This document shows positions 1 to 64,000 of a stretch of 64,000 bases of DNA, in pieces. The translations under genes were made by a program, and so were the position numbers. Source of the stretch: Treponemataceae bacterium (GTDB lineage Bacteria; Spirochaetota; Spirochaetia; Treponematales; Rectinemataceae); assembly GCA_963678065.2 (NCBI GenBank), contig CAXXVZ010000003.1, forward strand, positions 352,001-416,000, in the 5' to 3' direction. Every line of letters begins with the position of its first letter. The first letter of the stretch is position 1. Below the pieces are notes generated by a model. It searched no databases. It was not told where the DNA came from and saw only the letters and a list, made by a program, of their open reading frames with translations.

Positions 1-1
1 C

Positions 2-211
2 TATCTCGCGTTCGCGAAGAGGATCGGCCTGTGTCCTGGATCCATCGCCTTTGTGGGCCACGAGGCTTTCGAGCTCGAGGGGGCCCGAGCCGTCGGTATG
101 CTGCCGGTCTCCTTCAGCTGCGCTCCCGAAATTCGTGAAAAGTACCACCTCAGGGTTTTTTCTGATCTTCTCGACCTGTTTCCGGTTCCCGGACCGATTC
201 CAGGACGCTAA
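2..211 (+). CDS. C-terminal fragment of a HAD-superfamily hydrolase (truncated by window start)
   Basis: Frame 2 reads YLAFAKRIGLCPGSIAFVGHEAFELEGARAVGMLPV...GR* (TAA 209-211), resembling HAD motif IV (FVGD...D..GA..AG). Confidence 0.6.
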   Translation, partial: YLAFAKRIGLCPGSIAFVGHEAFELEGARAVGMLPVSFSCAPEIREKYHLRVFSDLLDLFPVPGPIPGR

Positions 212-217
212 ATAAGG

Positions 218-1102
218 ATGGATACCGTGAAATACGACATTGCCTGCATCGGTCACATCACGAGCGACCTGCGGAACATGATGGGCGAAAAGACGCCCTT
301 TGTCGGCGGGGCGGCATTTTTTTCCCCCTGCGCCGCCGCCCGCTCGGGAGCCCGCGTCTTTGTCCTCACCAAGATGGCCGACCGCGATGCCTCCACAATC
401 GCCCCCCTGCGCGAGGCAGGCGTCGATGTCCGCGTCCTTTCTTCTCCCGCAACCACGTCCATAGAGAACATTTTCCTGACATCCGACCCGGACAGGAGGA
501 CCCTGAAGCTGCTCAGCCTCGCGCAGCCTTTCTCCGATGCCGATCTCTCCTTCCTCCCCGATGCCGAGGTCTACCACATGGCGAGCCTCTTCCGCACGGA
601 GTTGCCTGACTGTCTCATTCCGGTACTCGCCGCGAAGGGATCCCTCGCCCTCGATGTCCAGGCCGTTCTGCGCTATTTTGCCGACGGCGATGTGCGCTTC
701 GAACAGTGGGCGGAGCGCACAACCTATATGCCCTATGTGCGGTACCTGAAAGCCGACAGCCATGAGATCATCGTCATGACGGGCAGCGGAGACCGGGAAG
801 CCGCCGCGCGGATTTTTTATGGCATGGGTGCACGGGAAATCGTCATCACAAGACAGGATGAGGCCATCGCCTACGATGGGACCCGCTTCTGCAGGGCGCC
901 CTTCGATCCTGAATCCCTCGTGGGCAGGGCGGGGAGGGGCGACAGTTGCTTCCTCGCCTACATCGCGTGGAGGAAAAACCACGACATCGACGAGGCGATC
1001 CATTACGCCACTGCGCTCACGAGCATCAAAATGGAGAAGGCGGGACCCTTTTCGGGAAGCGTCGACGAGGTGCTCTCCCGGATGAGAGACCAAGCTTATT
1101 GA
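218..1102 (+). CDS. PfkB/ribokinase-family carbohydrate kinase
   Basis: N-terminal IGHITSD...GGAA, C-terminal anion-hole variant GRAGRGDSCF. Confidence 0.85.
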   Translation: MDTVKYDIACIGHITSDLRNMMGEKTPFVGGAAFFSPCAAARSGARVFVLTKMADRDASTIAPLREAGVDVRVLSSPATTSIENIFLTSDPDRRTLKLLSLAQPFSDADLSFLPDAEVYHMASLFRTELPDCLIPVLAAKGSLALDVQAVLRYFADGDVRFEQWAERTTYMPYVRYLKADSHEIIVMTGSGDREAAARIFYGMGAREIVITRQDEAIAYDGTRFCRAPFDPESLVGRAGRGDSCFLAYIAWRKNHDIDEAIHYATALTSIKMEKAGPFSGSVDEVLSRMRDQAY

Positions 1103-1278
1103 TGAACAACTACCGCACCTCCACGTTCCGCTGCCGCCACGCCGGGGCCGAGGTCTGCGACTATGGCGCGGCTGCGCAGGCTGCAGGGCTCTCCGAGCTG
1201 GGATTCAGCGACCATGAATCCTGGCCGGACGGGCGCTGGCCCGGGAACCGTATGGACATGGTCGACCTGCCTACCTAG
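1102..1278 (+). pseudogene. Truncated, degenerate PHP-domain (HisJ-type) phosphatase remnant
   Basis: ATG overlaps the PfkB stop. MNNYRTSTFRCRHAG...AAAQAAGLSELGFSDH...RMD matches the PHP N-terminus (NYHTHTxRCxHA...GFSDH), but the HxH metal ligands are lost and TAG occurs after 58 codons. Confidence 0.7.
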
Positions 1279-1482
1279 CTGGATGCCCTGGGATGAAAAT
1301 GCCTCTGCCTGCGCTCGCGACATCCTCTCGATCTCTGCACACCGGGCCTCAGACACGGCCGCCAATCTTCCCGATGACCGGAGTATCGCGGGTCTTCGGC
1401 GTCAGGCTTGTGGAAGGACTTCCGCAGGCGCTTCGTTTACTAAATATTATTTAGTTTACATCGTAAATAATACAAAAAGAAT

Positions 1483-1511
1483 TTGACAGATTCAAAAAGT
1501 GGCCTGACAAT
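1483..1511 (+). promoter_or_regulatory. sigma70-like promoter of the first iol operon
   Basis: TTGACA (1483-1488), 17 bp spacer, GACAAT (1506-1511), preceded by an AT-rich tract. Confidence 0.7.
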
Positions 1512-1520
1512 GATTCTGTT

Positions 1521-1548
1521 CTGGAAACGTTTTCAGAAAACGATTCCA
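1521..1548. promoter_or_regulatory. Tandem LacI-family-type operators
   Basis: CTGGAAACGTTTTCA (1521-1535) followed by AGAAAACGATTCCA (1535-1548); CG-centred imperfect palindromes; the first is repeated exactly at 16187. Confidence 0.7.
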
Positions 1549-1640
1549 TCATCTTTATCAGAAGGTTGAAAAAGCAAAACGGATTTTTCAACGCCAATAA
1601 AGTGCTACGCCAAAACGTGTTCGCGTGAAAGGATAGGTGT

Positions 1641-2657
1641 ATGGGCGGAAAACTCAGAATCGGGATCGTCGGCCTCGGCCGCCTCGGGAAACGACATGCC
1701 TCCAATCTGGCCTGGAAGGTCAAGGGAGCCGAACTCGCCGCCGCCTGCTCGGTCGTTCCTGAGGAACTGGAGTGGGCCAAATCGGAACTCGGCATCGCCG
1801 AGGTCTACGACAGCTATGAAGAAATGTTTGCAAAAGCGCATATCGATGCCGTCTATCTCGTCAGCTCATCCTCAGTTCATGCGGCGCAGATCGTCCAGGG
1901 CCTGGAGAGAGGCCTCCATGTCTTCAGCGAAAAACCCATGGGCGTGAACCTCGCCGAGTGTCTCGCCGTGGAAAAGGCTGTCGCCGCTCATCCCGGTCAG
2001 ACGTTTTTCATCGGATTCGTCCGCCGCTTTGATCCGAGCTACGTATACGCGAAAAAAATGATCGACGAAGGAGCCATCGGGAAGTCCTTCCTCGTGCGCT
2101 CCCAGACAGCCGATCTCGACGAGTACGCTCCCTTCCAGGTCAAGTTCGTTCCGACTTCGGGCGGCATCTTCCTCGACATGAACGTACACGACATCGATCT
2201 CGCCCGCTGGTTCCTGGGCGACGAGGTGGCAAGCGTCTACGCGGTAGGCGGCAGCTATGTCCACCCGGAGTTCGCCGACGTGAACGACGCCGACAACACC
2301 GAGGCGATCATGAAATTCCGGAACGGAACAGTGGCCGTCCTCGCGGTCAGCAGGACGGCTTTCCACGGCCACGACACCCACACCGAGATCAAGGGCAGCA
2401 AAGGCATCATCAAGATCGGCCTGACGCCCGCAAAAAACCGCGTCGAACTCTTCGATTCGTGCGGCGCCCGTTCCGAGTGCGTGAAGGATTTCTACGAGCG
2501 CTTCGCCGAGGGCTTTCTGGCGGAAGCCCAGGAGTTCGTCGACTGCGCCCTCTCGGGACGGAAACCCAGCGTCTGCGCGGCGGACGGGACCCGTGCGACA
2601 GAAGTCGGCTTCGCCCTCACCGAGTCCTTCCGGACAGGCTCGGTCATAACACTGTGA
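1641..2657 (+). CDS. Gfo/Idh/MocA oxidoreductase, inositol dehydrogenase-like
   Basis: GLGRLG Rossmann motif, EKP motif, GFVRRFD, GGIFLDMNVHDID; iol context. Confidence 0.85.
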   Translation: MGGKLRIGIVGLGRLGKRHASNLAWKVKGAELAAACSVVPEELEWAKSELGIAEVYDSYEEMFAKAHIDAVYLVSSSSVHAAQIVQGLERGLHVFSEKPMGVNLAECLAVEKAVAAHPGQTFFIGFVRRFDPSYVYAKKMIDEGAIGKSFLVRSQTADLDEYAPFQVKFVPTSGGIFLDMNVHDIDLARWFLGDEVASVYAVGGSYVHPEFADVNDADNTEAIMKFRNGTVAVLAVSRTAFHGHDTHTEIKGSKGIIKIGLTPAKNRVELFDSCGARSECVKDFYERFAEGFLAEAQEFVDCALSGRKPSVCAADGTRATEVGFALTESFRTGSVITL

Positions 2658-2701
2658 ATCGCGGCTCTGAGCCGTGATAGAGTTATTTCATGGAGGCTTC
2701 T

Positions 2702-3625
2702 ATGAACATGAAGAGAGGAATCCTGGTGCTCATGGCCCTTCTGGCCCTGACAGGAATGGCCTTCGGCCAGCAGATGAAGGTAGGCGTCACCCTCTACGAC
2801 CGCGACCAGTTCATCAGCTATCTCGAGCAGGCGATCCTTGATGCCGCCAAGGTGACTCCCGGCGTCACCGTCGATTCACAGGATGCCAAGCAGGACGTAA
2901 ACCAGCAGATCGCCCAGGTCGACGTCTTCGCGACCAAGAAGTACAACGCCATCATCGTCAACCTGATCAACACCGACACCGTCGAGACCATCATCAGCCG
3001 CGCCTCCGGCATTCCCGTCATCTTCGTCAACCGCCGCCCCCGCGACGCGGTGATCGACGGCGTGAAGACCGCCTATGTCGGATCCCAGGAATTCGATGCC
3101 GGCCGCATGCAGGGCGAATACCTCGCCAAATTCTTCAAGGGAAAGACCGAGATCAAGTACGTCCTCTTCATGGGACAGCTCGGCCTCGAGAACACCAACG
3201 AGAGAACCCGCGGCGTCAAGGAGACCCTGACCAAGGCTGGATTCAAGCTCACCAAGGTCTACGAGGACACCGCAGAGTGGGACCGCTTCAAGGCTATGAA
3301 TCAGATGCAGCAGCTCCTCGGCACCATGAAGCCCTTCGACGTCGTCATCTGCAACAACGACGAAATGGCCCTCGGCGTCATCGAAGCCATGAAATCCGCC
3401 AAGATGGACCTCAAGAAGATCCCGGTCGTCGGAATCGACGCCACGCCCGCCGCCAAAGAAGCCGTCAAGAAAGGCGAGATGTCCATGACCGTGTTCCAGA
3501 ACGCGAAAGCCCAGGGCGCCGTCGCCCTCGAGTTCGCCCTCAAGGCAGCCAAAGGCCAGAAGATCGAGAAGTTCGGCTGGGTTCCCTTCGAGCCCGTCAC
3601 CATCGAAAACGTAGCCAAGTACTGA
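2702..3625 (+). CDS. Sugar ABC transporter substrate-binding protein (probably inositol)
   Basis: Signal peptide ending in AFG, CNNDEMALG and VGIDA PBP type-1 motifs, GGAGG RBS. Confidence 0.9.
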   Translation: MNMKRGILVLMALLALTGMAFGQQMKVGVTLYDRDQFISYLEQAILDAAKVTPGVTVDSQDAKQDVNQQIAQVDVFATKKYNAIIVNLINTDTVETIISRASGIPVIFVNRRPRDAVIDGVKTAYVGSQEFDAGRMQGEYLAKFFKGKTEIKYVLFMGQLGLENTNERTRGVKETLTKAGFKLTKVYEDTAEWDRFKAMNQMQQLLGTMKPFDVVICNNDEMALGVIEAMKSAKMDLKKIPVVGIDATPAAKEAVKKGEMSMTVFQNAKAQGAVALEFALKAAKGQKIEKFGWVPFEPVTIENVAKY

Positions 3626-3638
3626 TCATCCATCTGCA

Positions 3639-3678
3639 TACAGGGAGCCGTCATTCCGAAACGTGACGGCTCCCTGTA
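3639..3678 (+). terminator. 15-bp hairpin after the SBP gene (mRNA stabiliser or partial terminator)
   Basis: TACAGGGAGCCGTCA-N10-TGACGGCTCCCTGTA, no U tract. Confidence 0.55.
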
Positions 3679-3738
3679 CGGATACTGCCGCGCGGCCCTG
3701 CGGCTGCGCGGACCTGCGTCATGCGGGTCGGGGGAGAC

Positions 3739-5250
3739 ATGGACGAATACATTCTCAGCATGAAAAACATTGTCCGGACATTCCCGGGCGTAAAGGCGCT
3801 GAACGGTGTCGATTTCAACCTGAAACGCGGCACGGTCCACGCTCTCATGGGAGAAAACGGGGCCGGCAAATCGACGCTCATGAAGTGCCTCGTGGGCATA
3901 AACCCGCCCGATTCCGGTGAAATCATCCTCAAGGGGAAAGCCGTCAGCATCCCGACGACTATAACCGCTCTCAGGCTCGGAATCGCGATGATCTACCAGG
4001 AACTGAATCCCATCGCCGAGCGGAGCGTGATGGAGAACATATGGCTCGGCCGCGAGCCCATGCATGGTCTGGGGCACATCTTCGTGGACCACAAAGCCAT
4101 GTACAAAAAGACGAAAGAACTCCTCGCCAATCTCGAACTCGACCTCGATCCCAGAGTCAAGCTCAAGGAACTCTCCGTCGCCAAAATGCAGATGGTCGAA
4201 ATAGCCAAGGCTGTCTCCTACGACGCGGATATACTCATCATGGACGAACCGACATCGGCGCTCACACCCAACGAGGTAGACCACCTGTTCAGCCTCATCG
4301 CGAGGGTCAAAGCCAAGGGCGTCGCAGTCGTCTACATCACGCATAAAATGGACGAAATATTCCGCATCTCCGACGAGGTCACGGTTCTCAGGGACGGCTC
4401 CCATGTCCTGACCAAGCCGGTGGCGGAAATGAACATAGATTCCCTCATCGCCGCCATGGTCGGGCGGAACCTGGACGAGATGTTCCCCAAGGTCGAGTGT
4501 CCGATAGGCGGAGTGAAGTTCGAAGTGAAAGGTCTCTCATGCCCCGGCGTCCTCGAGAATGTGTCTTTTACGCTCCGGAAAGGAGAGATACTCGGCGTGG
4601 CCGGTCTCGTGGGTGCGGGGAGGACAGAGCTCATGGAGGCGCTCTTCGGCCTGCGCCAGAAGAGTTCGGGAGAAATCTTCATCGACGGGAAACCTGTGAA
4701 GATCGATAACCCCTCCGATGCCATACGGGCGAAGATCGGCTTCCTGACCGAAGACCGCAGACAGACGGGAATAATCCCCGTCCTCTCGGTGCGGGTGAAC
4801 ACCATTCTCGCGAACCTGGGTTGTTATATACAAGGCGGACTTTTCCTCAACAACCGCAAGATCGAAAGGGATGCGGTCGAGTACAAAGACAAACTCAGGA
4901 TAAAGACGCCCAACCTCGACGCTCTCATCCAGAATCTTTCGGGCGGCAATCAGCAGAAAGTCCTCGTAGCCCGCTGGCTCCTCACCCAGCCCGACATCCT
5001 CATCCTGGATGAGCCGACCCGGGGCATCGACGTGGGAGCGAAGGCGGAAATACACACGATCATCACCAAGCTCGCCGCTGAGGGTAAATCGATCATAATG
5101 GTCAGTTCGGAGCTGCCGGAAGTGCTCGGCATGAGCGACCGGATAGTGGTCGTCTGTCAGGGCAGAATCACCGGGATAGTGGACCGTAAAGACGCCAATC
5201 AGGAAATCATCATGCGCTACGCCACCAAACAAGCGCAGAACGTCGCATAA
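3739..5250 (+). CDS. Sugar ABC transporter ATP-binding protein (MglA/RbsA type, two NBDs)
   Basis: GENGAGKS, MDEPT, ITH, LSGGNQQK, LDEPTRGIDVGAK. Confidence 0.95.
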   Translation: MDEYILSMKNIVRTFPGVKALNGVDFNLKRGTVHALMGENGAGKSTLMKCLVGINPPDSGEIILKGKAVSIPTTITALRLGIAMIYQELNPIAERSVMENIWLGREPMHGLGHIFVDHKAMYKKTKELLANLELDLDPRVKLKELSVAKMQMVEIAKAVSYDADILIMDEPTSALTPNEVDHLFSLIARVKAKGVAVVYITHKMDEIFRISDEVTVLRDGSHVLTKPVAEMNIDSLIAAMVGRNLDEMFPKVECPIGGVKFEVKGLSCPGVLENVSFTLRKGEILGVAGLVGAGRTELMEALFGLRQKSSGEIFIDGKPVKIDNPSDAIRAKIGFLTEDRRQTGIIPVLSVRVNTILANLGCYIQGGLFLNNRKIERDAVEYKDKLRIKTPNLDALIQNLSGGNQQKVLVARWLLTQPDILILDEPTRGIDVGAKAEIHTIITKLAAEGKSIIMVSSELPEVLGMSDRIVVVCQGRITGIVDRKDANQEIIMRYATKQAQNVA

Positions 5251-5263
5251 AGGGGAAGGAACC

Positions 5264-6247
5264 ATGGCCAATTCAGGATCGTTAACAAAATTCGTCAACA
5301 AATTCGCCATCTTCATCGTTTTGGGATTGATGGTCATCGCCCTTACCTTCCTCTCTCCTTACTTCCTGACCCCGGGTAACCTTATAAACGTCCTCATCTC
5401 CGAGTCGGGGCGGGGGATGCTCGCGATCGGAGTCGCCTTCACGATCATCTCGAAGGGCATCGACATCTCCGTCGGCTCCATCGTTTCGCTGACCTCCGTC
5501 ATCGCCGCCAGCCTCATCCAGGAGCCGACTTACGCCAACAGGATATTCCCGAACCTGCCCCTGCTTCCCGTCTTCGTGCCGGTTCTGGCCGGCATCGCCG
5601 CCGGCGTACTCGTTGGCGCAGTGAACGGCTGGTTCATCGCCTACACCGCCATTCCGCCCTTCATCGCGACCCTGGGCAGCATGATAATCGCCCGCGGCCT
5701 CGCCCTCATCATCACGAACGCCTACCCGGTCCCGATGCTCAGGCAGGAGTTCAAGAACCTCGGTCAGGGCAACATCGGCCCGCTTCCGATCATAGTCCTC
5801 GTCTTCATACTGGTCACGATTCTCGCCTGGGTCCTCCTCAACAAGACCCGTTTCGGCAAAAACCTCTACGCCATCGGCGGCAATATCCACGCCGCCCGGA
5901 CTTCGGGAATCAAGGTCGAGAAGAACATCGTGGCCATCTATGCCTTCTCGGGATTCTGCGCCGCCATCGCCGGCGTCCTCATCACGGCCCGCGCCGCATC
6001 GGGCATCGCCACCCTCGGCAACAGCTACGAGCTCGACGCCATTGCCGCCGCCACAATCGGCGGAACGAGCCACACGGGAGGCATCGGCTCGGTCCCGGGA
6101 ATTGTCGCCGGCATCCTCATCCTCGGAATACTCAACAATGGACTCCTCCTGCTCGGGATATCTCCCTATCTCCAGCAGGTCATCAAGGGACTCATCATCA
6201 TCTTTGCGGTAGTCTTCGACATGCGCAAGAACGCCAAGAAGAAATAA
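5264..6247 (+). CDS. Sugar ABC transporter permease (MglC/RbsC type)
   Basis: GIDISVGS, PPFIATLG, YAIGGN, YELDAIAA motifs; many TM segments. Confidence 0.95.
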   Translation: MANSGSLTKFVNKFAIFIVLGLMVIALTFLSPYFLTPGNLINVLISESGRGMLAIGVAFTIISKGIDISVGSIVSLTSVIAASLIQEPTYANRIFPNLPLLPVFVPVLAGIAAGVLVGAVNGWFIAYTAIPPFIATLGSMIIARGLALIITNAYPVPMLRQEFKNLGQGNIGPLPIIVLVFILVTILAWVLLNKTRFGKNLYAIGGNIHAARTSGIKVEKNIVAIYAFSGFCAAIAGVLITARAASGIATLGNSYELDAIAAATIGGTSHTGGIGSVPGIVAGILILGILNNGLLLLGISPYLQQVIKGLIIIFAVVFDMRKNAKKK

Positions 6248-6378
6248 GCCAGATATACGACACTTCCGGCCTACGCCGGCCGAAAGTCCGGAACCGGGTC
6301 GGAATCCAAAAGTATGCGATCGCGCGACCGACCGATATGCACAGCGATCACTGCCTTCGTGGCAGAAAGGAAAATGCC

Positions 6379-7215
6379 TTGATAACGAAAAAACGCTTCG
6401 CGCTCAACAGGATCATCTCGCCGGGAATGTCCCTTGAGGAATTCTTCCGGTTCACATCCGGCCTGGGACTTTCGAAGGTCGAATTGCGGAACGATATCAA
6501 TGACGGCAGAATCCTCGACGGGATGGACCCTGCCGAAGCCGCCCGCATGGCCTCCGAGAAGAACATACGCGTCATATCCATCAATGCCCTCCAGAAATTC
6601 AACCTCGCGGCGGTCCGAGCAAAGGCGCGGGACGAACTCATGCAGATGCTCGACATCGCGGCGGCGATCACCTGCCCTGCCATCGTGCTCTGTCCGAACA
6701 ACGACCCTTCCGACGCGCGCTCTCCTGAACAGCGCTTCGCCGAAACCGTCGAGTCGCTCGCGGTATTCGGTCCATTCTTCGAAAAAGCGGGAATTCTTGG
6801 CTACATCGAGCCGCTGGGATTCGGCATTTCCTCCCTCGCGTCCCTGATTCCCGCCCGGGATGCCATAAAGGAATCGGGATTCGGCTGCTACAAAGTTCTC
6901 GTCGACACATTCCATCATTACATCGGACCCGATTCCTCCGATATTCTTGGAGCGGATTATCCAGTCGGACTGACAGGTCTCGTCCATATCTCCGGCGTCG
7001 AATCCGATATTCCCCCTTCGGACTACCGCGACGCCCACCGGATACTCGTCGGCCCTTCGGACAGAATGCACAGCAAGAAAACAATGGAAGCTCTCGACCG
7101 GCAAGGCTACGTTGGCGATTACTCATTCGAACCCTTCGCCGCCGAAATTCAAGCCCTTTCCGGCCAAGCTCTTGCCTCCGCGATCAGGGATAGCCTCGAA
7201 TACCTGACCAGCTGA
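6379..7215 (+). CDS. iolI: TIM-barrel sugar isomerase, 2-keto-myo-inositol isomerase (IolI-like)
   Basis: FALNRII, VELRND, SINALQKFN, EPLGF, DTFHH, VHISGVE, SFEPF; TTG start after AAGGA. Confidence 0.75.
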   Translation: MITKKRFALNRIISPGMSLEEFFRFTSGLGLSKVELRNDINDGRILDGMDPAEAARMASEKNIRVISINALQKFNLAAVRAKARDELMQMLDIAAAITCPAIVLCPNNDPSDARSPEQRFAETVESLAVFGPFFEKAGILGYIEPLGFGISSLASLIPARDAIKESGFGCYKVLVDTFHHYIGPDSSDILGADYPVGLTGLVHISGVESDIPPSDYRDAHRILVGPSDRMHSKKTMEALDRQGYVGDYSFEPFAAEIQALSGQALASAIRDSLEYLTS

Positions 7216-7304
7216 GCGGCCTCGACTTTACGGCGCTCCTGACTCGATCGAATCGTTCGGGCACAGATAGGGCTGATCGGTTTGCCCGCCGGATGTCGTG
7301 AGAG

Positions 7305-8186
7305 TCAGGAGTAGCATCCCCACTCCGGGTGCCCGCCGCCCATCCCGCTTCTGATCTCGTGGGGGCTGCGGCGGGTTCGGGCGAAAAGCATTCTCCGAAA
7401 GCTCGAGACGTCGTTGAAGCCACAATCGTAGGCGATTCTCTCGATCGTGTAGTCGGTCGTCTCCAGCAGCATGATCCCCCAGTTGATCCGCAGGCGGTTC
7501 CGGAACTTTATCGGGGAAGTGCGAATTCTAGTCTTGAAGAGCTGAGAGAGCCCGGAGACGCTGATGCAGCAATGCTCGGCTATGTCCTGCAGCGATATAT
7601 CGGTAAGGTAGTTCTTGTGGATGAAGTCGACGGCCTTGTTCAGGATGACTGTCCACCGGTGATCGAGAGGATGGGGTTCGGGACATCCTCTCCGATTGAT
7701 CTCCCTGTTGATGTTGATCACCGCGTTGATGACGTGCGGCCATGCGGCGAAATAGCCATACGGGTCACGCGATTCGAAGGCCGCGAGCGCGCTCGAAAGG
7801 TTCCTGGTAACCTCCGTAGCCCCCTTGAGGGTAGGAGGAACCATCTCCGACTTCGTCAAATAGAAAGGGCGGATCAAATCCGTCAGACGATCCGGGGGAG
7901 CGAGGGATTCGGTGGATTCGTTGGTGATGTTGACGGCAAGACCATAGAGGAACCCCCCCACTCCGGAATCGTGCGCATGCGGAATGGAGCCATCCAGGAA
8001 GTAGGCGTCTCCCGGCTCGACTTCGATCCGTGAATCTTTGTACACAAGGGCGCCACGTCCTGCAAGCGTAACCCCCATCTCGAAACCATCGTGGACGTGA
8101 GTCTGCAGACCGCCGTTGTGCAGCGTGTAGGTGCGGATGAACAGGCACGGCTGGTCCTGAGCCTCATGTCTCGGCAGATCGAGCAC
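7305..8186 (-). CDS. AraC-family transcriptional regulator with N-terminal cupin
   Basis: THVHDGFE cupin motif, C-terminal double HTH (ISLQDIAEHC...IERIAYDCGFNDVSSFRR); divergent from the ABC operon. Confidence 0.9.
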   Translation of the reverse strand: MLDLPRHEAQDQPCLFIRTYTLHNGGLQTHVHDGFEMGVTLAGRGALVYKDSRIEVEPGDAYFLDGSIPHAHDSGVGGFLYGLAVNITNESTESLAPPDRLTDLIRPFYLTKSEMVPPTLKGATEVTRNLSSALAAFESRDPYGYFAAWPHVINAVININREINRRGCPEPHPLDHRWTVILNKAVDFIHKNYLTDISLQDIAEHCCISVSGLSQLFKTRIRTSPIKFRNRLRINWGIMLLETTDYTIERIAYDCGFNDVSSFRRMLFARTRRSPHEIRSGMGGGHPEWGCYS

Positions 8187-8479
8187 GGCAGACTCCCCGT
8201 TTGTTGCTGTGGAAGGCTCGAATAACTCCCGTGCACCTCATTCTAGTCAGCGCCGACAGGGAAGCAATTGATTTTCATATCGAATTGGTATGGTTTCATT
8301 ATGTCTTTGATGCGGCCCTCCCGGCCGGTCACAGGGGCCTGATCCATTTGCCAGAAAGTCCTCATGGTTTGGAAGAATCGCTCTGTCTCCTGCCTCACGC
8401 GGCCACTATCCTGAACCTGCTTCTACCACAGGGAGTCCGTTTGGGGCGCCCTATTCGTCGCACGAACAGGAGGAAGAAG

Positions 8480-9526
8480 ATGTTGAGGAAAAGCGCCGTG
8501 ATTTTGATGGTGTTGTTGTCTGTGCCCGCGATCGCCTCGTTCTCCGCTGACAGGAAGGCCATATACGCGCCCTTCGGGGAGATTCCGGTCCCGAAACGTC
8601 AGTACCGCATCGGAGTCATTCTCAAGACCTTCATCAACGACTACTTCATCGACCTGCGCAACGGCTTCCAGGACGCCGCGGACAGGTATGGAGTCGCGGT
8701 GGATTTCTTCGCCTCGCCGGGGGAGAATGATCTGCTCATCCAAAAACAGATCATGGAGGATATGCTGGCCCGGAAATACGACCTGATCTGCGTGAACCCG
8801 ATTACTCCCACGAATCTGATAGAACCCTGCAAGAAGGCCACGCAGATGGGCATCCCTCTCATCAACACGAACGATGCCATGATCTCCAAGGAATCTCAGG
8901 AAAAGCACAACATCAAGATAATCTCGTTCATCTCCACTGACTGGAATAAGCAACTGAAATGGCATGTGTCCTACCTTGCCGACAAGCTCGGGCCGAAGGG
9001 AGGGGAGGTGCTCGAGATCATGGGTTTCCACGGAAGCACCGCGGCTATCTGGAGGCATGAGGGGTTTCTCGAGGAGATGAAGAAGTACCCGCAGCTTAAG
9101 CTCATCGCGACGCTTCCAGGGGATTGGGATCGCAAGAAATCCATGGACATCACGGCCGACGTGATTCAGGCCCACCCCAATTTGAAGGCCATATCCGCGT
9201 CGAACGATAACATGGCTCTCGGAGCCATCCAGGCACTGAAGAACGCGGGAAAGCTGAAGCAGGTAGCAGTCCTCGGCTGCGATGCTATCCCCGACGCCAT
9301 ACAAGGTATCAAGAAGGGCGAACTCGATGGGACGGTCGCGTTTATGCAATACGAGAATGGCTATGTCTCCATCGAGGCGGCCATCATGTACCTGGAGGGA
9401 TTGAAGAGCAGGATTCCCGAAACCATCTTTGCGAACCAGGAACTCTGGACGGCGGCCAACATCGACAAGAAGATTGGGGAGTATGCCACGTACTACTCCG
9501 GGTTGAAGAAGTTGGGCAAGGAATAA
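8480..9526 (+). CDS. Sugar ABC transporter substrate-binding protein (RbsB/AlsB-like)
   Basis: Signal peptide, GDWDRKKS, ASNDNMALGA, GCDA; AGGAGG RBS. Confidence 0.9.
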   Translation: MLRKSAVILMVLLSVPAIASFSADRKAIYAPFGEIPVPKRQYRIGVILKTFINDYFIDLRNGFQDAADRYGVAVDFFASPGENDLLIQKQIMEDMLARKYDLICVNPITPTNLIEPCKKATQMGIPLINTNDAMISKESQEKHNIKIISFISTDWNKQLKWHVSYLADKLGPKGGEVLEIMGFHGSTAAIWRHEGFLEEMKKYPQLKLIATLPGDWDRKKSMDITADVIQAHPNLKAISASNDNMALGAIQALKNAGKLKQVAVLGCDAIPDAIQGIKKGELDGTVAFMQYENGYVSIEAAIMYLEGLKSRIPETIFANQELWTAANIDKKIGEYATYYSGLKKLGKE

Positions 9527-9645
9527 AGTTCGCTCAAGGCGCGTAGAGAGCTCCCTTGTGAGTTCGTACGCTTGACCTGCGCAGCATCCGCCTGCCGGCT
9601 TCCGGGAGACGGATGCGCCTTGAATCTTCGACCTGGGAGTCTGCC

Positions 9646-10602
9646 ATGACGTGCAAAGGGATCCGCGACGCGCTCACGCGCAGCTGGGGCATCATCGCGA
9701 TGCTGGTCGCCCTGAACGCCTTTTTCAGCATCGTCTCTCCTTTCTTTTTTACGGCCTACAACTTTGTCAGCATGCTGCACCATGCGGCCTTCATGATGAT
9801 CATGGCAACCGGCATGGTGATGGTGATAGCCACTGGCGGGATCGACGTCTCGATCGGATCGAACATGGCGTTCACCGGCATGGTGGTGGCGAATCTTCTC
9901 GTGAAGGGTGTCCCGATCCCGCTCGCCATTCTCCTCGGGCTCGGACTGGGCACGCTGATCGGGGCGATCAACGGGACCTTCATCGCGAGACTGCGTCTGC
10001 AGCCCCTCATCGTCACTCTGGCCATGCTCAGCATCTTCCGGGGGTCCACTCTTGTGATCTCCGCCGGTTACGCCGTGGCCGGACTTCCGGAAGGGTTCCT
10101 CGACGTCTTCGCCGGCTCCGGGATGATCCAGAACAGTGTGTACATCGGGATCGGCGTCGCCCTCGTCGGTGCCTTAGTCCTGTCACAGAGTCCTTTCGGC
10201 CTGTACGCCCGCGCGGTCGGCAGCAATGAGGAATGCACCTATGTATGTGGAATCGACACGCGGCGGATCAAGGTAATCATCTACAGTGTTCAGGGCGCTC
10301 TCGCCGCCCTCGCTTCGCTGACATTCATGGCTTCCGTGGACGCAGCCGAGCCTTCCGCCGGACTCTCTACCGAATGGATGGAGGCGATCGCGGCCGCCAT
10401 TCTGGGGGGAAACCATCTCTCCGGCGGCAAGGCGCGGATCTTCGGAATGGTCATCGGAACCATGATACTCAGCACGATCCGGAGCGGCCTGAATGTCGTT
10501 CGCGTGCCTCCGGCCTATCAACAGGTTGTCATCGGCCTCGTGTTGGTGACCACAGTGATAGCGGATTCGCTCCGCTCCAAGCGGCGCATGGCGCTGGCAT
10601 AG
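9646..10602 (+). CDS. Sugar ABC transporter permease
   Basis: GGIDVSIGS, PLIVTLA, AVGSN, EAIAAAILGG; alternative start at 9613. Confidence 0.9.
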   Translation: MTCKGIRDALTRSWGIIAMLVALNAFFSIVSPFFFTAYNFVSMLHHAAFMMIMATGMVMVIATGGIDVSIGSNMAFTGMVVANLLVKGVPIPLAILLGLGLGTLIGAINGTFIARLRLQPLIVTLAMLSIFRGSTLVISAGYAVAGLPEGFLDVFAGSGMIQNSVYIGIGVALVGALVLSQSPFGLYARAVGSNEECTYVCGIDTRRIKVIIYSVQGALAALASLTFMASVDAAEPSAGLSTEWMEAIAAAILGGNHLSGGKARIFGMVIGTMILSTIRSGLNVVRVPPAYQQVVIGLVLVTTVIADSLRSKRRMALA

Positions 10603-10612
10603 GAAAGATCAT

Positions 10613-12130
10613 ATGGAAAATGTATTGCTGCGAATGGAAAAGATCTCCAAGTCCTTTGGCGGTATCCAGGCTCTGCTCAACGTGGACCTCTGTCTGCGCA
10701 GCGGGGAAGTGCTCGGTCTGGTCGGAGAGAACGGCGCGGGCAAGTCCACGCTGATGAAAATCCTTTCCGGCATCGTGCAGGCGGACCGCGGAAAGATCCT
10801 CCTCGATGGAGGAGAGACGGCGATCGCCAGTCCGAGCGATGCGCAGAAAATGGGAATAGCGATGATCCCGCAGGAGCTGCTTCTTGTGCCTGAGCTCTCC
10901 GTCGCGCAGAACCTCTTCCTCGGTCACGAGTTGTGCAGCAATGGCGGGCTCCTCAACAAGAAGAGAATGTGCGAGAAGACCGAGGAGATCCTCTCGAGCC
11001 TGGACAGCGCGTATATCCGCGCGGACGCGCTTGTCGGCGAGCTCCCGAAGGCCGACCAGCAGATCGTTGCCATCGCTCGCCGGCTACTTCAGAAGGGCCG
11101 GATTTTCATTATGGATGAGCCCACAGCCGCCCTCACGGGCAAGGAGACTGAGACACTCTTCGGGATCATCCGGAGGATCAGCGCCAGCGGCTGTTCAACC
11201 ATCTATATCTCTCATCGGCTGGAGGAGGATCTGGAGATTTGCGACCGCTTTACGGTCCTGCGGGACGGTGAGGTGGCTCAGGACTTCCCGAATGCTCCTG
11301 AGGTGGACACGCAAACCCTCGTGTATCACATGGTCGGAAGCCGCATCGGTGACGAGTTTCCCCATACCGCCGCGCGGAGGGGAAACGAAGTACTCCGGGT
11401 CAATCGACTTGCCTTCCGTACCTACCAGGGCGCTCTTGTGAAGGACGTCGACTTCTCCCTCCACAAAGGGGAGGTGGTCAGCATCACCGGGCTCGTGGGG
11501 GTCGGAAAGACCGAGCTGGGTCAGACCCTTATGGGCCTGCGCAAGCGGATCGGCGGCTCTCTGTCCCTCGACGGGGCGCAGACAGTTATTCAGTCGCCGA
11601 TGGACGCCGTGCGGCATGGGATCGGGTATGTCAGCGAGGACCGGAGGGATGAGGGCCTCGTGCTCGCCCTGGAAAGTAAGTATAATATGACATTGAGCTG
11701 CCTGAGGAAAATCTCCACCGCCTCGGTGCTCTCCTCCAGCCGCGAGAAGAGGCTCGTGTCGACGTTCATGGACCGGCTGAGCATGAAAGCCCAGTACCTC
11801 GAGATGGAAGCCCAGCAGCTGAGCGGCGGAAACCAGCAAAAGATAGTCATCCTGAGACAGATCATCAGCGACGCGCGGATTATTCTCCTCGACGAACCGA
11901 CAAAGGGGATCGACGTGGGGGCCAAGAGCGAAGTATCCCGCATCATCGGGGAGCTGAGCCAGGAAGGGAAGGCCATCCTGATCTTGTCTTCCGAGCCCCG
12001 CGAGGTGCTCGGTATCAGCGATGTCATCTATGTCCTGACCACTCGGGGGATGCAGGGTCCTTTCATGCGGGGAAATCTGACCTATTCCCAGCTGATGGCG
12101 ATCGAGCTCGGGCAGACTCGCGGAGAATAA
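10613..12130 (+). CDS. Sugar ABC transporter ATP-binding protein
   Basis: GENGAGKS, MDEPT, ISH, LSGGNQQK, LDEPTKGIDVGAK. Confidence 0.95.
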   Translation: MENVLLRMEKISKSFGGIQALLNVDLCLRSGEVLGLVGENGAGKSTLMKILSGIVQADRGKILLDGGETAIASPSDAQKMGIAMIPQELLLVPELSVAQNLFLGHELCSNGGLLNKKRMCEKTEEILSSLDSAYIRADALVGELPKADQQIVAIARRLLQKGRIFIMDEPTAALTGKETETLFGIIRRISASGCSTIYISHRLEEDLEICDRFTVLRDGEVAQDFPNAPEVDTQTLVYHMVGSRIGDEFPHTAARRGNEVLRVNRLAFRTYQGALVKDVDFSLHKGEVVSITGLVGVGKTELGQTLMGLRKRIGGSLSLDGAQTVIQSPMDAVRHGIGYVSEDRRDEGLVLALESKYNMTLSCLRKISTASVLSSSREKRLVSTFMDRLSMKAQYLEMEAQQLSGGNQQKIVILRQIISDARIILLDEPTKGIDVGAKSEVSRIIGELSQEGKAILILSSEPREVLGISDVIYVLTTRGMQGPFMRGNLTYSQLMAIELGQTRGE

Positions 12131-12185
12131 TCCCGCAGGGCGTGTTCCGAGTACAGGGTCTATGTATCGGGAGGGTGTACAAGCA

Positions 12186-13190
12186 ATGCAGAATAGAATT
12201 TCCCTTTCGCGGTTCCACCTGGAGCTGCTTTTCCCCATCGTTGTCGTCGTAGTCGGACTGACTATCGCCTCTCCTCACTTTATGAGTTTCCAGAATTTCG
12301 TGAATGTGGGCAACCAGATCGCGATCAACGTCATTATCGCCCTCGGGATGACTCTCCTTGTCACGGGCGGAGGGATCGATCTTTCCGTCGGCTCCAATGT
12401 CGCTCTGACGGGGGTCATCGTCGCCCAATTCTTCCAGGCGGGGGGACAGGGAGCCGGCGCGGTGTTCCTCGCGATCCTGATCGGTCTGGGAGTGGGGGTG
12501 ACGATAGGAGTCATCAACGGTTTGATCGTCTCGCTCCTCGATGTCCCGCCGTTCATCTGCACACTCGGGACAATGACGGCAATTCGCGGAGTGGCTCTCA
12601 TCGCCTCCGACGGTCGCCCGATCATGGGCATGCCGGACGCATTCCTGAACGTTTTCTATGGCTTTTGGGGAGGAATCCCGAAGCCGGTCATCACGGCCGT
12701 CATTCTTTCGATCCTCATTGCTTTCATTTTCAACAGGACTACCTTTGGCCGGAAGGTAAAGGCCATAGGCGGCAACGAACGCTGCGTCAGAGTCTGCGGC
12801 ATCAATATCGTCCTCATAAAAATCCTGATGTACGGCTTCGTAGGCGGCCTCGCCGGGATGGCCGGGCTCGTGCTCACCACGACGATGGCGACTGCCGAGC
12901 CGCTTGCGGGCACATGGTATGAGCTTGAGGCCGTCGCGGTAGTAGTCATGGGTGGAACCCTTCTGAAGGGCGGGAAAGGAACTATTGTCGGGACATTGCT
13001 TGGCGCCTTGCTGCTGGGCTTGGTGCGGAACGGGCTCAATCTTCTGAGTGTGCATGCCACGTATCACACCCTTGTCGTCGGGCTGCTTATTCTGTTCTCC
13101 GTTGTGATTTCCAGCGATGCTTTCGGGGGTGCCGGGCGGAGAGTGTGGGATCGCATGCGAGGGCAGGCCAAATTTTCGTCTGAGCGATAA
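12186..13190 (+). CDS. Second sugar ABC transporter permease
   Basis: GGIDLSVGS, PPFICTLG, AIGGNE, YELEAVAVVVMGG; alternative start at 12162. Confidence 0.9.
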   Translation: MQNRISLSRFHLELLFPIVVVVVGLTIASPHFMSFQNFVNVGNQIAINVIIALGMTLLVTGGGIDLSVGSNVALTGVIVAQFFQAGGQGAGAVFLAILIGLGVGVTIGVINGLIVSLLDVPPFICTLGTMTAIRGVALIASDGRPIMGMPDAFLNVFYGFWGGIPKPVITAVILSILIAFIFNRTTFGRKVKAIGGNERCVRVCGINIVLIKILMYGFVGGLAGMAGLVLTTTMATAEPLAGTWYELEAVAVVVMGGTLLKGGKGTIVGTLLGALLLGLVRNGLNLLSVHATYHTLVVGLLILFSVVISSDAFGGAGRRVWDRMRGQAKFSSER

Positions 13191-13220
13191 ATAAACCAAA
13201 GCAAAAGAAAGGAGACAGTC

Positions 13221-14312
13221 ATGGCACACTATTTGGACACGGAATTCAGCAAACACGGGCTCCTCTCACGCGTCGGGGATCCCGCGCAGATCGCGCGCGC
13301 GGTGCCGGTCACTCTCGCCGGAGGCAAGGCCGAGGGAGTCGCCGCGGTCCAGCTCAGCACAGGGTCCGGACTGGAGTTCACCGTGCTTCCCGGAAGGGGA
13401 ATGGACATACCCTTCGCTTCATACAACGGCCGTTCCCTGGGGTTTTTCTCCGGCACAGGCATCACTTCACCCGCTTACTACGAGGAGCCGGGTTTGGGGT
13501 GGCTGCGAAGCGCATACTTTGGCCTACTCACGACCTGCGGCATCGTCTCGAGCGGCTTCCCCGATGTCGAGGGAGAGAAGTCCTACGGCCTGCACGGCAG
13601 GGTCTCGAACGCGGCCGCAGAGGATGTCTCGGTTTCCCAGGATTGGGAGGGAGATGAGTATGTCCTGTCGGTACAGGGAAAGATCAGGGAAGCCTGCGCC
13701 TTTAATGAGAATATGCGACTGAAACGGAAGGTAGAAACCCGCCTGGGATGGGATAAGCTGGTCATCCACGACATCATCGAGAACAACGGATTCGAGCCAC
13801 AGCCGCTCATGATGATCTACCATTTCAATTTCGGTTACCCCCTCCTTGGCCCTGGCGCGGAAGTCGTCGGCCCCATCATCAAGAAGGAAGCGCGGGACGA
13901 GGAGGCATGTAAGGATCGCGGGATTGAGGAGAGCCTGTCTTTCCCGGAGCCCCAGGCTGATTACCGCGAGAAAGTTTTCTTCTACAGCCTTGGAGCCGAC
14001 GCAAAAGGGGATACATTCATATCTCTGCTGAATCAGGATATCGGGGACGGTACTCCCCTCGGCATCGTGATGCGCTTCAACAGGAATGAGTTGCCACGGT
14101 TCACACACTGGAAGATGACAGGGCAGGGCTTCTACGTGACGGGGCTCGAGCCGGGCACAGTAGGCCCTCTCGGGCGCAAAAAGGAGCGCGAGCGCGGCTG
14201 TCCTATGCTCGCGGGGCAGGGGTCCTGGCCGATCACCATAGAGTTCGAAGTCCTTCACGATGTCGCGGCCTTCCAGAGGCTGAGGGATGAGGCGGAGACT
14301 CTGAAGAAATAG
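13221..14312 (+). CDS. Aldose 1-epimerase/galactose-mutarotase-like protein (DUF4432 type)
   Basis: TGSGLEFTVLPGRGMDI, GLLTTCG, GLHGR, YHFNFG, YVTGLEPGT. Confidence 0.8.
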   Translation: MAHYLDTEFSKHGLLSRVGDPAQIARAVPVTLAGGKAEGVAAVQLSTGSGLEFTVLPGRGMDIPFASYNGRSLGFFSGTGITSPAYYEEPGLGWLRSAYFGLLTTCGIVSSGFPDVEGEKSYGLHGRVSNAAAEDVSVSQDWEGDEYVLSVQGKIREACAFNENMRLKRKVETRLGWDKLVIHDIIENNGFEPQPLMMIYHFNFGYPLLGPGAEVVGPIIKKEARDEEACKDRGIEESLSFPEPQADYREKVFFYSLGADAKGDTFISLLNQDIGDGTPLGIVMRFNRNELPRFTHWKMTGQGFYVTGLEPGTVGPLGRKKERERGCPMLAGQGSWPITIEFEVLHDVAAFQRLRDEAETLKK

Positions 14313-14425
14313 TCGGCTGCACGTGTGGCGGTGGAGTTTGGTGTTTTTCTGTGGCAAGCGGCAGAAGGCGGTTGCCGCAAAATGGATCACTATCGTCCTG
14401 AAGAGGAACTTAAGGAGGCAGGAAC

Positions 14426-15922
14426 ATGAAGAGGTATGGGCTTCTCATCGACAATGAGCTGTGTGAGCCGGAGGGTGGGCGATACTTTATCTCGAGCGAC
14501 CCTTCGAACGGCGAACCCATCGCGGAGTTCGCCCAGGCCGGTCCCGGCGACGTCCGAGCCGCCTGCGCCGCCGCGAGAGCTGCCTTTGAGAGCGGTTGGG
14601 GCCGGATGGACCCCGACGACCGCGCGGAGCTCATGCACAGGGCCGCCGCAGGGATGAGGCGGAGGCAGCAGGAACTCGCCGAGCTCGAGTCCCGCGACAC
14701 CGGCAAGCCGATACGCGAGAGCGCAGGCTTCGATATACCTTTCTCCATTCTCGCCTTCGACTACTTCGCCGATCTGGGCCGCGAGGTTCTCGGGCATGTC
14801 ATCCCCGTCAAAAACGAGCTCAAGAAAGAATACTTCGACTTTGTGACCTACGAGCCCTACGGCGTCGTCGCGGTCATCAGCCCCTACAATTTTCCCCTCC
14901 ACCTTCTGACGCGGAGCCTCTGCCCGGCCCTCGCCGCGGGAAATACGGCTGTGCTCAAGGCCTCGTCGATGACGCCGGCCACCACCGCGCTGCTCGGGGA
15001 GATACTCGTCGACGCAGGCTTCCCTCCCGGCGTCATCAACGTTGTCTCAGGGGCGGGCTCCACCGTCGGCGAATCTCTCGCCTCCGACCGGGACGTGGGT
15101 GTTATCGCATTCACGGGTTCCGAGGCCGTGGGCCGGAGGCTCATGGAGCTCTCCGCGCGCTCGCCCATAATCAAGAAGACAGTGCTGGAACTCGGCGGGA
15201 AGGGGCCGTACATCGTCGAGCCCGACTGTGACCTCGACGAGGCCGCCGACGCCGCGGTCACAGGCCTGGCTTTCAATCAGGGCGAAGTCTGCTGCGCGAT
15301 GACCCGGCTCATCCTCCACGAGTCGATCTACGAGGACTTCCTCACGAGGCTCGCGTCGCGGCTTGACGCGCTGGTCATAGGGCCGCCCCTCGACCCCGCG
15401 ACACAGATCGGATCACTCGTGAACGCGGCTCAGCTCGAGCGCGTAGACGCCTATGTGCGGGCTGCGATCGGGCGCGGCGCCAGGCTTGTATGCGGCGGAG
15501 AGCGTTATGCCATACCGCCCTGCGACAAAGGGAGTTTTTACCGGCCTACAGTCCTCGACCGCCTTGCGGAGGTCGAGCCTTGTTGGCGCGAGGAGATCTT
15601 CGGTCCCGTCCTCGTCGCGAAACCCTACCGTGAGCTCAAAGAGGCCGTGTCAATGGCCAACGACAGCGATTTCGGCCTTGGCGCGAATCTCTTCACGCGC
15701 GACTACCGCAAGGCCTATTGGGCGTCAAAACGTCTCAACGCCGGCTCGGTCTGGGTCAATGTCAATAACGGCGCCCAAATGAACGCTCCCTTCGGGGGCA
15801 ACAAGAACAGCGGGATGGGCAGGGAATATGGCGTCTTTGGCCTCCACGAATACCTCCGGGCCAAGAACAACTGCTGGAACGTGGGCATCGATCCGCTCGC
15901 CGCGCCTGGCGCGCGGGACTAG
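14426..15922 (+). CDS. NAD(P)+-dependent aldehyde dehydrogenase (non-acylating type)
   Basis: SPYNFP, AFTGS, LELGGK (catalytic Glu), NQGEVCCA (catalytic Cys), EEIFGPV, PFGGNKNSG. Confidence 0.95.
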   Translation: MKRYGLLIDNELCEPEGGRYFISSDPSNGEPIAEFAQAGPGDVRAACAAARAAFESGWGRMDPDDRAELMHRAAAGMRRRQQELAELESRDTGKPIRESAGFDIPFSILAFDYFADLGREVLGHVIPVKNELKKEYFDFVTYEPYGVVAVISPYNFPLHLLTRSLCPALAAGNTAVLKASSMTPATTALLGEILVDAGFPPGVINVVSGAGSTVGESLASDRDVGVIAFTGSEAVGRRLMELSARSPIIKKTVLELGGKGPYIVEPDCDLDEAADAAVTGLAFNQGEVCCAMTRLILHESIYEDFLTRLASRLDALVIGPPLDPATQIGSLVNAAQLERVDAYVRAAIGRGARLVCGGERYAIPPCDKGSFYRPTVLDRLAEVEPCWREEIFGPVLVAKPYRELKEAVSMANDSDFGLGANLFTRDYRKAYWASKRLNAGSVWVNVNNGAQMNAPFGGNKNSGMGREYGVFGLHEYLRAKNNCWNVGIDPLAAPGARD

Positions 15923-16148
15923 GAAAACGACGACGCATCGATCGTAGGCGCCCACCGGGACCCCTGTGATTCGCAGGAGAGTTTCATACCCCGCAGCTGC
16001 GAGGTATGTTGAATCCTGGTGGGCGGCCGCTCGATCCGACAGCTGTCTGGCCGCGACGAAGGCCTGTAAACGCCGATGGGGAGCCTGTGCCCCCACTCCA
16101 AGCTGCTCTCGCGGCGGTGTGCTTCCGGGTGTTTATCGAAAAAAACAC

Positions 16149-16201
16149 TTTACAGTTTTTGGTTTCCGGTGTAGGATGACCTCGAACTGGAAACGTTTTC
16201 A
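16149..16201 (+). promoter_or_regulatory. sigma70-like promoter plus LacI-type operator of the second iol operon
   Basis: TTTACA (16149-16154), 17 bp, TAGGAT (16172-16177); CTGGAAACGTTTTCA at 16187-16201. Confidence 0.7.
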
Positions 16202-16295
16202 TATTCGATTTTTTGGAAATCCAGTTTGATTTTTTCCTGTCCGGGGCCCGAAACGGGGCAATCGGAAGCATCAGGAACTGATGCAAGGAGGTTTC

Positions 16296-17312
16296 ATGGC
16301 ACCTGTCAATGTGGGCATAATCGGAGCGGGACGGATCGGAAAGATCCATGCCTCCAACATCGTGTATTACATGCCCCAGGCGAAGGTAAAGACCATCGCG
16401 GATGTCAACCTGACTCCCGCAATCGAGGAATGGGCCGCCGGTCTCGGCATCCCCGTCGCGACGAAGGACCCCGAGTCGATTTTTTCTGATCCCGAGATTT
16501 CCGTCGTTCTCGTCTGCTCGTCCACCGACACGCACGCGGATTTCGTCATCAAGGCCGCCAAAGCGGGAAAGCACATTTTCTGCGAAAAACCAGTCGATCT
16601 GACAGTCGCCAAAGTCAAGGCAGCGCTCGCCGCTGTCGCCGCGGCCAAGGTGAAGCTCCAGGTCGGGTTCAATCGCCGGTTCGATCACAACTTCGCGAAG
16701 GTCCGCGAACTCGTGGCCTCGGGAAGCATCGGCGATCCGCACGTCATCAAGATCACCTCCCGCGATCCTGCGCCGCCGCCACCCGCCTATGTGGCTGTCT
16801 CCGGTGGTATCTTCCTCGACATGACCATCCATGATTTCGACATGGCCCGCTTCCAGGCCGGCAGCGATGTCGTCGAAGTCTACGCGGCGGGCGCCGTCCT
16901 CGTCGATCCCGAAATCGGGAAAGCGGGGGACATCGACACCGCCATCATTACACTGAAATTCGCGAACGGCGCGATCGGTGTCATCGACAATTCCCGCAAG
17001 GCGGCCTACGGTTACGATCAGCGCGTCGAAGTTTTCGGCTCGAAAGGCGCGGCGGCCGCCGAGAACGACGCCGCCAGCACCGTGAAGCTCTCCACCGAAT
17101 CGGGTGTAACGGGCGAGAAGCCCCTCTACTTCTTCCTTGAGCGCTACAAGGAAGCCTTCATCTCTGAAATGCGCGCCTTCCTCGACGCTGTCGCCGGCGA
17201 CAAGCCGGTTTCTGTCACCGGCGAGGACGGCCTGCAGGATCTTCTCGTCGCCCTCGCGGCAAAGAAATCCGTCGCGGAGAAGCGGCCTGTCAGGCTCTCC
17301 GAAATCGCGTAA
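16296..17312 (+). CDS. iolG: myo-inositol 2-dehydrogenase
   Basis: GAGRIG, CEKP, GFNRRFD, ITSRDP, GGIFLDMTIHDFD, YGYDQRVE; heads the iolBDE operon. Confidence 0.9.
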   Translation: MAPVNVGIIGAGRIGKIHASNIVYYMPQAKVKTIADVNLTPAIEEWAAGLGIPVATKDPESIFSDPEISVVLVCSSTDTHADFVIKAAKAGKHIFCEKPVDLTVAKVKAALAAVAAAKVKLQVGFNRRFDHNFAKVRELVASGSIGDPHVIKITSRDPAPPPPAYVAVSGGIFLDMTIHDFDMARFQAGSDVVEVYAAGAVLVDPEIGKAGDIDTAIITLKFANGAIGVIDNSRKAAYGYDQRVEVFGSKGAAAAENDAASTVKLSTESGVTGEKPLYFFLERYKEAFISEMRAFLDAVAGDKPVSVTGEDGLQDLLVALAAKKSVAEKRPVRLSEIA

Positions 17313-17370
17313 TCGTCCCAAAGGGGAGGCCGGAGACGGTCTCCCCTCCTCGCATCTCAAGGAGTACTCC

Positions 17371-18186
17371 ATGCAAACCAAGCATCCGGCCGCCTTCGCG
17401 GCCGGCTATGAAGCGATAGTCGACCGCGCCGGACCGGATGCGGACATGCTCATGGATTTCGGTATTGTCACCCTCGGCTCAGGGGCGAGCTGGGAATCCG
17501 GTCCTGGACTCGAGAGAGCCGTTCTCTTCATGGGCGGAGAGGCGCGTCTCGAATGGGGAGAACCTGGAGCCCCGGCTGCTGCGACCGTATCCCGGCGAAG
17601 TCTTTTCGATGAAAATCCGGCCGTTCTCCATCTCGACAGAAGAATGACCTGCAGAGTGACGGCGGGCGGGCGGGGCGCTGAACTCTCCGTGACGATGACC
17701 GAGAACGCCAAGACCTTTCCTGCGAAGCTCTACGCCCCGGAAGAGTGCCGGAGCGAAGAGCGCGGGAAAGGCACGATGCGCGAAACGAGCACCCGGATTG
17801 TGAGGACTGTCTTCGACGATTCCAACGCCCCCGACTCGAACCTCGTCATAGGCGAAGTGGTCGGGGCACCGGGGAAATGGTCGAGCTATCCACCCCATCA
17901 TCATCCGCAGCCCGAGATTTACCACTACCGCTTCCTGCCTGGCCAAGGTTTCGGCCTCACCGCTATCGGGGACCGCGCCTACATACTCTCAGACAAGGAT
18001 ACCATCCTCATCCGCGACACCGAGGATCATCCGCAGGTGACCGCCCCCGGCTATGCGATGTGGTACCTCTGGGTGATCCGGCATCTCGACGCTGATAGGT
18101 ACATCACCCCCCGCTTTACCGAACAGCATGCATGGGTGGCCGGACCCGATGCCGACATCTGGCTTCCTCCTTCGGAACGGACCTGA
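17371..18186 (+). CDS. iolB: 5-deoxy-glucuronate isomerase
   Basis: GKWSSYPPHHH, EIYHYRF, HPQVTAPGYAMWYLW. Confidence 0.9.
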   Translation: MQTKHPAAFAAGYEAIVDRAGPDADMLMDFGIVTLGSGASWESGPGLERAVLFMGGEARLEWGEPGAPAAATVSRRSLFDENPAVLHLDRRMTCRVTAGGRGAELSVTMTENAKTFPAKLYAPEECRSEERGKGTMRETSTRIVRTVFDDSNAPDSNLVIGEVVGAPGKWSSYPPHHHPQPEIYHYRFLPGQGFGLTAIGDRAYILSDKDTILIRDTEDHPQVTAPGYAMWYLWVIRHLDADRYITPRFTEQHAWVAGPDADIWLPPSERT

Positions 18187-18221
18187 GGTCCATAGGGCGC
18201 CACAGACAACAGGAGATGATT

Positions 18222-20087
18222 ATGGAAACCATAAAGCTGACAGTCGGCCAGGCTCTCGTCCGTTTCCTCGACAACCAGTACATCGAGCTGGACGGCGAAG
18301 AAAGCAAATTCGTCGAAGGTGTCTTCGGCATATTTGGTCACGGAATCGTCGTCGGACTGGGCGAGGCGCTCGCGGCGCCGGGGCATGGTCTTACGTTTTA
18401 TCAGGGAAAGAACGAACAGGGTATGACGCATGCCGCCATCGGTTTTGCCAAACAGAATGACTGCAGGAGGATCATGGCCGTGACGACATCCATCGGCCCG
18501 GGAGCCCTCAACATGGTCACTGCGGCAGGCACAGCCACCGTCAACCACGTTCCTGTCCTCCTTCTGCCGGCGGACGCCTACGCCTGCAGGCAGCCCGATC
18601 CTGTTCTTCAGCAGGTCGAGACCCCGGATGACTACACAAACACCGCCAACGATGCCTTCAGGGCGGTATCCCGGTACTGGGACAGAGTGAACAGGCCGGA
18701 ACAGCTCATGACGGCCATGATCAATGCCATGCGCGTATTGATCGATCCGGTGCAGGCCGGGGCCGTGACCATCGCGCTACCCCAGGATGTACAGGGCGAG
18801 GCCTACGACTATCCCGTCGAGTTCTTCGCAAAGCGAGTCCACCACATCGAGAGGCGCATCCCTTCCGAGGCTGCGGTGGAGCGCGCGGTCGCCATGATCC
18901 AGGCGGCGTCAAAGCCTCTCGTCATCTGCGGCGGAGGCGTGCGCTACTCCCGTGCGGGAGCCGAACTCGCGGCGTTCTGCAGGAAATTCCACATTCCCTT
19001 CGGCGAGACACAGGCAGGCAAGGGCGTCATCCTCTGGGACAATCCCTACAATCTTTCAGGAATCGGACTTACCGGAAGTCAGGCCGCGAACCGCATCGCC
19101 AAGGCCTCCGACCTCGTCATCGCGGTCGGAACACGGCTTGGAGACTTCACCACCTGCTCCAAGTGGCTTTTTCAGAATCCGGACTGCAGATTCCTCGGCA
19201 TCAACGTCGCTTCCTTCGATGCATACAAGATGAACGCCGAACCGATGATCGCCGACGCGAAGCTCGCGCTCGCGGCGATCACCCGATCTCTCGCGAGGAA
19301 AGGATATCATTCCGCGTGGGGTGACGCGATCGAGCGCGAGCGCGCACTTTGGAAGGCGGAAGTGGACAGGTTGTACTCCGAAGATGTGCCCGAGGGGCTT
19401 TCCCAGGCTCGCGCGCTCGGGGAGCTGAACGACAGGCTCCTTCCGCGCGACGCGGTCTGCATCTCCGGCTCCGGATCGATCCCAAGCGACATGCAGCGCG
19501 TTTGGCGCGTCCGTGTTCCGGGGACCTACCATATGGAGTACGGATTCTCCTGCATGGGCTACGAAGTGGCGGCCGGTCTCGGCGTCAAGATAGCGGAGCC
19601 GGACCGGGAAGTCGTCGTCATCGTTGGGGACGGCGCCTACACCATGCTGCACACCGAACTTCTGACCGCCGTGCAGGAGGGCAGGAAGATAATCGTCGTC
19701 GTGCTTGACAATTCCGGATTCCACTGCATCGACAATCTCCAGAACAGCCAGGGCATCGAACATTTCGCCAACGAGTGGAGGAGCCGCGACCCGGCTACCG
19801 GCAGGCTCACCGGGCCTACGGTCAAAGTCGATTTCGCCAAGAACGGCGAGAGCTGGGGCGCTGTCGGTCTTCGTGCGCGCACGGTCGACGAGTTCAGAAA
19901 GGCGGTCAGACGGGCGCTCAAGGAAAAAGGACCTGTCGTCATCGACGCCAAGGTCGCTCCCAAGTCCATGACCAAAGGGTACGAATCCTTCTGGCGCGTG
20001 GGCACCGCGGAAGTCTCGCACAATCCGGCCGTCGTGGCGGCAGCAGCCGTCGTCAAGGCCGAAGTTGCCAAATCCAGAAAATTCTAG
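18222..20087 (+). CDS. iolD: 3D-(3,5/4)-trihydroxycyclohexane-1,2-dione acylhydrolase (ThDP-dependent)
   Basis: LTVGQALVRFL, GIFGHG, NEQGM, RQPDPVLQQ, YHMEYGFSCMGYE, GDG...N ThDP motif. Confidence 0.95.
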   Translation: METIKLTVGQALVRFLDNQYIELDGEESKFVEGVFGIFGHGIVVGLGEALAAPGHGLTFYQGKNEQGMTHAAIGFAKQNDCRRIMAVTTSIGPGALNMVTAAGTATVNHVPVLLLPADAYACRQPDPVLQQVETPDDYTNTANDAFRAVSRYWDRVNRPEQLMTAMINAMRVLIDPVQAGAVTIALPQDVQGEAYDYPVEFFAKRVHHIERRIPSEAAVERAVAMIQAASKPLVICGGGVRYSRAGAELAAFCRKFHIPFGETQAGKGVILWDNPYNLSGIGLTGSQAANRIAKASDLVIAVGTRLGDFTTCSKWLFQNPDCRFLGINVASFDAYKMNAEPMIADAKLALAAITRSLARKGYHSAWGDAIERERALWKAEVDRLYSEDVPEGLSQARALGELNDRLLPRDAVCISGSGSIPSDMQRVWRVRVPGTYHMEYGFSCMGYEVAAGLGVKIAEPDREVVVIVGDGAYTMLHTELLTAVQEGRKIIVVVLDNSGFHCIDNLQNSQGIEHFANEWRSRDPATGRLTGPTVKVDFAKNGESWGAVGLRARTVDEFRKAVRRALKEKGPVVIDAKVAPKSMTKGYESFWRVGTAEVSHNPAVVAAAAVVKAEVAKSRKF

Positions 20088-20099
20088 AGGAGATACATC

Positions 20100-20987
20100 A
20101 TGAGCGGAAAAATCAGACTTGCCATAGCGCCCATCGGCTGGACGAACGATGACCTTCCGGAGCTCGGCGGCCAGATTCCCTTCGAACAGTGCGTCAGCGA
20201 GATGGCTCTCGCCGGATTCGAGGGCAGTGAGGTCGGCAACAAGTACCCCAAGGATCCTGCCGTACTCAACAAGGCTCTCGCGCTTCGCGGGCTCACCATC
20301 TGCAACGCCTGGTTCTCGAGCTTCCTCACCACGAAGCCCCTGAAGGAAGTCGAAAAGGAATTTATCGCCCACCGCGACTTTCTCTACGCGGTCGGCGCGC
20401 GGGTCATCGGCGCCGCCGAGCAAGGTAATTCCATTCAAGGCAAGGATATTTCAGTTTTTGGAGCGAAACCTGTTTTCTCCGCCGACGAGTGGAAAAAGCT
20501 TGGCGATGGGCTGAACCACCTCGGTGAGCTCGCGAACGAGAAGGGCATGAAGCTCACCTACCACCATCACATGGGCACGGGCGTCCAGACCGCCTCCGAA
20601 ATCGATAAACTCATGGAGCTGACGGAGCCAGGGCTCTGCGACCTCCTCTACGACACGGGGCATCTCGTGTTCTCGGGCGAGGACCACCTGGCCATACTCG
20701 AAAAATATGCGTCCCGCATCAAGCACGTTCATCTCAAGGACCTGCGCCCCGCGGTCGTGGCCAAGGTCAAAGCCGAGGGGTGGAGCTTTCTCAAAGCCGT
20801 CAAATCCGGAGCCTTCACTGTGCCAGGCGATGGCTGCATCGATTTTGTCCCTGTCTTCGGCGCACTCAAGAAATCGGGCTACGAGGGCTGGTGGGTCGTC
20901 GAGGCCGAACAGGACCCCGCCCTCGCCAATCCTTTCGAGTATGCGGTGAAGGCCCGAACCTATATCCGGGAGAAAGCAGGCATCTGA
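20100..20987 (+). CDS. iolE: myo-inosose-2 dehydratase
   Basis: [41 protein letters not shown]. Confidence 0.95.
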
Positions 20988-21147
20988 TAGGATGCGAAAA
21001 CTCGATGCGTTTTGCCGGCCCGTTAAAAACGGGCGTGGATGCGGAATGCGTGGGATTCATGGAGACATGGCCGCGAGAGGGCGGCCATATCGGGCGGCGG
21101 GTCTCTCCGGAAGGCTAGACTCGATCGAGCAATGACAGGAGGAAATC

Positions 21148-22176
21148 ATGGCGAAGGTGCGAGTGGGAGTGGCGGGATACGGAGTGATAGGGCAGAGGCT
21201 GGCGGACGGGGTGGCGCTGCAGGGGGACATGGAGCTGGTGGGTGTGGCGGACGTTGCGCCGACGCTGTCGGTGCGAGCGCTGCGCGAGCGGGGGATGCCA
21301 TACAAATTCTACACAGCACTTCCTGAGAAGCGAGCGGAGCTGGATAAGGCGGGCATTCCGATAACGGGCACGCTCGAGGAGCTCGTGCAGAGCGTGGACG
21401 TGATGCTGGACGCGACGAGCGCGGGGGTTGGGGCGAAGAACAAGGAACTGTACGCGAAATACGGGAAGAAGGGGATATTCCAGGGAGGGGAGAAGAACTC
21501 GGTGGCGGATGTGTTCTTCCACGGGTACGCGAACTACGAGAAGGGGTTGGGGGCGCAGTTTCTGAAGTTGACGAGCTGCAACACGACGGGGTTGATCCGG
21601 GCGGTGGACTGTCTTGACCGGGAAGTCGGGGTCGAGAAAGTGGCGATCACGATCATCCGCCGCGTGGCCGATCCGGGGGACTACCACCGGGGTCTGACGA
21701 ACGCGCTGCAACTTGAGCATGCGCCGAGCCATCAGGCGCTCGACCTGATGACGATCATGCCGCAGGTGGACGCGACGGGGATCCTTGTGCACACGCCGGT
21801 GACGCACGGGCACATCATCACGGTATTGGCGACGACGAAGAAGACGGTGAGCCCGGAGAGCACGCGCGAGATGTTGGCGGAGCATCCGCGGATCAGGATG
21901 GTGAGTCTGGCGGAAGGGTTTTTGGGGAACGCGAGCTTTTTCCGGTACGCGCGGGATCTGGGGAATCCGCGAGGGGACATGTACGAGATCGGGTGCTGGG
22001 AAGACTCGATCGTGATGAGCGGGAAGGATGTGATGTTTGCGATCAACATACCGCAGGAGTCGGTGGTGATACCGGAGAATATGGACGGGGTGCGGGCGTG
22101 CATGGGGATGCAGTCCGACAGGCTGGAAGCGACGGGGATGACGAACAAGTATCTGGGCATCGGGAAGTGGCGCTGA
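21148..22176 (+). CDS. Type II (archaeal-type) glyceraldehyde-3-phosphate dehydrogenase homologue
   Basis: GYGVIGQRLADGV, IFQGGEK, SCNTTGL (C144), IRRVADP, RGDMYE, QESVVIPENMD. Confidence 0.9.
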   Translation: MAKVRVGVAGYGVIGQRLADGVALQGDMELVGVADVAPTLSVRALRERGMPYKFYTALPEKRAELDKAGIPITGTLEELVQSVDVMLDATSAGVGAKNKELYAKYGKKGIFQGGEKNSVADVFFHGYANYEKGLGAQFLKLTSCNTTGLIRAVDCLDREVGVEKVAITIIRRVADPGDYHRGLTNALQLEHAPSHQALDLMTIMPQVDATGILVHTPVTHGHIITVLATTKKTVSPESTREMLAEHPRIRMVSLAEGFLGNASFFRYARDLGNPRGDMYEIGCWEDSIVMSGKDVMFAINIPQESVVIPENMDGVRACMGMQSDRLEATGMTNKYLGIGKWR

Positions 22177-22201
22177 GGGCGCGGGGGACAAGGAGAAGCC
22201 G

Positions 22202-23497
22202 ATGAGCGGAGCCCGACTGAAGATGAAGCCCGTGACCGAGTGTGCGCTTGCAGGGAAGACGGTGTTGTTTCGGCCTGACATCAACTCGCCGATCGATCCG
22301 GAGACGAAGCGGATCGTGAACAGGAACCGGCTGGAGAAGACGGTGCCGACCTTGAATCTGCTTTTGGAGGGTAAAGCGAAGGTGGCGCTGATAGCGCATC
22401 AGGGCGACACGCTGGATTATCAGAATCTGATACCGATGGAGGAGCACGCGGCGATCCTGACGAAGCTGACGGGGAAGAAGGTGGGCTACATCGACGATGT
22501 GTGCGGACCTGCGGCCTGTCAGGCGGTGAGCACGCTTGCGCCCGGTGAGGCGGTGATACTGGGGAACCTGCGCTACCTGAGTGAGGAGATCTCGAGCTTC
22601 GAGAGTGCGGTGAAGCTGAAGCCGAGCCAGATGCTGGACACGTGGCTGGTGAGGAAGCTTGCGCCACTTGCGGATCTGTACGTGAACGACGCGTTTGCGG
22701 CGGCACACCGGAACGCGCCCTCGATGGTGGCGTTCCAGGAGCTTGTGCCGACAGCGGCGGGGATACAGCTGATGGACGAGTATACGGCGCTGAAGTCGGT
22801 GATGGACAGTCCGAAGCGTCCCTGCGTGTACGTGCTGGGAGGAGCGAAGATATCGGACGCCTTCGACATGATGAGGAAGGTGCTGACAGACGGGAGTGCG
22901 GACAGAATCCTGACGGCGGGCGTGACAGGGATGGTGATGCACATAGCGCGGGGAGTGGACCTCGGGCCTGCGGTGATGAAGTTTCTGGTCGACAAGGGAT
23001 TGGAGGGGTTCATTCCGGAAGCGAAGGCTCTTCTTGCCGAGTTTGGGGACAGGTATGTGTTGCCGGTGGACATGGCATACGAGTGCGCGGAACCCGGATC
23101 GATCGGCGTGCGCGCGGAAGCCCCGATCGCGGAGCTGCCGAGGGACAGGATCTTTCCGGACATCGGGCACGCGACGATCGCGCTGTTCAAGGAGCACATT
23201 GCTCAGGCGGGCTCGGTGTTCGTGAACGGGCCGGCTGGGGTGTACGAGGATGCGCGCTGGGAGGCGGGGACGAAGGAAGTGTGGCGCGCGATCGCGGAGG
23301 CTCCCGGGTACACGGTGGTGGGAGGAGGGGACACGATCAGCGCGGCGACCCGCTTTACGGACCTGTCGAAATATGGGTATGTATGTACGGGTGGCGGCGC
23401 GATGGTGCGCTTTCTCGCGGGCAAGAAGCTCCCTCTCATCGAGGCGATGGAGAAGGCCTTCGAGCGCAACCTGAACGCAGCTATCAACCGACACTAG
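22202..23497 (+). CDS. pgk: Phosphoglycerate kinase homologue (archaeal-type sequence features)
   Basis: RPDINSPID, YVNDAFAAAHR, LGGAKISD, NGPAGVYE, GGGDT, CTGGGA. Confidence 0.9.
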   Translation: MSGARLKMKPVTECALAGKTVLFRPDINSPIDPETKRIVNRNRLEKTVPTLNLLLEGKAKVALIAHQGDTLDYQNLIPMEEHAAILTKLTGKKVGYIDDVCGPAACQAVSTLAPGEAVILGNLRYLSEEISSFESAVKLKPSQMLDTWLVRKLAPLADLYVNDAFAAAHRNAPSMVAFQELVPTAAGIQLMDEYTALKSVMDSPKRPCVYVLGGAKISDAFDMMRKVLTDGSADRILTAGVTGMVMHIARGVDLGPAVMKFLVDKGLEGFIPEAKALLAEFGDRYVLPVDMAYECAEPGSIGVRAEAPIAELPRDRIFPDIGHATIALFKEHIAQAGSVFVNGPAGVYEDARWEAGTKEVWRAIAEAPGYTVVGGGDTISAATRFTDLSKYGYVCTGGGAMVRFLAGKKLPLIEAMEKAFERNLNAAINRH

Positions 23498-23510
23498 AAG
23501 GAAGGAACGA

Positions 23511-24965
23511 ATGAAACTGGATCTCTCTCTCAAGGATCTTTCGAAGGCCTTTCCCGTGGATCTGACGCCCGACCAGAAAGCAAAGGCGCAAACCCTCTTC
23601 CTGAAGAAGCTCTCGATTTCGGCGCATGAGTTTTTCGGCGGCAAGATGCAGACCGTACCCATGTGTGGCCTGTGGGGCTTCAACTGGTTCAACGTCTGGT
23701 ACACGCCTGGCGTCTCTGCGGTCTCGACGACGATCCGCGACAACAACGACGCGTCGTTCGCGCTGTCGAACCGCGGAAACCTCGTCGCGGTCGTGTCCGA
23801 TTCCACTCGCGTTCTCGGTGACGGCGACTGCACGCCTCCCGGAGGACTCGGCGTCATGGAGGGCAAAGCCTTCCTCATGAAGTACCTCGGAGGCGTCGAC
23901 GCTGTGGCGCTGTGCGTGGATTCCCGCGGACCTGACGGTAAACACGATCCGGACAAGATCATCGAGTTCGTGAAGATGCTGCAGCCGAGCTTCGGAGCCG
24001 TAAACCTCGAGGACATCAGCCAGCCGAATTGCTTCAAGGTCCTGGACGAACTCCGCGAGAGCTGCGACATTCCGGTCTGGCACGACGACGCCCAGGGGAC
24101 GGCCTGCGTGACTCTCGCGGGACTCCTCAACGCCCTGAAGCTCGCGGGAAAGAAGCTCGGAGACGCGAAGATCGTGCTGCTCGGCGCCGGAGCGTCGAAC
24201 ACGACGATTGCCCGGCTGATCCTCGCGGACGGCGGCGACCCCGCGAAGATGATCATGTTTGACTCGAAAGGCGGTCTGCACCTGGGCAGGGCCGATATCG
24301 AGAAGGATAAGAGGAACTACCGCAAGTGGGAGCTCTGTCAGAGAACGAACCCCGGCAGGGTCCAGACGGAGGCCGAGGCTATCGCGGGGGCGGATGTCCT
24401 CATCGCGCTCTCGACACCCGGACCGGACACGGTGAAGCGCGAGTGGGTACACTCGATGGCGCCGAAGTCCATCGTCTTTGCCTGCGCGAACCCTGTGCCG
24501 GAGATCTGGCCGCATGCGGCGAAGGAAGAGGGCGCCTACATCGTGGCGACCGGCCGTGGCGACTTTCCGAATCAGGTCAACAACTCCGTCTGCTTCCCCG
24601 GCCTCCTCAAAGGGGCCCTGCTGGTGCGCGCCCGCAAAGTTACAGACGGAATGGCGATCCGGTGTTCGCACTCGATCGCGGACTTTGCGGAGAAGCGCGG
24701 GATCAGCGAAAACGACATCACGGCGCGGATGGACGAGTCAGAGGTCTTCGCGATCCAGGCTGCCGACGTCGCCATGAAGGCGATAGAGGAAGGAGTCGCG
24801 CGCGTGATCATGACCTGGGATGAAGTTTACAACAGGGCGAAGGCGGACATCGCGGCCTCCCGGAAACTGACAGAGGACCTCATGAGGCTGGGACACATTA
24901 AGGAGCCGCCTGAGTCGATGCTGCAGGAAGCCCTCGATTGGGCCATAGCGCAGGTCAGGAAATAA
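23511..24965 (+). CDS. NAD(P)-dependent malic enzyme (small bacterial/archaeal type)
   Basis: WYTPGV, VMEGKA, NLEDI, VWHDDAQGT, LGAGA, ANPVPEI, TGRGDFPNQVNN. Confidence 0.92.
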   Translation: MKLDLSLKDLSKAFPVDLTPDQKAKAQTLFLKKLSISAHEFFGGKMQTVPMCGLWGFNWFNVWYTPGVSAVSTTIRDNNDASFALSNRGNLVAVVSDSTRVLGDGDCTPPGGLGVMEGKAFLMKYLGGVDAVALCVDSRGPDGKHDPDKIIEFVKMLQPSFGAVNLEDISQPNCFKVLDELRESCDIPVWHDDAQGTACVTLAGLLNALKLAGKKLGDAKIVLLGAGASNTTIARLILADGGDPAKMIMFDSKGGLHLGRADIEKDKRNYRKWELCQRTNPGRVQTEAEAIAGADVLIALSTPGPDTVKREWVHSMAPKSIVFACANPVPEIWPHAAKEEGAYIVATGRGDFPNQVNNSVCFPGLLKGALLVRARKVTDGMAIRCSHSIADFAEKRGISENDITARMDESEVFAIQAADVAMKAIEEGVARVIMTWDEVYNRAKADIAASRKLTEDLMRLGHIKEPPESMLQEALDWAIAQVRK

Positions 24966-25019
24966 ACTCGCCAGGGTGTTGAAAACGAGCAGCTTTCAAC
25001 ACCCTCTACGGAGGATCGC

Positions 25020-26300
25020 ATGAAGCTGGATATTCCGTATTATGGAAAACACATACCACTCGTGCTGCCGGAGGGTGTACCGGTCGATATCCTTGAGCCG
25101 AACGACCTGGCGGGAGAAGACGGTATCCCCGGCACAGATGCTGCGGCAGCGGCGATCCGTGTGAACACGGCAGTGAATTCGCCCTTGGATGCGCTGCCGC
25201 TTCACGAGTTCCTGGCGGGAGGGGAGAAGATCCTCGTCATCGTGAACGACGCGACACGGCCGACCCCGACTCGGATCGTCCTCGACGCAATCGCGGATGA
25301 GCTCGCGAAAGCGCAGGCTCGCTTCATTGTCGCGACAGGCGCTCACCGGGCCCCGACCGAAGAAGAGTACCGCCAGATATTCGGAGCTCACTACGACGCA
25401 TTCCGTTCCCGTTGTACCGCTCACGTCGCGCGCGACGAATCGAGCCTCGTCGACCTCGGCGCGACGCGCAACGGAACGCCGATCCTCCTCAACAGGGCTG
25501 TCTTCGAGGCCGACCGCGTGGTCGCGATCGGGTCGGTGGAGCCGCACTATTTCGCGGGCTACACCGGCGGACGGAAGGCCTTCCTCCCCGGCGTTGCGGG
25601 CTTCAGGACCATCGAGGCGAACCACAAACTGGCTCTGTCCGACATGGCGCGGGCCTGCGAGCTTGCGCACAACCCCGTGAGCCAGGACATGGACGATGCC
25701 CTCAATCTCATAGCGGTGCCGGTGTTTTCCATAATGACAGTGCTCGACAAAGACCAGAACCTCGCATGGTGCTCGGCCGGGGATATCCGCTCCTCCTTCG
25801 ACGAGGCGGTGAGCAAGGCCGACGCTATTTTCACCGTGCCGATACTGAGGAAAGCGGACCTTGTGGTCTCTGTGGCGCGTTTTCCGATGGACATCGATCT
25901 CTACCAGTCGCAGAAGGCGATCGACAATGGTTCGCTGGCCCTGAAGGACGGAGGGACGCTGATCATGGTTTCGTCCTGCCGCGATGGGGTGGGGGACAGG
26001 GCTTTTCTCGACCTGATGGGCAGAGCGAAGGGCCCTGAGGACGCTCTTGCGCGGATCGGAGAGGGTTACCGGCTTGGCTATCACAAGGCGGCGAAGCTTG
26101 CCCTCATAGCGCAGCGCGCCTCCATACGGGCCGTCTGCGAGCTTGATCCTGCGCTCCTGTCGAAAGCGTTCATAGCGTCCTGCCCGGACCTGCAGAGGGC
26201 GGTGGACGATATTCTCGCCGCAGCGGGTCCCGGCGCCACCGTTGCCTTTCTCCCCGACGGAAGCGTCACTGTGCCGAGGTTCGTGACGCGGATCCCGTAA
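25020..26300 (+). CDS. larA: Nickel-pincer-dependent 2-hydroxyacid racemase/epimerase (LarA family)
   Basis: VNDATRPTP, ATGAHR, EPHYFAGYTGGRK, EANH, DLYQSQKA; substrate unknown. Confidence 0.9.
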   Translation: MKLDIPYYGKHIPLVLPEGVPVDILEPNDLAGEDGIPGTDAAAAAIRVNTAVNSPLDALPLHEFLAGGEKILVIVNDATRPTPTRIVLDAIADELAKAQARFIVATGAHRAPTEEEYRQIFGAHYDAFRSRCTAHVARDESSLVDLGATRNGTPILLNRAVFEADRVVAIGSVEPHYFAGYTGGRKAFLPGVAGFRTIEANHKLALSDMARACELAHNPVSQDMDDALNLIAVPVFSIMTVLDKDQNLAWCSAGDIRSSFDEAVSKADAIFTVPILRKADLVVSVARFPMDIDLYQSQKAIDNGSLALKDGGTLIMVSSCRDGVGDRAFLDLMGRAKGPEDALARIGEGYRLGYHKAAKLALIAQRASIRAVCELDPALLSKAFIASCPDLQRAVDDILAAAGPGATVAFLPDGSVTVPRFVTRIP

Positions 26301-26339
26301 AGATTGTGTTTTGGACGCGGCGGAACTATACTCTTCAGT

Positions 26340-26891
26340 ATGAGAGAGAAGGCCGGCTTCGAGTTGCGGACGAAGACTCTCCTTGTCGTCTTCGGGCTCT
26401 GCGCCTTTCTCGCTGTATTTGCGGCAGTCGATACGGCCGAGTATTACCGGGCATGGAGCCAGGCCCGGAACTGGACAGATGTCCAGAAATCCGTAGCTCC
26501 CGCCGTGGACGCGATGAGAATGTATGCACTCATTCTGGCGGCTCTGGTTCTCGATACGGCAGTTATTGCGCTATCTTTCGCGGGCGGCCTTGCGCTCGGA
26601 ATATCCACGACGACCGAGAGCCGGCTCGCTTCCAGGGTGACATACTTTCTCTGTGTAGCCTCCGTCCTCGCGGGTCTCTGCTTTGCGATTGTCATGTCTT
26701 TCTATCGCGTCAACCTTGGACTGCGCATGGTCCTGAAGGGCCCCATTTTCGATTACACTATGAGGATACAGCCGCCTGTCGCTCTGGCCATGGCAGCTTT
26801 TCCCGTATTGACGGTCTTTCTGCCGTTCATTCGGGGGAAACGGCCGCTCAAAGGACGAAGAGCCGGGCAATTCCATACTGAAACAGGATAG
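26340..26891 (+). CDS. Hypothetical membrane protein (about 4 TM)
   Basis: ORF with four hydrophobic segments; no recognisable motif. Confidence 0.6.
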   Translation: MREKAGFELRTKTLLVVFGLCAFLAVFAAVDTAEYYRAWSQARNWTDVQKSVAPAVDAMRMYALILAALVLDTAVIALSFAGGLALGISTTTESRLASRVTYFLCVASVLAGLCFAIVMSFYRVNLGLRMVLKGPIFDYTMRIQPPVALAMAAFPVLTVFLPFIRGKRPLKGRRAGQFHTETG

Positions 26892-27309
26892 AGACAAGGA
26901 AGGAGCCGAGACCCGCGAGCGCGAGGTCGACAGACAATCTGCGCGCTTCGATCCTGGCCTTGAGTCGCTGTTCTGCGGGGCTGTCGCCAAGCGGGGCAGG
27001 GTTGTTTTCAGGGGAAACCATCTCGTGGGGCAGCGGTATCCGTTCCTTCCACTCATCGGCATGTGAACGGAAGAATTTGCCAAGATGTCCCGGGTTGAAA
27101 ATGGCCAGACCATCCTGCTTGAGCCATGAAAACCACGCGATGCCCCAGTATCCCGCGGCGAAGACCAGAAGATAGTTTCCGAAACCCATGAGGATGCCGG
27201 ATTCTCCCCGGAAAACGAAGGCAGGAATGGCGGCGAGCAGGGAAACGAGAAAAAAAACACAGGCCCGCCTTGAGATCAGAATCTTACGGCGCTTTGCTGT
27301 ATTTCGCAT
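26848..27309 (-). CDS. Hypothetical membrane protein (about 3 TM)
   Basis: Hydrophobic segments; convergent, overlapping 3' end with the previous gene. Confidence 0.55.
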   Translation of the reverse strand: MRNTAKRRKILISRRACVFFLVSLLAAIPAFVFRGESGILMGFGNYLLVFAAGYWGIAWFSWLKQDGLAIFNPGHLGKFFRSHADEWKERIPLPHEMVSPENNPAPLGDSPAEQRLKARIEARRLSVDLALAGLGSFLVSILFQYGIARLFVL

Positions 27310-27394
27310 TTGAGGATAAATGACGGCAGATAAGGTTTTGGAGGTCTGGGCACACTGACGCGATAACCCCCTTTTAAAAAAAACGGAATCGGCG

Positions 27395-27423
27395 TTGATT
27401 TACTCTTCATTAAGATGCACAAT
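27395..27423 (+). promoter_or_regulatory. Putative sigma70 promoter of the opp operon
   Basis: TTGATT, 17 bp, CACAAT. Confidence 0.45.
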
Positions 27424-27510
27424 ACTCTATCTATGTGAATGGAGGAAGGGTTTTCCGCGTACCTTCCTTCTACAATCCCGGAAAGGGGAAATCTTTGTCA
27501 GGAGGCAGAA

Positions 27511-29484
27511 ATGCTGAAGAAAATTGCAGTAGCCGCTGTGATTCTTATCGTACTGACGGCAGGGTTGGCTATGGCAGCGGGCCAGGCCAAATCGAAAGAT
27601 TATGTGTATGTGTTCTCGACTGATCCCCGCTCCTTCGCCTACCTCATGGATCAGCGCCAGACCAACACGAGGCACATTGCCAATTTTGTAGATGGCCTCA
27701 TCGAACACGATCGCTTCGGCATTCTGAGGCCAGCACTCGCCGAGAGCTGGTCAGCCAACGACAATTATACCGTCTGGACTTTCAAGATCCGCAAGAACGT
27801 GAAGTGGGTCACCTCCGAACTCGAGACCTACGCCACCGTCAAGGCGCAGGACTGGGTCGACGCCATGAAGTATATGCTCGACAACAAGAGCACGCTGAAC
27901 TATCTCGTTTCCGGCTTTGTCGTCAACGCTGACAAGTATTCGGCCGGAAAGATCACGGATTTCTCCCAGGTCGGCGTCAAGGCCAAGGACGACTACACTC
28001 TCGAATACTCGCTCGAGAAACCCACGCCCTTCTTCGACTCCATGCTGACCTATAACGCTTATTATCCCGTCAACGGCGAATTCCTCAAGAGCAAGGGAAA
28101 GGACTTCGGGAAGGTCGACAAAAACGGCATCCTCTACAACGGAGCCTATGTCCTCTCCAATTTCACCTCCAAGTCCGTGATCGAGTACGACGCCAACCCG
28201 ACCTATTGGGACAAGGACAACATCACGGTCAAGCACGTCAAACTCGTCTACTTCGATAACAAGGACGCCGACTCCCTCTTCAACAACTTCGACAACGGCA
28301 CCTACGTCCAGGCGCCGGTCTACACGGACAACGAGGCCCTCTTCGCGCGCGCGCAGGCCAAGTACAAGGATTCCATCTACCGCGTCAAGCAGGATTCCAC
28401 GTCTTTCGTGTATGCCTTCAACTATGACCGCAACGCCTACGCTTCGCCCGCGGATGCCACCAAGGGCAAGACTCCCAAGTCCGAAAAAGCGCAGGCTGAC
28501 ACCAAAAAAGCCATCCTGAACCGCAATTTCCGCAAGGCGATCTTCTTCGGAACCGATCGCCCCACCATTCTCGCCCAGCGCAACGGCGAAGTGAACAAAC
28601 TCTCCGCACTCCGCAATGTCTACACTGCACCCGACCTCTCGGCCGATAAAGCCGGCAAGGACTACTCGAAGTTCGTCGAGGACGCCCTCAAGGCGCGCAA
28701 TCCCACCGACTTCCCCGCCTCATTCAAGGTCGACGATGCCCAGGATCCCTATTTCAACCCCGAAAAAGCCAAGGCTTACATGGCCAAGGCCAAGACCGAA
28801 CTCAGCGCCAAGGGCGTAAAGTTCCCCATCGAGATCGATACCGCCGCGGACGTTTCCTACACCAAGGGTCTCAAGATGGATCAGTCCCTCAAAGCAGGAC
28901 TCGAAGAGCTCTTCGGCACCGATACCATCAAGGTCAACATCGTCGAGATGGATAAAGACAACGCCGATGCTTCCACCTACCAGGCTGAAACCGGGGCCCA
29001 GTCCAACTACGACATCGGCAATTCCACCGGATGGGGCCCGGACTACGGTGATCCCTACACCTTCCTCCAGTGCTTCGAGCCCGTCGTCGGAGCCCTCCTC
29101 ACGCCGATCGGACTCGACCCCGTGGACTCCGGTTCCGACAAGGAAGCCGCGACCACTATCGGCCTCTACGCCTATGCCAAGAAGGTGGAGGCCGCCTCCG
29201 ACGAATACAAGGACATCACCAAGCGCTTCAAGATGTTCGCCGAAGCCGAGGCCCAGATCCTCGACGACGCCATCGTCCTCCCCTATATGTCCTTCGGCGG
29301 AAGCTTTGCCGTATCCCGTGTACAGCCTTACACCGCACCTTTCTCCGCCTACGGCGCCGACGAGGAAAAGTTCAAGGGCCGCATCGTGACCGACAAGGTC
29401 ATCACCCTCGCTGAGCGCGAGAAGCTCAAGGCTCAGTGGGAGAAAGACAAGGCTGCCGCATACAAGAAGCTGAACGCGAAGTGA
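27511..29484 (+). CDS. oppA: Oligopeptide ABC transporter substrate-binding protein (AmiA/AliA-like)
   Basis: DGLIEHDRFG...PALAESW, WTFKIRKNVKW, LYNGAY, GWGPDYGDP; signal peptide. Confidence 0.92.
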   Translation: MLKKIAVAAVILIVLTAGLAMAAGQAKSKDYVYVFSTDPRSFAYLMDQRQTNTRHIANFVDGLIEHDRFGILRPALAESWSANDNYTVWTFKIRKNVKWVTSELETYATVKAQDWVDAMKYMLDNKSTLNYLVSGFVVNADKYSAGKITDFSQVGVKAKDDYTLEYSLEKPTPFFDSMLTYNAYYPVNGEFLKSKGKDFGKVDKNGILYNGAYVLSNFTSKSVIEYDANPTYWDKDNITVKHVKLVYFDNKDADSLFNNFDNGTYVQAPVYTDNEALFARAQAKYKDSIYRVKQDSTSFVYAFNYDRNAYASPADATKGKTPKSEKAQADTKKAILNRNFRKAIFFGTDRPTILAQRNGEVNKLSALRNVYTAPDLSADKAGKDYSKFVEDALKARNPTDFPASFKVDDAQDPYFNPEKAKAYMAKAKTELSAKGVKFPIEIDTAADVSYTKGLKMDQSLKAGLEELFGTDTIKVNIVEMDKDNADASTYQAETGAQSNYDIGNSTGWGPDYGDPYTFLQCFEPVVGALLTPIGLDPVDSGSDKEAATTIGLYAYAKKVEAASDEYKDITKRFKMFAEAEAQILDDAIVLPYMSFGGSFAVSRVQPYTAPFSAYGADEEKFKGRIVTDKVITLAEREKLKAQWEKDKAAAYKKLNAK

Positions 29485-29575
29485 TCGCGCGGGCGGTGTC
29501 TACGCGGGCGCCGCTTGCACGCACTCCGGGTCGGCCAGCTTCCGCTCTTGGAGCGCCCATCGTTCCGGCAGTGTG

Positions 29576-29615
29576 CGGGGAGGGATTCCCCGGAATCCCT
29601 CCCCGGTTTCTTTTT
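29576..29615 (+). terminator. Intrinsic terminator between oppA and oppB
   Basis: CGGGGAGGGATTCC/GGAATCCCTCCCCG inverted repeat followed by GTTTCTTTTT. Confidence 0.7.
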
Positions 29616-29770
29616 ATCGGGCTGAAGGGTCGCAGAGTGCGGACAGCGCCGGATGAGGCCTCTTCTCCGATACCGCATACGATTCTTGTTCCTTCCCATC
29701 TCGAAGGCGGCCATGGCCGACCTACCCTGGACTGATGCCATCCCGGCCCCAGTCCCGTTTGCGGGGTTAC

Positions 29771-31276
29771 ATGAAAGGTTACATATTCAAGAGGATTTTC
29801 CAATCCATCTTCTCGGTGTTCGTCGTCTCGCTGCTCACCGTTTTCCTGGTGTACTCCTGCATCCCGCGGCAGCTTGTCTTCAAGGGAGACCAGACCCTCC
29901 AGAAGCTCGCCAACAAGGCGGATGAGTACCAGGATTACAAATACCGGCAATGGAAACTGCTTGGGTACATCGAATACATTACCCAGAAAGAATATGCTCA
30001 ATCCTTATATGGGGCGGATTCGTCGAAGGTCCCGGAAGCCATGGCTCCCGGATCAGCGTTCGGGGATGAGTTCGAAAAGGCCATGAAGGCGAAAGGATTC
30101 AGAACCGCGCGGCAACCAGTGACCAATTACGTCTATGCCGTGCGCGATGTTCCGCTCATGACACGCGTTCTGCGCTGGTACGGACGTCTTGTGTTCATTG
30201 ACTATCCCGGACGTGTCAGGGATCCCGCAAATCCTGAGCTGAAGCGCGGTTACTACTTTGCCAGGGACTGGCACGGCCTGCCTGCCCTCGTGGCCTCGGG
30301 TACCCGCTACAAGTACCAGATATGGCTTGGCGATGGCTTCCCATGGATACACCAGAACATCATTACGCTTGATTTCGGCATATCGTACCCGACATACGAT
30401 GGAGTACCTGTCACTACAGTCATAGCTGGTGGTCAGGGGAGGACGGTAAAGCGCGAGGTCAGCGCGAAGCTCAACGGAGAGGAGAGCACATTCTTTACAT
30501 CCATCAACGAGCACACACTCAAGTACAAACCCTACCTGGACAAGCTCGATCTCAACAAATACGACGACCATTACGCTGACGGGAACAGCTACTTCGAAGA
30601 TCCCTCCATGATGGCGATTTCCTTCAATATCGGAACGGTCGCCCTCGTCATCTCTCTCGCTCTCGGGCTCAGCATCGGTGTGATAGCCGCCATGCGCAAG
30701 GATAAACTTTTTGACAAGGCCGTCATGGGCTACGTCGTTCTCATAAGCGCGATTCCGACGCTCCTTTACATCGCGCTCGTGGCGCGTTTCGGCATGCGGC
30801 TCTTGGGGCTGCCGGACAAGTTCCCCTTCATGGGATCGCACAATATTCTCTCCTACATCCTGCCGACACTCTCGCTCTCCCTCGGTGGAATCGCGGGGGA
30901 AGCGCTCTGGATACGGCGATACATGGTCGACCAGATGACCGCGGACTATGTCAAGTTCGCCCGTTCCAAGGGTTTATCCCAATCCGAAGTCTTTTTCCGC
31001 CATATTGTCCGCAACGCTCTCATCCCTGTCGTCCACAGTATTCCGATGGCTGTCATCGGAACCCTGGCCGGAGCCCTTATCACCGAGAGTTTCTACGCGG
31101 TCCCCGGTATGGGAAAGATGTTTCCGAGCGCCATCGGCGACTACAACAATGCCATGATCATCGCGCTCACATTCATATTCACGGTGATCTCCATTTTGGC
31201 CATATTCCTCGGCGATATTCTCGTGACCTTTGTCGATCCGCGCATCAGTCTCGCGGTCAAAAAGGAAGCGAGGTAA
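29771..31276 (+). CDS. oppB: Oligopeptide ABC permease (AmiC/OppB, with a large extracytoplasmic insert)
   Basis: DYVKFARSKGLS EAA loop, RHIVRNA, VDPRI. Confidence 0.92.
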   Translation: MKGYIFKRIFQSIFSVFVVSLLTVFLVYSCIPRQLVFKGDQTLQKLANKADEYQDYKYRQWKLLGYIEYITQKEYAQSLYGADSSKVPEAMAPGSAFGDEFEKAMKAKGFRTARQPVTNYVYAVRDVPLMTRVLRWYGRLVFIDYPGRVRDPANPELKRGYYFARDWHGLPALVASGTRYKYQIWLGDGFPWIHQNIITLDFGISYPTYDGVPVTTVIAGGQGRTVKREVSAKLNGEESTFFTSINEHTLKYKPYLDKLDLNKYDDHYADGNSYFEDPSMMAISFNIGTVALVISLALGLSIGVIAAMRKDKLFDKAVMGYVVLISAIPTLLYIALVARFGMRLLGLPDKFPFMGSHNILSYILPTLSLSLGGIAGEALWIRRYMVDQMTADYVKFARSKGLSQSEVFFRHIVRNALIPVVHSIPMAVIGTLAGALITESFYAVPGMGKMFPSAIGDYNNAMIIALTFIFTVISILAIFLGDILVTFVDPRISLAVKKEAR

Positions 31277-31279
31277 ACG

Positions 31280-32203
31280 ATGCAGAAAACAGTGGAACGA
31301 TTCGCCTTCGTCTCTTTCGATTCGCTCAAGTCCGAACACATCGCCGGACCGAGATACTCGTACTGGAAGTCGGTCTTCCAGACTTTTTTCAAGCGGAGAG
31401 TCGCGATTTTCTGGCTGGTGCTCCTTTTGTCCCTCACCCTGTTATCCTTCATCCAGCCTGTCATCTCCGGCTATGATCCGGCCTTCGCGCCGAACATCAA
31501 CACACCGTCGACCTGGAACCTTTCTCCTTCCGCCCAGCACTGGTTCGGGACCGACGACCGAGGCAACGACATGTGGGATGTCGTCTGGGCCGGCACGCGC
31601 ATGTCCCTGTCCATCGCCTTTATCGCCTGCGCCATCAACATCGGGCTCGGCATACTCGTGGGCGCGGTCTGGGGCTACTCGAAGCGCATCGACCCATTCC
31701 TCCTGACTCTCTACAATATTGTCTCGAATGTCCCCTCCATCCTCCGCTCGATGATGCTCATGTACATACTCGGGCGCGGCTTTTGGCAGATGATCTTCGC
31801 GATGACGATCACCGGCTGGCTCGGCATCGCCTTTTTCATCCGCACCCAGGTCATGATCATCCGCGACAGGGAGTACAACCTCGCATCCCGCTGTCTCGGA
31901 ACCCCCATGTCCCGGATGGTCACCCGCAACATCCTGCCCTACATGGTCTCGGTCATAGCCACGCTCATCTATCAGGAGGTCCCTGGCCTCATAAACACGG
32001 AGACGGTTCTCTCCTATCTCGGAATCGGCCTTCCTTCGACCTTCCCCTCGCTCGGAAGGATGATAGACGTCTACTGGGCCTTCGTGGACACGTATCCTCA
32101 TCTCATAGTCTTCCCGGGTCTGGTGATGGCACTCGTCACCATCTCCTTCTATGTCGTCGGACAGCTGTTCGCCGACGCCTCAGATCCCAGGACCCACCGC
32201 TAA
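31280..32203 (+). CDS. oppC: Oligopeptide ABC permease
   Basis: HWFGTDDRG, REYNLASRCLG, LSYLGIG, DASDPR. Confidence 0.93.
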   Translation: MQKTVERFAFVSFDSLKSEHIAGPRYSYWKSVFQTFFKRRVAIFWLVLLLSLTLLSFIQPVISGYDPAFAPNINTPSTWNLSPSAQHWFGTDDRGNDMWDVVWAGTRMSLSIAFIACAINIGLGILVGAVWGYSKRIDPFLLTLYNIVSNVPSILRSMMLMYILGRGFWQMIFAMTITGWLGIAFFIRTQVMIIRDREYNLASRCLGTPMSRMVTRNILPYMVSVIATLIYQEVPGLINTETVLSYLGIGLPSTFPSLGRMIDVYWAFVDTYPHLIVFPGLVMALVTISFYVVGQLFADASDPRTHR

Positions 32204-32213
32204 GGAGAGTGCG

Positions 32214-33295
<1,082 letters not shown>

Positions 33296-33299
<4 letters not shown>

Positions 33300-34222
33300 G
33301 CGACGTCGTGCTTTCGGTAAAAAACCTAGAGGTCACGTTCAAGAATGGCAAGGAGTCCTTCACCGCTGTCCGGGGCGTCAGTTTCGACGTCAGGCGGGGA
33401 GAATCTTTCGCACTTGTCGGCGAATCAGGATCAGGCAAGACGACTATCGGCCGCGCGATCGTGCGCATCAACCCGGCCACGGGCGGAGAGATCGGTTTCG
33501 AAGGGAAGAAAATATCGGGCGTGCTCGACGCGAAGACCGATTCCTGGGTCATCAGGAACATCCAGATGATTTTCCAGGATCCCATGGCCTCCCTCAACGA
33601 GAGGGCCACGGTGGACTACATCGTCTCCGAGGGGCTGAACAATTTCAAACTGTACAAGGATGAGAACGAAAGGCAGGAGAAGGTCTTCAGGGCCCTGACC
33701 GAGGTCGGTCTTCTCGAGGAGCACGCGGAGCGATACCCGCATGAGTTTTCGGGCGGACAGCGCCAACGCATCTGCATCGCCCGGGTTCTCGCCATGGAAC
33801 CGAAGTTCATCATCGCGGACGAACCCATCTCGGCCCTCGACGTATCCATCAGGGCCCAGGTGCTCAACCTCCTCAGCGATCTCCAGAAGGAGAGAGGGCT
33901 GTCCTACCTGTTCATCGCCCACGACCTGACAGTCGTGCGCTATTTTGCCGACAGGGTAGCCGTCATTCACCAGGGCGAACTCAAGGAGCTTGCCGAAACC
34001 GAAGAACTCTTCGCACGGCCCCTGCACCCTTACACGCGATCCCTGCTCTCGGCCGTCCCCGTGCCCGATCCAGACGTCGAGAAGGAAAAATCTCTTCTCA
34101 TCTACGACCCTTCGATGCACGATTATTCGAGCGAGCGCCCTTCCTGGGTCGAACTGTATCCCGGTCATTTCGTCCAGGCTAACCGGAGAGAGACCGAGGA
34201 GTACGGAAAGATGTACCGCTGA
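33296..34222 (+). CDS. oppF: Oligopeptide ABC ATP-binding protein
   Basis: GTG start overlapping the oppD stop; [29 protein letters not shown]. Confidence 0.95.
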
Positions 34223-34243
34223 CCGATGGCCCTGCGCGCGCAG

Positions 34244-34277
34244 ACAAAGGCGGCCTCCGACAGGGGGCCGCCTTTGT
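34244..34277. terminator. Bidirectional terminator between convergent genes
   Basis: ACAAAGGCGGCCTCC-GACA-GGGGGCCGCCTTTGT. Confidence 0.7.
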
Positions 34278-34293
34278 GCGTTGGCGGCGATCT

Positions 34294-35949
34294 TCAGTAC
34301 TTGAAGTCGCTGTCGCCAATGAACTCGCGGAGGATGGAATCCCGGGGCACGTATTGGGCCGGAATGGGCGAGAAATTGTCCAGGAAGGCCTGGATGCGCC
34401 GCGCTTCGGCGTATTCAGGATGTACAGGCTTGACTGTCCTCAACTGTGGCTCCGCGTAGACCTTGAGCACGCCGAGTTCGTAGTCCAGCGCGGAGTTGAA
34501 CACGGCGTCGGCGCCGTTCTGGAAGGGGAAAATGTACTTCCTCTCCCCATTCTGGACGGATTCCCACATGGAGAGGGTTGTCACGGCGCTGTTTCCCCTG
34601 AAATTGTAATCCCGCACGAGACGTCTTAGGAGCCGGTAATCGGTCGTGCTGATGCGGTTGTGGTCGTCAAGGTTGAGTTGAGTGAGCGCCGAGACATAGA
34701 TCTTGAACTTGTTTTCAGGTGGGACAAGGGGGGTCAGTTTGTCATTGAGTCCGTGGATGCCCTCAAGAACGAGGATCTCTTTTCCGGTAATGCTTACGAA
34801 GCGGCCCGAGGGTCTCCTTGAGCCAGCCTTGAAGTCGTACAGGGGAAGCTCCACGGTTTCGCCCGCGAAGAGACGCAGAAGCTGGTCGTTGAGGTAGGCC
34901 ACATCGAGAGCCTCGAGGCATTCGAAGTCGGGTTTCCCGTCAGCATCGAGGGGAGTTCTGTCCCTGTTGACGAAATAGTTGTCGAGTTCGATCGTGACAG
35001 GGGTGAAACCCATCACTTTCAGCTGGATCGCGAGTTTTTTGGATGTCGTCGTCTTCCCCGAGCTGGAGGGACCGGCGATGAGGACGACCCTGACCTTGTC
35101 CGAGCGCGCGGCGATTTTGTCGGCGATAGCCGCGATTTTCTTGTTCTGAAGTGTCTCCGCGATCGCGATGTAGTCTCTTATCCCTTTCGAGGCGATGACC
35201 TTGTTGAGGGCTCCCACGGATCCGGCGCCGAGCACCTTGCCGCGCTCGCGGTACTCCTTCGCTATGGAATACAGGACTGGCTCATCGACGAAGGGCGTGA
35301 GAAAATCCGGTTTCTCCTTGTGCGGGTAGCGGAGGAGGAATCCACCCTGGTAAGCCACCAGCTCCCAGGTCATGAGGACAGCTGTGGAGGGAACCAAGGG
35401 GGCGATGTGGAGATCCCTGAATCCCGCGCACTCGTTGAGGGGAATGTGCGGCTCGTTCATGTGCTCGAGGAGGAGAAGCGTGTCCTGCTGACCACTCTCC
35501 TCGAAATACTTCATCGCCTTGGACCACGACCACTCCTCTATATTTATGTCGATATCGCGCGCGACGAAACTCCGCATGTGCGCCGCGAGCGCCTCGATGT
35601 CCGTGGAGGTGATGGGCTTATCGTCGTCGTAGAAATGATAAAAACCGGTTCCGATCGCCATCCCGGCGACGAGACGACGGCCGGGAAAAACCTCACGCGA
35701 GGCTATGGCGAGAAGGAAACAGAGCGAACGCCGATAGGTCGCGGCGCCCTGGGCCATGCCGACTGTGACGGGAAGCACTGTGCAGTCAGTTTTGATCACT
35801 GAATTGGCTGACTTGAGTTCGTTGTCCAGAAGGACTGCCGCCAGCGGATTCGAGAGCGGACCCGCCGCGCCCAGAACGTCTGAAACCCGCACTCCCGCCG
35901 GATAAACCTGCGTTTCCCCAGACGCGAAAGTGATGGTCACTTGTTTCAT
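34294..35949 (-). CDS. Uridine/nucleoside kinase family protein with N-terminal TGS/ThrRS-like domain
   Basis: C-terminal P-loop AGPSSSGKTT, LDNYF, EGIHGLN, LRRLVRD; N-terminus resembles the ThrRS N-domain. Confidence 0.85.
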   Translation of the reverse strand: MKQVTITFASGETQVYPAGVRVSDVLGAAGPLSNPLAAVLLDNELKSANSVIKTDCTVLPVTVGMAQGAATYRRSLCFLLAIASREVFPGRRLVAGMAIGTGFYHFYDDDKPITSTDIEALAAHMRSFVARDIDINIEEWSWSKAMKYFEESGQQDTLLLLEHMNEPHIPLNECAGFRDLHIAPLVPSTAVLMTWELVAYQGGFLLRYPHKEKPDFLTPFVDEPVLYSIAKEYRERGKVLGAGSVGALNKVIASKGIRDYIAIAETLQNKKIAAIADKIAARSDKVRVVLIAGPSSSGKTTTSKKLAIQLKVMGFTPVTIELDNYFVNRDRTPLDADGKPDFECLEALDVAYLNDQLLRLFAGETVELPLYDFKAGSRRPSGRFVSITGKEILVLEGIHGLNDKLTPLVPPENKFKIYVSALTQLNLDDHNRISTTDYRLLRRLVRDYNFRGNSAVTTLSMWESVQNGERKYIFPFQNGADAVFNSALDYELGVLKVYAEPQLRTVKPVHPEYAEARRIQAFLDNFSPIPAQYVPRDSILREFIGDSDFKY

Positions 35950-36011
35950 GAACGCCTCCTCGATGTCAGTTGTTCAGTATAGCTTCTTTTTCGGTAGCTG
36001 AAGAGTGCTTG

Positions 36012-36040
36012 TTGACCGATTTACATAGTCGGTCTACACT
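36012..36040 (+). promoter_or_regulatory. Putative promoter of the lacI-family gene, overlapping possible operator sites
   Basis: TTGACC, 17 bp, TACACT; the region contains GACCGATTTACA and GTCGGTCTACA. Confidence 0.5.
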
Positions 36041-36058
36041 CGAACCCGGAGAGTCGAC

Positions 36059-37186
36059 ATGCGAATAACCATCAAGGACATAGCGGAAAAGGCCGGGGTC
36101 TCCAAGACCACTGTTTCCTTCGCCCTCAACAAGCCGGGGCGCATTTCTGCCGAAACCCGCGACAGAATACTCACGATCGTGAAGGAGATGGGCTATGTCC
36201 CAGATCCTGTCGCCCGGACCCTCACAACGAAGAGGCTTGGCGCCCTCGGGCTCCTTCTTCCGCAGCCCATCTCCGAGGCTCTCCGCAATCCCTATCTCTG
36301 CGAAATAATCCGCGGAATAGGTTCCGCCTGCGAGGCGCGAGAACTCTCGCTCACAATGCTCCCTCCAGTCCGAGGAAAAATCATAGAAGCCGCGCGACGT
36401 TCGTTCGTGGATGGAATCCTGACAATCGGAGTCGGGGCCGACCATGAGGTGGTGGAGCTGCTGCACAGGCGGCACGTTCCCTTCGTCACCATCGATGGTT
36501 CGCCGAGCGACATGACCATCAATGTCGGCATAGACGACGAGGACGCTGCCTACCGGCTCATGAAGTACCTCATCGGCCTCGGCCACAGGAAAATCGCAAT
36601 ATTTGCGCTCAAACCGGATATTTTCGGCATGGCGGGCGACCATTTTTCCCTTGTCAGCAAAGAGCGCATGGATGGCTTCTGTCGCGCCCTCATGGAGGCG
36701 GGATGCGCATTTGAAGGCGATTCCTCGGGGAGAGGCAGGAGTGGAACGGGAATCAGGCCTCCGGTGGAGGAATTCACTGATGGAAGACTTCGCTGCGACG
36801 CGCTCTGGCGCGTGACCAGTTCGCAGGTCGAATGCTCCCGATCCGGAGGAGAATCGGCTGCCCGTGAACTTCTGACCGGCGTTCCGGCTTCCGCGCGGCC
36901 CACCGCGATTGTCGCCATGGCGGATGTCGTGGCCCTCGGTGTCATGGATACCTGCTACCGGCTCGGCATCGGGATTCCCGGAGAGATATCGCTTGTGGGC
37001 TTCGACGACATTCCCGAAGCGGCTCTCGCGAATCCCCCGCTGACGACACTGAGGCAACCTGGAACCGAGAAGGGAAGGGTCGCTGCCGAAATGGTCCTCG
37101 ATATTCTGGATGGCGGCGAAGTCAGTCACAGACGTCTCGAAGCCGACCTCGTCGTGAGGGCCTCGACCGCGATCCCTTGTCTGTGA
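36059..37186 (+). CDS. LacI-family transcriptional regulator
   Basis: TIKDIAEKAGVSKTTVSFALN HTH, YVPDPVARTL, GFDD, PPLTTLRQP. Confidence 0.95.
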   Translation: MRITIKDIAEKAGVSKTTVSFALNKPGRISAETRDRILTIVKEMGYVPDPVARTLTTKRLGALGLLLPQPISEALRNPYLCEIIRGIGSACEARELSLTMLPPVRGKIIEAARRSFVDGILTIGVGADHEVVELLHRRHVPFVTIDGSPSDMTINVGIDDEDAAYRLMKYLIGLGHRKIAIFALKPDIFGMAGDHFSLVSKERMDGFCRALMEAGCAFEGDSSGRGRSGTGIRPPVEEFTDGRLRCDALWRVTSSQVECSRSGGESAARELLTGVPASARPTAIVAMADVVALGVMDTCYRLGIGIPGEISLVGFDDIPEAALANPPLTTLRQPGTEKGRVAAEMVLDILDGGEVSHRRLEADLVVRASTAIPCL

Positions 37187-37211
37187 TTGATTTGTGAAAA
37201 GGAGTACAGCC

Positions 37212-39017
37212 ATGGAGAAATCCGCAACTATCCCCCTGCGGTCCGAAGTCGATTCCGGGCAGCGATGGAACCTTTCCCGTCTCTTCCCCGATGAAGCTGC
37301 CTGGGAAGAAGGATTGAAGCAGTTCGAAACCATGAAGGGCGGCATCGCCGCATTCAGAGGGAATCTCGGCAAAGATCCGGAATCCTTCCTCGGAGCCTTG
37401 GCGTATTACTGCAATTCGGGGCTCCTCGACGAAAGGCTCGGCTATTATGCGCATCTCAGGGTCTCCGAAGATGAAGGAGACAACGCTGCCCGCAGTCGTT
37501 TTTCCCGCTACATGATGGCGACCACGGCTTTCCAGGGCGAGTGGTCCTGGTTCGGCCCGGAAATCCAGTCCTTGCCGGACAGTTTCATAGCTTCCTGCCT
37601 CGGGGATCCGCGATTCGCAGAGTACAGAGTCTTCATATCGAAGCTGATCCGCTTCAAGCCGCACATCCTCTCGGCCTCCGAGGAGAGGCTGCTCGCCCTC
37701 CAGGCCGAGTGCAATCAGACTCCCTCCGAAACCTTCTCCGTTCTCACGAACGTCGACATCGATTTCGGAACCGTAGAAATGCCTGAAGGCGGAAAGCCGC
37801 TCACGCAATCCACATTCGCCTCTTTCATGCGCAATCCCGACAGGGAAATCAGAAAGAAAGCATACCTCCAGTTCTATTCCTCTTATGAGTCCCACAAGAA
37901 CACGATCGCGAGCCTGTACTCGGGAACGGTCAAGCAGGATAAATACTCCGCCACCGTCCGCAACTATTCCGGCGCACGCGTGCAGGCGCTTTTCCCCGAC
38001 AAGGTTCCCGAAAGTGTCTACGATAACCTGGTATCCACTGTCAGCGCCAATCTCGGCCCGCTCCACGAGTACTATGGACTCCGGAAGCGCGTCATGAAGC
38101 TGGACGAGCTCCGGCACTACGACGTCTATGTTCCCATCATGCGCGAGAAAAGCTCGCGACACTCCTTTGGGGAAGCGGTCGATATCGTCTCCGAAGCCCT
38201 CGCCCCCCTCGGAGCGGAATACGTTTCTACGCTCCGCGCGGGACTCACGGGTGGCTGGGTGGATCGCTACGAGAACAAAGGCAAGCGCTCGGGCGCCTTC
38301 TCCGCGGGATCTTTTGCGGGAGACCCATACATCCTCATGAATTACAAAGAGGATGTCCTCCGCGATGTCTTCACTCTCGCCCATGAGGGCGGCCACTCCA
38401 TGCACTCGTGGTACTCTGCGCGCTCGAATCCATTTTTGTCCTACAATTACACGATTTTTGAAGCCGAGGTCGCGAGCACCTTCAATGAGCAGCTCGTCTT
38501 CAAGTACCTGTACGAAGGCGCCCAGGATAAAGCGGAACGCGCGGCCCTCATCAACAACAAGGTCGATGATCTCCTCGCCACCCTGTTCCGCCAGACCATG
38601 TTCGCGGAGTTCGAGCACAGGACCCACGCCATGATGGAGGCGGGGGAGGCCCTGACTGTCGACAGTCTCAGGTCGGAGTACCGTGCGCTCCTTGCCAAAT
38701 ACTTCGGCCCCGCGATGGTTCTTGAAGCTGTGTCGGACTTGGAAGGCTTGCGGATTCCGCACTTCTACAATGCCTTCTATGTCTACAAATACGCCACCGG
38801 GATCTCGGCGAGCATCGCCCTCTCCAAGCGTGTTCTCGAGGGAGGGGAGAACGAGCGCGCCGATTACTTCGCATTCCTCCGTTCAGGTGGCTCGCGCTTC
38901 CCCATCGAGTCGCTCAAAGTCGCGGGTGTGGATATGTCGACGCCGGAACCAATAGAGGCCGCATGCGGGGAGTTTGCAGCCAATGTCAGGGAACTGTCGG
39001 CGTTGCTCGGTGTCTGA
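37212..39017 (+). CDS. pepF: Oligoendopeptidase F (M3B)
   Basis: GKRSGAFS, TLAHEGGHSMH (HEXXH), AEVAST, RQTMFAEFE, RIPHFY...FYVYKYATG. Confidence 0.95.
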   Translation: MEKSATIPLRSEVDSGQRWNLSRLFPDEAAWEEGLKQFETMKGGIAAFRGNLGKDPESFLGALAYYCNSGLLDERLGYYAHLRVSEDEGDNAARSRFSRYMMATTAFQGEWSWFGPEIQSLPDSFIASCLGDPRFAEYRVFISKLIRFKPHILSASEERLLALQAECNQTPSETFSVLTNVDIDFGTVEMPEGGKPLTQSTFASFMRNPDREIRKKAYLQFYSSYESHKNTIASLYSGTVKQDKYSATVRNYSGARVQALFPDKVPESVYDNLVSTVSANLGPLHEYYGLRKRVMKLDELRHYDVYVPIMREKSSRHSFGEAVDIVSEALAPLGAEYVSTLRAGLTGGWVDRYENKGKRSGAFSAGSFAGDPYILMNYKEDVLRDVFTLAHEGGHSMHSWYSARSNPFLSYNYTIFEAEVASTFNEQLVFKYLYEGAQDKAERAALINNKVDDLLATLFRQTMFAEFEHRTHAMMEAGEALTVDSLRSEYRALLAKYFGPAMVLEAVSDLEGLRIPHFYNAFYVYKYATGISASIALSKRVLEGGENERADYFAFLRSGGSRFPIESLKVAGVDMSTPEPIEAACGEFAANVRELSALLGV

Positions 39018-39058
39018 GCGGCCCCGCATCCCGCCGGGACCGGGAACCGTTCAGAGTT

Positions 39059-39796
39059 CTACATGATACCCAATTTGGCGAGAGAAAGGACGACGGCCGC
39101 GCAAGCGGCTGTCTCCGTTTTCAGTATCCGGTCTCCGAGTGACGCAAGGCGGAAACCCGCTTCCTTCAGAACAGCGAGTTCCCTCGCGGTCCATCCCCTC
39201 TCGCTTCCGATCGCGAGGATGAGCTTTCCGCGACCAGCCTCCGAAAGCCCCAAGCTGCCGAACGGAACGGCTTCGGGGTCGGGATGGAAGACGATCCGGG
39301 ACTCCCAATTCCCCTCCGCGGGCCTGAGGCTGGCAAGACAGCGGTCGAGGGTCCAGTGGCTCGAAACCTGGGGAAGCCAGGGAGAAGCGGCCTGCTCGGC
39401 GCCCTCGAGCAGTGCCCGGCGGTATTCGCTCTTGCGGAAGAAATCGCTCTGTATGTAGGATTTTTCCCCGAGATCCGTGCCTGTGAGCATAATCTCCCCA
39501 ACGCCGAGACTGCAGAGATCCTTGAATATCCTGTTCGCCTGGATGGGGCGGGGAAAGCCCAGCACGAGTGTGACAGGATGGAGACGAGGAGCCTCTTTCT
39601 CCGCGGAAAAATCGAGGATGAGGCCATCCTTGTCCAACTGGATGATTGTAGCCTTCCCGATGCTGCCGTCGGTGCAGCCGGCGAGAACGGAATCGCCGGG
39701 ACCCTTGCGGAGGACCTTCGAGAGGTGCTCCCACCTGTGGTCGCTGCGTGGCAAAAGAGCGCCGGATTCTCCGGGTTCCAGAATGAGCATGTTCAT
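39059..39796 (-). CDS. rsmE: 16S rRNA m3U1498 methyltransferase
   Basis: HLSKVLR, EGAEQA, AIGSERGW, LGDRILKTETA SPOUT motif. Confidence 0.9.
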   Translation of the reverse strand: MNMLILEPGESGALLPRSDHRWEHLSKVLRKGPGDSVLAGCTDGSIGKATIIQLDKDGLILDFSAEKEAPRLHPVTLVLGFPRPIQANRIFKDLCSLGVGEIMLTGTDLGEKSYIQSDFFRKSEYRRALLEGAEQAASPWLPQVSSHWTLDRCLASLRPAEGNWESRIVFHPDPEAVPFGSLGLSEAGRGKLILAIGSERGWTARELAVLKEAGFRLASLGDRILKTETAACAAVVLSLAKLGIM

Positions 39797-39971
39797 CGCG
39801 AAGGAAGGCTACTCCGGGAGTTCTCCGGATGTAAAGAAGGGCGCCGTGCGTAAACGGCGCCCTTCGCGGTGGTGAGCGGTGGAAAGAGTGCCCGCATGCG
39901 CCCCCTGCCGGGGTCCGCCCGCCATGACTCCGACGGAGCAAGGGGGCGGTGTCTGGCATACGTTCCGGTGT

Positions 39972-41225
39972 CTATTCTTTTCCCCGCACCCCCTCCCGCA
40001 CTGTTTCCACAGTCCCCACCGGATCGAAACTGGAAATGCTCACGCCCAAACACGGACAGTCGGCCGAATAATCGATACCATCCACGGAAAAACCGTGGAT
40101 GCGAAGAAAATCGGTCCGGAATCCTTCGATGTCGGCGAGATTGAAGAGGTTGTCTTCCCTGACCTTCTGCATGCGTGACTCGACTTCTGACTGGACGGCC
40201 GCTCCCATCTCGAGATCGTCGATACGGATTCTTCCCGCATCGTCCAGTATCATTGAAGAACCCGTATAGAGCCGCTCCCTGAACAGCCTGTCGGCCTGCG
40301 CGATGCAGTCCTCGTGGATTCCCCGCTCCTTCATGACTTTGAAGAGCGTTGAAACGTACAGGGGTATGATGGGGATGACGGCGCTTGCCCGGGTTACAAG
40401 CGCTTTGTTGACCGATACATAGGCGTGAAGCCCGCGCGCGCCGTAGTCCCTGTTGAGGATGGCGGAAGTGTATTCGAGATGAGCCTTGGCCTTGCCGATG
40501 GTGCCGTCGTGGTAGATGGGCCAGGAGAGAGCCGGCCCGATGTAGGAATAAGCGATGGTGGTGGCGCGGCTGGCGAGGACATCGCCAGCCGCGAGTGCCT
40601 CGATCCAGAGTTGCCAGTCCTCTCCGCCCATGACTTTCACCGTCTCGAAGGCTTCGGCCTCGGTGGCCTCTGATATCTCGGCATCGGAGATGGCGCCTGT
40701 GAACATGTCCACCGACTTGCCGCGGTATGGGCGATACAGGGGCTTTATGACTGATTTGTACATGACGCCGGTTTCGGGGTCGACTCTGACGGGAGAGGCG
40801 AGGGAGTATATGATAAGGTCGAATCGCAGTCCGGATTCGGTGGCCCGGCGAACGACTTCGTTTTTTATCCCTTTGCTGAAGGCGTCGCCGTCGAATGTGA
40901 AAGAATCGATGCCTGCGATGGAGGCCGCCTCGTCGAAGGCTCTGTTGTTGTACCAGCCGGCTGTGCCGACTTTTGTTTCGGTGGCCTCTTTCTCGTAGGA
41001 GACGCCGTAGGTCCTCGCCCCGTATCCGAACGCCGCCACAATGCGGGAAGCGAGACCATAGCCGGTGGAGCATCCGATGACGAGGACATTCACAGGTCCC
41101 CTCCTTTCGGAGGAGAGATCCTTTCTCTTCCGCGCGAAGCGTATCTGCCGCGCCACCTCGGCGGCGCAGCCCGCGGGATGGGCGTTGATGCAGATATTGT
41201 TGCGGACCATGGGTTTCAGAATCAT
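39972..41225 (-). CDS. fabV: trans-2-enoyl-ACP/CoA reductase
   Basis: INAHPAGC, IGCSTGYGLASRI, AGWYN, GDAFS, YSLASP, VMGGEDW, YHDGTIGKAK. Confidence 0.93.
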   Translation of the reverse strand: MILKPMVRNNICINAHPAGCAAEVARQIRFARKRKDLSSERRGPVNVLVIGCSTGYGLASRIVAAFGYGARTYGVSYEKEATETKVGTAGWYNNRAFDEAASIAGIDSFTFDGDAFSKGIKNEVVRRATESGLRFDLIIYSLASPVRVDPETGVMYKSVIKPLYRPYRGKSVDMFTGAISDAEISEATEAEAFETVKVMGGEDWQLWIEALAAGDVLASRATTIAYSYIGPALSWPIYHDGTIGKAKAHLEYTSAILNRDYGARGLHAYVSVNKALVTRASAVIPIIPLYVSTLFKVMKERGIHEDCIAQADRLFRERLYTGSSMILDDAGRIRIDDLEMGAAVQSEVESRMQKVREDNLFNLADIEGFRTDFLRIHGFSVDGIDYSADCPCLGVSISSFDPVGTVETVREGVRGKE

Positions 41226-41641
41226 GCTACATTCTCTCCGGCCATGCACAGCCATTCGGCTTCCACGGCGATTTCGCCTCCGACATAACCAACGCCCCGC
41301 TGGTGCGAAAAGCGTGAACTGGCCTTGATGTTCTCGATGACCATCCTGACAGTGTCGCCTGGCCGGACCTGGCGCCTGAAGCGGGCTTCCTTAACTTTTG
41401 CGAGGAAGAAAGTTCCCTCCGGCTTTATGCCCATTTTTTTCATTCCGACCCCGCCCGCCTGGGCGAGGCTCTCGATGAGGATCACACCCGGAACGACGGG
41501 GTAGGGAGGGAAATGGCCGGCAAATAAAGGTTCCGTGGCAGGCCAGTACTGTGTGGCTACGATTTTGCCGTTCTCGATTTCCACGGTGTCGATGAAGAGG
41601 AAGGGCGCCCGGTGTGGCAGCCAGTTTTCAATGTCGCTCAT
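41222..41641 (-). CDS. fabZ: 3-hydroxyacyl-ACP dehydratase
   Basis: LPHRAPFLFID, FAGHFP, PGVILIESLAQ, FRRQVRPGD. Confidence 0.93.
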   Translation of the reverse strand: MSDIENWLPHRAPFLFIDTVEIENGKIVATQYWPATEPLFAGHFPPYPVVPGVILIESLAQAGGVGMKKMGIKPEGTFFLAKVKEARFRRQVRPGDTVRMVIENIKASSRFSHQRGVGYVGGEIAVEAEWLCMAGENVA

Positions 41642-41704
41642 CGCATTCTCCTTGTAATCCGCGCGGCTTCCGGAAAACCGGTCTCCCACATCGACGGAAT
41701 CCTT

Positions 41705-42793
41705 TCAAGGTTTCGCCGATGACTCATATTCCTCGACGAGGGAGTCTATGAGTTCCTGGACACGCAGGATTTTGGTCACTCTCCACGCATTTGCGCCCGC
41801 GAATGCGAAGCCGTGGCTGAGACGGCCCTTCTGCGCGTTCAAAAGCGCGAGCGAAATGCAGTAGGGAGCCTTTTCGTAGTCACAGGTTATTATACAATGG
41901 TAGGGGCATGAATAGGGGCTCAGCTTGCCTTCCGCCACATCCGCAAGGAATTTATTGCCGATCGCGCGACCGGGCATTCCGACCGGACTCTTTATGATGG
42001 TGAGATCCTTCTCTTCGGCCTCGATGTAGCTTCGCTTGAAGGCGATGTCGGCATCGCACTCCTCCGTGGCGACGAAGCGCGTGGCCATCTGGACGCCCGC
42101 CGCGCCCAATTCGAGGAATTTGCGGATGTCGGCCCCGGTGTAGATTCCTCCGCCCGCTATGACTGGGATACGGCGCCCTGCCACTTTCTCGAAAGGTTTG
42201 ACAGCCTCGATCACGTCGACGACGATTTTCTCCAGGGCATAGTCGGGATCGTCGATCTGTTCGGCCTTGAAGCCGAGGTGGCCGCCCGCGAGGGGGCCCT
42301 CGACGACAAAGCCGTCAGGAACGTAGTCGTACTTGTCCTTCCAGCGTTTTGCGAGAAGGCTCGCGGCCCTGCCCGATGAGACGATGGGCACGAGTTTTGT
42401 GTGCCTGCTCGTTCCCAGGTATTCGGGAAGGTTTACCGGAAGTCCGGCCCCTGAAAAGATGATGTCGATCTTTTCCGCGATGGCCGTTTTGACGAGATTC
42501 GCGAAATCGCTCAGGGCGACCATTATGTTCACGCCGAGGATGCCTTGGGTCATGCTTCTCGCCTTGCGGATCTCATTTCTGAGTGCCCTTATGTTGGCCT
42601 CGGCGAAGTTCACGAACCCATCCGGCTCCAGAAGGCCGATTCCCGCGGCGGCGATGACGCCTATGCCTCCTGAGTTGGCCGTTGCCGACGCAAGCCCCGC
42701 GAGGGAAATACCGACGCCCATTCCCCCCTGAACGATAGGGATCTTCGCTTCGAAACCGCCGATAATCAAGGATTTGAGGGTAGTTGTGCTCAT
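41705..42793 (-). CDS. fabX: FMN-dependent nitronate-monooxygenase-family protein, FabX-like
   Basis: PIVQGGMGVGIS, EGPLAGGH, GVQMATRF, SPVGMPGRAI and C-terminal CPYHCIITC-x7-C; located inside the fab cluster. Confidence 0.7.
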   Translation of the reverse strand: MSTTTLKSLIIGGFEAKIPIVQGGMGVGISLAGLASATANSGGIGVIAAAGIGLLEPDGFVNFAEANIRALRNEIRKARSMTQGILGVNIMVALSDFANLVKTAIAEKIDIIFSGAGLPVNLPEYLGTSRHTKLVPIVSSGRAASLLAKRWKDKYDYVPDGFVVEGPLAGGHLGFKAEQIDDPDYALEKIVVDVIEAVKPFEKVAGRRIPVIAGGGIYTGADIRKFLELGAAGVQMATRFVATEECDADIAFKRSYIEAEEKDLTIIKSPVGMPGRAIGNKFLADVAEGKLSPYSCPYHCIITCDYEKAPYCISLALLNAQKGRLSHGFAFAGANAWRVTKILRVQELIDSLVEEYESSAKP

Positions 42794-42802
42794 GGTTATG
42801 AC

Positions 42803-44107
42803 CTATTCCGCTTTGCGGAAAACGAGGGCGCCATTGTGCCCGCCGAAACCGAGTGACGCTGAGACGGCTGCGTGGATGTCGCTGCGTACGGCCTTGTTCG
42901 GGATGTAATCCAGGTCGCATCCCGCTTCGATATCGGGATTGTCCAGGTTGATCGTCGGGGGCAGAATACCTTCCTTCAGCGCGAGTGTGCAGATGACTGC
43001 CTCGACTGCACCTGCTGCGGCGACGCAGTGTCCTGTCATGCTCTTCGTGGATGATATTTTTAGTTTTTTCGCGTGATCGAGGAACGCTTTCTTGATCATC
43101 AGGGTTTCGATCTGGTCGTTGAGCTGCGTCGAAGTCCCGTGCGCGTTGTAATACCCGATATCTTCGCGTGCGAGGCCGGCGTCTTCGAGGGCGAGGGTGA
43201 TGGCGCGGGCGCCACCCTTGCCTTCAGGATCGGGGGCGGTGAGGTGGTAGGCGTCGCATGTGGCTGCATACCCCGCAAGTTCGGCGTGGATGCGCGCACC
43301 GCGTGCCATGGCTCTGTCGTAATCCTCGAGGATGAGCATTCCCGCGCCCTCGCCCATGACGAAGCCTTCACGGGCTTTGTCGAAGGGCCTGGAGGCTTTT
43401 TCGGGATTGTCGTTGTTCGCGGTCGAGAGCGCCTGGAGGCGGCAGAATCCCCCCATGGCGAATTCCGTCACGGCGGCTTCCGTGCCACCAGCGATGGCCA
43501 TATCGCACCGCCCTGAGCGGATCATGTCCATCGCCTGGCCGATGGCGTCGGTTCCGGAAGCGCAGGCCGTGGCCTGAGTGAAGGCGGCTCCCGTAACCCC
43601 CAGCCGCATGGAAATATTGGCCGCGGCTTCGTTGATGATCATGAGGGGAACTGTCATGGGAAGCATGCGTCCCGGGCCGGCTTCGAGGAGTTTTTTGTAG
43701 GACTCCTGGAATATCTCGAGTCCGCCTATGCCGTTTCCGATGACAGTCGCTATCCGCTCGGGCGGATAGGGCATGGAGGCGCGACCCTCCGTGCCTTCAT
43801 CGGACTCGGAAGAAGGAGCATCGTTCTTGTCCGGAAGGCCGGCATCCCTCCATGCCTGGACGGCGGCCGCGACGGCGAACTGGGAAAAGAGGGCCATCTT
43901 CCTGGCTTCTTTTTTGTCCATGTAGAGCGATGGGTCGAAGTTCTTGACCTCGGCGGCGATGCGGGAGTCGAGCCTCGAAGCATCAAAGCGCGTGACCGGG
44001 CCGACGCCGCTCTTCCCTGCCACGAGGGATTCCCAGAACGTGGCTATGTCGTTTCCGATAGGACTGATTATTCCGAGACCGATGATGGCGATTCGTTTTT
44101 TCTGCAA
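42803..44107 (-). CDS. fabF: 3-oxoacyl-ACP synthase II
   Basis: TACASG (Cys), NAHGTST, STKSMTGH, SLGFGGHN; TTG start. Confidence 0.95.
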   Translation of the reverse strand: MQKKRIAIIGLGIISPIGNDIATFWESLVAGKSGVGPVTRFDASRLDSRIAAEVKNFDPSLYMDKKEARKMALFSQFAVAAAVQAWRDAGLPDKNDAPSSESDEGTEGRASMPYPPERIATVIGNGIGGLEIFQESYKKLLEAGPGRMLPMTVPLMIINEAAANISMRLGVTGAAFTQATACASGTDAIGQAMDMIRSGRCDMAIAGGTEAAVTEFAMGGFCRLQALSTANNDNPEKASRPFDKAREGFVMGEGAGMLILEDYDRAMARGARIHAELAGYAATCDAYHLTAPDPEGKGGARAITLALEDAGLAREDIGYYNAHGTSTQLNDQIETLMIKKAFLDHAKKLKISSTKSMTGHCVAAAGAVEAVICTLALKEGILPPTINLDNPDIEAGCDLDYIPNKAVRSDIHAAVSASLGFGGHNGALVFRKAE

Positions 44108-44182
44108 GCGGTACCTCCGGGTGCAGGACTTTGATCTATGGTTCCGGACAGCGGTCCCGCGTCGCGTTCCGGCAATTGCTTT

Positions 44183-45160
44183 CTACCAGCGTATGATGGT
44201 GGCACCGTAGGTCATGCCGGCGCCGAAACCGAGGAGCATTATGAGATCGTTCTGTTTCAGGAGACCTTTTTCGGACATCTCGCCGAGGGCGATCGGGATG
44301 CTCGCTGCAGAGGTGTTCGCGTATTCGTCCAGGTTGAGGTAGAATTTCTCCTCGGGGATGCCGAAACGTTTTCCAGCCGATTGCACGATGCGGGCGTTGG
44401 CCTGGTGCGGCACGATCCACGCGAAGTCTTCGAGCCTGTATGCTGCGGCGTGCATGATCCTCTCAATCAGGACAGTGATCGATTTTACCGCGAAGTTGTA
44501 GACATTCTTGCCGTTCATGGAGATGACCGGCGCGAGCGGGACTTCATGGCCAAAAGTCTTTGTGCGTCCGGCCTGAACGAGGACGAGGTCTTTTGCCCCG
44601 CCGCCATCGGCGCCAAGGATGGTTTTCAGCATACCGCGCCCGGATTCTTCGATCCTGGAGAGGACAGCGGCGCCTGCCCCGTCTCCAAAGAGCACGCAGG
44701 TCGATCTGTCCGTCCAATCCGTGACCCGAGAGAGCGCCTCCGCGCCGATCACGAGGGCATTCCGCGCCTTTTTCGCTTCGAGCATCGAAGAGGCCACATC
44801 GAGCGCGTAGATGAACCCGGTGCAGCCGGCGGTTAGGTCGAAGGCGGCGCAGCCGTGGGCTCCGATCTTGTCCTGCACGATGCAGGCTGTCGCAGGAAAC
44901 CCGAAATAATCCGGCGTGGCAGTGGCAACGATGAGGATGTCGATCTCATGGACGCTCACATGCGCTTTCTCGAGGGCCGCTCTGGCTGCGTCTGCCGCCA
45001 TGTCGCTCGTCAGGACGCCGTCGGCGGCGAAATGCCTGTTTTTTATTCCTGTGTGACTGACTATCCACTCGTCGGTCGTGTCGACGATCCCGGCAAGTTC
45101 TTCGTTCGTCATCCGCCGCTCGGGGATATAGGTTCCGATGGAACGCAGCACTACGGACAT
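44183..45160 (-). CDS. fabH: 3-oxoacyl-ACP synthase III
   Basis: DTTDEWI, AGCTGF, LFGDGAGA, PHQANARI, ANTSAASIP, GFGAG. Confidence 0.95.
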   Translation of the reverse strand: MSVVLRSIGTYIPERRMTNEELAGIVDTTDEWIVSHTGIKNRHFAADGVLTSDMAADAARAALEKAHVSVHEIDILIVATATPDYFGFPATACIVQDKIGAHGCAAFDLTAGCTGFIYALDVASSMLEAKKARNALVIGAEALSRVTDWTDRSTCVLFGDGAGAAVLSRIEESGRGMLKTILGADGGGAKDLVLVQAGRTKTFGHEVPLAPVISMNGKNVYNFAVKSITVLIERIMHAAAYRLEDFAWIVPHQANARIVQSAGKRFGIPEEKFYLNLDEYANTSAASIPIALGEMSEKGLLKQNDLIMLLGFGAGMTYGATIIRW

Positions 45161-45167
45161 GGTAGCT

Positions 45168-45206
45168 CCTCATCGTGACACAATGTTGTATTGTGTCACG
45201 ATGAGG
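45168..45206. promoter_or_regulatory. Perfect 17-bp inverted repeat upstream of fabH (operator or RBS-occluding hairpin)
   Basis: CCTCATCGTGACACAAT-GTTGT-ATTGTGTCACGATGAGG. Confidence 0.7.
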
Positions 45207-45208
45207 GG

Positions 45209-45237
45209 AGAATGTCGATTTTTTTGCAAAAAGTCAA
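45209..45237 (-). promoter_or_regulatory. Putative fab operon promoter
   Basis: Minus strand TTGACT (45237-45232), 17 bp, CATTCT (45214-45209). Confidence 0.4.
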
Positions 45238-45259
45238 TACGACAATAATCGTAAATATG

Positions 45260-46609
45260 TCACGATCTGTTCTGTGCAGGTTTCAAACCAGGCTCGCGCG
45301 GCCCCAATCCGGAAATGCTGATTATCGCGGAAACGACGATGCCGGCAAAAGCCATCAGCTTCTGGGAATCAGGGGAAGTCAAGAAATTGCCCGCGAATCC
45401 GAGGATGTAGCCTGTCGCTATCGCCGCAAAAATGAAGGCGGGGCGGATGGTTCTCGTTTTCCAGAACATGATGACCACGAACAGCGCAGGCACGAGACCC
45501 GATGTATAACCCTGGTATGTCTTGAGGAGTAGTCCGACAATGTCTGTCTCGTAGAGGGCTATGAGGGCAGCTATGCCGGCCACGGCCGCTATCCAGACAC
45601 GGGTGCGGGCCATCGAGGAGCCTCCGATGAGATCCTTTTCCAGGACGCCGGCAGCGGTCAGCAGCACGGTGTCGGCGGTGGAGAGGATGGCGGCGAGGAT
45701 GCCGAAGAGCATGACGACGCCGAGCCAGCCCGGCAGGACGCTCTTGATGATGGCGTTCAGCGGGTCCATCTTTCCCGCGTCAAAACCGCTCGCCCGGGCC
45801 CAGAGTCCAATGAAGGTGATGGCGAAGGCGAAGAGGAGCATGCCGGTTCCGCTCAGGAAGGAGGATGACCGGGCGCTCTTCGGTGTTTTCGCCGAGAGTA
45901 TGCGGCCGAACATCATGGGGCAGATGAAGTACGAGCCGGCGACCACGACGAGGTAGTAGGCGAGGTCGAGCGGACCGAAGGAGGTGTTGAACAATTCGAT
46001 GGAGAGGCTTCCCGGAGCGGGCGTTCTGGCTGCGTAGAGCCAGACCACGACGGCGATGATGGCCACCGCAAGAACGCCGAATTGCAGGAAATCGGTCCGC
46101 AGGACGGATTTCTGCCCTCCGATCAGTGTATAGACGACGAGGAAGAGCGCTGAAAGCAGAACGGCGCTGCCGTGGTCGAGCCCCGTCATGGTCCCGACTA
46201 CTTTGCTGGCCGCGAGGAACTGGCCTGCCGCAATGCCCGTCCAGGTGAGTACGATGATGAGGGCAACAAGCTTGCGCACGGCGGGACCTGCGAGCTTGCC
46301 GGCCAGGTCTGGCAGAGTGACAGACTCGGTCTCGCGCACCCGTGCAGACAGGAATGCTCCCTGGAGGAAGTGGGCAAATGCGCCCGCCGCCACGAACCAG
46401 AATGCGGGAAAGCCCATCGAGAAGGCCTTCCCCACGGTGCCGATCGTGATCCCGCCTCCGATAGTGGAGGCGAGCATAGACGCTACGATGAGAAACCGTG
46501 GCTGGTTTCTTCCTGCAATGAGAAAATTCTCGAGACTGTCGTTGTATCGAAGGGACAACAGCGCGATGCCGAGGAGAACCGCGCAATATATCGCGAGGAA
46601 CCAGACCAT
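45260..46609 (-). CDS. Sodium:solute symporter family protein
   Basis: FLIAGR, YTLIGGQKSVLRTD, AAILSTADT; about 13 TM. Confidence 0.88.
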   Translation of the reverse strand: MVWFLAIYCAVLLGIALLSLRYNDSLENFLIAGRNQPRFLIVASMLASTIGGGITIGTVGKAFSMGFPAFWFVAAGAFAHFLQGAFLSARVRETESVTLPDLAGKLAGPAVRKLVALIIVLTWTGIAAGQFLAASKVVGTMTGLDHGSAVLLSALFLVVYTLIGGQKSVLRTDFLQFGVLAVAIIAVVVWLYAARTPAPGSLSIELFNTSFGPLDLAYYLVVVAGSYFICPMMFGRILSAKTPKSARSSSFLSGTGMLLFAFAITFIGLWARASGFDAGKMDPLNAIIKSVLPGWLGVVMLFGILAAILSTADTVLLTAAGVLEKDLIGGSSMARTRVWIAAVAGIAALIALYETDIVGLLLKTYQGYTSGLVPALFVVIMFWKTRTIRPAFIFAAIATGYILGFAGNFLTSPDSQKLMAFAGIVVSAIISISGLGPREPGLKPAQNRS

Positions 46610-46633
46610 GCACCACCTCCGGGAGGGCCGATA

Positions 46634-48664
46634 TTAGACAGCGCCTTCCACAGAGTCAACAGGCTTGTCGGGGGATTCATCTTCAGCCTGGCCTGTTTCC
46701 AGGGATGCGTCACCCTTTTCTTTTTCGCAGCCTTCTCCTGTCCGGGCAGAGTTGACGAGGTTGTTGAACTCGCATTCCTCGACGACTTCCTTCTCGAGGA
46801 GTATGAGGGCGAGCCTATCGAGGAGATCGCGCCTCTGCGAGAGCATCGTCACGACTCTGTCGTACCTGACGGCCATGATGCGCGCCATTTCCTCGTCTAT
46901 GTAGCGCTGGGTTTCCTCGCTGTATTCGCGGGAAAAAACAGGTTCGTTGCCAGCCGCGCCTCCGAGGCCCCTCCTGCTCAGGGCGACATGGCGGAAGCGC
47001 TCGGACATGCCATAGTCGGTGATCATGCGCTTCGCGATGTCCGTAGCCCGCGCGATGTCGTTCGAGGCGCCGGTGGAGATGCTGCCGAATACGATTTCCT
47101 CGGCGGCCCGCCCGCCGAGCAGCATGTCGATCTGTCCGAGGAGTTCGGCCTCCGAGACGATGTATCTGTCCTCGAGCGGAAGCTGGAGTGTGTAGCCGAG
47201 AGCGCTGAGACCGCGAGGGATTATCGATATTTTGCGCACTGGATCAGCGCCGGGCGTGAAGGCCGCGACGAGGGCGTGACCGCACTCGTGGTAGGCTACT
47301 GTCCTTCGCTCGTTCACGTTGATCACCCGGCTTTTCTTTTCGAGTCCGGCCACGATTTTCTCGATGGCATCGTTGAAATCGCCCTGATTGACCTTCTTGC
47401 GCCCCGATCGCACCGCGAGGAGGGCCGCCTCGTTGACGAGGTTGGCGAGATCGGCGCCCACGAATCCGGGCGTTCCCCTCGCTATTTTGGCGATGTCGAC
47501 CGTATCGTCGAGTTTGACGGCCTTTGAGTGGATTTTGAGTATGGCTTCCCTGCCGGGGAGGTCAGGACGGTCGACGAGGACCTGGCGATCGAAGCGACCG
47601 GGGCGGAGGAGGGCAGTGTCGAGGACATCGGGGCGGTTTGTGGCCGCGAGGATGATGAGACCGCTCGTGGCGTCGAAGCCATCCATCTCTATGAGGAGCT
47701 GGTTGAGGGTCTGTTCGCGTTCATCGTTTCCACCCATGACTCCGTTCGTGCGGCTCTTCCCTAGGGCATCAAGCTCATCGATAAAGACGATGCAGGGAGC
47801 TCTGTCCCGGGCTTGCTTGAAGAGGTCGCGAACTCGTGCCGCTCCCACACCGACGAACATTTCCACGAATTCCGCCCCGCTCATGCGGAAAAAAGGAACG
47901 TTCGCCTCACCGGCCACCGCGCGCGCGAGGAGGGTCTTGCCGGTTCCCGGCGGGCCGACAAGGAGGACTCCCTTGGGTATCTTGCCGCCGATATCGGTGT
48001 ATTTCTTGGGGCTGCGAAGGAAATCGATGACTTCGACGAGTTCGGCCTTCGCCTCGTCGACCCCTGCAACGTCTCCGAAACGTGTCTTGATGTCCCCTTC
48101 GGCCACGACAGTCGCCTTGTTCTGTCCGAAGGCCAGGACATTGGAGTTGGGGTTGGACATCCGCTTTCCGATCATGCGCCACACGAAGAACATCGCTCCG
48201 AAGGGTAGAAGCCAGTTGAGCACGAAGGAGAGGACAGCGTTGCCCTCGCGCGGGGAGGCTGAGTAGATGACACCTTTTTTGTCCAGAAGCGCGGTGAATC
48301 CGGGATCGGGAACGGGAACTGCCTTGAATATGGCGCCACCGCGCGTAGTGGCCGGCAAAGGCGAGGCGGGGGCCTGGTTCTGGGCATCCAAGTAGCCCGT
48401 ATAATAGTTGTTGTCCATCTCGACGCGGCGGATTTCTCCCGATTCGATCTTGGTCTTGAAACTGCTGTATGGAATAACCGTATTGTCAGAGCGAAAGAGC
48501 ACATAATTGAAGAGGCTCACGAGGATAACCATGAGCGTGAGATATCCCAGAGGAAGGCGGAATTGTATTCCACCCATGTCCGGACGTTTTTTGGGATCGT
48601 TTTTTCCGTTTTTGGATGTCGGAAGCGGAATTTTTTCCTTCCATCCAGGTTTTTTAGAAGCCAT
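46634..48664 (-). CDS. ftsH: ATP-dependent zinc metalloprotease FtsH
   Basis: 2 [23 protein letters not shown]...RPGRFDR, HECGH. Confidence 0.97.
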
Positions 48665-48743
48665 GTCAACTCCTTCACCTAGAATGTACCGCCCCGGCGA
48701 CGGGTCGGCTAGACCGCACTTCGTCTTTGTTCGTCTATCAGCC

Positions 48744-48772
48744 TTGACCCCCTGAGGGTTTTTCCATATATT
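48744..48772 (+). promoter_or_regulatory. sigma70 promoter of groES
   Basis: TTGACC, 17 bp, TATATT. Confidence 0.6.
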
Positions 48773-48820
48773 TCACTCGTACTTAAAACTAACTCAACAG
48801 ATTTTCAGGAGGAATACCGT

Positions 48821-49087
48821 ATGAACGTCAAACCGTTGGGCGATCGCGTTCTCATCAAGATCAAGGAGAGCGAGTCCAAAACTGCTGGCGGAATCATCAT
48901 TCCGCAGACCGCCCAGGAGAAGACCCAGACCGGTATCGTTGTCGCCGTCGGCACGGACACTGAAGTGATCAAAGTGAAGGCCAATGACGAAGTCATGTAC
49001 GACAAGTATGCCGGAACCCAGATCAAGGTGAACGGAGTCGAGCACCTTCTGGTCAAGATGGGCGACATTCTCGCAGTTCTTGAATGA
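48821..49087 (+). CDS. groES: Co-chaperonin GroES
   Basis: KPLGDRVLI, KTAGGIIIP, KYAGT. Confidence 0.97.
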   Translation: MNVKPLGDRVLIKIKESESKTAGGIIIPQTAQEKTQTGIVVAVGTDTEVIKVKANDEVMYDKYAGTQIKVNGVEHLLVKMGDILAVLE

Positions 49088-49103
49088 AAAAGGGCTGAAA
49101 AAC

Positions 49104-49133
49104 AAAAACCGCTCCTCGTGGAGCGGTTTTTTT
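49104..49133. terminator. Bidirectional intrinsic terminator
   Basis: AAAAACCGCTCC-TCGT-GGAGCGGTTTTTTT. Confidence 0.85.
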
Positions 49134-49230
49134 ATTGTCTTGTGGCCAGAGAGGCATCGCGGAGGCCTGGCCCTCGTGTCGGGCCCGGCCGCTTTTGCAG
49201 ACAGAATCCTCCTCCTGTCGCGCCGCTGGT

Positions 49231-49677
49231 TCAGGAAAGAAGGATGTCGACGACCTCCTGTGGAGTTGTCGCGGCGAGTATCGCGTTCCTCTTTTCTGCG
49301 CTTTTGAACAGCTTGCTGACCTCCGCGAGGAACTGGAGGTGGGGGCCGGTCTTGTCGGCCGGAGAAATGGTCATGATGAAAATGCGGCAGGGCTCCCGAT
49401 CAAGGGCATCGAAGTCAACACCCTTGTCCGCAATGCCGACGCAGGCAACAAGCTCCGAGACGGAATTGGTCTTCCCGTGAGGAATAGCGATGCCATGTTT
49501 CATGCCAGTGCTCATCCGTCGCTCGCGCTCAAGGACGGAAAGCTTGACGGAAACCGGATCCGTGATCTTGCCGCAGGCCGAGGCAACGGCTATCAGTTCA
49601 TCGATTATCGCTTCTTTGGTTGTACCTTGAAGGTGAAGGGCCACGTTTTCCGGGCCGAGAACGTTCTTGAGGCTCAT
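49231..49677 (-). CDS. Stand-alone PTS EIIA (fructose/Ntr type)
   Basis: RERRMSTG...GIAIPHG phospho-His motif. Confidence 0.9.
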   Translation of the reverse strand: MSLKNVLGPENVALHLQGTTKEAIIDELIAVASACGKITDPVSVKLSVLERERRMSTGMKHGIAIPHGKTNSVSELVACVGIADKGVDFDALDREPCRIFIMTISPADKTGPHLQFLAEVSKLFKSAEKRNAILAATTPQEVVDILLS

Positions 49678-49749
49678 TAGGCCATTCTATGATTGCCCGA
49701 CACAGACGTCAAGACTCGATTCCCGATAAAAAGAGAGATGACTTTTTGC

Positions 49750-50979
49750 CTAGATGTAGAACCGGGCTTCCTTTTCCGCACACAATCCGTCCTTTCTGGC
49801 GATTATGAGATTGGCGCATCCGGCCCAGAGTGTGTCGATGAAAGATCCGGCCGCGACCAGGGGGAAGGCGACGGGGACGATGATGAGGTATCCGTTGTCG
49901 AATCCCCTTCCGTAGAGTGCACACAAGACCATGAGGGCCGTCATCGCGCCATTGCGGGGGGCCGCCCCGACTATGAGTGTCAACAGGGGTGTCATGGCGA
50001 GAATCCAGAGAAAGCTCGAAGTCGAGATTCCCAGGTTGGAATACGATGAAAGAATAACGATGAATGAGGTAGAGGTCACGAGGGCCGTGCCGACCCGGCC
50101 GAAGAGTATCGCGAAGGGGATGGCCAGAGCATTGGATCTTCGCCTGATGCCCAGGTTTTCCTTGGCATGTTTCTGCAGGACGCCCATCGAGAAATAGACA
50201 TCGCCGGAAACGAGAGAGGCGAGGGCGGGCGCGGCGAGCCCATAGAGCGTGGGAAAGGGGTTCTTGTGGCCGCCGAACAGCCAGAGGATGGCGGGAATGA
50301 TTATGAACGACGACAGAAAGAGCTCAAAACCGATAGTTCCGAGGAGCGGGCGGTAAATCGTCTGGTCCATCCCCGCGAGTATGGAGGAGACCGCCTTGGT
50401 CGATGCTGCTATGAGCAGGATGCCCATGAATTCCGCGAAAAAGGAATTGATCTGGTAGAAGATGCGGGAGAAAGAATCGAAGAGGGTGACGGCTGGTTTT
50501 GTGACGACCCGGTCGTGGCAGAATGCCAGGCCAAGAACCAAGGCGAGCACGAATAAGGGAAGAAGATAGCCTCCGGCCGAGCCGAGAACTGCGAACATGT
50601 TGTCCGTGAAGACCGCGGAAAGGACTTCCTTCAGCCCGGGAACAGCAGCGGCTTCGGCTCCGGCGACGAGAGGGATTCTCGCGGGATTCATGAAAGCTGC
50701 GATTCCGACACCGATCATGGAAAAGAAAACGCCCGACAGCAGAAGGAGGAGGAATGTCTTGCCTGTATCCTTCCAGAATCCTTTGTTCTCGAATTGCTCA
50801 TAGACGGCGATGGGGACGGAGAAGAGGATGAGGGGGGCGAGCGCGTACCGCCCTATGTTCATCGATATATCGAAGAGAAACTTGGTTGTCTCTTGTACGG
50901 CGGGATTCTCTTTCGGCAGGGCGAGTGAGAGAAGTACGCCGAGCACGGTTCCCAGCAGGTATTTCAACCAGAGTTTCAT
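49750..50979 (-). CDS. Dicarboxylate/amino acid:cation symporter (DAACS) family, divergent
   Basis: Multi-TM profile and overall layout (FTDNMF, LFVLALVLG, KENLGI); family motifs degenerate. Confidence 0.7.
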   Translation of the reverse strand: MKLWLKYLLGTVLGVLLSLALPKENPAVQETTKFLFDISMNIGRYALAPLILFSVPIAVYEQFENKGFWKDTGKTFLLLLLSGVFFSMIGVGIAAFMNPARIPLVAGAEAAAVPGLKEVLSAVFTDNMFAVLGSAGGYLLPLFVLALVLGLAFCHDRVVTKPAVTLFDSFSRIFYQINSFFAEFMGILLIAASTKAVSSILAGMDQTIYRPLLGTIGFELFLSSFIIIPAILWLFGGHKNPFPTLYGLAAPALASLVSGDVYFSMGVLQKHAKENLGIRRRSNALAIPFAILFGRVGTALVTSTSFIVILSSYSNLGISTSSFLWILAMTPLLTLIVGAAPRNGAMTALMVLCALYGRGFDNGYLIIVPVAFPLVAAGSFIDTLWAGCANLIIARKDGLCAEKEARFYI

Positions 50980-51084
50980 GCCATGAGCATAGCCCTCGGC
51001 CGTCGACGGGTCAACGGACCACATTGCCGCAACAGACCTTCGCAGGCTTGAGTCCAGTCCGGATTGGCATTATCCTTATCAGAG

Positions 51085-52311
51085 ATGAAATTCACGACGA
51101 CCAATCGAACTGGCTCGGAAAAAAGCTTCCTTGAAGCCGTAGCCCGAGGCTGTCCCGCGGATGGTGGCGTTTTCGTCCCCAAAGGAGCAGTCGATCTCCG
51201 CACTGCGGTCTATTCGCCTGATACGCCGTATGTGGATACGGTTCTGACTGCGATTATGACCCTCCTTCCCGATGATTTTGACCCCGTGGAGGCCGGGAAT
51301 CTTGTTGAGCGGGTTTTCCCCCGGGAACCTGAATGGAATCAGGTGGGGAACATCCTCCTCTTCGACTTCGCGTCGGGGAAGTCAGGCTCTGTCCTCGATT
51401 ATGGCGCCGATCTGCTCATGGCTGCGGTGAAACCCCGCATGGGAGGGACGAAAGGGAGGGGAGCGCCATTTGTTGCCCTCTACCCAGAAGGAAGTTCGCG
51501 CGACGCCCGTGCGGGCAGGGCGATCCTCGGCGCCTGGACCGCTTCCCTCGATGCTGAGCGTAGCCCGGAGGCTGATCTCGTGCTTTTGAAAGCTCGCAAG
51601 AGTGGAGCAGCGGGGATATCGGCTACGAGTTCGAGCAGGTCGTCGCCTGGTCTTCATGTTGTCGAGCTTCCCTGCCGCGAAGAGGAGATTCCCGACATCA
51701 TCCGCAGCATTGCGCGGAACCACCCCGATCGCTGCGTTCCTGCGCTTGCCGACAACCCCGCGTTTTTTATGGCCACCCTTATTCTCGAAACAGCCATGTT
51801 TGCCGAAGAGAAAAAGGGCTTTTCCGGCGAACTATACACCGCACATTCATCCCTTGATTCCTCCTCTCTCGCCACCGGGCTCTGGGCCTGGGGACTTGGT
51901 CTTCCGGTCACCGGCTTCCTTCTGGGTGCGGTGCCAGGCACAGCCGTGAACTACTCCCTCGATCCCGTCGTTGCCGATTTCAACCTTCTCAAACCGGGAG
52001 TACTCCCCTCACTCTCGATTTTCGAGGAGATCGAGAGCGCCGAGATGGATGGACTTCTGGGGGATCGGCCGGGGCTCAGTGCAGGAGAATTCGGGCCGGA
52101 GGATTCGGTGGCCTATGCTGCCGCCATAAAAGCGATACGGCGCAATGACGTCGCGTCTTCGCCCGAATCGGCCAGGATAATAGTCCGCCGCACGATCGAT
52201 CCTTCCATGAAGAGGGGTATGTCTTTGGCTGAGAGAATGGCCTCGGACCTCCGGATGGAAGACGTGGGATCTTTTTCGCTGGCCGGCTTTCTACTTTCCC
52301 TCTGTCGTTGA
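51085..52311 (+). CDS. Threonine-synthase-like protein lacking the PLP lysine
   Basis: N-terminus MKFTTT...SFLEAVARGCPADGGVFVP matches the ThrC N-domain; the FKD motif reads VLD. Confidence 0.7.
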   Translation: MKFTTTNRTGSEKSFLEAVARGCPADGGVFVPKGAVDLRTAVYSPDTPYVDTVLTAIMTLLPDDFDPVEAGNLVERVFPREPEWNQVGNILLFDFASGKSGSVLDYGADLLMAAVKPRMGGTKGRGAPFVALYPEGSSRDARAGRAILGAWTASLDAERSPEADLVLLKARKSGAAGISATSSSRSSPGLHVVELPCREEEIPDIIRSIARNHPDRCVPALADNPAFFMATLILETAMFAEEKKGFSGELYTAHSSLDSSSLATGLWAWGLGLPVTGFLLGAVPGTAVNYSLDPVVADFNLLKPGVLPSLSIFEEIESAEMDGLLGDRPGLSAGEFGPEDSVAYAAAIKAIRRNDVASSPESARIIVRRTIDPSMKRGMSLAERMASDLRMEDVGSFSLAGFLLSLCR

Positions 52312-52335
52312 CATCGCAGACAAAAATCGTATAAG
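52308..52335 (+). promoter_or_regulatory. Putative tRNA promoter
   Basis: TTGACA, 16 bp, TATAAG. Confidence 0.55.
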
Positions 52336-52385
52336 GTCTGTGAGCGGATGTGCGGGCTGGCTTCTGATTCTCCTGCACGGCGAGC

Positions 52386-52459
52386 GACCCAGTAGCTCAG
52401 ATGGATAGAGCGGCTGCCTCCTAAGCAGCAGGTCCCCTGTTCGAATCAGGGCTGGGCCA
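52386..52459 (+). tRNA. tRNA-Arg (anticodon CCT), CCA not encoded
   Basis: Cloverleaf GACCCAG / GCTC..GAGC D arm with A20 / GCTGC-CTCCTAA-GCAGC / CCCTG-TTCGAAT-CAGGG / CTGGGCC-A. Confidence 0.95.
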
Positions 52460-52560
52460 GATTAATAATTCGAGACCCAAAAAATAATTACGACAAATTG
52501 TCCGCGTGGTGAATCTGCAAAACTGCTGTCTGGTGTCCGAGTGGAACATGAGGCCGACTG

Positions 52561-54987
52561 TCAGTGATCGGGATGGAAGTCCTGTGGAAGGGATTCGGGC
52601 GGAGAGACTCCAGGTACATTGCGCGAGGATTCCGGCTGGGCAGGTGCTTCCGGTGCCGCTGTAATCGCTTTTAGGGGAGCGACAATTCTCTCGGCGGCCT
52701 TTTTTTGTCCGGGAAGTCTCCCTCTGGCCTCGAGCCGCGCGAGTTCCTCGAAGGGGTCCTTCGCGTTCTCTTCGTATCCCGCGCGGAGATCGTCGAGATA
52801 GTGGGACAGTTCGTCGGCCTTAGTCCGGATCTGGCTGAATCCAGCGTCGACTTCCTCCGCTCCCGAAGCTTTGAGTCTGGCCATGTCGAGCCGCATCTGC
52901 TTCAATTGGTTGACCGAGGAGCCGAGACGGAGACGGATGACTTCGCTCTGATCCTTGAGTTCGCGGAAGGAATATTCCTGCTTTTCGATTTCCGCGATAC
53001 TTGACTGGTACTCGGCCTTGAGTGTGGAACTTTCGGAAGCGAGAGCCTTGGATGCGAGTGTAGCCTTGTCCTTCTGCAGCTCTTCCATGGGTATCGCTTC
53101 GATGAGCCTGTCGATCTCGTTGGCGGACTGGGCGAGGAGCCTCACCTGCCCCATATAGCGTTCCAGGCTGGGTCTGATGTCTTCCCCCGCAGTCGCTTTC
53201 ATGTCGGCAAGCTGTTCTTCGAGAGCCTGCCGCGCACGTTCCGCGTCGCGGTACATCTCGGCGTAGGAGCCGAGAGCCTGGTCGAGATTCTGCCTGTCCT
53301 CTTTTGCCCGTTTGAGACCGCGTGTGCCACCGCTGATCTTGATCGCCTTGAAAATTGATTTCTTCAGGGCAGGGACGCTGGAAACATAGGTGAGAAGGTG
53401 AATCACGAGAGAGAAAGCGAGGGCTCCGGTCGGGATGAGGAACCACGGCGTCGAGGGTGAGGTGAGGAGATTGATGACGGCGAGGAGCATGGGCACAGTT
53501 ATCGCGCTCACGGTATGTCCCGACATCGAGTTGCGCTCCTTGTTGAGCCGCTTGAGATCCTCGAGTGTGCGGGCGTCGAGGTCGGGCATGACTTCGGCTT
53601 CCCTCGCTTCGGAATTGAGCCGGATCGAGTCGACGATGTTGCCGACAAGTCCGATTCCCCAGGATGCCGTGACGATAGCGGCCCACAGGAAGGAGCGGGA
53701 CGTGGTGAGGTTGAGGTACCACAGACCGGCGTTGACCATGAGGAAGGTGGCAAAATGGGCGCGGAGGCCATTGCTGACCTTCTTGGCCTTTTCCAGCAGC
53801 TTGTCGCGGTAGAGTTCGAAGTGGGTCGGACCAGGAGAGGCATTCGCCTCATCGCGCAACCGGGACTGTGAATCGCGTCTGCGGCCCGGACGGTACCGTC
53901 CTTCGTCTATGGCTTCGCGCGCCCTGCGCTTGATCTCCTCTTTGAATTCACGTCTGTTCTCTCTCGACGCGTGACGGGAGCTGTGATCGGCGGCGAGTCC
54001 CCCCTTGCCGTGAACGCTGGACTCTATGCTTCTCTCGATTTCCGATACTATTCCGTGGACGGCGTTCTCGATGCTGCGTCCGATGTCGCTCTGGGTGTAG
54101 GTCGGACGATTGTCGGGATTATCGGATTCGGAGCCATGATCGCCGGAAGGATCTGCCTGGCCGGCATACGGACGCCCCGAGCCCTGTGGACCGAGCCGCG
54201 AGCCTTCATTCTGGGGAGGCATATCCTTCCTGAGAATGCCTCGCTCGGCGAGCGAGGCGATGACTTCAGCCGCCTCGACGCCATAATATCCGTATTTTTC
54301 CCGCGCTTCCCTGACTGACATCCTCTTACCGGAGGTTTTGATCTCCGAGAGGATGGCGTTCCGTATTTTTGCGAGGATGTCCAGGGATCCCGTTTCGCTG
54401 TATTCCCTGTCAGGCGGCGATCCAGGCGCGTTGCGGGGCTTGTCTTCACCCGCGGGAGCAAGTCCGGTATTGGGACTGGCGATCTCGTAGGCCCTGATCT
54501 CTTTTGAAATGTTCTTAAGCGTGACCGAGCCGAGAGACTGGGCGGAAAAATCGATTTTATTGAGGACAAGATTGTAGACGTCCTGAGAAATGCAGATCGA
54601 GCCGGGCTTTGCGAGTCCCTGGAGGCGGGCCGCGATATTTATACCCTCGCCGAGTGCGTCATTCTCGAAAAAGTAGATATCGCCGAGATGAACGCCGATG
54701 CGGACGAGGAGGGGAGAGCCGGGGTTGGAGGAATTTCTCTTGTACAGCTCATCCTGAATTTCCACCGCGCTGACGACGGCTTCGACCGTGTTCTTGAAGT
54801 CGACGAGAAAGGCGTCGCCTATCGTCTTTATGACAGTGCCATGATGTTTCAGGACGATGGTGGTTATAAGCTTGTTGTGCCAGGAAAGAGTCTCGAGCGT
54901 GCCCGACTCGTCCTTCTCCATCATTTTCGAGAAGCCGGCGATGTCCGTGTACATTATCGCGGCAAGGCGGTAGTCTTTCTGTTCCAT
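52561..54987 (-). CDS. Class III adenylate/guanylate cyclase fused to two 2TM-like modules and a coiled coil
   Basis: TDIAGFS, KTIGDA, RIGVHLGD, GINIAARL; two internal hydrophobic hairpins. Confidence 0.88.
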   Translation of the reverse strand: MEQKDYRLAAIMYTDIAGFSKMMEKDESGTLETLSWHNKLITTIVLKHHGTVIKTIGDAFLVDFKNTVEAVVSAVEIQDELYKRNSSNPGSPLLVRIGVHLGDIYFFENDALGEGINIAARLQGLAKPGSICISQDVYNLVLNKIDFSAQSLGSVTLKNISKEIRAYEIASPNTGLAPAGEDKPRNAPGSPPDREYSETGSLDILAKIRNAILSEIKTSGKRMSVREAREKYGYYGVEAAEVIASLAERGILRKDMPPQNEGSRLGPQGSGRPYAGQADPSGDHGSESDNPDNRPTYTQSDIGRSIENAVHGIVSEIERSIESSVHGKGGLAADHSSRHASRENRREFKEEIKRRAREAIDEGRYRPGRRRDSQSRLRDEANASPGPTHFELYRDKLLEKAKKVSNGLRAHFATFLMVNAGLWYLNLTTSRSFLWAAIVTASWGIGLVGNIVDSIRLNSEAREAEVMPDLDARTLEDLKRLNKERNSMSGHTVSAITVPMLLAVINLLTSPSTPWFLIPTGALAFSLVIHLLTYVSSVPALKKSIFKAIKISGGTRGLKRAKEDRQNLDQALGSYAEMYRDAERARQALEEQLADMKATAGEDIRPSLERYMGQVRLLAQSANEIDRLIEAIPMEELQKDKATLASKALASESSTLKAEYQSSIAEIEKQEYSFRELKDQSEVIRLRLGSSVNQLKQMRLDMARLKASGAEEVDAGFSQIRTKADELSHYLDDLRAGYEENAKDPFEELARLEARGRLPGQKKAAERIVAPLKAITAAPEAPAQPESSRNVPGVSPPESLPQDFHPDH

Positions 54988-55029
54988 ATGTTTACAGGAT
55001 GTAAGGATAGGCGCGCTGCAGGCTCAGAG

Positions 55030-56910
55030 TCAATCCGTTTTCGGGCATGTACAAACCTCAAATGCGATTTCTTGCAAGGGAATGTCGATCCGGGAGACTT
55101 TCACGATGATGGTCTCATCGAGCGAATGCTCCCCGGAGAGTCTCAGCTTTGCCTCCAGGCCGATTTCCGGTATATAAGCGAGCCACAGGCCTTGGCCGGA
55201 TGAGGAAACGAGGATGGCCTCTCCTTTCCAGTCGGGATGCCGGGAAAGCCAGACGAGACACCAGTGGAGTTCGCTCGCCCGCTCCGCCTGCCTGTTAGGT
55301 GCCTGTGAAGCTTGTGCCAGAGCGCATCTTTTCCCGACTTCGTCCGCGTCGAGAGGGTGACGTCCTTCCAGAATGGCGTGTATCTGCATGTGTCCGAGGA
55401 GATCCTGGTAGCGGCGAAGCGGACTCGTCGTCTGGGCGTAGAAAGGCAGGCCAAGGCCGCGGTGCGCGCCGGGGCTTGGCCCGAGCATGCCGGCCCGCAT
55501 TCCCCTGCGGCGGCTGAACTGCAGGGAGAGTGAATTCCCATCTTGCCCCTTTTCTCCTGGGATACTCGGGGCCTCCTGACTGTAGAAGGGGAATGCGAGT
55601 CCTCTCTTGAAGGCCCAGATAGCCGCTGCTTCTCCGGCGAGCAGCATGAATTCCCGGACTATTTCAGAGGATCGGAATGATCCGGGTCTATGAATGACGA
55701 CTTCCCCTGATTCGACGTGTACTCTGACCTCGGGAATCGCAATTTCGACGGATCCGTTGGCTGTCCGGCGTTTCGTCCTCAGTGCCGCGATGCGGTCGAA
55801 AGCGGCCAGATCGACATCTCCCTTTGCGAGGAGGCGATCCGCCTCTCCATAGTGTGTCCGCCTGACCCGGACTCGGGAGCTGAGAACTTCGACCTCGGAG
55901 ACATAGCCTTCGGCGTTCAGCTCTACCCGGAAGGAGAGCGCGGGCGATGTCGGGGCAAGCCCGAGTCCGTAGCGCTCCAGGGTTTCGTCGGGGAGCATGG
56001 GCGAGGTCAGTTCGGGGAGATAGAGTGTCGCTCCCCGCGATAGAGCTTCCCTGTCGGCCGGACTTTCGGGAAGGATGGCCGCGGCAGGGTCGGCCACATG
56101 AATCCATATATCTTTTCCGTCCCAGCCGATGGCGTCGTCGGGGTCCTTGGACCACTCGTTGTCGATCGCCCACGAAGTGAAGCTGATCAGATCCCTGCGG
56201 GACGCTTCCGATGTCGTCTCATCTCCGAGAGCGAGGAGAGGCGCCTTGAGCGGGCATCCTGAACGGGAAGGATGAGGATTTGTCGCGATTTCCCACCAAC
56301 CGCAGGCGACGAGAAAAGCATGTGCGGCTTCGGGTGTTTCCTTTATACCCAGGTCGACGGCAATCCTGCTTTTCTCGGTTTTCCCCAGCGCAAGGGCCTC
56401 GATTTCGCCCATGAATCGCGCGTCAGGCTCGGTCTTCTCCAGCCTGCCGCCTCTCTTCACAGCCTTGGCCCGCAGAATGAACGCTGTCCTTTCCGCGAGT
56501 TCGGCGGATTTCTTTTCGCGCCGCGCGGTTTCGCGAAGGAGGTCGGCGTCTCCGCGAGCCCAGGGCAGCCCGTCGTCGAGAACAAACAGAAGCCCGCCCG
56601 AGGCGCACTCGAAGCAGGCCATGACTTCGCCAGGACCTGTGAGGCCGAATACGAGTTCGGCAAGCTCTTCCCAAGAACTGCGGACGGGAGATTCAGAGTC
56701 GCCTGCGAGCATCCTGCGCGCCGTGTCGAAATCCCCGCCCGATGAAGGTCCGGGGATGGTTTTTACCGGACCTTCGTGGAGGATGCGGATGTCCTTGTCC
56801 CGAACCTTCACGGATGAGCCGTCTTCCGTCCGTATTTCGATGCGGTCGCGGGCTTCCCTGACCAGAGCGGGTCTATTCTTGTAGATGACGAGGTTGTCTG
56901 CCCGGAACAT
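55030..56910 (-). CDS. RNB-domain exoribonuclease (RNase II/R family)
   Basis: AIDNEWSKDPDDAI, IHVAD, RGATLYLP, EFMLLAG, HRGLGL, TSPLRRYQDL. Confidence 0.92.
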   Translation of the reverse strand: MFRADNLVIYKNRPALVREARDRIEIRTEDGSSVKVRDKDIRILHEGPVKTIPGPSSGGDFDTARRMLAGDSESPVRSSWEELAELVFGLTGPGEVMACFECASGGLLFVLDDGLPWARGDADLLRETARREKKSAELAERTAFILRAKAVKRGGRLEKTEPDARFMGEIEALALGKTEKSRIAVDLGIKETPEAAHAFLVACGWWEIATNPHPSRSGCPLKAPLLALGDETTSEASRRDLISFTSWAIDNEWSKDPDDAIGWDGKDIWIHVADPAAAILPESPADREALSRGATLYLPELTSPMLPDETLERYGLGLAPTSPALSFRVELNAEGYVSEVEVLSSRVRVRRTHYGEADRLLAKGDVDLAAFDRIAALRTKRRTANGSVEIAIPEVRVHVESGEVVIHRPGSFRSSEIVREFMLLAGEAAAIWAFKRGLAFPFYSQEAPSIPGEKGQDGNSLSLQFSRRRGMRAGMLGPSPGAHRGLGLPFYAQTTSPLRRYQDLLGHMQIHAILEGRHPLDADEVGKRCALAQASQAPNRQAERASELHWCLVWLSRHPDWKGEAILVSSSGQGLWLAYIPEIGLEAKLRLSGEHSLDETIIVKVSRIDIPLQEIAFEVCTCPKTD

Positions 56911-57043
56911 CGGTTCTCCATCGCGTCGAAGTATGTAATCAGTATATCGGAAGGGCCTGGAAGAAAATAGGCAACTGTTGCACAGTCTCCCGGTTTATGA
57001 TATGATTTTTACTTGTCTGATCGCCATGAAAGGAGATGACACT

Positions 57044-57274
57044 ATGGTAGCTTTGATAGTCGGAATTGTCCTTTTCGCTTTTGCCGTCGCGGCCTGCGTG
57101 CCCGGATTGCTCGGCTGGGGTCCGGATGTTCTCGCTTTTTTGAGGGGGGCCATCCCCGTCATTTCCGCCTTCATAGCGCTCATCGCAGTGTTTATCGGCC
57201 TCGCCGACATCAAGGATCGCCGGGAAGCCAAGAAAGAAGAGGAAGCAGAGAAGAAGCCCGAATCCAAGGCTTGA
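57044..57274 (+). CDS. Small two-TM membrane protein with charged tail
   Basis: AAGGAG RBS, two hydrophobic helices, DIKDRREAKKEEE tail. Confidence 0.7.
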   Translation: MVALIVGIVLFAFAVAACVPGLLGWGPDVLAFLRGAIPVISAFIALIAVFIGLADIKDRREAKKEEEAEKKPESKA

Positions 57275-57513
57275 TTGTTCGTTGGTCCTTGCAGATTCGT
57301 CCGGTCCTGCCTGCTTCGCAGGACTGACCGGGCAGCAGATGGACGGTTTTCGCGGAAAAAGAACCAGTGCGAAGTGGAATGGGCCAGCCCCGGGTATCGT
57401 TTCACGGGCTGCCATATCGGATGCAGTGTGGTATGCCTTGACACAATTCCTTATCTGTGGGAATATCGTTCCGCTATTCAGCACATTACACTCGAAACTG
57501 AAGGTATACATTT

Positions 57514-57942
57514 ATGAAGACCGTATTTGTTACGCCCCAGACGGCAGAGCGCGCGTGGTACCTTATCGACGCCGAAGGAAAACCCCTCGGCCGCGTCGCA
57601 GCCAAAGTCGCAGGCATGCTCAGGGGCAAGCATAAACCTACCTACACTCCTTCCCAGGAGACCGGTGATTTTGTCGTCATTATCAACGCAGAAAAAGTGG
57701 CGATCTCCGGACGCAAGCGCCAGGACAAGATGTACTACCACCACTCGGGATTCCCAGGCGGACTCAAGGATTTCACCTTCCGTCAGCTTATCGAGCGGAA
57801 ACCCATCGCCCCGATGGAGAGAGCCGTGTATGGCATGCTTCCCAAGGGTCCCCTTGGCCGCAAACTCTACAAGAACGCGAAGATCTATGCCGGTGCAGAC
57901 CACCCGCATGCCGCACAGCAGCCCATCGTCATCGAACTGTAA
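57514..57942 (+). CDS. rplM: 50S ribosomal protein L13
   Basis: [43 protein letters not shown]. Confidence 0.98.
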
Positions 57943-57957
57943 GGGAAGGGGAAATCA

Positions 57958-58350
57958 ATGATCAGGAATCTTGGTATAGGAACCGGAAGGCGCAAGTGCG
58001 CAGTGGCCCGTGTCTTCCTCCGTGAAGGTACCGGCAAAGTCGTGGTGAACGGACTGGAGCTCAACAAGTATTTCAAGCTCGGCGAGCATGTCCTCGTGGT
58101 GCGCCAGCCTCTCATGGTCACTGCCTCCGAGAACAAGTATGACATCCTCATCACTGTGACTGGCGGAGGAATGTCCGGCCAGGCCGGCGCCTGCTCCCAC
58201 GGCGTGGCCAGAGCTCTCTCTCAGCTCGATCCGACCAACCACACATCCCTCAGGACCAATGGCCTCCTGACCCGCGACTCCCGCATGGTGGAGCGCAAAA
58301 AATACGGTCAGCGCGGCGCACGCAGACGCTTCCAGTTCTCCAAGCGCTAA
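57958..58350 (+). CDS. rpsI: 30S ribosomal protein S9
   Basis: GTGRRK, GGGMSGQAGA, LTRDSRMVERKK, QFSKR. Confidence 0.98.
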   Translation: MIRNLGIGTGRRKCAVARVFLREGTGKVVVNGLELNKYFKLGEHVLVVRQPLMVTASENKYDILITVTGGGMSGQAGACSHGVARALSQLDPTNHTSLRTNGLLTRDSRMVERKKYGQRGARRRFQFSKR

Positions 58351-58353
58351 ATC

Positions 58354-58986
58354 GTGTCTGTGCGGATCGACTCCGTACGAATCGATGCCTCCGGAACCGC
58401 GACTCTCGCGGCCGGAGGTTTTGTTTTTTGCATGCCCCTGCTCAGTTTCATGGAAGCCGGCTGCGATCCCAGGTCAGTGAAGCCGGGAGACCTTCTGGAA
58501 GACAGTATTTCCGAGCGGCTGGAGGAATCGCAGAAATGCCACGAGTGTTTCCTGAAAGGACTCTCGCTCGCGTCGCGGGCCGAACAGAGCGCCGCCATGG
58601 TCGCCGCAAAGCTTTCGGTCCGGGGATACCGGAGATCGTATGTCGAGTCCGCTGTTGCCCGCCTCGTGGCACAGGGGTTCATCGACGACAGAAGGTTCGC
58701 GGCCGCCTATGCCGCGCTTCGCTGTGCGACCAAAGCAGAGGGGCCGGCCAGCCTGCTTGCGGGATTGCGGCAAAAAGGCCTCTCGGCGGAAGACGCGGAG
58801 GAGGCAGTCGCGGAAGCCTTCCCGGAAGAAATGCGACGTGATAGACTGGCGGATTCGGCGCGGCGCCTCACGAAAAAGGGCATGAAGGGCGAAAAGCTCT
58901 ATCTACGCCTCAGAAAACTCGGATTCCGGCGTACGGAAATCCTTGAAGCGGGCTTGGATCCGCCAGAAGATGAAATCCCTCTCTGA
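58354..58986 (+). CDS. recX: Regulatory protein RecX
   Basis: RAEQS..KL..RGY, GFIDDRRFA, GP...LRQKGL, RLRKLGF. Confidence 0.8.
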   Translation: MSVRIDSVRIDASGTATLAAGGFVFCMPLLSFMEAGCDPRSVKPGDLLEDSISERLEESQKCHECFLKGLSLASRAEQSAAMVAAKLSVRGYRRSYVESAVARLVAQGFIDDRRFAAAYAALRCATKAEGPASLLAGLRQKGLSAEDAEEAVAEAFPEEMRRDRLADSARRLTKKGMKGEKLYLRLRKLGFRRTEILEAGLDPPEDEIPL

Positions 58987-59023
58987 TCGTGATATCTATT
59001 TTGTTGTACTTATTTATATTCTC

Positions 59024-59052
59024 TTGACATATCTTCGCATTCGTTCCACAAT
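59024..59052 (+). promoter_or_regulatory. Putative sigma70 promoter
   Basis: TTGACA, 17 bp, CACAAT. Confidence 0.55.
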
Positions 59053-59087
59053 AGTAGAGAACGTTGTTGAACTGGAGGGTTCTTCGC

Positions 59088-59741
59088 ATGGATGACGATA
59101 TCCTCACTATTGAAGAAGTTGCCCGCTATCTTCGAGTATCCGAACGGACTGTCTACGACTGGGCCCAGAAAGGAGAGATCCCTTCCGGAAAAATCGGAAC
59201 CGTCTGGCGCTTCAAGAAGACGGAGATCGAGCGATGGGTCAATGAGAGGCTCTCTTCGAACAAGTCTTCGGGAAACTTCGGCGTTGTCCAGGTGCAGAAT
59301 ATCATATCGCCTGACCGTATCCTTTTCCTCAGCCATTCCAAGAAGCGAGACGCCCTCGTCGCGCTCGCGGAAAATCTCGCCTCCGCTCCACAGGTCAAGA
59401 ATCGCCAGGAGATCGTCGCCGAGATACTGAGGCGCGAAGAGCTCATGAGCACTGCCATCGGGCGCGGAATCGCCATCCCGCACATCCGCCTCTCGTCCGT
59501 GACGGATCTCGTCGTCTCGGTCGGAATTTCGCAGTGCGACATCATTGATTTCCAGTCTCTGGACGATGTGCCTGTCAGGCTTCTCTTCATGATCGCCGCG
59601 GCGTACAATCAGCACGCCTACTATCTTCAGACTCTCTCGTTCTTCAGTTCCAGATTGAAGGGCACCGAGCTTCGGACCCAGCTCCTCGAGTGCAAGACCC
59701 CGCAAGAGGTGTACAAACTCCTTGTGAGCCAGGACGAATAA
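59088..59741 (+). CDS. Excisionase-like HTH fused to PTS EIIA
   Basis: ILTIEEVARYLRVSERTVY...GEIP..KIG..WRF plus REELMSTAIGRGIAIPH. Confidence 0.9.
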   Translation: MDDDILTIEEVARYLRVSERTVYDWAQKGEIPSGKIGTVWRFKKTEIERWVNERLSSNKSSGNFGVVQVQNIISPDRILFLSHSKKRDALVALAENLASAPQVKNRQEIVAEILRREELMSTAIGRGIAIPHIRLSSVTDLVVSVGISQCDIIDFQSLDDVPVRLLFMIAAAYNQHAYYLQTLSFFSSRLKGTELRTQLLECKTPQEVYKLLVSQDE

Positions 59742-59777
59742 AAGCACAGCCAGCTAAGCCGGGATGGTGGCCGGCAC

Positions 59778-59808
59778 AAGGCGCTCCTTCGGGGGCGCCT
59801 TTGTCTTG
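59778..59808 (+). terminator. Putative intrinsic terminator
   Basis: AAGGCGCTCC-TTCG-GGGGCGCCTT then TGTCTTG. Confidence 0.6.
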
Positions 59809-59873
59809 TTGAGGAGGCCTTTGCGTGCTAGATTTGGCCTGGAAAGAAAAAGGATAATCGAAAGGAATCAGCG

Positions 59874-62774
59874 GTGTTTCTGAAAAGTCTCGAAATATTC
59901 GGCTTCAAGTCCTTCGCGGACCATACACGGATAGAATTTGCGGAAGGTATCTCCGCCCTGCTTGGCCCGAACGGCTGCGGGAAGTCCAATGTGGTCGACG
60001 CGATAAAGTGGGTTGTTGGAGAACAGTCTCCGAAGAGCCTCCGTGCGGACAGCATGGAGGACATCATTTTTAACGGAACGGAGAAGCGCAAGGCTCTGTC
60101 TGTCGCCGAAGTGACTCTCACGATCTGCAACGAGAACGGCCGACTCCCCCTCGATATGCCCGAAATCTCGATCAAGCGCAGGCTCTATCGCTCCGGCGAG
60201 GGCGAGTACTTCATCAACGGGGTACAGGCCAAGCTCAAGGAAATCAGGGAACTGTTCTGGGATACCGGTATCGGTAAATCGGCCTACTCCGTCATGGAGC
60301 AGGGCAAGATCGACCAGATACTCTCCTCGAAACCGGAGGACAGGCGATACCTTTTCGAGGAAGCCGCGGGCATAACCAAACACAAAGTGCGTTCGCGCGA
60401 GGCCGAGCTCAAGCTCGAACACACGGAAGAGAACATGCGGCAGGTCGGGGGCATCCTCGGCGAGGTCAAGCGCAGTCACGATTCGCTCAAGATGCAATCG
60501 GACAAGACGGTCAAGTACAGGACTCTGCGGGACGAAATCTTCAACGCCGAACTCGATCTCCACCTCCTCAGACTTCGGCAGTTCGTCCAGGAAAAAGACA
60601 GACGGGACGCGGACATACGGGCCAAGACTCTCGCCCGCGACACCGTGAAGTCGGAGATCGACGGACTGGACGGACTTTTGCGCGAGAGCCTCGACGTGGT
60701 CAACGGCATGGAATCCACCCTCATCGGCATCCAGAAGACTGTCTATGGTCTCGCGGTGGAGCGCAACGGCAAAGAAAAGCAGCGCAAACTCCTCGAAGAG
60801 AAGGTCGGCGAGGCGAAGATCAAGATAGATCAGGCGCGTCTCCGGCACAAAACCGTCAAAGACAAGGTAGAATCCCTGCGCGAGGAAGAGGACGAGAAGA
60901 ACAGCGAACTGGCTTCGCTGAAGATTCGACTTCGGGATGTAGAAAAAAACATACAAGATTTTGATGCTGGCATCAAATCCGCCGAATTAACGGTGCGGAG
61001 CAATGAGAACTCTGTCGCCCGAGCCGAAACTGACATCAGGGAGCTCGAGGGTGGCCGCGGTGAGGCCCGACAGAGACTCGACGAGATAACCGAGGATATC
61101 GTCGCCCAGCTCGACGCGAGGCTGAGGGACTCAGGATATTCCGGCCAGGAACGCGAGTCAGCGGAGCGGAGCATAGAGGCCCTCATCGGTTCCATCCGCT
61201 CCCGGCTCTCCGGAAAGGCTGTCCTCATGGAGGATCTCGCGCGGATGACCAGCGCCCCGGCTTCTGATCTCGGAAGCATCATCGAGAAGACTAAAAGAGA
61301 CCTCGAGGAGGCGGCGGCCAAGGCTGAGGAACTCGGCGTCCGGTACGAGGACTACAAGAAGACTACTCCGTCTTTTATCGACGAGTTTCTTTCTCCGGAA
61401 GGAATTATTACCAAGAAGCGGGCTATCGACCGTGAAATCGCCGCCTGCGACGAGGGAGTGGAGGCTCGCAGGGAAAGGATAGCTGCCTGGCGCGTGGAAA
61501 ACCGAAGCCTCTCCGAGAAGGTCGAGGGATACAGGAAAACGCTCGAGGAATTGCGGGGCAACCGGATACGGATGCAGACACAAGGGACAGCGGCCGAGGA
61601 GAGCCTCGCCATGTTCCGCCGCGAGATAGCCGGGCAGGAGGCTTTCCTCCGCGAACTCGAGAACGAGATTTTCCTCGAGGAGAGGCGGCTTCTGGATTCG
61701 GAGGAGGAGCTGGAGACCCTGGACGGGGAAATCGCCGATATAGAGGCTCGCGGAAGAGCCCTGACGTCGGAGCTGGAGAAGCTCGAGGCGGACATCGCTT
61801 CGCGCAATTCCGAACTCGGAAAACGGCGCGAGGAACTCGCCAGAAAGACCGAGCGGATGTCGGCCATACAGGTCGACCTGGAACGCCTGCACCTGGGGCT
61901 GGCCCAGATCGAGACGGAAATCCGGAACGTGAAGGAGAACTTCTCCGAGCAGTATTCCCGCGATCTCGGCGAGTTCGAGGAGAGGATGTTCGAAATTCGG
62001 ACTCCCGTGACCGAGCTCAGGGACAACCTGGCCTCGCTCAGGCAGAGGCTGAAGGATCTCGGCTCGGTCAACCTCATGGCTCCGGAGGAGTACGCCGAGG
62101 TGAAGGAGCGCTACGACTTCCTCTCGGGCCAGATAGCCGATCTCGAGAAGGCGCGCCTGGATCTGAAGCGGATTACCGAAGAAATCCGCAACGAGAGCGC
62201 CGAACTCTTCCTCGCCACCTACAACAAGATCAAGAAGAATTTCCATAATATGTTCCGGAGACTCTTTGGCGGAGGACGTGGAGAGCTGCGCCTCGTCGAT
62301 CCGGACCATGTCCTTGAGTCCGGCATCGAGATATTCGCCCAGCCGCCTGGAAAGAAGCTGGAGGCTATAAGCCTCCTCTCGGGCGGGGAAAAGACCCTCA
62401 CGGCTATAGCCCTGCTCTTCGCAACGTACATGGTCAAACCTTCCCCTTTCTGTTTCCTCGACGAGATCGACGCGGCCCTCGACGAGGCCAACGTCAACCG
62501 TTTCGTCAACCTCCTGCGCGAGTTCGGAAGGACGAGCCAGTTCGTCATCATCACGCACAACAAGAAAACCGTGACGGGAGCGGGCACCCTCCTCGGTGTC
62601 ACCATGGAAGAGTCGGGTGTCACGAAGGCCATCGCCGTCAAGCTGGAGAGGTCGGGCGAGAACGTCGCATTCATGCGCGCCGTCGATGAAATCTGGGAAG
62701 AAGAGGAAGTCGCCTACGAGAAGGGCAGGGAGCTTCCTCCTGCGGACGAGGGCGGGAAGGCCTCCGCCTCATGA
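59874..62774 (+). CDS. smc: Chromosome segregation protein SMC (short form)
   Basis: FGFKSF, GPNGCGKSN, EQG Q-loop, FEEAAG, LSGGE, FLDEIDAALD, ITH; long coiled coils. Confidence 0.95.
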   Translation: MFLKSLEIFGFKSFADHTRIEFAEGISALLGPNGCGKSNVVDAIKWVVGEQSPKSLRADSMEDIIFNGTEKRKALSVAEVTLTICNENGRLPLDMPEISIKRRLYRSGEGEYFINGVQAKLKEIRELFWDTGIGKSAYSVMEQGKIDQILSSKPEDRRYLFEEAAGITKHKVRSREAELKLEHTEENMRQVGGILGEVKRSHDSLKMQSDKTVKYRTLRDEIFNAELDLHLLRLRQFVQEKDRRDADIRAKTLARDTVKSEIDGLDGLLRESLDVVNGMESTLIGIQKTVYGLAVERNGKEKQRKLLEEKVGEAKIKIDQARLRHKTVKDKVESLREEEDEKNSELASLKIRLRDVEKNIQDFDAGIKSAELTVRSNENSVARAETDIRELEGGRGEARQRLDEITEDIVAQLDARLRDSGYSGQERESAERSIEALIGSIRSRLSGKAVLMEDLARMTSAPASDLGSIIEKTKRDLEEAAAKAEELGVRYEDYKKTTPSFIDEFLSPEGIITKKRAIDREIAACDEGVEARRERIAAWRVENRSLSEKVEGYRKTLEELRGNRIRMQTQGTAAEESLAMFRREIAGQEAFLRELENEIFLEERRLLDSEEELETLDGEIADIEARGRALTSELEKLEADIASRNSELGKRREELARKTERMSAIQVDLERLHLGLAQIETEIRNVKENFSEQYSRDLGEFEERMFEIRTPVTELRDNLASLRQRLKDLGSVNLMAPEEYAEVKERYDFLSGQIADLEKARLDLKRITEEIRNESAELFLATYNKIKKNFHNMFRRLFGGGRGELRLVDPDHVLESGIEIFAQPPGKKLEAISLLSGGEKTLTAIALLFATYMVKPSPFCFLDEIDAALDEANVNRFVNLLREFGRTSQFVIITHNKKTVTGAGTLLGVTMEESGVTKAIAVKLERSGENVAFMRAVDEIWEEEEVAYEKGRELPPADEGGKASAS

Positions 62775-64000
62775 GCCGGGGTACGGATATGAGCAGGACC
62801 GTTCTTCTCTTCCGGGATGATCCCGGGCTTAGCCGACAAAAGGCGACGATCCTCTCCGCCGAAGCGACGAAGGGCGGAATCGCAGTGATCGTGGACAGGA
62901 CGATCTTCTATCCAGAGGGCGGTGGGCAACCTTGCGATTCCGGCACGATTGCCGGCAGGAAGATCCTTTCGGTCGAAGAGAGGTCGGGTCTCGTCATCCA
63001 CTTCCTCGAGCCAGGGGACCATGGTCCCGAGATGCCTGAAGCACCGACTCATTCTCCCCTGTGTCCGGGGGAGACCGTCGATCTGGTTCTCGACGGAGCG
63101 CGTCGGCGTGATTTTACGGAACAGCACAGCGCCCAGCACCTGCTTTCGGCCACCATCCTTTCGCTGTGTGGGGCCCAGACAGTATCGATGCATCTTGGGG
63201 CAGAAAAGTCGACAATAGACGTCGATATTCCTTTTCTCGAGACCTCTCTCCTCGCCGACGTGGAGAGGATTGTGAACGAGAGGATCGCGCAGGCCTTGCC
63301 TGTGCTGGTCCATCTCTGTCCACCGGATGATCCAGCCTCATTTCCTCTGCGAAAACGACCTCCCTCCGGAGAAGAAGTCATCAGGATCGTCGATATCGGA
63401 GGCATCGATTACAGCCCCTGCTGTGGCACCCATGTCGCTTCCACCCTGGAACTGCGCCTCCTCGCTATCACCGGCGCCGAAAAATACAAGGGGATGATGA
63501 GGCTGAGCTTCGTGGCTGGCGGCCGTGCGGCGAGGTATCTCTCGGCCCGCTCCGCTCTCCTTGATCAGGCCGCCGTCGGTCTCGGCGTCACCGGGACCGA
63601 GCTTCCGAAGAGAGTCGCGGGCCTCTCCCAGAGGCTTCTGGCAAGGGAATCCGATGTCGACGCCCTCCTGAAACTCGCGGCGCGCCAGCGGGTTGAACTC
63701 GATCTGGCCCGAGAGGTGGAGCTGGAAGGGGAGGGCTGCTTCGCTGCAGAATGCCCAGCTGCCTGCGCTTCGGACGAAGAATCTGCCCGCGCGGGGCGGG
63801 GTCGGACTCTCGTGCTTGATGGGCCAGGCGTAGAATCCGGCGCCACATCTGCTCTCGAGTGTTCACGAGCCTTCGCGGCCGCCGGCAGGGCGGCGATCGT
63901 CGTTTCGATTCCCGAACTCACAGTCTGCGTCGCCGCGCCCGAGGGCTTCCACCCTGGGGGACAAAGCGAGGGAACATCCTCCCTCGCGAAGCTTCTCGCT
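62771..64000 (+). CDS. AlaX-type alanyl-tRNA editing protein (truncated by window end)
   Basis: Translated by hand: DRTIFYPEGGGQPCD, EQHSAQHLLS (HxxxH), PCCGTHV (CxxxH); alternative start at 62789. Confidence 0.88.
   Translation, partial: MSRGTDMSRTVLLFRDDPGLSRQKATILSAEATKGGIAVIVDRTIFYPEGGGQPCDSGTIAGRKILSVEERSGLVIHFLEPGDHGPEMPEAPTHSPLCPGETVDLVLDGARRRDFTEQHSAQHLLSATILSLCGAQTVSMHLGAEKSTIDVDIPFLETSLLADVERIVNERIAQALPVLVHLCPPDDPASFPLRKRPPSGEEVIRIVDIGGIDYSPCCGTHVASTLELRLLAITGAEKYKGMMRLSFVAGGRAARYLSARSALLDQAAVGLGVTGTELPKRVAGLSQRLLARESDVDALLKLAARQRVELDLAREVELEGEGCFAAECPAACASDEESARAGRGRTLVLDGPGVESGATSALECSRAFAAAGRAAIVVSIPELTVCVAAPEGFHPGGQSEGTSSLAKLLA

Follow-up and report, generated by a model that had tools for sequence, protein, structure and literature searches.

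An archaeal-type GAPDH/PGK pair, followed by a malic enzyme and a LarA-family protein, probably makes up the lower half of an inositol breakdown route in a Treponemataceae bacterium, one that would do without IolC, IolJ and IolA. Judged from the sequences and their neighbourhoods, a transketolase would open this half, D-malate would be made together with ATP, and pyruvate would follow. The genes lie in a window of 64,000 nucleotides, the whole stretch of DNA that was analysed. The sequence-only reading had proposed that the unit oxidises a non-phosphorylated aldehyde with gain of ATP and then racemises and decarboxylates the product. Separate class I gap and pgk genes and a conserved neighbourhood speak for this core idea, whereas its active-site argument proved weaker; transketolase appears to be the step missing from that proposal, supplied by the neighbourhood evidence.

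The locus and its genes

The four genes had been described as co-oriented, closely spaced and directly after iolE, with no tpi or eno alongside, and all of this was borne out. The gaps measure 25, 13 and 54 bp, the unit begins 160 bp past iolE, and neither tpi nor eno is among the 25 ORFs scanned (window positions 8201-39017). The features are:

16281-17312, + strand: iolG, inositol 2-dehydrogenase of the upper pathway (TIGR04380 483 bits, cut-off 355)
17137-18186, + strand: iolB-family 5-deoxyglucuronate isomerase (PF04962 178 bits; TIGR04378 88.8 bits, below its cut-off of 205)
18132-20087, + strand: iolD, ring-opening hydrolase (TIGR04377 896 bits, cut-off 715)
20100-20987, + strand: iolE, inosose dehydratase (TIGR04379 419 bits, cut-off 290)
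21148-22176, + strand: class II GAPDH (GAPDH-II), bacterial sub-clade (NF003251 402 bits, cut-off 185; TIGR01546 301 bits, cut-off 232.9)
22202-23497, + strand: archaeal-type PGK homologue (PF00162 332 bits; best PDB match the archaeal 2cun)
23511-24965, + strand: malic enzyme, by family converting L-malate to pyruvate and CO2 (PF00390, PF03949; PDB 3nv9, E 6e-203)
25020-26300, + strand: LarA-family protein with malate-racemase signatures (best model LarAH6; best PDB match Mar2, 6d6z)

The chemistry by which IolG, IolE, IolD and IolB yield 2-deoxy-5-keto-D-gluconate (DKG, a 5-deoxy-fructuronate) is established. This canonical upper set is present in the window, iolB by Pfam only; the iolB-family protein groups with iolB from 28 related loci, its true start is probably later than that of its ORF, and its product would be the ketose DKG. 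Canonical inositol catabolism (IolG-E-D-B-C-J-A, e.g. in Anaerostipes, PMC8355322) has the same upper genes, but the genome of the window holds no iolC kinase above cut-off (the best of 19 TIGR04382 matches reached 139.7 bits, cut-off 300), and the cluster holds neither iolJ nor iolA. Outside the cluster, the genome has four class II aldolases and four genes that exceed the MMSDH cut-off; the earlier statement that iolA is absent is true of the cluster. The PfkB kinase of the window (218-1102) was rejected as IolC, being outside the TIGR04382 matches and occurring in 2 of the 80 loci described below. The window ALDH at 14426-15922 is not IolA (TIGR01722 223 bits, cut-off 448.5), and it was rejected as malic semialdehyde dehydrogenase on account of generic matches only and a homologue in none of the 80 loci.

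The malic enzyme is the sole copy in the genome found by tblastn. For the LarA protein the LarAH6 malate racemase model NF052593 ranked first with 371 bits, below its cut-off of 500. Like the NPN-dependent malate racemase Mar2/LarAH6 (6d6z, PMC7583248), it has the catalytic and cofactor-binding residues and the malate-racemase signatures taken from that paper, Q before the catalytic K and GxHK. These read LYQSQK and GYHK in the window, and each is kept in 45 of 46 rows. It differs from Mar2 (Y-K) in its Y-F loop, and from Mar2/LarAH6 in its score and in a genome without detected larBCE. Since larB, larC, larE and a TTC-family dehydrogenase were all not found in the source genome (99.9% complete), racemisation of D-malate here would proceed without visible cofactor supply; larE was detected in only 27 of 50 genomes carrying the pair.

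Promoter and terminator scans gave chance-level counts (2 against 2.4; 13 against 9.1). In four lake metatranscriptomes from one study, contigs match the region in parts, with 90-99% identity, and one of them spans gap-pgk; as they carry no level, strand or co-transcription information, they were not used as evidence.

The GAPDH and PGK homologues

Both proteins had been said to carry substitutions at the residues that bind the substrate phosphate, and this holds in part. With reference to Cys140, His219 and the GAP-phosphate arginines Arg167/Arg168 in 1cf2 numbering (PMC12041015), GAPDH-II keeps C144, H222, R171 and R172 in 81-82 of 82 clade rows, of which one is a wrong-frame ORF. Both phosphate arginines are thus retained, and what remains of the claim is one residue of the sulfate-marked anion site (Ser139, Asn141, Arg167, His193, His194): His194 has become Gln196 in 81 of 82 clade rows, while 74 distant class II proteins have His in 60 cases and Gln in 6. 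Behind the second beta strand, Asp35 stands in place of the NADP-type Lys in 81/82 rows (distant proteins: Lys 29/74, Asp 17/74), and the enzyme is likely NAD-linked.

The predicted fold of GAPDH-II matches 2czc and 1cf2 (Foldseek TM 0.85-0.88). The model has a pLDDT of 84, but the substrate loop 175-192 falls below 50, so that it is silent on specificity. In the GAPDH tree the close relatives stand together (support 93), and a 59% relative joins them not cleanly. Compared with archaeal class II GAPDH (1cf2, 2czc, 1b7g, 2yyy) and archaeal PGK (2cun), the window proteins share the fold, the catalytic Cys/His and most anion-site residues at about 34-40% identity. The window clade differs by Gln for His194, the NAD-type Asp35 and extra conserved His215 and His220, and, unlike archaeal class II GAPDH, it coexists with class I gap in all carriers tested.

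The PGK homologue is 30% identical to the housekeeping PGK of the same genome. Its D26, N28, R43, H66, R124 and R170 are kept in 78/78 rows, and the nucleotide-site motifs are present. The reference residues were Asp23, Asn25, Arg38, His62, Arg122 and Arg170. Except for Arg38, their roles come from PMC7729029, where PGK is described as binding the C2 hydroxyl of its substrate. The position of basic-patch Arg65 is Asp69 in the window (Asp 65, Ser 13 and Gly 2 across 80), which agrees with the earlier claim, but Asp occupies this position in the housekeeping PGK as well, so Asp69 is not diagnostic. We propose that GAPDH-II may act as a phosphorylating D-malic semialdehyde dehydrogenase and the PGK homologue as a D-malyl-phosphate:ADP phosphotransferase.

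Distribution of the gene set

In the source genome a class I gap and a canonical pgk lie apart from the unit, together at C3:981.8-984.2 kb, and class I gap is kept in 55/55 other carrier genomes tested (50/50 and 5/5). Neighbours were counted in the 80 closest GAPDH-II loci: PGK in 79, LarA in 45, tktN (split transketolase) in 33, iolD in 32, malic enzyme in 29 and TTC in 6. Conservation of the four-gene unit had been suggested as a check, and all four genes occur in 24 of the 80 loci, 13 of them in window order. Homologues of iolC, class II aldolase (iolJ), transaldolase and MMSDH (iolA) were found in none of the 80. Transketolase had been predicted before the related loci were mapped.

Six loci have a tartrate/D-malate dehydrogenase (TTC family, above cut-off), and none of these six has LarA or malic enzyme. 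Of 53 genomes, only 4 have a TTC-family dehydrogenase, and all 4 carry a TTC locus; neither LarA nor TTC was found in 7 of 33 full-length loci. The GAPDH-II/PGK gene set recurs in several phyla of bacteria, and the named cultured carriers are Clostridium magnum DSM 2767, Fonticella tunisiensis and Intestinibacillus massiliensis.

Carriers are poor in iolC, which exceeded the cut-off in 1/35 genomes with iol genes at the locus and in 2/50 overall; the first iolC-bearing exception has two separate canonical operons. In blind draws by iolD, iolC was present in 0/7 carriers versus 14/18 non-carriers (Fisher p 0.0007, overstated by kinship). Where the locus lacked iolD, it was found elsewhere in the genome of 12 of 20 carriers and not found in the other 8; its background frequency is 19/397 in Clostridia and 6/300 in spirochaetes. 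In genome G586 a transaldolase-using iol operon is found 160 kb away from the pair.

There is no transketolase in the window. The likely one of the source genome (C4:83149-85151) groups with three in-operon copies (SH-aLRT 97, quick tree). It adjoins an acylating aldehyde dehydrogenase and an ADP-forming CoA ligase, neighbours that resemble SqwD/SqwKL of the sulfo-TK variant, so this transketolase may serve another sugar. Among 15 spirochaete carriers without an in-locus copy, a close transketolase (>=57%) was found elsewhere in 12 and not found in 3; among iolC-bearing spirochaetes it was found in 0/3. Near an MMSDH, the genome also encodes a transaldolase that shares 58% identity with those from iol operons and may offer a rival exit for DKG. 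No phosphoketolase was found as fate of the C2 unit.

The proposed route and its rivals

In the route that we favour, IolG, IolE, IolD and IolB would first produce DKG. Transketolase would then move C5-C6 of DKG to GAP or ribose-5-P, leaving (R)-3-hydroxy-4-oxobutanoate (D-malic semialdehyde); DKG may be a suitable donor on stereochemical grounds, because it has the D-threo ketose pattern. By the same reasoning D-malic semialdehyde would be GAP in which a carboxylate replaces the phosphate ester, with the configuration at C2 unchanged. GAPDH-II would convert it to D-malyl-1-phosphate and NADH, and the PGK copy would then give D-malate and ATP. Going by family functions, LarA would turn D- into L-malate and malic enzyme would yield pyruvate and CO2; in some genomes a D-malate dehydrogenase may replace these steps. 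Among the substrates listed by the sequence-only reading, malate semialdehyde is favoured, whereas malonate semialdehyde, lactaldehyde and glyceraldehyde are disfavoured because they leave the malate-type racemase, the D-malate dehydrogenase swap and the transketolase unexplained.

The proposed transketolase cut is C2+C4, in contrast to the canonical ATP-primed C3+C3 aldol cut. For single steps there are precedents: the SqwGH transketolase acts on unphosphorylated sulfofructose (PMC12890257), and carnitine catabolism leads from malic semialdehyde through D-malate to pyruvate (PMC11353897). As in sulfo-TK (PMC12890257), a split transketolase of anaerobes would act on an anionic ketose that is not phosphorylated, and as in its SqwD/SqwKL variant ATP would be gained from the aldehyde, but via acyl-phosphate (GAPDH/PGK) rather than acyl-CoA. 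The proposed route also differs in having carboxylate for sulfonate, a single cut and a product that re-enters central metabolism. The Acinetobacter carnitine pathway (MSA-DH and D-malate dehydrogenase, PMC11353897) likewise ends in pyruvate and CO2; unlike the proposed route, it uses a non-phosphorylating ALDH without ATP, starts from another carbon source and has no gene for a racemase. In the literature searched, from which most subscription journals were outside coverage, we found neither a description of the route nor a mention of D-malyl-1-phosphate, which would be an energy-rich metabolite.

We lean towards a wider interpretation, in which an archaeal-type GAPDH/PGK clade was re-purposed to gain ATP via D-malyl-1-phosphate in the lower half of inositol breakdown in at least four phyla of anaerobes. 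Inositol catabolism would then mirror sulfoglycolysis, with lower halves of three kinds that can stand in for one another (kinase/aldolase, transaldolase, transketolase), and many LarA racemases, some in cells without known cofactor genes, would have a D-malate source. If true, this would extend the breakdown of inositol, which forms the core of phytate in diet and soil, by two new enzyme reactions and one new substrate-level phosphorylation, and would mean that hundreds of genes annotated as 'type II GAPDH' and 'PGK' need correction. It would also explain many anaerobe genomes with iolG/E/D/B but without iolC/iolJ, a gap reported for hen-gut genomes and left unexplained there (PMC13617567), and would provide malate racemases, whose in vivo role PMC7583248 left open along with the origin of their D-malate, with a physiological D-malate source.

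Ordinary isoenzymes for GAP and 3-phosphoglycerate, adding glycolytic capacity on inositol beside a separate D/L-malate module of LarA and malic enzyme, would also fit proteins that pass family thresholds and keep the catalytic residues and two GAP-phosphate arginines. Asp69 fits housekeeping PGK function in the source genome, and some loci hold the pair alone. We nevertheless regard this as unlikely: it does not explain the carriers' lack of iolC, the absence of tpi, or the fact that in four phyla, through gene shuffling, the pair keeps a malate exit and a transketolase at its side, and iolD lies elsewhere in 5/5 tested lone-pair genomes. Still less probable is a tartrate version one oxidation level up, in which transketolase would cut 5-keto-gluconate, the pair would make tartrate from tartrate semialdehyde, and LarA or TTC would come next. 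In plants, tartrate is formed from 5-keto-gluconate by way of a transketolase. TTC is the tartrate dehydrogenase family, Mar enzymes show a side activity as tartrate epimerases (PMC11770544), and a few loci have an IolO-like epimerase; however, iolD, whose route leads to the 2-deoxy compound, is in the window as well as in 32/80 loci, and malic enzyme (29/80 loci) suits malate.

That DKG is cut by transaldolase or aldolase, the pair oxidising malonate semialdehyde (or some other small aldehyde) to its acid with ATP, seems to us very improbable, although the source genome has an iol-type transaldolase homologue and transaldolase iol operons occur in four Clostridia. Those operons have their own MMSDH or acylating aldehyde dehydrogenase, transaldolase is in 0/80 loci, malonate offers LarA no 2-hydroxyl, and malonate semialdehyde lacks the C2 hydroxyl that PGK binds (PMC7729029). 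We give the least credit to sulfolactaldehyde from sulfoglycolysis. This sulfonate look-alike is an equally good isostere of GAP, the nearest source-genome transketolase has SqwD/SqwKL-like neighbours, and TauE occurs in 3 loci, but the recurrent neighbours are iol genes, malic enzyme and TTC suit malate, and no recurrent glycosidase/isomerase cluster, SqwI or sulfonate exporter was seen among annotated neighbours.

Among the supplement rows of a report on Dysosmobacter welbionis, a single PGK gene appears along with a class I GAPDH, so this species was not counted as a carrier. When the atoms are traced, either route would give the same [4-13C] and [4,5-13C2] patterns in its acetate, and the same paper reports DKG-6-phosphate.

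The four-gene unit and its active sites

Four genes lie on the same strand after iolE, with iolG, iolB, iolD and iolE upstream. Their ORF coordinates bear out the arrangement described by the sequence-only reading: iolE ends 160 bp before the GAPDH start, and the gaps within the unit are 25, 13 and 54 bp.

Genes of the four-gene unit (window coordinates)
21148-22176, + strand: class II GAPDH (NF003251, 402 bits against a cut-off of 185)
22202-23497, + strand: PGK (nearest structure the archaeal 2cun)
23511-24965, + strand: malic enzyme (PDB 3nv9, E 6e-203)
25020-26300, + strand: LarA protein (best model and best structure both malate racemase LarAH6/Mar2)

The nearest relatives are spirochaetes. 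The malic enzyme of the unit is the sole copy found in the genome and may have a housekeeping role too. Directly 3′ of larA lies a 191-aa ORF (26306-26881) with no match in Pfam or NCBIfam and no paralogue within the genome. A second inositol-type cluster, consisting of a PfkB kinase, a second iolG-like gene, an ABC transporter and a TIM-barrel isomerase, is located 5′ of iolG and is followed by an allose-like ABC transporter, DUF4432 and an unassigned ALDH (218-7215 and 8201-15922).

GAPDH residues were compared with the M. fervidus list in PMC12041015. The window enzyme has the NAD-type Asp35 and retains Cys144, His222, Ser143, Asn145 and His195. The claim that both GAPDH and PGK are substituted at residues binding the substrate phosphate was upheld in part. 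Gln196 replaces His194 in 81 of 82 GAPDH rows of the clade (one row is a wrong-frame ORF), while His occupies this position in 60/74 distant class II proteins, and the PGK basic patch is intact except at the Arg65 position, where all 80 of the 80 clade members have Asp, Ser or Gly instead. However, both GAP-phosphate arginines are intact, and the housekeeping PGK of the genome also has Asp for Arg65, so this argument is a hint only. In the housekeeping PGK (contig C3:981788-983143) an insertion of about 20 residues follows this Asp. The window LarA scores below the LarAH6 cut-off; it has the Q-before-K and GxHK signatures, which PMC7583248 links to malate.

An accessory pair in a conserved neighbourhood

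The window GAPDH and PGK are accessory. A separate class I gap and canonical pgk, the presence of which the earlier reading had left to be checked, adjoin each other at C3:981.8-984.2 kb, and class I gap is present in 50/50 and 5/5 other genomes carrying the pair (carriers). The GTDB genomes scanned yielded at least 558 relatives, and the loci of the 80 best were retained, many ending at contig edges. These best 80 of 558 contained PGK (79), LarA (45), the transketolase halves tktN (33) and tktC (32), iolD (32), iolE (32), iolG (30), malic enzyme (29), iolB (28) and a TTC-family (tartrate/D-malate) dehydrogenase (6). All four genes occur together in 24/80 loci, 13 of them in the window's order, and a typical clostridial operon is mae-gap-pgk-tktN-tktC-iolB-iolD-iolE-iolG-larA. 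Hosts belong to Spirochaetota, Bacillota, Chloroflexota and Atribacterota. With the pair accessory and the neighbourhood conserved, the outline first proposed, an ATP-yielding aldehyde oxidation with racemisation and decarboxylation, seems largely right.

No homologue of iolC, class II aldolase, transaldolase or MMSDH was found in any of the 80 loci. None of the six loci with TTC (about four independent lineages) contains LarA or malic enzyme, and genome-wide TTC occurs in only 4/53 genomes, all four bearing a TTC locus. Seven of 33 full-length loci lack a malate exit gene. The supplement of PMC7583248 lists PGK, GAPDH and malic enzyme among the genes sometimes found next to larA.

In loci L023, L053 and L077 the module adjoins an acetoin/pyruvate-dehydrogenase-like E1a-E1b-E2-E3 set, and C. 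magnum has two copies (L021, L023). IolO-like epimerases close to the module in L001 (by eye only), L035, L055 and L079 suggest entry from other keto-aldonates. L001 also has a full-length, transketolase-sized ORF directly 3′ of larA.

A proposed transketolase route from inositol to D-malate

The product of IolB is 2-deoxy-5-keto-D-gluconate (DKG), a ketose sharing the C3/C4 pattern of fructose and therefore a plausible transketolase donor. Transketolase would take two carbons off DKG, giving (R)-3-hydroxy-4-oxobutanoate. This compound corresponds to GAP in which a carboxylate replaces the phosphate ester, with C2 of the same handedness. A phosphorylating oxidation followed by phosphoryl transfer would then yield D-malate, NADH and ATP. 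Malic enzyme acts on the opposite enantiomer of malate, which would account for a racemase or, in its place, a D-malate dehydrogenase. The C2 unit would go back via the pentose phosphate pathway; phosphoketolase was not found in the genome. On sequence comparison, we consider it quite probable that inositol is converted by this transketolase route to D-malic semialdehyde and D-malate with a gain of ATP. The upper part is like sulfo-TK (PMC12890257) and the lower part like the carnitine D-malate route (PMC11353897), yet the proposed route is a member of neither, and no description was found in the literature searched, the coverage of which leaves out most subscription journals.

The best iolC match in the source genome scored 139.7 against a cut-off of 300. 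iolC exceeds this cut-off in 1/35 genomes with iol genes in the locus, in 2/50 overall and in 0/14 of a further set possibly overlapping the first. Control genomes were drawn by iolD alone (6/300 spirochaetes, 19/397 Clostridia), leaving out the source genome and two pre-selected genomes; two others could not be scored. Here iolC was present in 0/7 carriers versus 14/18 non-carriers (Fisher p 0.0007, kin not being independent). Among 20 carriers without iol genes at the locus, iolD lies elsewhere in 12 and was not found in 8. In an Intestinibacillus genome the split transketolase adjoins iolB-iolD; I. massiliensis is a carrier (L069), and PMC12482443 cites its unpublished inositol-to-butyrate conversion.

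Evidence against the proposed route, and a possible transaldolase variant

No transketolase gene lies within the window. A copy on contig C4 (83149-85151) shares 62-66% identity with the spirochaete copies inside such operons and groups with them in a quick tree, and 12/15 similar spirochaete carriers have a copy of this kind elsewhere. The neighbours of the C4 copy, however, resemble SqwD/SqwKL of sulfoquinovose breakdown, which counts against the transketolase route. The whole cluster (L117:5150-12733, G000:C4:83149-90732: split transketolase, acylating aldehyde dehydrogenase, succinyl-CoA-synthetase-like pair, DASS transporter) has a layout like that of SqwGH/SqwD/SqwKL; alternatively, it may serve a related aldehyde through a parallel route based on CoA. 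Also against the route, none of the LarA cofactor genes larB, larC or larE was found in the 99.9% complete genome, which has five LarA homologues (C3:377020, C3:601472, C4:503913, C2:113415, C5:972072). larE was found in 27/50 carriers; many spirochaete carriers are without it.

A further point against it is a transaldolase of the source genome (C5:1041163-1042350), 58% identical to iol-operon transaldolases and about 9 kb from an MMSDH. The seven full-length loci without a malate exit gene, the eight carriers in which iolD was not found and the possible housekeeping role of the malic enzyme count against it too. Four Clostridia have a third iol variant, without iolC, in which the operon includes transaldolase and MMSDH or acylating aldehyde dehydrogenase. 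DKG would be cleaved here in its unphosphorylated form, releasing malonate semialdehyde; no description was found in the literature searched.

Third iol variant (locus coordinates)
L089:6910-7986
L090:7074-8150
L091:7862-8941
L092:7994-9070

Four control genomes had neither pair nor iolC; transaldolase and aldehyde dehydrogenase lie in the iol operon of 3/4, and iolD of the fourth is cut by a contig end. The carrier G586 also has both in its iol operon, with the pair 160 kb off beside a truncated larA. In D. welbionis on inositol, phosphoketolase rose 2.6-fold, alongside IolD (3.1) and IolG (2.5), according to PMC13311982 supplement 5, a rise not discussed in passages of that paper. In the source genome, transaldolase, a branched-chain-type ABC transporter, Zn dehydrogenase, split transketolase and MMSDH are clustered (L119:4337-16351, G000:C5).
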